From assembly GCA_001897605.1 (NCBI GenBank), contig MKTL01000002.1:270683-302682 (forward strand): DNA of 32,000 bases, read 5' to 3'. The first letter of the stretch is position 1; each line of letters begins with the position of its first letter. This stretch comes from Clostridiales bacterium 38-18. GTDB lineage: Bacteria > Bacillota > Clostridia > Peptostreptococcales > Acidaminobacteraceae. A program made the translations under genes and the position numbers. Under the pieces are notes generated by a model that saw only the letters and a list, made by a program, of their open reading frames with translations, ran no database searches and was not told the origin of the DNA. Below are positions 1 through 32,000 of the stretch, one piece after another.

Positions 1-67
1 GATGACCATTTTGTCAATGGCGCATCTATCCTTTTTGATTGTACAAAAATTTATTTATAACTATTAT

Positions 68-1060
68 TTATACCGCCAAATGGTGTTGATGTGCAAGTGA
101 GTTGATGGCAGAAAAGATAAAAGTAGCTGCTAAATTCGCAGTGATATTATCATTATCAAATCTTGGCGATACCTCAGCAATATCAAAAAGTACCACCTTA
201 CCAGTTCTAAAAATATGCTTAAAGAATCTCAATATTCTCTCTGGCTGAAGACCAAGCGGCTGTGTTGCACTGACACCAGGTGCAAACGCAGAGGAGAATA
301 CATCCGTACAAATGGTGAGATAGATTTCATCTTGTTTAATTAAATAGGCATCAAGCTTTGTCATAGCATCTGTCAAATCGCCTTCGCCAATATCCTTTGC
401 CATTAAATACTCAGCACCCATGGCTTCAGCAGTCTTAAAAAGATCCACCGTATTGCCTCTTTTTTGTATGCCAATTGCAAAGTAGTTAAAGGCCTTGTCA
501 ATTCGATTTAGGTCATCGTATATTTGTCGAAACATCGTTCCTGAGGTGCCAAATTCTGGATAGGGACGAATATCGAAATGTGCATCAAAGTTGATTATCC
601 CGGGGTATTTATTATTTCTCATCAAACCCTTATAGTCGCCATATGCAACCTCGTGTCCACCGCCCAGTACGATTGGAAATAATCCGAGGTTCTTTAAAAG
701 TGCTACAGCAAGGCTCAGAGCCTCCTGGCTGGCTTCAAGATTCCCATCGTCACAATGTATATTACCAGCATCAAACAATCTGAAATCTTGAGTAAAACAG
801 CAGGGCAATCCACAGAGCTCTTTGCGGATACTATTTGGTCCCTTAGCTGCCCCTGTTCGACCAAGGTTTCGTCTTACGCCCTCGTCGCTACTAAAGCCCA
901 AAATAGCCACACCTGCTTTGAACTCTGGAAGTATAATGCTTGGCGCATTTAAATCTAGTGGTAATATCCATTGATGCCATCTGAATGCATCATAATTGGT
1001 GGTAGAATCTACTCTACCTGTCCACGCCGATAAATCTGGCGCTATATATTTTTCAATCAT
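68..1060 (-). CDS. hutG: formimidoylglutamase (arginase/ureohydrolase superfamily)
   Basis: ORF 68..1105. Ureohydrolase metal-site motifs GGGHEVAYG, NFDAHFD and CTDVFSSAFAPGVSA. N-terminal WTGRVD...FRWHQW is typical of HutG rather than arginase or agmatinase. Start moved to ATG 1060 (MIEKYIAPDL), which has GAGG about 7 nt upstream; the 15 extra N-terminal residues in the track lack an RBS. Confidence 0.72.
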   Translation of the reverse strand: MIEKYIAPDLSAWTGRVDSTTNYDAFRWHQWILPLDLNAPSIILPEFKAGVAILGFSSDEGVRRNLGRTGAAKGPNSIRKELCGLPCCFTQDFRLFDAGNIHCDDGNLEASQEALSLAVALLKNLGLFPIVLGGGHEVAYGDYKGLMRNNKYPGIINFDAHFDIRPYPEFGTSGTMFRQIYDDLNRIDKAFNYFAIGIQKRGNTVDLFKTAEAMGAEYLMAKDIGEGDLTDAMTKLDAYLIKQDEIYLTICTDVFSSAFAPGVSATQPLGLQPERILRFFKHIFRTGKVVLFDIAEVSPRFDNDNITANLAATFIFSAINSLAHQHHLAV

Positions 1061-1264
1061 TTGTATGCCTCGATTCAAAATAAAGATTATAAAACTTTTA
1101 ATCAATTATATCATTATACAGTATACCTAATAACAGACTATTTTACGTCATGCAAAACCTAACATTTTCTTAAAAAATTGACGAAACTGTTATAGGCACA
1201 TAAAAATTGGTATGATAAGATAGTAATATAAATAATTCGGGTGTCAAAATTTTAGGAGGCGGAT

Positions 1265-2719
1265 ATGCAATTAAAGTTAGTAGACAAGCTAAAGGCGGAA
1301 GCGCTCGATGCCCTCATCATCGGGGTAACTGAAAATCAAGAAGTCATAGAAAACAGTGAACTCAATTTGAGTCTATTAAAAGAAAAACAGTTATTTGAGG
1401 GAAAAACAGGTGAGAGCTTTACAGCGACAGTATTAAAAGAAGGTAGCATTCATCATTTGATCCTACTGGGATTAGGCTCGGAAGAGTCGTTTAATTTGAC
1501 AAAAGTAATTAAGACTTTGGCAACACTTATTAAGGATCAAAAAAAGAAGAAGGTTGCGACGATTGGTATAGACTTTTCAATGCTTTCAAAGGTAACAGAA
1601 GCTGGGAATAAACTACAAAGACAGCTCTTTAGTGGCATTGCCATGTGTGATTATGAGTTTAACGACTATAAAACTGATGCGAAGCCATCAACACTTGAAA
1701 CGATTGAAATATTAAACAACTCGTATAATACGCAGGCTTTTGAAGAAGCGGTTTTATTAGGTGAAACCAATGTGTTTTCAAGAATGCTAACCAATATGCC
1801 TGCCAATATAATGACCCCTGAAAAGCTTGCTGATCTAGCAGTCAGCTATGCTGAAGGGTCACAATTAGAGATTGAAATAAAGGAACAAAATGAAATAGAA
1901 GCTTTGGGGATGAAGTCGTACTTAGCGGTAGCGAAAGGTTCGTCAAACCCGCCAAAACTCATCGTTATGAGACATAAAGGAGATCCAGATTCTGATAAAG
2001 TATTTGGATTTGTTGGAAAGGGATTAACCTATGATTCTGGTGGTTTATCCATCAAACCAACTGCATCTATGGTAAATATGAAGGATGATATGGGCGGAGC
2101 CAGCGCAGTAATAGCAGCAATGGGTGCCATCTCTAAGCTAGGTCTAAAGGTTAACGTAGTCGGTGTCGTTGCCGCATGTGAAAATATGATTTCTGGAATC
2201 AGCTATAAACCAGGTGATATCATTGAGTCTATGGGTGGCAAAACCATATATATCGGTAATACTGATGCCGAAGGTCGCTTGACTTTAATTGATGCAGTGA
2301 CCTATGTTCAAAAAATTGAAGGCGCAACACATGTCGTTGACATTGCAACGTTGACTGGCGCTGCAATCCATTGTCTTGGCTCAGAGGCAGCGCCAGTGGT
2401 TACAAATAATGAAGATTTTTACTTTGCAGTTGAAAAGGCCTTTGAAAAGGCAAATGAGAAAATTTGGATGATGCCTGTTTTCGATGAGTATAAAGAGCTT
2501 GTTAAACACGATCAAGCAGATTTAACGAATACAGCGGGATCACCAGGGACCATAACAGCAGGTTTATTTATTGGAGAGTTTGCAAAGGATATACCGTGGG
2601 TACACATAGATATAGCAGGTACTGCTTTTAAAGAAAAAGCCGAAGGCATTTATTCTAAAGGTGGTACGGGCTCAGGTGCAATTCCATTGGTTTATTTAGC
2701 AAAAAAAATGAGTAAATAG
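1265..2719 (+). CDS. pepA: leucyl aminopeptidase, M17 family
   Basis: 484 aa. M17 signature NTDAEGRLTL, plus VGKGLTYDSGG and DMGGA metal/active-site blocks. GGAGG lies 5 nt upstream of the ATG. Confidence 0.9.
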   Translation: MQLKLVDKLKAEALDALIIGVTENQEVIENSELNLSLLKEKQLFEGKTGESFTATVLKEGSIHHLILLGLGSEESFNLTKVIKTLATLIKDQKKKKVATIGIDFSMLSKVTEAGNKLQRQLFSGIAMCDYEFNDYKTDAKPSTLETIEILNNSYNTQAFEEAVLLGETNVFSRMLTNMPANIMTPEKLADLAVSYAEGSQLEIEIKEQNEIEALGMKSYLAVAKGSSNPPKLIVMRHKGDPDSDKVFGFVGKGLTYDSGGLSIKPTASMVNMKDDMGGASAVIAAMGAISKLGLKVNVVGVVAACENMISGISYKPGDIIESMGGKTIYIGNTDAEGRLTLIDAVTYVQKIEGATHVVDIATLTGAAIHCLGSEAAPVVTNNEDFYFAVEKAFEKANEKIWMMPVFDEYKELVKHDQADLTNTAGSPGTITAGLFIGEFAKDIPWVHIDIAGTAFKEKAEGIYSKGGTGSGAIPLVYLAKKMSK

Positions 2720-2730
2720 TGAGGTTAATT

Positions 2731-3222
2731 ATGTTAAAGAGAGATGTGGAAGTATTCAAACAGGCTATTCTTAATGAGGTAGAGGGCTATGAGTTTTACA
2801 AAATGGCTGCATATAACACCCCAGAAGAGGAAGTGAAAAAGGCATTTTTGAATTTAGCAAACGAAGAACTTAAGCACATCGATTGGTTGAAGGATGCATT
2901 TAAAAAATTAAGTGGCAATCCTGAAGATCAAACAACATTAGCTCTAATTGAAAATCCACCAAGTCCGCAAATTTTCAAATGGGACAATCTACAAAATAAA
3001 AATGCCAATCTCTCGGTTTCTGTCTTCGGTATTGGTATCGAAATGGAGAGAGCTTCGGTTAGCTTTTATGAAAAAGCAAAGGCTGAAACCCCTTATGAGG
3101 TTGCAAAGCAGCTTTTTGATGTCTTAGCAAAATGGGAAAAGGTACATTTGGATCAATTCTCAGCAGTATATGAAGACTTGATTAAAGATTGGTGGTCAGA
3201 TCAAGGCTTTGAACCATTTTAA
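2731..3222 (+). CDS. ferritin-like / rubrerythrin-family di-iron four-helix-bundle protein
   Basis: Two E...ExxH pairs (EVEGYEF...EELKH and EMERAS...WEKVH), as in erythrin/ferritin-like di-iron sites. Start placed at ATG 2731 (MLKRDVE), which has GTGAGG 6 nt upstream, rather than the GTG at 2719 used by the track. Confidence 0.65.
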   Translation: MLKRDVEVFKQAILNEVEGYEFYKMAAYNTPEEEVKKAFLNLANEELKHIDWLKDAFKKLSGNPEDQTTLALIENPPSPQIFKWDNLQNKNANLSVSVFGIGIEMERASVSFYEKAKAETPYEVAKQLFDVLAKWEKVHLDQFSAVYEDLIKDWWSDQGFEPF

Positions 3223-3225
3223 CGT

Positions 3226-3735
3226 ATGACAGAGCTCGAAACAGATCGACTTAGAATTGTCCCATTGAACTTAGCGCTTTTTAAACTTTATCTGGAGGAT
3301 TATGGTAAGGTTCAAGAAAAACTAGGTGTCAAAATTACGATACCCAATCAAGATAACGATACGCAGACCTTGTTTGCAAATGCATATTATGCGGCGGAGT
3401 CGTTTCCGCAATTGATTCACTGGCTCACCAGCTGGGAAATTATTTCAAAAGCGGATAATGAAATCATTGGTAGTATCTGTTTTAAAGGACCGCCCAATAT
3501 GGAAGGGTCTGTAGAAATTGGTTACGAGATTTTTGAGCCATTTCGGTCGAAGGGATACGCAACGGAAGCGGTTAATGCAGTTATAGGTTGGGCACTGTCT
3601 ATACCAGATGTTAAAAGGGTATTGGCAAGGGTTTCAGAAAAAAATATCGCATCGATAAAGGTGCTAAGAACGCTCGCATTTAATTACTTTGATTTTGACA
3701 AAGAAATTCAATGGTGGGAGCGAAGTGCTGATTAG
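3226..3735 (+). CDS. GNAT family N-acetyltransferase (RimJ/RimL-like)
   Basis: 169 aa. N-terminal TDRLRIVPL opening is typical of RimJ/RimL-like GNATs. The motif A region is FRSKGYATEAVNAVIGWAL. The RBS is weak. Confidence 0.7.
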   Translation: MTELETDRLRIVPLNLALFKLYLEDYGKVQEKLGVKITIPNQDNDTQTLFANAYYAAESFPQLIHWLTSWEIISKADNEIIGSICFKGPPNMEGSVEIGYEIFEPFRSKGYATEAVNAVIGWALSIPDVKRVLARVSEKNIASIKVLRTLAFNYFDFDKEIQWWERSAD

Positions 3736-3742
3736 TTAATAG

Positions 3743-3782
3743 ACCTACCTCATGTGAAAACATATAAGAGGTAGGTTTTTTA
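3743..3782 (+). terminator. rho-independent terminator after the GNAT gene
   Basis: 9-bp stem ACCTACCTC (3743-3751) / GAGGTAGGT (3768-3776), followed by TTTTTTATT. Confidence 0.75.
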
Positions 3783-3854
3783 TTGCTCATAAGCTCTATG
3801 GACATCTGAACTGATATTTATTAAAATAGAGACATGAATCTCGGAGGTGAACGA

Positions 3855-4580
3855 ATGCTTAAGGAAACAGACCTACATGTCCCTGTAAAGGATTGGCTTG
3901 AGGGACAAGGCTGTAAAGTAAGATCTGAAGTGAAGTCGATTGATATGGTTGGGCTGTATGATGAATCGACTTTAATCGCCGTTGAGATGAAGCTAAAACT
4001 AAATCTAGAAGTCATCAATCAGGCTGTTGAAAGACAGGGCTATGTTGATGCAGTCTATATAGCCGTTGTACATGATTTTAAAGCATTTGCAAGTAAGCGA
4101 TTTAACGCAACCTTATTGACCTTAAAGCGACTGAATATAGGTCTACTCGTGGTAAATTTTAGATCGACTGAGCCGTATTGCTACGAAGTATTAAAACCCG
4201 AAAGCTTTGATTTTGAAAGAAGCCGCAAAGCAAAGAAAAATAGGCGGGCGACATTGGTTAAGGAATTTAACCGTAGAAGTGGTGATTTTAATCGGGCAGG
4301 TTCAAAGTCAGAGAAGCTGATGACTGCCTATCGCGAGGAGTGCTTATTGATTGCTCATTTTATGTCAAGTGAAGGACTTAGTCGTGCAAATGAGTTTCAG
4401 TTTCTTGGTATGAAAACACAAAAAGCGAGTGGCATATTGAGTAAGAACTTCCATGGTTGGTTTGAAAAGGTAGATAAAGGCATATACAAGCTCTCAGCTG
4501 AAGGTCACGCTGCGTTGTCCTCTAGCAAGTCCATAGTCGATTTTATACTTTCCGAAAGAGAAGGGACCTCTCATGATTGA
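3855..4580 (+). CDS. PD-(D/E)xK nuclease-fold-like protein with a basic, probably wHTH C-terminal half (recalled as DUF2161-like, unverified)
   Basis: N-terminus ETDLH...SIDMVG...IAVEMKLK fits an E / D / ExK restriction-endonuclease-like pattern. A basic stretch RSRKAKKNRR follows. Start placed at ATG 3855 (GGAGG 7 nt upstream) instead of 3834. The stop overlaps the start of the next gene (ATGATTGA). Confidence 0.5.
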   Translation: MLKETDLHVPVKDWLEGQGCKVRSEVKSIDMVGLYDESTLIAVEMKLKLNLEVINQAVERQGYVDAVYIAVVHDFKAFASKRFNATLLTLKRLNIGLLVVNFRSTEPYCYEVLKPESFDFERSRKAKKNRRATLVKEFNRRSGDFNRAGSKSEKLMTAYREECLLIAHFMSSEGLSRANEFQFLGMKTQKASGILSKNFHGWFEKVDKGIYKLSAEGHAALSSSKSIVDFILSEREGTSHD

Positions 4581-5844
4581 TTCTCATCAATATTCTAAAG
4601 TACAGATAACGAAGATGCTACTAATTGCTTTTGTTGATGCAGTTGTATCTGGCTTTTATTTAAAAATTTTTCCATTAGACTATACAATTAACCTAGCGGT
4701 AGTGATCCTACCTATTTATTACTATTTAGATAGAAGACTATTACCAGCGGTCACTGCCATTTTCATCGCAGCATTTGGTTTGTTTTTCAGAACCATGACG
4801 GGTTTCTACTATTATGGTAGCTTTGCGAATGCCTTTTGGTCTGATTTCAACTTTATGTTTTTTGACATAACCTACGGTATTATTTTTACACTTCTATATT
4901 ATATGAATGAACAAAAAACCTTATATACCTTTTTTCTTGCAGCACTTGCAAGTGATTTTTTGGGGAATGCTGCAGAGTTTATATCTAGGTATGGTATAGA
5001 AGAATATTTTTCGGGTTCTGTGATGGCAACCTTGATGTTTGTGGCCGTTACAAGAGCATCAATTGCAGTTCTTTTAATCAGTGCAATTAAGTATTACAAT
5101 TCATTTTTAAGGAAAGAGGAGCATGATGAGCGATATAGGATGCAAATTAACCTATTATCAGAGCTAAGAGGCGAAATCTATTTCTTAAAAAACAATACAG
5201 AGCATGTTGAGTCAGTTATGGACGAGGCATTTGGCTTATATCGTGAATACGATCAATTATCAGCTGAAGCACAGAAAAACAAAGCGCTTAACATTGCTAA
5301 GAACGTACATGAGATTAAAAAAAATTATTTTAAAGTAATTGATGGAATAGATGAAATTATTATCAACGAAACCCCCTTTGATCGACTAAATCTTAGTGAT
5401 CTCGTAAAAATGCTATATATGAGTACGCTGAGAGAGCTTGAAAATGAGAAGAAGCATGTGATTTTATATTTTGATGTTCACAGCACATCGCCTATTCATG
5501 AGCACAGCATGCTGATGTCAGTGCTCAGAAATTTAATCAACAATGCAGTGGAGGCTATTAAATCAGAGGGTGAGGTAAGGCTGACCCATAATGAAGATGA
5601 ATCAAAGCATTTTTTTACAATCAGTGATAATGGTTGTGGAATAAGTGAAGAGTTAATCGATTATATATTTAAACCTGGCTATTCCACAAAATACAACGAT
5701 GAAACTGGACATTCCAATAGAGGAATCGGTTTGTCTTTGGTTTTAGATATTGTCGAAAAGTACTTTGAAGGTGAAATTGAAGTAACTTCAAACGTTGGAA
5801 TAGGAACACAGTTCAGAATTCTAATCCCTAAAAATAAAGTCTAA
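4573..5844 (+). CDS. membrane sensor histidine kinase (GHKL ATPase; GlnK/YcbA-like)
   Basis: About 170 aa of N-terminal hydrophobic helices. Candidate phospho-His box AKNVHEIKKNYF. HATPase N box LRNLINNAVEA, G1 box SDNGCGI and G2 box GIGLSLV. Overlaps the upstream gene by 8 nt. Confidence 0.85.
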   Translation: MIDSHQYSKVQITKMLLIAFVDAVVSGFYLKIFPLDYTINLAVVILPIYYYLDRRLLPAVTAIFIAAFGLFFRTMTGFYYYGSFANAFWSDFNFMFFDITYGIIFTLLYYMNEQKTLYTFFLAALASDFLGNAAEFISRYGIEEYFSGSVMATLMFVAVTRASIAVLLISAIKYYNSFLRKEEHDERYRMQINLLSELRGEIYFLKNNTEHVESVMDEAFGLYREYDQLSAEAQKNKALNIAKNVHEIKKNYFKVIDGIDEIIINETPFDRLNLSDLVKMLYMSTLRELENEKKHVILYFDVHSTSPIHEHSMLMSVLRNLINNAVEAIKSEGEVRLTHNEDESKHFFTISDNGCGISEELIDYIFKPGYSTKYNDETGHSNRGIGLSLVLDIVEKYFEGEIEVTSNVGIGTQFRILIPKNKV

Positions 5845-5859
5845 GAAGCGGAGCATAAG

Positions 5860-6717
5860 ATGAAAATATATATTGTAGATGATGATGTGAGCATTATCAA
5901 AATGGTTGAAGAGATTATTTTAGACAGTGAATTAGGTGAAATTATAGGAACCTGCAGCTCCAGCTTAACGGCACTTGATGAAATATGTTTACTGAAGCCA
6001 GATATTTTAATAGTTGACCTGCTTATGCCTGAGCTCGATGGTATTTCACTTGTTGAAAGATTTAAGCGCGTGTGTCCAGATAGCAAATGTATTATGGTCT
6101 CTCAGGTATCTTCGAAAAAAATTGTAGGCGACGCTTATGAAAAGGGAATTACATTCTTTATAAGTAAGCCTGTTAATAAAAAAGAGATCCGTCAGGTAAT
6201 AAAGAATTTGACCGATCAAATTATTTTAGAATCCAATTTTAAGAAAATCAAACAGGTGCTTTCATTTGAAGAGCTGCCAATTAGAAGTAAAACCACTCAC
6301 CATACCACACATTTAGGTCAAGATCTTGAAAAGAAGTTTCGAATGGTATTCTCGAGGCTTGGAATTCTCGGTGAGGTTGGCTGCGATGACATTTTAAAGC
6401 TCTGTATGCATATGATTGATACTAATGGTCAAGGCAGTACCTTAAAGCTTAAGGATCTATCGGAGCAGCTATCTGAAAATCCTAAGGCAATGGAGCAGCG
6501 AATTCGAAGAACAGTAAACAAGGGACTGAGTAATATCGCCAACCTCGGAATCGAAGACTATCTCAATGAAACCTATGTCAAATACAGCAATACACTATTC
6601 GATTTTGATCAGGTAAGGCTTGAAATGGAATCGATTAGAGGAAAAAAGGGAACTGGCGGTAAAATCAATATTAAGAAATTTTTGGATAACCTTATCTTGA
6701 TTGTTGAAGAAATGTAA
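5860..6717 (+). CDS. response regulator: receiver domain plus YcbB/GlnL-type C-terminal domain
   Basis: REC motifs IYIVDDD, ILIVDLLMPELDG and SKP. The roughly 165-aa C-terminal half (FRMVFSRLGILGEVGCDDILKL...) is not an OmpR, NarL or LytTR output. I recall it resembling B. subtilis GlnL (YcbB). Confidence 0.75.
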   Translation: MKIYIVDDDVSIIKMVEEIILDSELGEIIGTCSSSLTALDEICLLKPDILIVDLLMPELDGISLVERFKRVCPDSKCIMVSQVSSKKIVGDAYEKGITFFISKPVNKKEIRQVIKNLTDQIILESNFKKIKQVLSFEELPIRSKTTHHTTHLGQDLEKKFRMVFSRLGILGEVGCDDILKLCMHMIDTNGQGSTLKLKDLSEQLSENPKAMEQRIRRTVNKGLSNIANLGIEDYLNETYVKYSNTLFDFDQVRLEMESIRGKKGTGGKINIKKFLDNLILIVEEM

Positions 6718-6766
6718 AAAAAGTTTACAATTTTCAGAAATCGAAATGTATTTTTTTGAATTATTT

Positions 6767-6795
6767 TAATTTTTTTAGAAGCGATTAAATATAAT
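6767..6795 (+). promoter_or_regulatory. putative activator-dependent promoter for the NhaC-family gene
   Basis: Consensus TATAAT at 6790-6795. Poor -35 (TAATTT, 6767-6772) at 17-nt spacing. T-rich near-repeats ATTTTTTTGAA and ATTTTTTTAGAA lie just upstream. Confidence 0.3.
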
Positions 6796-6855
6796 TAACA
6801 TAATGATAAGGGGAACAGTTCTCTATCAAATGAAAAAAGGGGGAAAATTTTCATT

Positions 6856-8253
6856 ATGGAAAAACGTAGAGTATCACCATGGATTGCACTTATTCCAGTA
6901 ATATTTGTTATTGTATCATTGTATTATGCAATTCAAGTAATTGGGGCTTCACCACACATTCCATTATTCACTTCAGCGATCGTTGCAGCACTTATAGGTA
7001 TGACAGTGCTAAAAATGAAATGGTCTGAAATTGAAGAGGGTATCGTAGAAACAATTAAGATGTCTATGGGTGCAATTATTATCCTGATGATTATCGGTAT
7101 GGTAATCGGTACATGGATTCTTTCTGGGGTTGTACCAACAATGATTTATTACGGACTTAAAGTTTTATCTCCTAAAATTTTCTTATTTGCAACTTTAATT
7201 ATGTGTTCAGTCGTTTCTTTAGCGACAGGATCTTCATGGACGACAGCAGGTACAGTTGGTATTGCACTTATGGGTATCGGGATGAGCTTAAACATACCTG
7301 CTCATGTAATCGGTGGTGCTATTATTTCAGGGTCTTATTTTGGCGATAAAATGTCGCCTTTGTCTGATACGACAAACCTTGCACCAGCAATGGCAGGCGC
7401 TAAATTGTTTGATCATATCAAGCACATGATTTATACAACTGGTCCATCTTATATCATTGCTTCAATTTTATTTATCATCGTCGGCTTTGGATATTCTGCA
7501 GACGGCCTTGATATGACAGTTATTAATCAAATTAACGAAGGCTTACAAGCTAACTTTACGATTAACCCACTTTTATTGTTAGTACCAGTGCTTGTAATCG
7601 GTATCGTTGTTGCTAAAGTTCCTGCTATTCCTGGATTATTTGGTGGCGCTTTACTTGGTGGTGTCGCTGCTATGGCGATTCAAGGCTCTTCATTAGGTGA
7701 TGTCGTTAACGCGCTTCACTATGGTTATGAATCGACAACTGGCATCGCAGTTATTGATGAATTACTAACTCGCGGTGGCTTAGATAGTATGATGTGGACA
7801 GTTTCCTTAATTCTTTGTGCCATGACCTTTGGTGGTGTAATGGAGAAAACAGGTATGCTTGAAGCTTTAGCAAACGTTATTTTAAGATTTGCGAAATCAA
7901 CTGGCTTATTGGTAACTTCAGTTATCCTTACTGCAATCGGCATGAACGTATTAGCTGGCGATCAATATCTTTCAATCGTTATTCCAGGCAGAATGTTCAA
8001 ACAAGCATTTGATGACAGAGGACTTGCTCCTAAAAACTTATCAAGATGTCTTGAAGACTCAGGTACACTTAGCTCACCACTTATTCCTTGGAATACATGC
8101 GGTGCGTTCATGATAGCAACTTTAGGGTTGACACCTTGGACATATGTACCTTATTGCTTCTTAAACTTAATCAACCCACTAGTATCAATTTTCTATGGTT
8201 TCACAGGTATTACTATGGAGAAAGCTGTGAAGGTTGAAGGTGCTGAAGCTTAA
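6856..8253 (+). CDS. nhaC: Na+/H+ antiporter NhaC-family transporter
   Basis: 465 aa, polytopic (at least 10 hydrophobic segments). Blocks typical of NhaC-family permeases: SGSYFGDKMSPLSDTTNLA and LSSPLIPWNTCGAF. GGGGGA RBS. Confidence 0.8.
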   Translation: MEKRRVSPWIALIPVIFVIVSLYYAIQVIGASPHIPLFTSAIVAALIGMTVLKMKWSEIEEGIVETIKMSMGAIIILMIIGMVIGTWILSGVVPTMIYYGLKVLSPKIFLFATLIMCSVVSLATGSSWTTAGTVGIALMGIGMSLNIPAHVIGGAIISGSYFGDKMSPLSDTTNLAPAMAGAKLFDHIKHMIYTTGPSYIIASILFIIVGFGYSADGLDMTVINQINEGLQANFTINPLLLLVPVLVIGIVVAKVPAIPGLFGGALLGGVAAMAIQGSSLGDVVNALHYGYESTTGIAVIDELLTRGGLDSMMWTVSLILCAMTFGGVMEKTGMLEALANVILRFAKSTGLLVTSVILTAIGMNVLAGDQYLSIVIPGRMFKQAFDDRGLAPKNLSRCLEDSGTLSSPLIPWNTCGAFMIATLGLTPWTYVPYCFLNLINPLVSIFYGFTGITMEKAVKVEGAEA

Positions 8254-8277
8254 TTCTTCTTTTATAATGAAAAACCT

Positions 8278-8316
8278 AAACTGTATCAAAGCATCGCTTT
8301 GATACAGTTTTTTATT
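8278..8316 (+). terminator. rho-independent terminator after nhaC
   Basis: 12-bp perfect stem CTGTATCAAAGC (8281-8292) / GCTTTGATACAG (8296-8307), flanked by AAA and TTTTTTATT. Confidence 0.85.
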
Positions 8317-8454
8317 GTAGTAAAACAAATAGGTAGATTAGAGGACACTGAGTAATAAAAAATTTCCTTTAGTAGCTGTCTCAATTTTCTGAATTCACTT
8401 TTATTATATAAGTAAAAATGCTATGCTTGACTATATATGTGATAGGAGAGCCCT

Positions 8455-9150
8455 ATGAAAATTCAAGATAAAGTGGTGAATTGCTTAGTTACAACAGCAC
8501 TGTTTAAAGGGATAGAGAAGCATGAACTTGCAAATATGTTAAACTGTTTAAATCCAAGAATTACTCAGTTTAAAAAAGGAGAAAGTATTGCCATCAGTGG
8601 CAATCCATTTAATGGACTCGGTATTGTTATTGAGGGTGAAGCGGTTATTGCAAAGGAGAACATCGCAGGCATAAGAGCGATATTAACGGTGCTCCATTCT
8701 GGAGATATGTTTGGCGAAATGATAAGTTTTTCAGATCGAAAAATTTGGCCAGTAAATGTAACCGCTCAAATGGACTGTGAGATCATTTTTATTTCACCTG
8801 AGAACATCATTAAAAATTGTGAAAAGATGTGTGATTCTCATCAAACGGTAATCTATAATATGCTAAGAATTATGTCTAGAAAGGCGCTTTTATTGACGCG
8901 AAAGGTGGATTATCTTTCCATTCGAAGCTTAAGGGGTAGGCTGTGTGCTTATTTAATAGAGCAATGGAAGGATCAAAATACTCCGATTTTCACGTTGCCA
9001 ATGAATCGAGATGCTCTTGCCGATTTTTTCAATGTTGCGAGACCATCCATCTCAAGAGAATTGAGTAAAATGAAAGAAGAGGGTTATATTGATTTTCATA
9101 AATCATCGTTTAAAATACTTGATTTAGAGGCCATGAAATCAGAAATATAA
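8455..9150 (+). CDS. Crp/Fnr family transcriptional regulator
   Basis: 231 aa. N-terminal cNMP-binding-like beta-barrel (GESIAISGNPFNGLGIVIEGEA...GDMFGEM). C-terminal HTH (RDALADFFNVARPSISRELSKMKEEGYI). No N-terminal Cys cluster, so it is not a classical O2-sensing Fnr. Confidence 0.85.
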   Translation: MKIQDKVVNCLVTTALFKGIEKHELANMLNCLNPRITQFKKGESIAISGNPFNGLGIVIEGEAVIAKENIAGIRAILTVLHSGDMFGEMISFSDRKIWPVNVTAQMDCEIIFISPENIIKNCEKMCDSHQTVIYNMLRIMSRKALLLTRKVDYLSIRSLRGRLCAYLIEQWKDQNTPIFTLPMNRDALADFFNVARPSISRELSKMKEEGYIDFHKSSFKILDLEAMKSEI

Positions 9151-9167
9151 ATGACTGGAGAAAAGTA

Positions 9168-10325
9168 ATGTTTGGGACGCGCGCAATTATAGACCTAGAT
9201 GCACTCACACATAATTACAATTCAATGCGTCAGCTCATTGCACCTAACGTAAAGATTACTGGTGTGGTAAAAGCCAATGCCTATGGTCACGATCTCGTCA
9301 CAATAGGTAAGCATCTAGAGACCTTAGGGGTTGATTATTTGGGAGTTGCAAATATTAGAGAGGGTAAAGCACTTAGAATCAGCGGCATTAAATGCCCGAT
9401 TATAGTTATGGGCTATACCTTTGAGAAGGATTATGATCTTGCTGTAAAGCATGACATCACCCTTACTCTATTTAGCCTTGAAGAAGCGAGGAAATTAAAC
9501 TTAAACGCTTCCTATGATGATAAAAAAGCTAAAATACATCTCAAGTTCGATACTGGCTTTAATCGATTGGGCTATAAAGACCCGGAAGAATTAATCGAAT
9601 CGCTAGAGGCGTGTTTAACCTATGAGTTCATAATAGTCGAAGGTATCTTTACACATTTGGCTCTCGATTCGATAGAGTCAGATGAAGCTCAATTTGCAAA
9701 ATTTGAAGCACTTATGAAACAACTTAGGGAAAAGCATATTTCAGTTCCTTTGAAGCATGCATGTGATAGTATTGCAACGATTGCATATCCGGATAAGCAT
9801 TATGATATGGTGAGATTAGGCGCAATTTTATATGGCTATTGTAGCAGGAAGACCCCTTTTAATCTGAAACCTGTTATGTCATTGAAAACCAATGTAACAC
9901 AGGTGAAAACCTTAGAGGTAGGTGAAGCTGTCGGTTACGATCGCTTGTTTGTAGCGCAAAGAAGGACGAAGATAGCGGTACTTCCCATTGGATATGCGGA
10001 TGGATTACCAAGAAGTCTCTCAGGCAAGGGAAGGGTAATGATAAATGGTCTTCTTGTCCCTATTGTGGGGCTCATGTGTATGGATCAGTGTATGATTGAT
10101 GTTACAGAGGCTGGGGAGGTATCTCTCGGAACTGAAGTAACCTTGTTTGACGATACTTCACCGCAGTTGTTAGAGCTTGCCAAACTTGCTGAAACCAATC
10201 GAAATGAGCTTCTTGCACGTATAGCGATGCGCGTGCCAAGAGAATTTATAGAAAATGGAAGTGAGACTTTTGTAATTGATTATTTAGAGGATAGGGAGAG
10301 TCAATATGGCGACACATCAAGTTAG
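9168..10325 (+). CDS. alr: alanine racemase
   Basis: PLP-lysine motif VVKANAYGHD near the N-terminus. Catalytic Tyr block PIGYADGLPR. Length 385 aa. Confidence 0.88.
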   Translation: MFGTRAIIDLDALTHNYNSMRQLIAPNVKITGVVKANAYGHDLVTIGKHLETLGVDYLGVANIREGKALRISGIKCPIIVMGYTFEKDYDLAVKHDITLTLFSLEEARKLNLNASYDDKKAKIHLKFDTGFNRLGYKDPEELIESLEACLTYEFIIVEGIFTHLALDSIESDEAQFAKFEALMKQLREKHISVPLKHACDSIATIAYPDKHYDMVRLGAILYGYCSRKTPFNLKPVMSLKTNVTQVKTLEVGEAVGYDRLFVAQRRTKIAVLPIGYADGLPRSLSGKGRVMINGLLVPIVGLMCMDQCMIDVTEAGEVSLGTEVTLFDDTSPQLLELAKLAETNRNELLARIAMRVPREFIENGSETFVIDYLEDRESQYGDTSS

Positions 10326-11526
10326 TTCATTAGAGGGGCAGGCCTATCTGGAGGATCCGATATATAAAAGAATTGCCACCAGTAGGTCTTGGTTATTCGA
10401 TGTAAGACGTTCATTTCATCAAGAGCCTGAGCTAAGTGAAGCTGAATTTAAGACTCAGGAAAAAATAATGACCTTATTAAATGAGATGAATATCAATAAT
10501 TATCCGAGCGCAGCGACTGGTGTCTGTGGTGTTTTGCTCAAAGAGGAATCCAGTAAAACCATAGGACTTCGAGCAGATATCGATGCGCTACCCATACAAG
10601 AGGTTTTAGATCTACCTTTTAAATCGCGTATCGATAATGTGATGCACGCATGTGGTCATGATGCTCACACTACCATCCTACTTGGCGTTGCAAAATTTTT
10701 CTCTGAGAACACAGCACTTCAGCCTTGCAATTTGAAATTTTTCTTTCAGCCTGCTGAAGAAACAATTGGCGGCGCTATGCGAATGGTTTCTGAAGGGGTA
10801 ATGAAATCACCCGATGTCGATTGTGTTTTAGGCCTTCATGTCATGCCCTACTTGCCAGTGGGCGCAGTAGAGCTAAGAGAAGGTAAGCTAAATGCAGCTT
10901 CTGATCTGTTTGAGGTTAAAATCATTGGAAAAGCAGCACATGGCGCTTACCCAACAAAGGGAATAGATGCAATTGTTGTGGCTGCTTCAATTATTAATGA
11001 TATTCAAACCTTGATAAGTAGATATGTTTCGCCACTGGACCAAGCAGTTATAACCATCGGTAGAATACATGGCGGTGCGAAGGACAACATTATTTGTGAT
11101 GAAGTTGTTTTTTCTGGTGGTATGCGTACAACTGATGAAGCAACCCGTCAGTTATTAAAAGAGAAATTGCAATCATTAGTTATGTCGGTTTGTAGTTGGT
11201 CTGGTGCAAAGGCTGAAATAAGATTTGAAGAAGGCTATAAGGCATTGATCAATGATATAGGTGTCACTAGGCACTTAAAGAAGGTTTTTCAAAATGAGCT
11301 AGGTGAAGCAAATGTATATGAAAAGGAACTCCCCTCACTAGGTGTTGAGGATTTTTCTTATTTCTTAGATGTGGCTAAGGGCGCATTTTATCATTTAGGC
11401 TGTGGCTTAAAAGATCGGCTTGATGGTGCGCTTCATACGCATGATTTTTATCTCGATGAGGAAGCCCTAGTTTTAGGTACTTACCTACAAGTAAAAGCTA
11501 TTATTGCATGTGCCTCAGATTTGTAG
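10306..11526 (+). CDS. M20/M20D family amidohydrolase (N-acyl-amino-acid deacylase / hippurate hydrolase-like)
   Basis: Metal-ligand blocks RADIDALP, MHACGHDAHT and FQPAEE, plus the HGAYP dimerisation-domain block. Overlaps alr by 20 nt. Confidence 0.8.
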   Translation: MATHQVSSLEGQAYLEDPIYKRIATSRSWLFDVRRSFHQEPELSEAEFKTQEKIMTLLNEMNINNYPSAATGVCGVLLKEESSKTIGLRADIDALPIQEVLDLPFKSRIDNVMHACGHDAHTTILLGVAKFFSENTALQPCNLKFFFQPAEETIGGAMRMVSEGVMKSPDVDCVLGLHVMPYLPVGAVELREGKLNAASDLFEVKIIGKAAHGAYPTKGIDAIVVAASIINDIQTLISRYVSPLDQAVITIGRIHGGAKDNIICDEVVFSGGMRTTDEATRQLLKEKLQSLVMSVCSWSGAKAEIRFEEGYKALINDIGVTRHLKKVFQNELGEANVYEKELPSLGVEDFSYFLDVAKGAFYHLGCGLKDRLDGALHTHDFYLDEEALVLGTYLQVKAIIACASDL

Positions 11527-11595
11527 ATTAAATTGTATTGCGATTGGTATGAATTAAGAATGTAAATAAAATGGTTTTGGTGAGTAGGTGAACGA

Positions 11596-13698
11596 ATGGA
11601 AATAAGCGTAATCAATCAGTTAAATGATCGATATGAAAACGACGAAACGATAACGAGTTTAGAACGAAAAAGACTAATCGATGATATTTACAAATATAGT
11701 TCTGATTCAAACGAACCCAACACAATAGCTAGGTCTCTGGTAAATTTATCTAATTTTCAACTAAATAATGGAGAGGTTGAACTTGCACTTAAGAATGCAA
11801 ACCATGCTTTTGAGCTTTCAAAAAAGCATCACCTTGATAATGTTCAAAGGCGTGTGTGTAACCTTTTAGGAAATATTCAAAGCTATTATGGACGATATGG
11901 AATTGCTCTTGACTACTACCATCAATCGTTGAGAATTGCACAGCATCTTGATATGAAAGGCTCTATAGCCGCCATATTGAATAATATTGCCACTTTATAT
12001 GAAGCATTTAATATGGGTGAGCAAGCAGTAAAGTATTACATTTCTGCTCAGACGGCAGCAAAAAGTGAACACAACTATAAGCTGACAATAATGATAACCC
12101 ACAATATAATCAATCATTATTTCAAGCAAGGCAAGATAGAAAATGTAAGGCAACAGCTAGATGCAATGGGGGAACTCATAACCCATAAATCCGACGTATC
12201 AGAATACAACGCTTTATTTTTGATCAATTCAAGTCGTTACCTTTTTTTACAAGAGGAGTATGAAGCTGCACTTGTTTCATCTAATGAAGCGAGGGCTTTA
12301 TTTCAGAAGGTAGATGATGCCATTGGACTTAGAGAATGTCAAATGATGGACAGTAGAATATATGATGCGTTGGGAGATTATGATAAGGCGTATGAGATGG
12401 GGAGCGCACTTGCTGTTTCCTCTGAAGAAATAGGTGATTTTGACGCTGAGCGTGAAGCGCGATTATTCATCCATCAATTGACGGATAAAATAACTTTCAG
12501 GTCAGGTATTGTAGAAAATTACAAACGGCTTATGGTTTTGGATGAATCCCTTCTCAATAACTTATATGAGATGAGCCTGTACCAAATCGAAGGTAAAATT
12601 GACACCGATTTACAGGAGCAATTAAAACGTGATTCCGATCGGTTGATGGAAAATATGAGCTTTATCAACGAAGTGGCTAAGGACTTGGCCAAGGAGCTTG
12701 ACTACGATACCTTAGTTAAGCTGATTATCACTAAAATGGCGAGCTTTGTTGAATTCGATGCATTGGTTTTAGGTCTATACGATGAAGCAAGGGAGCTTTT
12801 GTATAATCGTATGACCTATGAAAATGGTGAAATAAAAGAAAGCTATGATGTTCCTCTTTCAAATAAGAGCAGTATGGGCACCTGGGTCATTCGACATAGA
12901 ACCGAATATTATACAGGGTATTTGAGTCACTTAGTGTTAGATGATTTTGAACCCTTGAATAAGAACTTTCAGAATATAAGTGTCCCCTATGAGACCATAT
13001 ATTATTCGCCCCTTATTATTGACGAAAAAGTAATCGGTGTCTTTTCTTTACAAAGGTATACAATAAATGGCTATGATCATGCGCAGATAGAGATGATGCG
13101 TGCTTTAAGCTCTTATATTGCAATCGCAATCGCTAATGCACTTAAAACGGCACAAATGAAAGAGCTTAACGATCGATTAAAGACCATCTCTAAGCAGGAC
13201 GGACTGAGTGGCCTCCTCAACCGATATGCACTTAATGAGGATGTCGGTATTATTTTAGAGGCATTTAATCGTCAAAAGAGGAAGCTCTCAACCTTAATGT
13301 GCGATATTGATTTTTTTAAGGAATACAATGATGATTATGGCCATCTTGAAGGTGACAAAGTCATTAAAACGGTTGCTCAAATTTTAAAGGAGACCTGTAA
13401 TGAAACAACCCCGTATATTTATCGTTATGGTGGGGACGAGTTTATGGTTGTTTTTTTAGACAGTGATGAGGAGAACGTTGCCGCCATTGCTCAACATATA
13501 CTAATATCAGTTTCGGATGTAAATATGCCTCACCTTGAAAAGGGAATTAACGGAAAGGTCTCTGTGAGTATTGGCCTTGCCTATTTTGAAGTGAGCAATG
13601 AAGCACTTAATGAGGATGATTTACTAAGAAGTGCAGATATATCTCTGTATATTTCGAAGAGAAAAGGCAGAAATCAGGCAAGAAGTATGAAATTTTAA
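11596..13698 (+). CDS. TPR-GAF-GGDEF diguanylate cyclase
   Basis: 700 aa. The N-terminal half has TPR-like repeats (LGNIQSYYGRYGIALDYYHQSLRIA and similar). The middle is GAF-like. The C-terminal GGDEF domain has an intact active site RYGGDEF (GGDEF at 13429-13443). Confidence 0.85.
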   Translation: MEISVINQLNDRYENDETITSLERKRLIDDIYKYSSDSNEPNTIARSLVNLSNFQLNNGEVELALKNANHAFELSKKHHLDNVQRRVCNLLGNIQSYYGRYGIALDYYHQSLRIAQHLDMKGSIAAILNNIATLYEAFNMGEQAVKYYISAQTAAKSEHNYKLTIMITHNIINHYFKQGKIENVRQQLDAMGELITHKSDVSEYNALFLINSSRYLFLQEEYEAALVSSNEARALFQKVDDAIGLRECQMMDSRIYDALGDYDKAYEMGSALAVSSEEIGDFDAEREARLFIHQLTDKITFRSGIVENYKRLMVLDESLLNNLYEMSLYQIEGKIDTDLQEQLKRDSDRLMENMSFINEVAKDLAKELDYDTLVKLIITKMASFVEFDALVLGLYDEARELLYNRMTYENGEIKESYDVPLSNKSSMGTWVIRHRTEYYTGYLSHLVLDDFEPLNKNFQNISVPYETIYYSPLIIDEKVIGVFSLQRYTINGYDHAQIEMMRALSSYIAIAIANALKTAQMKELNDRLKTISKQDGLSGLLNRYALNEDVGIILEAFNRQKRKLSTLMCDIDFFKEYNDDYGHLEGDKVIKTVAQILKETCNETTPYIYRYGGDEFMVVFLDSDEENVAAIAQHILISVSDVNMPHLEKGINGKVSVSIGLAYFEVSNEALNEDDLLRSADISLYISKRKGRNQARSMKF

Positions 13699-13713
13699 AT
13701 CTTTGTTTAATTC

Positions 13714-13742
13714 TTGACAAAATCATTTTCAATTGATAAACT
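13714..13742 (+). promoter_or_regulatory. sigma-A type promoter of the hyd maturase operon
   Basis: TTGACA (13714-13719), 17-nt spacer, then TGATAAACT, an extended -10 with TAAACT at 13737-13742. Confidence 0.65.
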
Positions 13743-13748
13743 ATTAAC

Positions 13749-13941
13749 AAGATCATGGTCTTGAGGTGTGCCTTTAGGTTGTGATAGTTTGATATTCCAC
13801 CTAACGAATAAGAGAAATCTGAATCGAAAGGCAGGAGCTATAGTGTATCTCATTACTGAGATTATTTTGCGACTTTAGCCTTCTCCTTTGAGAAGGCTTT
13901 TTATTTTATATATACTATACGAATGCTATTTCGGAGGCGCT
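13749..13941 (+). promoter_or_regulatory. structured 5' leader (candidate riboswitch or attenuator) of the TM1266-hydG-hydF operon
   Basis: About 190 nt between the predicted promoter and the ATG. Long-range 7-bp helix TGCCTTT (13769-13775) / AAAGGCA (13827-13833) encloses a hairpin at 13776-13802. A 6-bp hairpin ATCTCA/TGAGAT sits at 13847-13862. An intrinsic terminator follows at 13877-13907. Confidence 0.5.
13877..13907 (+). terminator. intrinsic terminator inside the hyd operon leader
   Basis: 9-bp stem AGCCTTCTC / GAGAAGGCT with a CTTT loop, followed by TTTTATTTTA. It lies 35 nt upstream of the first ATG of the operon. Confidence 0.8.
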
Positions 13942-14202
13942 ATGGAAAAGAAAATTGCAGTTGTAAGTGCTATTTTAGAGGAACCTCAAGAAGTTCAACA
14001 AAGGTTTAACGAAATTATCGCAGAATTTCGAGGCATTGTGAGAGGCCGAACTGGAATTCCGTTTGATCAGTATGACATCTCTGTTGTAACCATTATCGTT
14101 TTTGCAACTGTGGATGAAATCAATAGCTTCACTGGGAAGTTGGGAAACTTAAAACATATTTCAGTAAAAACATCGATTTCTAAAAAGACAATCGAAGAGT
14201 AA
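13942..14202 (+). CDS. TM1266-family putative iron-only hydrogenase system regulator (ACT/NikR-C-like small protein)
   Basis: 86 aa starting MEKKIAVVSAILEEPQ. The family is recalled as the small protein usually encoded upstream of hydG. Start set at ATG 13942 (GGAGG at 13933-13937), because the track start at 13888 would translate through the terminator hairpin. Confidence 0.7.
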   Translation: MEKKIAVVSAILEEPQEVQQRFNEIIAEFRGIVRGRTGIPFDQYDISVVTIIVFATVDEINSFTGKLGNLKHISVKTSISKKTIEE

Positions 14203-14217
14203 ACTTGGAGGTAGAGT

Positions 14218-15633
14218 ATGGCGAAGTACGGCGATGACAATTACATGGAAGCAACTTATATCGATCATCAATTAATCGAATCAATTCTAGAAAAGACAAA
14301 AAACGTTACTGATGAAGCAATCGATGCAGTTATTGAAAAGGCAAAGTTTAAGAATGGCTTGGATCTAGAGGAAATTGCGACATTATTACAAGCACACACA
14401 CCAGGTCAAATAAAAAAAATATATGACATTGCTGCTGCAATCAAGCAATCGATCTATGGCAATCGCGTCGTTTTATTCGCACCACTTTATGTCAGCAACT
14501 ACTGTGTGAATAACTGTGTTTATTGTGGCTATAAAAGAGAAAATCAATTTGGTAGAAGAAAATTAACTGAAGCTGAGATTAGAGAAGAGGTTAGAATTCT
14601 CGAAAGAATGGGCCATAAAAGATTGGCATTAGAAGCTGGGGAAGATCCAGTTAATTGTACCATTGACTATATTGTGGATACTCTAAGAGTTATCTATGAT
14701 GAAGCAAGTGAAAAAAGTAATATTCGTAGAGTCAACGTTAATATAGCATCTACAACCATTGAAAACTATAAAAAATTGAAAGCGGCTGATATTGGAACCT
14801 ATATTTTGTTCCAAGAGACCTATCATAAACCAACCTATCTTGAAATGCATCCAAAATCATTGAAGGGCAATTACGAATACCATTTAACAGCCTTTGATAG
14901 AGCACAGCAAGGCGGTGTGGATGATGTCGGTGCTGGCGTTTTATTTGGTCTTTATGATCATAGATTCGAAGTACTTGCACTCATGCTCCACAATCAACAT
15001 CTTGAGGATAATTATGGTGTTGGATTTCATACGATTTCAGTTCCTAGAATTAAGAAAGCTGAAGGCATGGAGCTGGATCAATTCGATTATACAATAGACG
15101 ATGAAACCTTTAAAAAGATCGTCGCTATATTAAGAATTGCTGTACCATTTACTGGAATTATTCTTTCAACAAGAGAATCTCAAGAAATGCGCAAGGAATT
15201 GATTCATTATGGCGTATCACAGCTAAGCGCTGGATCTTGTACAGGCGTTGGCGGCTATAAGGAAAGTGAAGAAGGCCCTCAGGAGGTGGCTCAATTTAAA
15301 GTATCAGATGAGCGCTCTCCAATGGAGGTAATCTCTGGACTTATTGAAGATGGCTTTATTCCGAGCTACTGTACGTCCTGCTATCGAATGGGAAGAACGG
15401 GCGATCGATTTATGAAGCTTGCTAAAACAGGACAAATACAGCATGTCTGTCAACCAAATGCTTTAATGACACTTAAAGAGTACGCGCTTGATTTTGGCGA
15501 TGAAGCATTTAATAAGCAGGTGGATGCATTTATAGATAAAGAAATTGAACGCGTGAAGGATGAAAATACTAAAGCCACTGTTATTAAAGGGATTGAAGAC
15601 TTAAACAGCGGTAAAAGAGACATATTTTTATAA
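14218..15633 (+). CDS. hydG: [FeFe]-hydrogenase H-cluster radical SAM maturase HydG
   Basis: Radical SAM CVNNCVYCGY (Cx3Cx2C). ThiH-like core. HydG-specific C-terminal cluster motif CTSCYR...HVCQPNA. Length 471 aa. Confidence 0.9.
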   Translation: MAKYGDDNYMEATYIDHQLIESILEKTKNVTDEAIDAVIEKAKFKNGLDLEEIATLLQAHTPGQIKKIYDIAAAIKQSIYGNRVVLFAPLYVSNYCVNNCVYCGYKRENQFGRRKLTEAEIREEVRILERMGHKRLALEAGEDPVNCTIDYIVDTLRVIYDEASEKSNIRRVNVNIASTTIENYKKLKAADIGTYILFQETYHKPTYLEMHPKSLKGNYEYHLTAFDRAQQGGVDDVGAGVLFGLYDHRFEVLALMLHNQHLEDNYGVGFHTISVPRIKKAEGMELDQFDYTIDDETFKKIVAILRIAVPFTGIILSTRESQEMRKELIHYGVSQLSAGSCTGVGGYKESEEGPQEVAQFKVSDERSPMEVISGLIEDGFIPSYCTSCYRMGRTGDRFMKLAKTGQIQHVCQPNALMTLKEYALDFGDEAFNKQVDAFIDKEIERVKDENTKATVIKGIEDLNSGKRDIFL

Positions 15634-15643
15634 GTGAGGGCAT

Positions 15644-16840
15644 ATGAATAAAACACCAAATGCAAATCGGGTTCACATAGGTATATACGGCAACCGCAAT
15701 GCGGGAAAATCATCGCTCTTTAACGCGATTATCGGGCAGGATATAGCGGTTGTATCGACCTTTGAAGGTACGACAACTGACCCAGTTATCAAAGCAATGG
15801 AATTGATCCCATTTGGGCCAGTGGTATTTATTGATACGGCTGGACTAGATGATGAAGGTATCTTGGGTTCACTAAGAGTAGAAAAGACCAAACAAATGCT
15901 AAATAGAACGGATTTCGGAATCTATGTTATGGATGGGTCAAATCCAGATATTGATGGCTATTTGCATATGACAGACGTTTTTAAACGCTTTAATATTCCG
16001 CATATGCTAGTCGTCAATAAGAAGGATTTATTAAAGACTGAGGATCAAGTTAAAATTGATGCTTTAAATCGGCCATACGAGCTAATAACTACTTCTAACC
16101 TTGAAGATGTTCACCAGCTTAACGATGAGATGATGAAGCAGCTCAAATCAATCGGTGAGGAAGCGCCTTTGGTAGGAGATTTACTCCCTTATGGCAGTAC
16201 GGTTGTATTGGTTGTTCCAATTGATTCAGAAGCGCCAAAGGGTAGAATTATCTTACCACAGGTTCAGATTATTAGAGATTGCTTGGATCACGGAATTAAG
16301 TGCCATGTCGTAAGAGATACAGAGCTAGCAGAAGCATTGGAAGAGCTTAATAAGGTTGATTTGGTCATTACTGACTCTCAGGCTTTTGCTTCAGTGAGTC
16401 AAATCGTACCAAAAGAAATTCCGCTCACTGGCTTTTCAATTTTGTTTTCAAGGCAAAAGGGCGATATCAATAAGCTGTTAAATGGAATTGAGGCTTTAAA
16501 AGCCTTGAAAGCAGGAGATAAGGTACTAATCTCTGAAAACTGTACGCACAATCATTCTCATGAAGATATTGGTAGAGTAAAAATACCAAAATTGTTACAC
16601 ACAAAAGTAAATTCTGAAATTCAAATTGAATTTGCTATGGGGCATGATTTTCCACAGGATTTGAGTCAATACAAAGCAGTTATACACTGTGGGGCATGTA
16701 TGGTGAATCGAAAAACCATGTTGACTAGAATTGACATTGCAGAGACTGCAGAAGTTCCAATGACCAATTACGGATTGACGCTTGCTTATTTTTCAGGCAT
16801 ACTTGATAGAAGTGTAGAAATATTAAGAGGCAGGATATAA
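15644..16840 (+). CDS. hydF: [FeFe]-hydrogenase H-cluster maturation GTPase HydF
   Basis: GTPase G1 GNRNAGKSS, G3 DTAGLDD and G4 NKKD. C-terminal Fe-S ligands CTHNH...HCGACM. Confidence 0.9.
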   Translation: MNKTPNANRVHIGIYGNRNAGKSSLFNAIIGQDIAVVSTFEGTTTDPVIKAMELIPFGPVVFIDTAGLDDEGILGSLRVEKTKQMLNRTDFGIYVMDGSNPDIDGYLHMTDVFKRFNIPHMLVVNKKDLLKTEDQVKIDALNRPYELITTSNLEDVHQLNDEMMKQLKSIGEEAPLVGDLLPYGSTVVLVVPIDSEAPKGRIILPQVQIIRDCLDHGIKCHVVRDTELAEALEELNKVDLVITDSQAFASVSQIVPKEIPLTGFSILFSRQKGDINKLLNGIEALKALKAGDKVLISENCTHNHSHEDIGRVKIPKLLHTKVNSEIQIEFAMGHDFPQDLSQYKAVIHCGACMVNRKTMLTRIDIAETAEVPMTNYGLTLAYFSGILDRSVEILRGRI

Positions 16841-17764
16841 ATGAGTCGTTATTATGGTCTTAGTGACTATTTAAAATTAAGGTATGGACGAAAGCTTGTT
16901 AAACTATCTATCGATGGTGGTTTTACATGCCCAAATAGAGACGGAACCCTTTCTTCAAAGGGTTGCGTCTTTTGTTCGCTTGAAGGGTCAGGTGACTTTG
17001 CTGGAGAGATCAGCTGTGGCGTTAAGAAGGAAAATCAAGATATCCAAACGCAAATCGACTCTCAAAAGGCACTCCTATCTGCTAAATGGACAAACGTTGG
17101 CTTTATCGCTTATTTTCAGAGCTATACCAATACCTACAAGCCCATACAAGAGCTTGAAGCTATTTATAAAAGTGCATTAGCCTGTGAAGGTATTGAGGGA
17201 CTTGCCATCGCCACGCGACCGGATTGCATAGATGCTTCACATATAGAATTGTTTAAGACGATTGATGTGTTATGGGTTGAATTAGGCTTGCAAAGCATTC
17301 ATGATGAAAAGAATGAATGGCTAAATCGTCACTATACACTTGAGGATGTTGAAAAAAGCACAATAATGCTACAAAAGGCAGGAATACCCGTTGTTCTTCA
17401 TTTGATAGCGGGTTTACCAGGAGAAACCTTTGAGGATTTTATGGCATCGATGGATTTTATTACAAGGATAAAGCCATTTGGCGTTAAAATTCATATGCTT
17501 CATATTGTGAAGAACACAGCACTTTCGCAACGCTATCAGGAGACGCCCTTTGAACTGTTGGACGAAGCTACTTATATTAGGTGGGTGTGTGAAGGTATAG
17601 GGCGTCTAGACCCTGAAATTGTTATTCATCGTATGACAGGGGATGGGAAAAGGGCTGAAGTGATAGCACCAACGTGGACATTTAATAAAAGACATGTGCT
17701 GAACGGCATTCAGAAGTATTTAGCTGAAAAGGACATCGTTCAAGGCTGCTATATAAAGAATTGA
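16841..17764 (+). CDS. TIGR01212-family (YhcC-like) radical SAM protein
   Basis: N-terminal GGFTCPNRDGTLSSKGCVFCS is the atypical cluster motif I associate with TIGR01212/YhcC. It is not the HydE Cx3Cx2C. The ATG abuts the hydF stop (TAAATG). Confidence 0.7.
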   Translation: MSRYYGLSDYLKLRYGRKLVKLSIDGGFTCPNRDGTLSSKGCVFCSLEGSGDFAGEISCGVKKENQDIQTQIDSQKALLSAKWTNVGFIAYFQSYTNTYKPIQELEAIYKSALACEGIEGLAIATRPDCIDASHIELFKTIDVLWVELGLQSIHDEKNEWLNRHYTLEDVEKSTIMLQKAGIPVVLHLIAGLPGETFEDFMASMDFITRIKPFGVKIHMLHIVKNTALSQRYQETPFELLDEATYIRWVCEGIGRLDPEIVIHRMTGDGKRAEVIAPTWTFNKRHVLNGIQKYLAEKDIVQGCYIKN

Positions 17765-17844
17765 CATTATTTGATAGAGTTCTTTAACATAAGAGCCTAT
17801 TTTAAGTGTTCAAGAATAAACAGACACCCGAAAATAATAAGAAT

Positions 17845-17886
17845 CCCCGTTGCTGGACAATAACAGTAACGGGGGTTGGTTTTATT
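17845..17886. terminator. bidirectional intrinsic terminator between convergent genes
   Basis: 11-bp stem CCCCGTTGCTG / CAGTAACGGGG (one G-U pair) with an 8-nt loop. T-rich on the + side (GTTGGTTTTATT) and an A-rich run on the other side. Confidence 0.7.
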
Positions 17887-17903
17887 AATGAGATATCTCA
17901 ATT

Positions 17904-19010
17904 TTAGAAAAGCGTCAGCTTGTTAATTGTAGCAATAACAATGACAAAAATAATCATAGCAAGGGCAATCATCATTGTTAGTATCAACGGCCAATGAAGT
18001 GTGGTATTGCGTTTTCTAAGCTCCATTATATTAAAGCCGAGGCCGACAAAGTCGATTAAAATAGCTATAATGCATAATATCAAGGTAGCCAAAAGATAGT
18101 CTTTACGCCAAAATTGAGGTCGATAAAAGTTAAAAAAATAATCGAGTACATATTTTTTTATTGGCCTAGAAATCATTAAGGTTATAAGGGCAAAAAATAA
18201 CGTCAAGGTACTCATTAAGCCTAAAATTTGCAATCGGCGATATTCTTTTGAGTAAATATCCACAAGATTATCGGATTCATGCTCAAAGTAGTTCGAAATC
18301 TTCTGACTGCTTTCAGGATTTGAGTGAATAATTTCAGATTGTTTTGAATAAAGATATTGTGTGATGAGCTGCGATTGACTTTCCTTTAAACCGATGAATT
18401 GAATTCGATTTAAGTACCGACGAATTTCAACCTGAGCCATTGAGTCAAGTACCCTACATTTTATGGTAAAAATCTTATCCTCTTGATAGTCATAATCAAT
18501 TGCATCCTTTGGTTTTGGGTTGGCGTCAAAAATAATATCAAAGGTTGTGTTTGCTGGCAGCTGTACCGATGAAAGCGCAAGCATTCCTGTAGAGCTTATA
18601 TCCTTTGATACCAGCTGGTAATCTATTCCACGAAACTTAAAATCATAGTTATTAAAAACATTGACTCTAAATGCCTGTCGCCTTTGTACCTTCACGGGCT
18701 CACTGTTAATCATCAAAGTCAAAGAGGAGATACCATTTTCGAAATGACGATCCTTGACAATTGTGTCGATTTCAAATAAGTCTTTTCCCTCTTGCTCAGG
18801 GGCAGAGTAGACGACTGAGAGATGATCTCCAGTGTGAAAATTATAAATTTTACCATGATAGATTGGCGCTATAATCCTAAACTGATTACTGATAACGCCG
18901 CGCTCGATTACGGTTTTAAAACTAATGACATAGGCCTTATTATGTTCATCTCGAGAGGTGACAGATAGTTCAATTGAGTGAGAAGGTAGTAAATATTTTG
19001 TTAGATCCAT
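17904..19010 (-). CDS. PilZ-domain c-di-GMP-binding protein with a C-terminal three-helix membrane anchor
   Basis: PilZ motifs RRQAFR (18666-18683) and DISSTG (18585-18602). Three long hydrophobic segments lie in the last 110 aa or so. Start set at ATG 19010 (MDLTKY), which has GGAGGT upstream; the track start at 19046 lacks an RBS. Confidence 0.8.
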   Translation of the reverse strand: MDLTKYLLPSHSIELSVTSRDEHNKAYVISFKTVIERGVISNQFRIIAPIYHGKIYNFHTGDHLSVVYSAPEQEGKDLFEIDTIVKDRHFENGISSLTLMINSEPVKVQRRQAFRVNVFNNYDFKFRGIDYQLVSKDISSTGMLALSSVQLPANTTFDIIFDANPKPKDAIDYDYQEDKIFTIKCRVLDSMAQVEIRRYLNRIQFIGLKESQSQLITQYLYSKQSEIIHSNPESSQKISNYFEHESDNLVDIYSKEYRRLQILGLMSTLTLFFALITLMISRPIKKYVLDYFFNFYRPQFWRKDYLLATLILCIIAILIDFVGLGFNIMELRKRNTTLHWPLILTMMIALAMIIFVIVIATINKLTLF

Positions 19011-19324
19011 AGGATACCTCCAACAGAATTTATTGTTTATTTTCACACTATATTGGGTATTAAGTCAATATAACAAACCGAAAGGTTGTTGATATAGGGA
19101 GCATCGGGACGTCTTAAAGGACAGTGGTCCTAAGTTTTTTTAATGAGTATTTCCAACGTGTAGCTTTTAAATTTTAGTTTTAACTTTTTTATTTAGGAGG
19201 AATGCTTATAATTACAGAATTTACCGATACAATTGAATATGCTTCACTTCAACGTGCCGAATCCCGTTAAATGGACTTTCATATGTTTTGTGAGAGTCCA
19301 TTTAGTATGTTTAGAGACGAGCAT

Positions 19325-19960
19325 TCACGTACATTTAAAAGATCTTATTTCCTCTTGATCGAGCATATTGATAAATTGCTCTGTCATTCTTGCGGTTAAC
19401 CCCCAAATGGTATAAGCCTCATAATCATAAAAAACAACTGGATAGCGCGCGGCTTTAAAGTTGTAATTTTTACCATCTGGTATGCTTTGATATGGAAAAT
19501 CCTCTGACAAATTAAATACAGAGTTGATAAAGTACGTTTTTGGTGGATGATTGACAAAATAAGATAGTGGAACTGTGAAAATGTGGTCAACTTCATCAGT
19601 GGCATAGCGAATTAGCTCAAAGGGACGTTTAATGATGCCGACATAACAATGGATGATCATATCGAAGCTGGTCATTACGGAATCGATTTGGCCAACGATT
19701 TCAACTTCACTCATTTCGATATTAAGCTCCTCACAGGTTTCTCTTATAGCTGCTTCTCTTGAATGTTCTACATCCTCAATGGCACCTCCTGGAAAGCATA
19801 TTTCGCCTGGCTGAGACTTTAAGGTTAATGCTCTCTTTTCATACAGGAGTTCCCAACAACCGTTTATTTCAATAAGTGGAATCAATACGGAGGATTGCCG
19901 CTTTACACCTGAAGTATTTGGTTTATATCCCTTTATAACATCTATAAGACTATCAATCAT
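19325..19960 (-). CDS. Nudix hydrolase, CoA pyrophosphatase type
   Basis: Nudix box GAIEDVEHSREAAIRETCEELNI, preceded by the CoA-type motif LLYEKRALTLKSQPGEICFPGG. Confidence 0.78.
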   Translation of the reverse strand: MIDSLIDVIKGYKPNTSGVKRQSSVLIPLIEINGCWELLYEKRALTLKSQPGEICFPGGAIEDVEHSREAAIRETCEELNIEMSEVEIVGQIDSVMTSFDMIIHCYVGIIKRPFELIRYATDEVDHIFTVPLSYFVNHPPKTYFINSVFNLSEDFPYQSIPDGKNYNFKAARYPVVFYDYEAYTIWGLTARMTEQFINMLDQEEIRSFKCT

Positions 19961-20090
19961 TTTAACCCCTTGTAACTTCTAATTTTAAATAAAATAAGGT
20001 ATAATGTTAATGCGTATGCTTACCTACTACTATCATACTATATACATACCCAAAACTCAAAGGGGATAAGTAATAGAAAAGGAGTTGCCG

Positions 20091-20600
20091 ATGATTTATT
20101 TATTTATCGTATTCGCAAAAGTAATAGAAGTTTCAATGGCAACCGTTCGAATGGTTTTAATAACAAAAGGAGAACGGAAGATTGGTGCTGTAATAGCATT
20201 CTTTGAGGTTTCACTTTGGGTTGTTCTCGTCAGTACAGTGCTTGACAATATTATGGAGAATCCGTTGAAAATTGTCGCGTATGCATTGGGATTTTCGCTA
20301 GGTAACTATATTGGTAGCTGGGTTGAAGAAAAAATAGGTATTGGGCTAGCTGAAATTCAAGTTATTTTGAAAGAAGAGCATGGTGAAATCGTCGTAGACA
20401 ACCTAAGAGATCAAGGCTATGCTGTGACCGTTTTAAGAGGTGAGGGAAAAAATCACCCGAGATATGTTTTATTGATGTATGTTCAGCGTAAAAAAATTAA
20501 AGAATGTGCCAACTTTATAAAATCAATTCAGGAAAATGCAGTAATTACAGTATCAGATAAAAAATCACTTTATGGTGGATACGGTATGCTCAGAAAATAA
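20091..20600 (+). CDS. UPF0316/DUF2179-family small membrane protein
   Basis: Three N-terminal hydrophobic helices plus a C-terminal soluble domain (GYAVTVLRGEGKN). Start at ATG 20091 (GGAG 6 nt upstream) rather than TTG 20085. Confidence 0.6.
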   Translation: MIYLFIVFAKVIEVSMATVRMVLITKGERKIGAVIAFFEVSLWVVLVSTVLDNIMENPLKIVAYALGFSLGNYIGSWVEEKIGIGLAEIQVILKEEHGEIVVDNLRDQGYAVTVLRGEGKNHPRYVLLMYVQRKKIKECANFIKSIQENAVITVSDKKSLYGGYGMLRK

Positions 20601-20620
20601 AGTGGTTATGAGGAAATGAA

Positions 20621-21376
20621 ATGAAAGTTAAAGAAATTATTATCGATTCACATTCAATTGGCGGTAGTATCCCTATTGTCATTGCTGGACCTTGTTCAGT
20701 AGAATCTCATGAAAGTATACTAGAAATCGCAAAAGCAGTTAAAGAATCTGGTGCACACATGCTAAGGGGTGGTATTTTTAAACCGAGAACTAACCCTCAT
20801 GATTTTCAGGGGTTGGGACTTGAGGGTTTAGAGTTTTTGCTTGAGGCCAAAAGGCAATATCAATTGCCCATCGTAACAGAGTTAATGGATGAAAAGCATT
20901 TGGCTAGATTTGTTGAGGCGGTTGATGTCATACAAATCGGTTCAAGAAACATGTACAACTACAGCTTATTAAAGGCAGTTGGTGAAACAAAAAAACCGAT
21001 ACTTTTAAAGCGGGGCTTTAGTGCAACCGTAAAGGAATGGATTCTTGCAGCAGAGCATATTCTAAAGGGTGGAAATGACAATGTTATTTTTTGTGAAAGA
21101 GGCATTAGAACCTTTGAAACCTATACAAGAAATACATTAGATCTAACAGTGGTCCCTATTATACAGAAAGAAACAGGCTTACCGATTATTGTTGATCCCA
21201 GTCACGGCACAGGTAAAAGGGATTTAGTAGAAATCATGTCAAAGGCTGCAATCGCTTGTGGTACAAATGGGCTGTTAATTGAGGCTCACACCACACCGGA
21301 CTTATCCATATCCGATAAGGATCAAACAGTTGAGATTGAAACCTTAAACAGAATTGTTCGAATGACTCAGATTTAA
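20621..21376 (+). CDS. aroF: 3-deoxy-7-phosphoheptulonate (DAHP) synthase, type I-beta catalytic core only
   Basis: [16 protein letters not shown] and IVDPSHGTG blocks. At 251 aa it has no N- or C-terminal regulatory extension. Confidence 0.75.
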
Positions 21377-21391
21377 GGAAAAGCAATTAAA

Positions 21392-21447
21392 AAGGAGAGT
21401 GTACAAATCTGATAAATCAGATTTGTACACTCTCCTTAATTTTTTAG
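21392..21447. terminator. bidirectional intrinsic terminator (long perfect palindrome)
   Basis: AAGGAGAGTGTACAAATCTGAT / ATCAGATTTGTACACTCTCCTT forms a stem of about 20 bp, flanked by AAAA and AATTTTTT. It lies between the convergent aroF and hflC-like genes. Confidence 0.85.
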
Positions 21448-21479
21448 ATATTCAAATGGTATAACCAGTTAGTATATTG

Positions 21480-22532
21480 CTAATTCAAGCTATTCGCTCC
21501 ATTTGAGAAGAACTTAAGGTATTGATTATTTTTATCAATATACATAATTGTGTCTTCATCAATTGTATTTTCATAGGACTTAAGCGTACGCCAAAATTCG
21601 TAGAAGTCTGGATCCTTGCTGAAACCACTCGCATAGATTTCCAAAGCAGATGCATCTGCTTCACCACGAACTTTTTCAGATTCTTCAATTGCACTTGCTT
21701 TAATTTGAGCGACATTTCTATCTGTATCTGCAACTGTATTTTGATAGATTTCTAATCCCTCTGATCTGATTTGTTGTGCAATTGCCTCACGCTCTGCAAT
21801 CATCTTTTTATAGGTTGACTCGATGTTTGAAGCTGGTACAATAGTTCTGTAAACATCGATATCGGTCAATTGGATACCCTGTGTTGCCAGATTATTATTG
21901 AGTTCAGCCATTGCTTCTTGAAGAATGGTTTGTAACGCCTCTTTGTTATTTAGAAAATCCAAGCTGCTTAAGCGATTAACTCTGTCAATTATAACTGCGT
22001 ATGCAATTTCATCAATTTTTGAGTTAGCTCGCGTTACAGTTCCAAGTGAAGATCTAAAGATACCTGGATGAGTTATCTCCCATTGCGCGAACATGCTGAT
22101 TTCATATTTGATTTTATCTTTTGTATTAATTTTTGCAGTATTTGAGATATATGTTAATAGTTTACTTGTATCCTTGTCAACTGTTGTAATAAAAGGTGTT
22201 TTAAATTTTAAGCCTTTAGTAGTCACGATTTTGACATCCTTAAATCTAGGATCTAAATCATTTTGCTTTTGAGCATCAGTATTATCGGCATCGACTACGA
22301 TCGCTTTGATTTCGCCGAGTTCTCTCACTGTGGCAACCTCGTCCTCACGAACGATGTAAAAACAGTTTGTTAATACTACAATTGCTGCTATCACTAAAAC
22401 AAAACCAACCACTACTGCAACACTTCTCTTCGCCTGTGATTTAACATCTTTGAATTTATCTCTAGCTTGAGAAAATTCATCTCTAATGGTTTCCTGAGAA
22501 TCTTGTTTTTGTTCCCCTTGATTGATATTCAT
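21480..22532 (-). CDS. hflC: SPFH/band-7 membrane protein, HflC-like
   Basis: Charged N-terminus, one TM helix (VAVVVGFVLVIAAIVVL), then an SPFH core and a coiled-coil tail. Its start shares one nucleotide with the stop of the upstream paralogue (TAATG). Confidence 0.7.
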   Translation of the reverse strand: MNINQGEQKQDSQETIRDEFSQARDKFKDVKSQAKRSVAVVVGFVLVIAAIVVLTNCFYIVREDEVATVRELGEIKAIVVDADNTDAQKQNDLDPRFKDVKIVTTKGLKFKTPFITTVDKDTSKLLTYISNTAKINTKDKIKYEISMFAQWEITHPGIFRSSLGTVTRANSKIDEIAYAVIIDRVNRLSSLDFLNNKEALQTILQEAMAELNNNLATQGIQLTDIDVYRTIVPASNIESTYKKMIAEREAIAQQIRSEGLEIYQNTVADTDRNVAQIKASAIEESEKVRGEADASALEIYASGFSKDPDFYEFWRTLKSYENTIDEDTIMYIDKNNQYLKFFSNGANSLN

Positions 22533-23470
22533 TATTGTGTACCTCCTGTTGGTTGGAGTGGTAAAAACTTAAGAATGTTATCATTATCAAAATCAATAAT
22601 GTATTTGTTTTTTGCGGTAGCAAGAATTTTCTCCATTGTTTCAATGTATAATCTTGTTTTCGTGATGTCCTTGGATGCGACATATTTTTCATAAACCTGA
22701 TTAAAGTTAGTAACATCACCTTTAGCTTGCGCTATCTTCTCAGCTTTATAGGATTCAGCCTCCTGAATCATTTGATAAGCCTCAGCCCGTGCCTTTGGTA
22801 ACATTTCATTTGAGTACTTGTCTGCCTGACTCTTATATGAATCCTTTTCATTAGAAGCTATATTGACATCATCATATGCATATTGAACATCTTCAGGCAA
22901 TAATACGTCAGTTAATTTGACCTCAGTTACTGAAATCCCAACGTTATAGTTCGCTAGCTTTCGAGTTAGGTCAGGGAGAATTTCTTTTGCGATACTGTCC
23001 TTGTTAACCAGTGCTTCATCTAAAATTTGATTTTGAATGTTACTTCTCAGAACACTTTCAAAGGCAAGTCTGATTGTGCCCTCTTGGTTGTCGACATTGT
23101 AATGGTATGCTGCGACATCTGTAATTTTATATTGGATGACAGCGCCAATGTTGATTAAATAGGAGCCCTTTGTCAATACAATTTCTTCGTTGCTAACGTC
23201 CTGATAGGTTGCAGCAGAAGAGGTTGTGGCTTCGCTGAGAGGTCGATAGCCGTATTGAAGTGAGTAAATCTCATTGGTATTGTAAATGATTACCTTGTCA
23301 ATGAATGGAATTTTAAAATGTAAACCTGCGGCAGTGTTCACGTTAGACATTTTTCCAAATCTTTCAATGATTGCTTCTTCAGCATTATCAAGCGTATAGT
23401 AACTGCTTAGAAAAACAGACGCTATGATAATGATTAAAGGAATCAGAACAAACAATTTTCTTGCTTTCAT
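22532..23470 (-). CDS. hflK: SPFH/band-7 membrane protein, HflK-like
   Basis: N-terminal TM helix (LFVLIPLIIIIASVFL), an SPFH core, and a coiled-coil region rich in A, E, K and Q. GGAGGA RBS. Confidence 0.7.
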   Translation of the reverse strand: MKARKLFVLIPLIIIIASVFLSSYYTLDNAEEAIIERFGKMSNVNTAAGLHFKIPFIDKVIIYNTNEIYSLQYGYRPLSEATTSSAATYQDVSNEEIVLTKGSYLINIGAVIQYKITDVAAYHYNVDNQEGTIRLAFESVLRSNIQNQILDEALVNKDSIAKEILPDLTRKLANYNVGISVTEVKLTDVLLPEDVQYAYDDVNIASNEKDSYKSQADKYSNEMLPKARAEAYQMIQEAESYKAEKIAQAKGDVTNFNQVYEKYVASKDITKTRLYIETMEKILATAKNKYIIDFDNDNILKFLPLQPTGGTQ

Positions 23471-23635
23471 AGTTTCCTCCTAGGTTCGATATATTACTAG
23501 TTTATAAGTTTGTCACATAAAATACAATTAACAAAGCATTAAATGTGGCAAAAAATAAAGTGCTGCATCGATGAATAAGTTAACCATCTCTTAACGCTTT
23601 TTTAAGGAATTAACGATATTACTTAAAGAGAAGAC

Positions 23636-23664
23636 TTAACAAACTAAGGGTAAGAGGTTAGAAT
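23636..23664 (+). promoter_or_regulatory. sigma-A type promoter for the yihY-family gene
   Basis: TTAACA (23636-23641), 17-nt spacer, TAGAAT (23659-23664). It lies 34 nt upstream of the ATG. Confidence 0.55.
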
Positions 23665-23697
23665 AGTAATATATTTAAAGAGAAGGTACAGGGGGAA

Positions 23698-24549
23698 ATG
23701 ATGTCAATAAAAGCGAATGAACGAATGCTCGGATATTATATTAGGAGAATAGGTGAGCGGTATAAGGCGCATCATATTACAGCGTTTGCTGGTCAGATGG
23801 CGTACTTCTTTGTCTTGTCATTTTTTCCTTTGCTAATATTCTTAATTTCTGTTATTTCTAAGCTTAACATTAACTACGATTTCGCTTTAGATATTCTTCA
23901 AAGATATATTCCGAGTAATATTAGTAAAATGATAACTGATTTTATCGGTCAAACGATAATGACTGAAGGCCTAACGGTTCTTTCAATTTCAGGAATTACG
24001 ATGCTTTATTCTGCTTCTCGTGCCATCAGTGCGTTGCAACGATCAATAAATATGTCCTATGATGTGAGTGAAACGCGAAATTTTATTTTAGTTAAGTTAA
24101 TGGGGATGTTCTATACCTTAATGTTTATACTGATTATAGTACTCTCATTACTTGTTCCTTCTGTTTTTCAAGGCATATATGATTTTATTAACTCATATAT
24201 TAAGTTCAGTATAGATGATTATTGGCTTGATTTCGCCCATTTATTGCGGAATCTACTTCTATTCATTAGCTTTATTTTTGTCTTTCTTTCAATTTATTTG
24301 TTCCTCCCAAACAAAAAAGTACACCTGTCAGAAATACTGCCAGGTGCTGGGTTTGCTGTTATTGGATCTTTGGCAACCAATTATATTTTTACGAGAATCG
24401 TAACCAAGCTAACCGATTATTCTATCGTATACGGTTCCTTGTCAGCAATAGTAGCTTTCATGGTTTGGGTTTATTTCATGGCCTTAATCATTATACTCGG
24501 CGCCGAAATTAACGCGATAACCTCTAATTTTAAGCACGATAATCGATAA
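23698..24549 (+). CDS. YihY/BrkB (virulence factor BrkB / former RNase BN) family membrane protein
   Basis: 283 aa with about 6 hydrophobic helices. N-terminal AFAGQMAYFFVLSFFPLL and C-terminal WVYFMALIIILGAEINA are characteristic blocks of this family. Confidence 0.8.
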   Translation: MMSIKANERMLGYYIRRIGERYKAHHITAFAGQMAYFFVLSFFPLLIFLISVISKLNINYDFALDILQRYIPSNISKMITDFIGQTIMTEGLTVLSISGITMLYSASRAISALQRSINMSYDVSETRNFILVKLMGMFYTLMFILIIVLSLLVPSVFQGIYDFINSYIKFSIDDYWLDFAHLLRNLLLFISFIFVFLSIYLFLPNKKVHLSEILPGAGFAVIGSLATNYIFTRIVTKLTDYSIVYGSLSAIVAFMVWVYFMALIIILGAEINAITSNFKHDNR

Positions 24550-25147
24550 TGCTTCCTTCAATTCGATCATTTGATAGGATACTTTGAATTTTCAGATATA
24601 CCCTAGACTGTAATTCCATAAATCCGTCTGGGAGTCTAAATAGAAACTTAAATTTTTCTGGTGACTCACAGAGTGTTTTAAAAAAGAGTGGTCGATTGAG
24701 CTTAAATTGATAGAGAGTGTGAGTTAATCCAATAGAATTTAATTCTTCCTCAAAATCATTTGTGATGCTTTCTACTAGAAAGGTGAAATGCGTGCCATAC
24801 ATGCGGTCACATTGACGCGCCTTATCAAATAGTAAATGAATTGCTTCAATAAGGTCTAATGCTCCAGAGATAACTTCTTCTTCGTGCTGTTTGTAATAGC
24901 TCTCCATGGCTTGATCTTCGCGACTGTGCTCAGAAAGTCTTATAAAAGAAGCTTTAAGGTTATGCGCATTGGAATAAAATAGATCCATAATAAAGCGCTC
25001 ATTTCCTGAACGATGATCAGGAGTATTATGGACTTCACCTTTTCCGTAGACGTGTGTTACGGTTTGTGATTTCTGTGTACTTTTAACATTGCTCACTGGA
25101 ACTTTACTATAATTAGTAACAGCTGGACTTTTTGTTATATTAGCCAT
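24530..25147 (-). CDS. hypothetical protein (205 aa), no recognisable motif
   Basis: Strong RBS AAAGGAGGGAG upstream of the ATG. The N-terminal 50 aa are low-complexity and rich in S, T, K and V. The remainder looks helical. Divergent from the 1,633-aa gene. The 3' end overlaps the yihY-family gene by 20 nt. Confidence 0.55.
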   Translation of the reverse strand: MANITKSPAVTNYSKVPVSNVKSTQKSQTVTHVYGKGEVHNTPDHRSGNERFIMDLFYSNAHNLKASFIRLSEHSREDQAMESYYKQHEEEVISGALDLIEAIHLLFDKARQCDRMYGTHFTFLVESITNDFEEELNSIGLTHTLYQFKLNRPLFFKTLCESPEKFKFLFRLPDGFMELQSRVYLKIQSILSNDRIEGSIIDYRA

Positions 25148-25204
25148 AGTACTCCCTCCTTTCGATTTCTAATATATTTATCGGCGTATCTTTGGTTTTG
25201 TATT

Positions 25205-25218
25205 AGCATTGCAATGCT
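25205..25218. promoter_or_regulatory. perfect 14-bp palindrome, candidate operator
   Basis: AGCATTGCAATGCT is its own reverse complement. It lies in the divergent promoter region, about 60 bp upstream of the -10 of the large gene. Confidence 0.35.
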
Positions 25219-25276
25219 TTTGTAATAAATTCAATCTATGCTGCTGTTAAATAGAAGCTTCAACAACACTTGGATA

Positions 25277-25285
25277 TGTTATAAT
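25277..25285 (+). promoter_or_regulatory. extended -10 promoter of the large-gene operon
   Basis: TGTTATAAT (TG at 25277-25278, TATAAT at 25280-25285). No good -35. About 30 nt upstream of the start codon. Confidence 0.5.
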
Positions 25286-25316
25286 ATTTGTAAGACAATT
25301 TACGAGAGGTGTTGTG

Positions 25317-28300
25317 ATGATCAATCGTATTCAAGCAATAACTGTTGAGCTAGAAAAAGAGCTACTCAACCGATCATTTTTAAAGAATTTTGGAATTACA
25401 CGTAAGCTAATTATAGATTTAACAAGTGATGACCGATTTAAAGAGCAACTTAAAAGCATGATGGATAATAATATATATTCCTGTCAGGCTGTTTTCGAGT
25501 TGCTTTTACCATTTTTTGAGTCCTATTCAGTTCAAATGAATCAAGAGGAATGGTTAAATTACTTTTATCAGTACGCACTTCATTTTTCTTTCCCTAAAGC
25601 AATTACTGCTACACTTACAGTTGCCAAAAATAAAGCGTCCGAGATTTATTTACGTACCCTGAAGATCGTGGCTCAATGGCAAATGCATTCGAAGGATGAA
25701 ACTTGGCAAAGTCAATATCCACTTGAGCTATTGTCAGATAAAGAAATCGATGCACTAGAAGATAAAACAGAGTATTTAGCATTTAAAAGAGCTTATCAGC
25801 ATCTTTATGTCTACGAAATGATGAAGCTCAATCAAGAGGTGATTGGCTTTACGACACTTGATCATATATGTGGCGTCAATCACTTGGCGATGAAAACAGC
25901 GAGACAATTGAAGGCAGCAGGTTTTCCTATTGACCTGGGCAGAGTTTCTGGTGCTGCTATTGGTCATGATGTTGGTAAATTCGGCTGTAAGCCAGATGAG
26001 ATGAAAAGGGTAGCCTATTACCATTATTTCTATACTGGTGAGTGGTTCGAAAATCAAGGTATCGTCTATATTCGTAATGTTGCAATTAATCATTCTACAT
26101 GGGATTTAGAATTAGATGCATTGCCAATTGAATCTTTAATTCTCATTCACAGCGATTTTAGGGTTAAAGCTGAAAGAGTGGCTAATAAATCGTTAATGCG
26201 ATTTTATAATTTACAGGATTCATTCGATGTAATTCTGGATAAGCTGGATAACGTAGATGCTGCAAAGGAAAATCGATATCGAAAAGTATATGCGAAGTTG
26301 AGAGACTTTGAAGCCTTTTTGCAGGATTTAGGAATTAAGACTGAACCGAATGAAGCTTATGATTTGACCGTTCAGTATACGCCGACGACTCAACGTAAAT
26401 ACTTTACTCTGATGCAGGGAGAAGAAATTACTAAGAATGTCATATTTTCTTCAATAGATCATAATATTGAATTATTGTATCGACTTAGAGATGAGGCATC
26501 TCTTAATAAAATGCTTGAACCCGTTCGAAATAGTAGAGATTTGACCAGTCTAAGAGGTTATATCGCTATTATGGAGGAGTATTATACCTATTTGACACAA
26601 AAGCAAAAACAAATAATGCTTAGTTTCTTATATGAAAAACTTGTTTTACCTGAAGAGGATATTCGCAAGCAATGCGCTGAATTAATAGGAACAATTATAG
26701 CCTCCTTTGATGAAGAAATTAGAAAGGAAACCCCGCCAAGTGCGGATCAAGAAGCAAAGGTATTAGATACGATTGAACTTTTAAAAATCTATATTGACAA
26801 GTTTTTAAATCCTGAAAATAAAATCATAGATCGACATAAGAAATTTATCAGCTACAGTATGAGAGATATGTTAGATGCTTATTTTAAGCATCTCGTAGGA
26901 ACAGAAAAACGCGTAAAAAGCTTCGAAGTAACTGTGAATTTCTTCACACAGTACAGTGAGCACGAGCAAATCCGATTCTATTTAATTAAATCTGCTAGAA
27001 TTTTACCTTTTTCTGAATTTACACATGAACAGACCTATACGATTTTAAACTTTGTTTCAAATCTTTTAACCAGTCCGGAGTATAAGGTTCGATTGAGAGC
27101 ATATAATTTAATCTACTCAATCCTACCATTATCAAGCAAGACCATTATTGAGCAGGCTAAGGTTGCAAGAGTTCTTGAGACTATAACGACATTAAATGAC
27201 CCAGCAGAAAATTATGCGAGATTAAAGCTAGCTGAGCAGCTTAATCTTGATGAGCCTGTCATAGAACAGTTCAAGGCTATTTGCTTAGACGATTTGCAAT
27301 ACACCAGCAATATATTCCTTAGCAATTTAAAATCAGCGACATTGGATGTGGCTAAGCGTTTTCAAATAGAGCTTTTAATGAGAAACACGCTACTTTATGA
27401 TTATGAAAATTGCTTTTATATGGCAATGCATTTGTGCAACTTACTAAAGGTAAGTGCCTTAGAATCGGTTAGGAACACGGCAGGTAGGATGCTTCTCAAT
27501 TTAATTCCACATTTAAGCTATGAACAGAAGAACGATATCGCTGTAGAGCTAATTCGTGCGCTAGAGATGGAAAGCTATGAGTTCACTAAATACATTCCAC
27601 CTTATCTTGGGAAGATTATTCTTTCCGTTAAACCAAAAGAGCTTGATGAAATCATCGAGAGCTTTGAGAAAAAAATGAGTACGAACAATGAAAAATTAAT
27701 TGCACTTATTGAAAAAACGGTGGGATATGCAATCGCTCAATATGCAGACTATAAATATGCCTTTAAGGAAGAACTAGAGAATCATAATAAACGAGTTCTT
27801 CGATTATTTGGTGTTCTTTTTAATGGCTTTGTGCACGGGTCAAGCTATGTCAATCAGATGGCATTTTCAGTTATAGCTAAGGACATTCTAACGGATAAAA
27901 ATCTAACATTAAGAAAAAAAGAGTACCTTTATCGTATGGTTATAAAAAAAGTGATGTCCTTAATGATTAACACTGACGAAAGTGAGGAGCTGATTTTTTA
28001 CAACAATACGGCCTGCTTAAAATATATTTATAGCTTTATATCTGCTTTTACTCATGAAATCGGTCCAATTTTATTAAAGCCAAATAATAAGATCGCGTTT
28101 TTTCCAGGAGCGTTTGATCCCTTTACTCTTGGACATAAGCAAATTGCCAACGATATTAAAAATTTAGGCTTCGAGGTAACACTTTATGTGGATGAGTTTT
28201 CGTGGTCAAAGCGAACACAGCCGAATCTAATCAGACGCAATATTATCAAAAAGTCTATTGCCAGTGAAATTGATATCTATCAATTCCCAAGAGACATATC

Positions 28301-30215
28301 TATTAATATTGCAAATGAGAAGGACTTGATCATCCTAAAGGACTTGTTTCCGGAATCAGAAATTTACATTGTCGTTGGTTCTGATGTTATTTTGAATGCC
28401 TCTGCATATAAGGGACAATCACCAGGAATTATCAATGAAATTCCACACATTGTTTACGAACGCTTCTATGATCAGGCTCAAGAGGAAATGCATCAAAAAC
28501 TCGATGAGAAGATGAAAAATCTTCATCCAAACTCGTTAAAATTTGCATTACCAAAGGATTATGAACACATTAGTTCAACACTGATTAGGGATTACATCGA
28601 CGAAAAACGAGATATTTCGACTCTGATAGAGCCTCTTGCACAGAATTATATCTATGAGAAGGGCTTGTACCAGCGCGAACCAATGTACAAAAGTATGATG
28701 ACGACCAAGTCGATTTATTTGGAAGTGCTTGAGCAAGTTGAGGATTACCTTTTAGCTGAAATAGCTGAACTTTTTGGGTCGGATGCAGATGAGATGATAT
28801 CGAATTTAGTACGTGTCTCTGAATACCCAAGCTTTAAGCTATATGTTCTCAGAAGTCTTGAAAAAAGTGGTGAAATAGTAGCCATTAGCGTAAGTCATTG
28901 GCTAAGAGCAACTGAGATTCATCATGAGTTTAATGACGAAATGATCATTCGGTATATTAGAACCAATTCGATTGGCAGAATACTGGTGATCGACGGCATC
29001 ATCAAAAGGAAAAATACAGATATAAGAAATACAGAGCAGATTATGCTTACAGAGACTATTGCGCATGCACTCTCAAGGGATTACACCTATTGTATCTATA
29101 AAGAGGCCTTTAAAGGCTCAACGACAAGAGAAATCTATGACGTATTAGAAATTCAGGGATTTATTAACCTAACATCTGCTAAAACCTCAGAGCTTGTACA
29201 TGTGGTCAATATGTCAGCACCTTGTACGCTAAATCTAGATATTCATTCGATGTTCAAAGAGCCCTATAGAAACACACCAGAGATTTTGACTGCCATGGCA
29301 AAGGCAAGACATAGACTCCAGCTTTCAATGACGCAGCTTTATCCAGGAAATTTAGTATTGAGCTTCGATCGCGCAATGATTTACGAAAACCTAATTAAAA
29401 AGGTATGTGAAGAAAACAATATGCCAACTGTTCCGATCATACCAAAGACGGTAGGTGAAGCAATGTGTGTGCCATTTGGGGCGGTTTTTAAAAGATGGCT
29501 AATTCCAAACACAGTAACTAAAACGCTTCATGCTGAAAAGTATTTTTCTCCGGATCTGATGACGCATCAAATTAAGGAATACCCTTTTTATTTAGATGTT
29601 GAAAATCAAATAAAAATGCTGAAATCCTTTAATCGACCGGTTATTTTAGTGGATGATCTTTTGAACAAGGGCTACAGAGTTAAAGCTTTAGAGCCATATT
29701 TCAAAAAATACGATGTAGAAATTAAGCGCTTTATTGTCGCTATAATGTCAGGACAAGGAAAGGAAATCGCTGAATCTATGGACATTAATGTCGACTCTGC
29801 TTATTTTATCCCCAAAATCAAAGTCTGGTTTTATGAAAGTAAGCTGTATCCATTTATTGACGGTGACGCAGTCTGGCGAGGTGGTATTCCAGAAAGAAAT
29901 TTAATTAATTCAATCAATCTTGTATTACCATATGCATCTGCATCCTATGTAACAGATACCTCCAAGGAGGCAATCTATAATTTATCAGAGACGGCATTAA
30001 CAAATGCAATTGAGATAATGTGTGCAGTTGAAATGGTATACGAGCGACTAAATGATCGTCTGTTGACGATTGATCGACTTGGAGAGGTTTTGAACACGCC
30101 AAGGTATCCAGATAAAGGGAGACATATTTTTTACTCTGATAATATTAAACCTTCAGAGTATATAAAGGATGATTTAGAGCAATTGAAAAAAATGAAGACG
30201 ATCTATATAGGGTGA
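25317..30215 (+). CDS. 1,632/1,633-aa multidomain protein: HD phosphohydrolase, helical region, HxGH/ISSTxxR nucleotidyltransferase, unknown domain, PRTase-like domain
   Basis: Residue numbers count from GTG 25314. HD domain is at about aa 183-283 (DHICGVNH, GHDVGKF with HD at 25965-25970, INHSTWD, IHSDFRV). Aa 290-920 is leucine-, glutamate- and lysine-rich and probably alpha-helical repeats. Cytidylyl/adenylyltransferase-fold motifs are FFPGAFDPFTLGH (aa 929-941) and HISSTLIRDYI (aa 1085-1095). The type I PRTase-like PRPP loop is PVILVDDLLNKGYR (aa 1442-1455, 29637-29678). No Walker A motif is present. ATG 25317 is preferred as the start (GAGAGG 7 nt upstream); GTG 25314 is possible. Confidence 0.8.
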   Translation: MINRIQAITVELEKELLNRSFLKNFGITRKLIIDLTSDDRFKEQLKSMMDNNIYSCQAVFELLLPFFESYSVQMNQEEWLNYFYQYALHFSFPKAITATLTVAKNKASEIYLRTLKIVAQWQMHSKDETWQSQYPLELLSDKEIDALEDKTEYLAFKRAYQHLYVYEMMKLNQEVIGFTTLDHICGVNHLAMKTARQLKAAGFPIDLGRVSGAAIGHDVGKFGCKPDEMKRVAYYHYFYTGEWFENQGIVYIRNVAINHSTWDLELDALPIESLILIHSDFRVKAERVANKSLMRFYNLQDSFDVILDKLDNVDAAKENRYRKVYAKLRDFEAFLQDLGIKTEPNEAYDLTVQYTPTTQRKYFTLMQGEEITKNVIFSSIDHNIELLYRLRDEASLNKMLEPVRNSRDLTSLRGYIAIMEEYYTYLTQKQKQIMLSFLYEKLVLPEEDIRKQCAELIGTIIASFDEEIRKETPPSADQEAKVLDTIELLKIYIDKFLNPENKIIDRHKKFISYSMRDMLDAYFKHLVGTEKRVKSFEVTVNFFTQYSEHEQIRFYLIKSARILPFSEFTHEQTYTILNFVSNLLTSPEYKVRLRAYNLIYSILPLSSKTIIEQAKVARVLETITTLNDPAENYARLKLAEQLNLDEPVIEQFKAICLDDLQYTSNIFLSNLKSATLDVAKRFQIELLMRNTLLYDYENCFYMAMHLCNLLKVSALESVRNTAGRMLLNLIPHLSYEQKNDIAVELIRALEMESYEFTKYIPPYLGKIILSVKPKELDEIIESFEKKMSTNNEKLIALIEKTVGYAIAQYADYKYAFKEELENHNKRVLRLFGVLFNGFVHGSSYVNQMAFSVIAKDILTDKNLTLRKKEYLYRMVIKKVMSLMINTDESEELIFYNNTACLKYIYSFISAFTHEIGPILLKPNNKIAFFPGAFDPFTLGHKQIANDIKNLGFEVTLYVDEFSWSKRTQPNLIRRNIIKKSIASEIDIYQFPRDISINIANEKDLIILKDLFPESEIYIVVGSDVILNASAYKGQSPGIINEIPHIVYERFYDQAQEEMHQKLDEKMKNLHPNSLKFALPKDYEHISSTLIRDYIDEKRDISTLIEPLAQNYIYEKGLYQREPMYKSMMTTKSIYLEVLEQVEDYLLAEIAELFGSDADEMISNLVRVSEYPSFKLYVLRSLEKSGEIVAISVSHWLRATEIHHEFNDEMIIRYIRTNSIGRILVIDGIIKRKNTDIRNTEQIMLTETIAHALSRDYTYCIYKEAFKGSTTREIYDVLEIQGFINLTSAKTSELVHVVNMSAPCTLNLDIHSMFKEPYRNTPEILTAMAKARHRLQLSMTQLYPGNLVLSFDRAMIYENLIKKVCEENNMPTVPIIPKTVGEAMCVPFGAVFKRWLIPNTVTKTLHAEKYFSPDLMTHQIKEYPFYLDVENQIKMLKSFNRPVILVDDLLNKGYRVKALEPYFKKYDVEIKRFIVAIMSGQGKEIAESMDINVDSAYFIPKIKVWFYESKLYPFIDGDAVWRGGIPERNLINSINLVLPYASASYVTDTSKEAIYNLSETALTNAIEIMCAVEMVYERLNDRLLTIDRLGEVLNTPRYPDKGRHIFYSDNIKPSEYIKDDLEQLKKMKTIYIG

Positions 30216-30220
30216 GGTTT

Positions 30221-31459
30221 ATGAAGACATATTTTTATAACATCTGGGAAATTTTATCAAATGAAACTTTGGATTTTTTTGAAGACACAAAAGAAATAGA
30301 CAGTAGAGAACAAGTGAATACCACCAGTAAAATAATCGTATTCAAAGGCGAAAAAAGAAAAACTAAAAAATTGACTGAGATGGCAATTGAAGATCTAGAG
30401 AGTGACTTAACAGAATCTATCGAGAAATTATACAAACAAGATGCAGAACTTTACCCTGCTATAAATATTGATTATTTCGATCAGGATAGATTAGAGGAGG
30501 AGCTTTGTCAGTTTTTGGATTTTATAGCGAATGGGCGCTATGCGTTTAGTAAGAAAAGGGTACATTTACTAGCTTTGGGAGATGTTGGCGGGCAGCTTGC
30601 AACTGGACTAAAGCTATTGGGTGGTGATGTCATTCATACATTAGGCATATACGATATTAACCCGAATGTTATCAAGCGATATGAGATTGAGCTTAATCAG
30701 ATTGCGATCAATCCTGAACTAAAGGTGACGGGTATAAAGGAAACAGAATTATTTGATGCAGATGTTTTTCTGTTTTGTGCCTCGAAATATGTACCAAAGG
30801 TAGGAGAGGCAGTAAGCGATGTTAGAATGGCACAATTTGAAGATAATTCTAAACTGGTAGCACATTTTGCGAAAATTGCCAGAGAAAGGTCATATAAGGG
30901 GATTTTCGGTGTCGTATCTGATCCAGTTGATTTATTATGTCTTTCTGCTTATCATAGTTCAAATTTAAATGATGAAGGTATTTACGATTATAGAGGCTTG
31001 CTACCGGAGCAGGTGGTTGGATTTGGACTAGGTGTAATGGATGCACGTGCTAAATACTATAGTGACCTTTTGAGCTATCAATATCCGGTTGTGGGACGGG
31101 CGTATGGACCCCATGGCAAGGATTTGGTTATTGTTGAAAATGTTGAATGTGAGGCAATAGAAAGGTCTATCGCACTAACTGAGAGAGTAATTACTGCAAA
31201 CCTTGAAATGAGGGCATTAGGATTTAAACCTTTTATTGCGCCAGCACTATCATCAGGTGCAATTTCAATTGTTAGAATGTTAGCTGGAGAATATCATTAT
31301 AGTGCGAACTACTTAAATGGTATTTATTGGGGTGCACTCAATAGAAGAAAAGGCCATTTGATAGATTTTGAGAAATTACATTTACCAAATAAAGAGTACG
31401 AACGTGTCAAATCTGCATATGATAAGTTGGAGGCTCTATGGAATTCATTGATGTCATAA
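30221..31459 (+). CDS. LDH/MDH-family 2-hydroxyacid dehydrogenase-like protein with a 115-aa N-terminal extension
   Basis: Residue numbers count from GTG 30212. Rossmann LLALGDVGGQLATGL...LGIYDIN. LDH-equivalent residues are R205 (SDVRMAQF), VVSDPVDLL, D278-x-R280 (MDARAKYY) and catalytic H301 (YGPHGKD, CAT at 31112-31114). The start is either ATG 30221 (GGTGAGG just upstream) or GTG 30212, which overlaps the upstream stop. Confidence 0.7.
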   Translation: MKTYFYNIWEILSNETLDFFEDTKEIDSREQVNTTSKIIVFKGEKRKTKKLTEMAIEDLESDLTESIEKLYKQDAELYPAINIDYFDQDRLEEELCQFLDFIANGRYAFSKKRVHLLALGDVGGQLATGLKLLGGDVIHTLGIYDINPNVIKRYEIELNQIAINPELKVTGIKETELFDADVFLFCASKYVPKVGEAVSDVRMAQFEDNSKLVAHFAKIARERSYKGIFGVVSDPVDLLCLSAYHSSNLNDEGIYDYRGLLPEQVVGFGLGVMDARAKYYSDLLSYQYPVVGRAYGPHGKDLVIVENVECEAIERSIALTERVITANLEMRALGFKPFIAPALSSGAISIVRMLAGEYHYSANYLNGIYWGALNRRKGHLIDFEKLHLPNKEYERVKSAYDKLEALWNSLMS

Positions 31460-32000
31460 GGTTTGAGCGCAAAGATGGAAATACCGATTTCAATTGGATT
31501 GAAAGCCATATAAACGAAATTGTTGATTTAAATGACATTATAATCAAAAAACGAGTACTTTATATTGTTGAACTCGATGAATTAGGTCAATCTGATCGTG
31601 TTAATGCCTATTTAAAGGAGGCAATTTTTCAATATCACAAAAGTGAATTGTTGCCTTTTGAAGGGCAGGTGGCAGCCTTGATTGTACGCTCAGAAAGCGA
31701 GCTTTACACCAAATCGTTTGCTAAGAAGTTTATGTTTCATCTAAATCAGCTTGGTTGTGAGTTTATTGGTCATCCACTAGTCGAGAGAGTAATTGACGGA
31801 AAGAACTTTAGAACGTGGTCTAAAGCAACTGGTGAGCCAATTGAGGTAGTCGAGAAGGAACAGATTTTAAAGCTAATATCAAGATTGGGAAGCTATGAAA
31901 CTATCCGACGATCAAAAATTAAACTGCTGGTATTACATGCGGGCCATAAAGACACTTCCAACACATTAATGTATTGGGAGCGAATTAAAGAAAAGCTAAA
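31438..32000 (+). CDS. partial CDS (5' part, runs off the window), possibly flavodoxin-like / NAD(P)H-dependent FMN-reductase-like
   Basis: Not in the supplied ORF track because it has no stop. I translated 187 codons with no stop (MEFIDVIRFERKDGNTDF...KIKLLVLHAGHKDTSNTLMYWERIKEKL). The last segment resembles the N-terminal strand and phosphate loop of flavodoxin-fold reductases. GGAGG lies 4 nt upstream. It overlaps the LDH-like gene by 22 nt. Confidence 0.45.
   Translation, partial: MEFIDVIRFERKDGNTDFNWIESHINEIVDLNDIIIKKRVLYIVELDELGQSDRVNAYLKEAIFQYHKSELLPFEGQVAALIVRSESELYTKSFAKKFMFHLNQLGCEFIGHPLVERVIDGKNFRTWSKATGEPIEVVEKEQILKLISRLGSYETIRRSKIKLLVLHAGHKDTSNTLMYWERIKEKL

What the first reader, a model, noticed from the sequence alone, without database searches (positions are those of the whole stretch)
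25205..32000. Uncharacterised operon: giant HD / nucleotidyltransferase / PRTase-like fusion protein coupled to an LDH-like dehydrogenase and a flavodoxin-like gene
Seen in sequence. One uninterrupted 4.9-kb ORF combines an N-terminal HD metal-dependent phosphohydrolase signature (H...HD...H...D, aa 183-283) with about 630 aa of apparently helical repeat sequence. It also carries a HIGH-family nucleotidyltransferase with both hallmark motifs (PGAFDPFTLGH and ISSTLIR). A roughly 200-aa region of unknown fold follows, then a C-terminal module with a type I PRTase-style PRPP loop. Its stop overlaps or abuts the start of an LDH/MDH-fold gene, and that gene overlaps by 22 nt the start of a third gene ending in a flavodoxin-like strand-loop. 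The three are therefore almost certainly co-translated. A TGnTATAAT promoter and a perfect 14-bp palindrome lie upstream. Inference. PRTase, adenylyl/cytidylyltransferase and phosphohydrolase chemistries together are what is needed to build a mononucleotide from a base plus PRPP, nucleotidylate it to a dinucleotide, and hydrolyse or trim it. The two redox partners downstream suggest a pyridine- or flavin-like cofactor or signal-molecule pathway, or a self-contained NAD-like salvage or homeostasis module. I do not recognise this architecture as any characterised enzyme or system. There is no Walker A motif, so it is not a STAND or AAA-type protein.
Basis: partly seen in the sequence, partly recalled or inferred. 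Interest (0 to 1): 0.85.

Follow-up and report, generated by a model that had tools for sequence, protein, structure and literature searches.

The report
Uncharacterised giant nucleotide-enzyme operon of Clostridia
A 1,632-residue five-domain protein (metal phosphohydrolase, helical scaffold, NAD-synthesis-like adenylyltransferase, acetyltransferase-like fold, phosphoribosyltransferase-like fold) is kept next to a lactate-dehydrogenase-like gene and an iron-sulfur flavoprotein gene across the Clostridia, and I found no report that any member has been studied.

Summary
One ORF (25317-30215) encodes a 1,632-aa protein. An LDH/MDH-like gene follows 5 nt later (30221-31459). An FMN_red/Isf-like gene overlaps that one by 22 nt (31438 onward, cut by the window end).

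Of 67 related loci with enough downstream sequence, 63 keep both partner genes in the same order. These loci share 38-83% identity. No fourth gene is conserved.

The family is large (more than 6,900 clusters at 90% identity) and almost entirely Clostridia. Databases call it only "cytidyltransferase" or NadD. I found no paper on it.

The NAD-salvage reading is not established. One genome carries the cassette and also a canonical nadD-yqeK operon. The NaMN-pocket residues are not conserved. The HD domain is not YqeK-like. Pyridine PRTases belong to a different (type II) fold class.

A divergent short subfamily lacks the HD domain and is instead coupled to a PPDK_N (dikinase-like) protein.

The 14-bp palindrome is chance. 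The extended -10 promoter is conserved.

Most likely this is a second, specialised nucleotide-conjugate make-and-break machine that docks two redox partners. Its function is unknown.

The parts
25277..25285 (+). Extended -10 promoter element TGTTATAAT of the operon
   Evidence: Read from the sequence. A TGnTAtAAT / TGGGATAAT element lies 30-45 nt upstream of the start codon in 12 of 13 relatives inspected. -10-like 8-mers are the most enriched words in 75 upstream regions. No Rfam match and no Rex box enrichment.
25317..30215 (+). Giant gene, 1,632 aa (an alternative GTG start lies at 25314)
   Evidence: ORF list. Identical to database protein P0001/OJV66058.1. More than 6,900 homologous clusters of about 1,630 aa. 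346 representatives at 50% clustering.
25764..26336 (+). HD-superfamily phosphohydrolase domain (aa ~150-340). Invariant H183, H217-D218, H236, H259, D263, D280.
   Evidence: Pfam HD E 2e-3 on the isolated segment, which is below the gathering score. A divergent homologue, P0265, passes it. NCBIfam: DVU_1551-family HD part, E 3e-4 to 9e-4, and TIGR00295. Invariant columns. All-helical in the model. Not YqeK-like.
26421..28058 (+). ARM/HEAT-type alpha-solenoid (aa ~369-914)
   Evidence: AlphaFold model: pLDDT 89.7, pTM 0.87, helices only. Foldseek against PDB: designed armadillo proteins, SF3b155, karyopherins and CAND1, E 6e-6 to 5e-4. Weak Pfam HEAT hit.
28083..28676 (+). NadD/NMNAT-fold adenylyltransferase domain (aa 923-1120) with PGAFDPFTLGH and ISSTLIR
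   Evidence: Pfam CTP_transf_like 30.3 bits, above the gathering score of 21. TIGR00482 45 bits, far below its cut-off of 112. The top 50 Foldseek PDB hits are all NadD/NMNAT, E ~1e-8, TM 0.65-0.79. End-to-end alignment to B. subtilis and A. noterae NadD at 23-25% identity.
28713..29237 (+). GNAT-like fold without the acetyl-CoA Q/RxxGxG/A loop (aa ~1133-1307)
   Evidence: Beta-alpha order in the model. Foldseek BFVD hits to NAT_SF/GNAT proteins, E 5e-5 to 3e-3, TM 0.5-0.6. No Pfam or NCBIfam hit. No GxG loop in the consensus.
29463..30212 (+). Type I PRTase-like domain plus C-terminal helices (aa ~1383-1632). PRPP-loop-like VILVDDLLNKGYR.
   Evidence: Pfam Pribosyltran E 0.02-0.03 in two homologues, below the gathering score. 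NCBIfam APRT E 2e-4 and archaeal HPT E 1e-3. Foldseek BFVD: PRTase, Hpt, PRPP synthase and UMP synthase, E 1e-3 to 3e-3. hhalign to a bona fide Pribosyltran aligns the PRPP loop only, E 1.5e-3. D1446, D1447, G1452 and R1454 are invariant, and the DD, G and R are also kept in the short subfamily.
30221..31459 (+). LDH/MDH-superfamily dehydrogenase-like gene (412 aa) with an N-terminal extension of about 110 aa
   Evidence: Pfam Ldh_1_N 32.2 bits, above the gathering score of 27. PDB profile hits to L-LDHs, E 3e-10. GxGxxG in the family consensus, with D145 nearly invariant. Invariant R202, R276 and H298 take the places of LDH R109, R171 and H195 (residue roles are established LDH knowledge). 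Present directly downstream in 74 of 81 loci.
31438..32000 (+). Start of the Isf-like flavoprotein gene. Full length is 354 aa: an unknown ~160-aa N-terminal domain plus FMN_red with four invariant Cys. Cut by the window end.
   Evidence: Full gene in L001 16122-17186. Pfam FMN_red E 1e-19. C207, C210, C215 and C224 invariant in 25 sequences. Present in 67 of 81 loci. Identity tracks that of the giant, Spearman 0.74.

Best explanation
The three genes encode one dedicated, Clostridia-wide enzyme assembly. It handles an ADP-linked (dinucleotide-type) metabolite other than bulk NAD.

Shown:
- The giant protein carries a NadD/NMNAT-fold adenylyltransferase. Its ATP-binding motifs are intact, but its acceptor pocket is remodelled.
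- It carries an HD metal phosphohydrolase with a full set of invariant H/D ligands.
- It carries a PRTase-like domain that keeps the acidic pair of the PRPP loop, a degenerate GNAT fold, and a 550-aa ARM/HEAT solenoid.
- It is co-inherited with an NAD-type 2-hydroxyacid-dehydrogenase-like protein that keeps its catalytic Arg/Arg/His, and with an FMN plus four-cysteine (Isf-like) flavoprotein.

Inferred mechanism:
1. The PRTase-like domain makes, or binds, a ribose-5-phosphate-bearing precursor.
2. The NadD-like domain transfers AMP from ATP onto that precursor's phosphate, giving an ADP-linked conjugate.
3. The HD domain hydrolyses the conjugate or its by-products, for turnover or proofreading. 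The NadD-YqeK pair does this for NAD precursors.
4. The solenoid docks the two redox proteins through their family-specific N-terminal extensions. Those proteins either carry out a 2-oxo/2-hydroxy-acid redox step on the same molecule or use it as their cofactor.
For: Domain assignments.

Catalytic motifs are invariant in 11 to 55 homologues that share as little as 40% identity.

Cassette conservation:
- 63 of 67 informative loci keep both partners, in the same order and strand. Gene gaps are mostly -65 to +30 nt.
- No fourth gene is conserved.
- The flavoprotein's divergence tracks the giant's, Spearman 0.74.

The giant is not the housekeeping enzyme. A canonical nadD-yqeK operon co-exists in A. 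noterae.

The core (half solenoid, NadD-like, GNAT-like, PRTase-like) recurs in a short subfamily with a different accessory enzyme, a PPDK_N protein. In one such genome an orthologous LDH-like/Isf-like pair lies 3.3 kb away, and that LDH-like protein lacks the N-terminal extension.

There is a precedent for an HD hydrolase that edits NadD products (PMC9426524).

The cassette looks chromosomal and native. GC content is uniform. There is no phage hit, no match in a true plasmid, and no PADLOC hit.
Against: No activity has been measured for any member, and the substrate is unknown.

HD and PRTase membership rest on sub-threshold profile scores, conserved motifs and weak fold matches.

The phosphate-binding half of the PRPP loop (usually small residues such as TGGT) is NKGYR here, so the domain may bind rather than catalyse.

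The GNAT-like fold lacks the acyl-CoA loop, and this scheme gives it no role.

Physical association of the three proteins is inferred only from gene order and from the extra N-terminal segments.

Three loci (L017, L025, L040) have the giant without either partner within 8 kb, and one (L053) has only the LDH-like gene.
Confidence: 0.35

Rival explanations
1. This is an NAD(-like) salvage or homeostasis module. The PRTase domain makes NMN or NaMN from a pyridine base plus PRPP. The NadD-like domain makes NAD or NaAD. The HD domain trims or proofreads. The LDH-like and flavoprotein partners couple the module to the redox state.
For: The nearest family of the transferase domain, by both sequence and fold, is NadD/NMNAT. 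HD+NadD fusions and NMNAT+hydrolase fusions are known in NAD metabolism. The LDH-like partner has an NAD-type Rossmann motif.
Against: A canonical nadD-yqeK operon co-exists with the cassette in A. noterae. NadD scores are far below the family cut-offs, 45 versus 112 bits. The NaMN-contacting motifs are replaced. Known pyridine PRTases are type II, whereas this domain resembles type I purine/pyrimidine enzymes (the fold classes are established knowledge). No NiaR/NrtR/Rex-type operator or riboswitch lies upstream.
Confidence: 0.2
2. This is a sensor and regulator rather than a biosynthetic enzyme. The PRTase-like and GNAT-like folds act as ligand sensors, in the way PurR and PyrR use a PRTase fold. 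The NadD-like and HD domains act as writer and eraser of an adenylyl mark or of a small signal nucleotide, by the logic of GlnD or RelA/SpoT. The solenoid holds the LDH-like and Isf-like proteins as regulated clients.
For: The layout of transferase, HD hydrolase and small-molecule-binding domains parallels GlnD and RSH enzymes (established knowledge). The PRPP loop is atypical and the GNAT fold is degenerate. A large ARM/HEAT platform is typical of protein binding. The partner proteins carry unique extra N-terminal segments.
Against: HIGH-type transferases are not known to modify proteins. The catalytic residues of the LDH-like partner are conserved, as in a working enzyme. There is no output domain and no conserved regulatory neighbour.
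Confidence: 0.2
3. This is a nucleotide-activated 2-hydroxy/enol-acid pathway, analogous to the lactyl or enolpyruvyl tail chemistry of coenzyme F420 or of UDP-MurNAc. A phospho-2-hydroxyacid or PEP-like donor is adenylylated by the NadD-like domain. The LDH-like enzyme and the flavoprotein interconvert the oxo, enol and hydroxy forms.
For: The short subfamily is always coupled to a PPDK_N (PEP-synthase-type dikinase) protein. The long subfamily is coupled to a 2-hydroxyacid-dehydrogenase-like protein that keeps the carboxylate-binding Arg, and to an FMN reductase-type protein. One genome has both sets within 7 kb. HIGH-type transferases all act on phosphate or carboxylate acceptors (established knowledge).
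Against: This is purely an analogy. The known enzymes for that chemistry (CofC/FbiD, FbiA, FbiB, MurA/B) have other folds. No acceptor-transferase is identified. The scheme gives the PRTase-like and HD domains no role.
Confidence: 0.1
4. This is an anti-phage or conflict system that manipulates NAD or nucleotides.
For: Many defence systems deplete or rebuild NAD, and large multidomain proteins with HD domains are common in defence (established knowledge).
Against: There are no PADLOC hits for any of the three proteins. There are no phage hits, and the only plasmid-collection hit is a 2.63-Mb chromosome-like replicon. Composition is native. Neighbours are housekeeping genes, and synteny follows taxonomy. 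The family has nearly uniform length and high conservation, which suggests mainly vertical descent.
Confidence: 0.02

Closest known systems
NadD-YqeK fusion or operon (Firmicutes, mycoplasmas): NaMN adenylyltransferase plus an HD diphosphatase that proofreads NadD products and hydrolyses Ap4A (PMC9426524; Minazzato 2020, cited there)
   Same: A NadD-fold adenylyltransferase and an HD phosphohydrolase sit in one polypeptide, giving a make-and-break logic.
   Different: - Here the HD domain is N-terminal and separated from the transferase by a 550-aa solenoid.
- The HD domain is not of the YqeK family (TIGR00488 E 0.09; hhalign probability 0.3%).
- The NadD-like domain is a distant paralogue at 23-25% identity.
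- A canonical nadD-yqeK operon co-exists in the same genome.
- The GNAT-like domain, the PRTase-like domain and two redox partner genes are additional.
Multidomain NMNATs of NAD salvage: NadR (HTH-NMNAT-RNK), NadM-Nudix, phage NatV (established knowledge)
   Same: An NMNAT-fold domain is fused to a hydrolase or a precursor-supplying activity.
   Different: None of them contains HD, HEAT, GNAT or type I PRTase-like domains. None is linked to LDH-like or Isf-like genes. Pyridine PRTases in those pathways are type II.
GlnD and RelA/SpoT-type bifunctional enzymes (transferase plus HD hydrolase plus ligand-sensing domains)
   Same: One protein holds opposing transferase and HD hydrolase activities together with small-molecule-binding domains.
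   Different: In those enzymes the transferase is of the pol-beta or RSH type, not the HIGH type. Their sensors are ACT/TGS domains. This is a resemblance of logic only, and membership was not tested.
Iron-sulfur flavoprotein Isf (Methanosarcina) within the PF03358 FMN_red family
   Same: The third gene has an FMN_red domain with four invariant cysteines about 45 residues into the domain.
   Different: It has an extra N-terminal domain of about 160 aa with an unknown fold. The cysteine spacing is CX2CX4CX8C. No PDB sequence match was found.
L-lactate, L-2-hydroxyisocaproate and malate dehydrogenases (LDH/MDH superfamily)
   Same: It has the Rossmann domain, and residues equivalent to R109, R171 and H195 are conserved.
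   Different: It scores only 29 bits against the L-LDH equivalog cut-off of 303. The active-site loop is 5 residues longer, with Gly at the position of the specificity residue 102. It has an N-terminal extension of about 110 aa.

Membership tests
NadD/NMNAT (HIGH-type nucleotidyltransferases, PF01467) | (H/T)xGH ATP-binding motif | tested here: met
   The motif is FDPFTLGH here and mostly FDPFSLSH in the family. H940 is invariant. The first position is T or S, as in PPAT.
NadD/NMNAT (HIGH-type nucleotidyltransferases, PF01467) | ISSTxxR second ATP motif, and the overall fold | tested here: met
   ISSTLIR lies at 1085; S1086, S1087 and R1091 are invariant across all 55 aligned homologues and T1088 nearly so. 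The top 50 Foldseek PDB hits are all NadD/NMNAT, TM 0.65-0.79. Pfam gives 30.3 bits, above the gathering score of 21.
NadD equivalog (NaMN adenylyltransferase proper) | Score above the curated NadD cut-offs, and conserved NaMN-binding residues (PPHK, S/TYT.DT, W-Y) | tested here: not met
   TIGR00482 gives 45 bits against a cut-off of 112, and the PRK00071 models give 25-33 bits against 150-197. In the aligned positions only the K of PPHK and a Tyr are kept. A canonical NadD co-exists in A. noterae.
HD superfamily (PF01966) | H...HD...D metal ligands on a helical fold | tested here: met
   H183, H217-D218 and D280 are invariant, as are H236, H259 and D263. The region is helical in the model.
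HD superfamily (PF01966) | Pfam gathering score | tested here: inconclusive
   The window protein scores 14.3-18.8 bits against a gathering score of 22. The divergent homologue P0265 scores 23.9 bits. No fold-search confirmation was possible because the solenoid hits fill the list.
YqeK (COG1713, TIGR00488) Ap4A/NaAD-analogue hydrolase | Family-level sequence similarity | tested here: not met
   TIGR00488 gives E 0.09 and 12.6 bits against a cut-off of 70. hhalign of the HD profile against A. noterae YqeK gives probability 0.3%.
Type I phosphoribosyltransferases (PF00156) | PRPP-binding loop: four hydrophobic residues, two acidic, two hydrophobic, then four small residues | tested here: inconclusive
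   VILV-DD-LL is present and invariant, but it is followed by NKGYR instead of T/S-G-x-T. The DD, G and R are also kept in the short subfamily.
Type I phosphoribosyltransferases (PF00156) | Profile or fold match | tested here: inconclusive
   Pfam gives 13.9-16 bits against a gathering score of 26.3. NCBIfam APRT gives E 2e-4. Foldseek BFVD finds PRTase/Hpt/PRPP-synthase hits at E 1e-3 to 3e-3 with low TM. hhalign covers the PRPP loop only. The PDB profile search finds nothing.
GNAT acyltransferases | GNAT fold | tested here: met
   The strand and helix order in the model fits. Foldseek BFVD finds NAT_SF/GNAT hits at E 5e-5 to 3e-3, TM 0.5-0.6.
GNAT acyltransferases | Acyl-CoA pyrophosphate loop Q/RxxGxG/A after strand 4 | tested here: not met
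   The consensus after GRIxVIDGI has no GxG. No Pfam or NCBIfam acetyltransferase hit appears even at E 10.
LDH/MDH superfamily | NAD-binding domain and catalytic Arg/Arg/His | tested here: met
   Ldh_1_N scores 32.2 bits, above 27. The family consensus has GLGDVGG. D145 is nearly invariant, and R202, R276 and H298 are invariant. The profile aligns to L-LDH structures.
L-lactate dehydrogenase equivalog | Curated cut-off and Gln102-type specificity loop | tested here: not met
   It scores 29.5 bits against a cut-off of 303. The active-site loop is 5 residues longer, with Gly at the position equivalent to residue 102.
Isf-type iron-sulfur flavoprotein (PF03358 plus a Cys cluster) | FMN_red domain and four clustered Cys | tested here: met
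   FMN_red scores 70.9 bits, above 24. C207, C210, C215 and C224 are invariant in 25 sequences. Cluster binding itself is not testable here.
Known anti-phage defence systems (PADLOC) | Match to any defence protein model, or a mobile context | tested here: not met
   There are no PADLOC hits and no phage hits. The only match in the plasmid collection is a chromosome-like replicon.

The most novel reading that the evidence does not exclude
The cassette is the biosynthetic and turnover machine for a nucleotide-linked cofactor or signal molecule of anaerobic Firmicutes that has not yet been described. That molecule would be an ADP-conjugate built from a ribose-phosphate or phospho-2-hydroxy/enol-acid precursor. 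The LDH-like and Isf-like proteins would be its dedicated redox enzymes. The PPDK_N-coupled short form would be a second route to the same or a related molecule.
Probability: 0.3. Interest if true: 0.85.

Novelty: new variant of a known kind. Interest (0 to 1): 0.62.

Why it matters
Clostridia include major gut, environmental and industrial anaerobes. This protein is a 1,630-aa enzyme under strong purifying selection. Databases label it only "cytidyltransferase" or, probably wrongly, NadD.

It combines three nucleotide chemistries with two dedicated redox proteins, and it co-exists with the normal NAD-synthesis genes. This points to an unrecognised branch of nucleotide or cofactor metabolism, or of signalling, in anaerobes.

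At the least, automatic annotation of this family as nicotinate-nucleotide adenylyltransferase should be treated as unsafe. At best, the family leads to a new metabolite.

The finding is directly testable, because the domains suggest concrete substrates and the partners can be co-expressed.

Tried and rejected
1. Palindrome as operator. It is real, but its count is at chance level in the window and it is not conserved in 13 relatives.
2. Riboswitch or known RNA in the leader, or anywhere in the window. Rfam found none.
3. Rex box upstream. It occurs in 2-4 of 75 loci, which is no enrichment. k-mer enrichment recovered only the -10 and RBS words.
4. HD domain as YqeK. Rejected.
5. The giant as the housekeeping NadD. 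Rejected for A. noterae, which has a canonical obg-nadD-yqeK operon. tblastn found no canonical nadD within the 92 stored loci, so other genomes were not tested.
6. Defence system or mobile element. No PADLOC hit, no phage hit, no match in a true plasmid, native GC.
7. A fourth conserved gene. ORF clustering of 81 loci found none. The two-component, MCP and radical-SAM neighbours are sporadic.
8. PDB sequence and profile searches for the HD, PRTase-like and Isf-like parts gave nothing useful.
The GNAT-like and PRTase-like folds surfaced only in the viral (BFVD) library search of the whole C-terminal model.
10. Internal duplication in the Isf-like protein, and Pfam identity for the N-terminal extensions of both partners. 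None found.
The C-terminal 509 aa were used instead.
12. Six literature searches for any description of the architecture found none.

Full report
**What is in the window**

The ORF scan shows an uninterrupted reading frame at 25314/25317-30215 on the + strand. A 415/412-aa ORF ends at 31459, and a third ORF starts at 31438 and runs off the window.

The giant protein is identical to database entry P0001 (OJV66058.1, "hypothetical protein", Clostridiales bacterium 38-18, a Fusibacter relative). The full contig (L001) shows that the third gene is 354 aa and matches PF03358 FMN_red. The next gene is convergent, so the unit has exactly three genes.

The likely start codons are as follows:
- ATG 25317 for the giant, with GAGAGG 7 nt upstream.
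- ATG 30221 for the LDH-like gene. The RBS GGGTGAGG spans the giant's TGA at 30213-30215, and homologues start M-x-Y-Y.
- ATG 31438 for the third gene, which overlaps the LDH-like gene by 22 nt.

GC content is uniform at 34-39% across the window. The surrounding genes are ordinary chromosomal genes: arginase, M17 peptidase, alanine racemase, HydG/HydF, DAHP synthase and Band_7 proteins.

**Domain anatomy of the giant protein**

Only one Pfam family passes its threshold: CTP_transf_like, aa 929-1092, 30 bits. NCBIfam ranks the NadD models first, but far below their cut-offs.

I built two AlphaFold models from 55-sequence alignments. The model of aa 2-925 has pLDDT 89.7, and the model of aa 904-1632 has pLDDT 85.6. 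Together with the profile searches they give the following domains.

- **N-terminal region and solenoid.** This half is entirely helical. Its repeat part (aa ~369-914) matches armadillo/HEAT solenoids at E 6e-6 to 5e-4.
- **NadD-like domain.** The top 50 PDB fold matches of the C-terminal model are all NadD/NMNAT structures, with E ~1e-8 and TM 0.65-0.79.
- **GNAT-like and PRTase-like folds.** In the viral structure library the same model also finds NAT_SF/GNAT proteins (E 5e-5 to 3e-3) and PRTase, Hpt, PRPP-synthase and UMP-synthase proteins (E 1e-3 to 3e-3). It lacks the acyl-CoA Q/RxxGxG/A loop and has no acetyltransferase profile hit.
- **PRTase-like domain in detail.** It gives sub-threshold Pribosyltran and APRT/HPT hits in independent homologues. 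hhalign to a bona fide PRTase covers only the PRPP loop. The hydrophobic and acidic part of that loop (VILVDD) is invariant, but the usual small-residue phosphate loop is replaced by NKGYR.
- **HD domain (aa ~150-340).** It gives Pfam E 2e-3 on the isolated segment, which is below threshold. NCBIfam gives E 3e-4 to 9e-4 to the HD part of the DVU_1551 family. A divergent homologue passes the Pfam HD threshold. H183, H217-D218, H236, H259, D263 and D280 are invariant. This pattern fits a dinuclear HD site, which is an inference. The domain is not YqeK-like.

**The two partner proteins**

- **LDH-like protein.**
  - It passes the Ldh_1_N threshold, and its profile aligns to L-LDH structures at E 3e-10.
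  - The NAD-type glycine motif is present in the family consensus, and the acidic residue after strand 2 is nearly invariant.
  - The equivalents of LDH Arg109, Arg171 and His195 are invariant (R202, R276, H298).
  - The active-site loop is five residues longer than in LDH, with Gly at the specificity position.
  - The protein has an N-terminal extension of about 110 aa with no recognisable family.
  - It looks like a working NAD-dependent 2-hydroxy/2-oxo-acid dehydrogenase of unknown substrate.
- **Third protein.** It has an unassigned N-terminal domain of about 160 aa. This is followed by an FMN_red domain with four invariant cysteines (C207, C210, C215, C224), as in iron-sulfur flavoproteins.

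**Conservation of the family**

The giant protein has more than 6,900 homologous clusters at 90% identity, nearly all about 1,630 aa. The C-terminal 509 aa find 346 representatives at 50% clustering.

The 80 loci kept span Fusibacter, Acidaminobacter, Clostridium, Sedimentibacter, Tissierellia, Alkaliphilus, Caloramator, Tepidibacter, Anaerovorax, Dehalobacterium and others, plus a few Atribacterota and Calditrichales MAGs.

Gene-order results from tblastn and ORF clustering:
- The LDH-like gene lies directly downstream in 74 of 81 loci, and the flavoprotein gene in 67 of 81, in the same order and on the same strand.
- Gaps between the genes are mostly -65 to +30 nt.
- Among the 67 loci with at least 2.6 kb of downstream sequence, 63 have both genes, one has only the LDH-like gene, and three have neither.
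- No other gene is conserved.

Across 61 loci the flavoprotein's identity tracks that of the giant, with Spearman 0.74. The value for the LDH-like gene is 0.27.

Upstream, an extended -10 element is conserved. The 14-bp palindrome is not conserved and is no more frequent than chance. There is no Rfam match and no Rex box.

**Is it the cell's NadD?**

No, at least not in one complete replicon. The only hit in the plasmid collection is a 2.63-Mb Acetoanaerobium noterae replicon. It carries the full cassette (L092) and, 555 kb away, a canonical rplU-rpmA-obg-yhbY-nadD-yqeK-rsfS operon (L093).

The giant's transferase domain is 25% identical to that NadD, end to end (E 8e-9). Its HD profile has no specific relation to that YqeK.

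The NadD residues that hold NaMN are mostly replaced by family-specific invariant residues, SWSKR and NASAY. The acceptor is therefore probably not NaMN. This is an inference.

**A second subfamily**

Among the distant representatives is a short form of 1,090-1,300 aa. It is about 25% identical and aligns to aa 509-1599. It thus has half the solenoid plus the NadD-like, GNAT-like and PRTase-like parts, but no HD domain.

- In each of the four distinct short-form places where the upstream gene is fully on the contig, that gene encodes an 850-900-aa PPDK_N (PEP-synthase/dikinase-type ATP-grasp) protein. The junction between the two genes ranges from a 35-nt overlap to an 11-nt gap.
- One of these genomes also has an LDH-like/Isf-like pair 3.3 kb upstream, 45% and 38% identical to the window's proteins. 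That LDH-like protein lacks the N-terminal extension.
- Another divergent member (P0265) keeps the HD, transferase and PRTase signals. It has no redox partners and sits after hpt-like, pduL-like and deoC genes.

The invariant core is therefore solenoid, NadD-like, GNAT-like and PRTase-like. The accessory chemistry varies between subfamilies.

**Interpretation**

What is shown is a conserved, chromosomal three-gene unit with no mobile or defence context. It has intact catalytic signatures for adenylyl transfer, metal-dependent phosphohydrolysis and NAD-linked 2-hydroxyacid oxidoreduction. It also has an FMN/Fe-S protein and a PRTase-like domain of uncertain competence.

What is inferred is a make-and-break cycle for an ADP-linked conjugate. 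The precursor would be made or bound by the PRTase-like domain, adenylylated by the NadD-like domain, and hydrolysed by the HD domain, with the two redox proteins docked on the solenoid. The published NadD-YqeK proofreading pair is the nearest precedent.

The rivals are:
- a true NAD salvage module;
- a GlnD/RSH-like sensor with writer and eraser activities;
- a nucleotide-activated 2-hydroxy/enol-acid pathway, suggested by the PPDK_N and LDH-like partners;
- a defence system, which is very unlikely.

None of these can be settled without biochemistry.

**Novelty**

I found no paper describing this architecture. Source annotations are generic or borrowed from NadD.

The individual folds and the pairing of NadD with an HD domain are known. 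The following are not described:
- the five-domain arrangement;
- the two dedicated redox partners;
- co-existence with canonical nadD-yqeK;
- the alternative PPDK_N-coupled form.

I rate it a new variant of a known kind. There is a real chance that it marks a new metabolite pathway.

Noticed in passing
L084 3297-9906; L085; L087 3449-9273; L088 3474-9615; L090/L091 7365-13735: A divergent short subfamily of the giant protein (1,090-1,300 aa) has no HD domain. Wherever the upstream gene is fully on the contig, it is an 850-900-aa PPDK_N (dikinase-type) protein immediately adjacent, with the junction ranging from a 35-nt overlap to an 11-nt gap.
   Followed up: partly
L091 2998-5110: An LDH-like gene (336 aa, without the N-terminal extension) and an Isf-like gene (374 aa) lie after a glutamate dehydrogenase gene and 3.3 kb upstream of a PPDK_N plus short-giant pair. 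They are 45% and 38% identical to the window's partner proteins.
   Followed up: partly
window 25175-25186 (minus strand), upstream of the divergent 205-aa gene 24530-25147: The word TATATCGGCA is conserved between the two divergent genes in the Fusibacter-like relatives. On the minus strand it reads GCCGATAA/T, which resembles a sigma-D/sigma-28 -10 element. It would serve the unannotated 205-aa gene, which recurs in 10 loci.
   Followed up: no
L092 and L093 (NZ_CP154629.1, Acetoanaerobium noterae 'plasmid pTPELB2', 2.63 Mb): This record in the plasmid collection carries rplU-rpmA-obg-nadD-yqeK-rsfS and is chromosome-sized. It is probably a chromosome or chromid labelled as a plasmid. Only 4 features are listed in its gene table.
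   Followed up: partly
L083 2903-8845: The divergent 1,324-aa member P0265 keeps the HD, transferase and PRTase signals. It sits at the end of a run of same-strand genes (hpt-like PRTase, PduL-like phosphotransacylase, DeoC aldolase and a 70-aa ORF) and has no LDH-like or FMN_red partner.
   Followed up: no
L023 and L040 (same MAG, JBMOKU01); L014 12767-18133: One MAG has two full-length copies, one with both partner genes and one without. In L014 a 5.4-kb block of five unrelated ORFs separates the giant from its LDH-like gene.
   Followed up: no
L032, L042, L043, L076 (Atribacterota MAGs) and L021 (Calditrichales): Full cassettes at 42-45% identity occur in a few non-Firmicute MAGs (one, L042, is cut at the contig end within the flavoprotein gene). 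This reflects either lateral transfer or binning errors.
   Followed up: no
window 14218-17764: Three adjacent genes: a 471-aa radical SAM + BATS (HydG-type) gene, HydF, and a 307-aa Radical_SAM + Radical_SAM_C gene. These are [FeFe]-hydrogenase maturation genes. A protein with the same two radical-SAM Pfam domains directly follows a distant giant homologue (P0259) in L086, but the link is not general (5 loci).
   Followed up: partly
window 11596-13698 and 17904-19046: A TPR-GAF-GGDEF diguanylate cyclase and a PilZ-domain protein lie upstream. A NUDIX hydrolase gene lies at 19325-19960. None of these is conserved next to the cassette outside close relatives.
   Followed up: partly
window 21646-21659: The only other perfect 14-bp palindrome in the window (GCAGATGCATCTGC) lies inside the Band_7 gene 21480-22532. 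The count of such palindromes is at chance level.
   Followed up: yes
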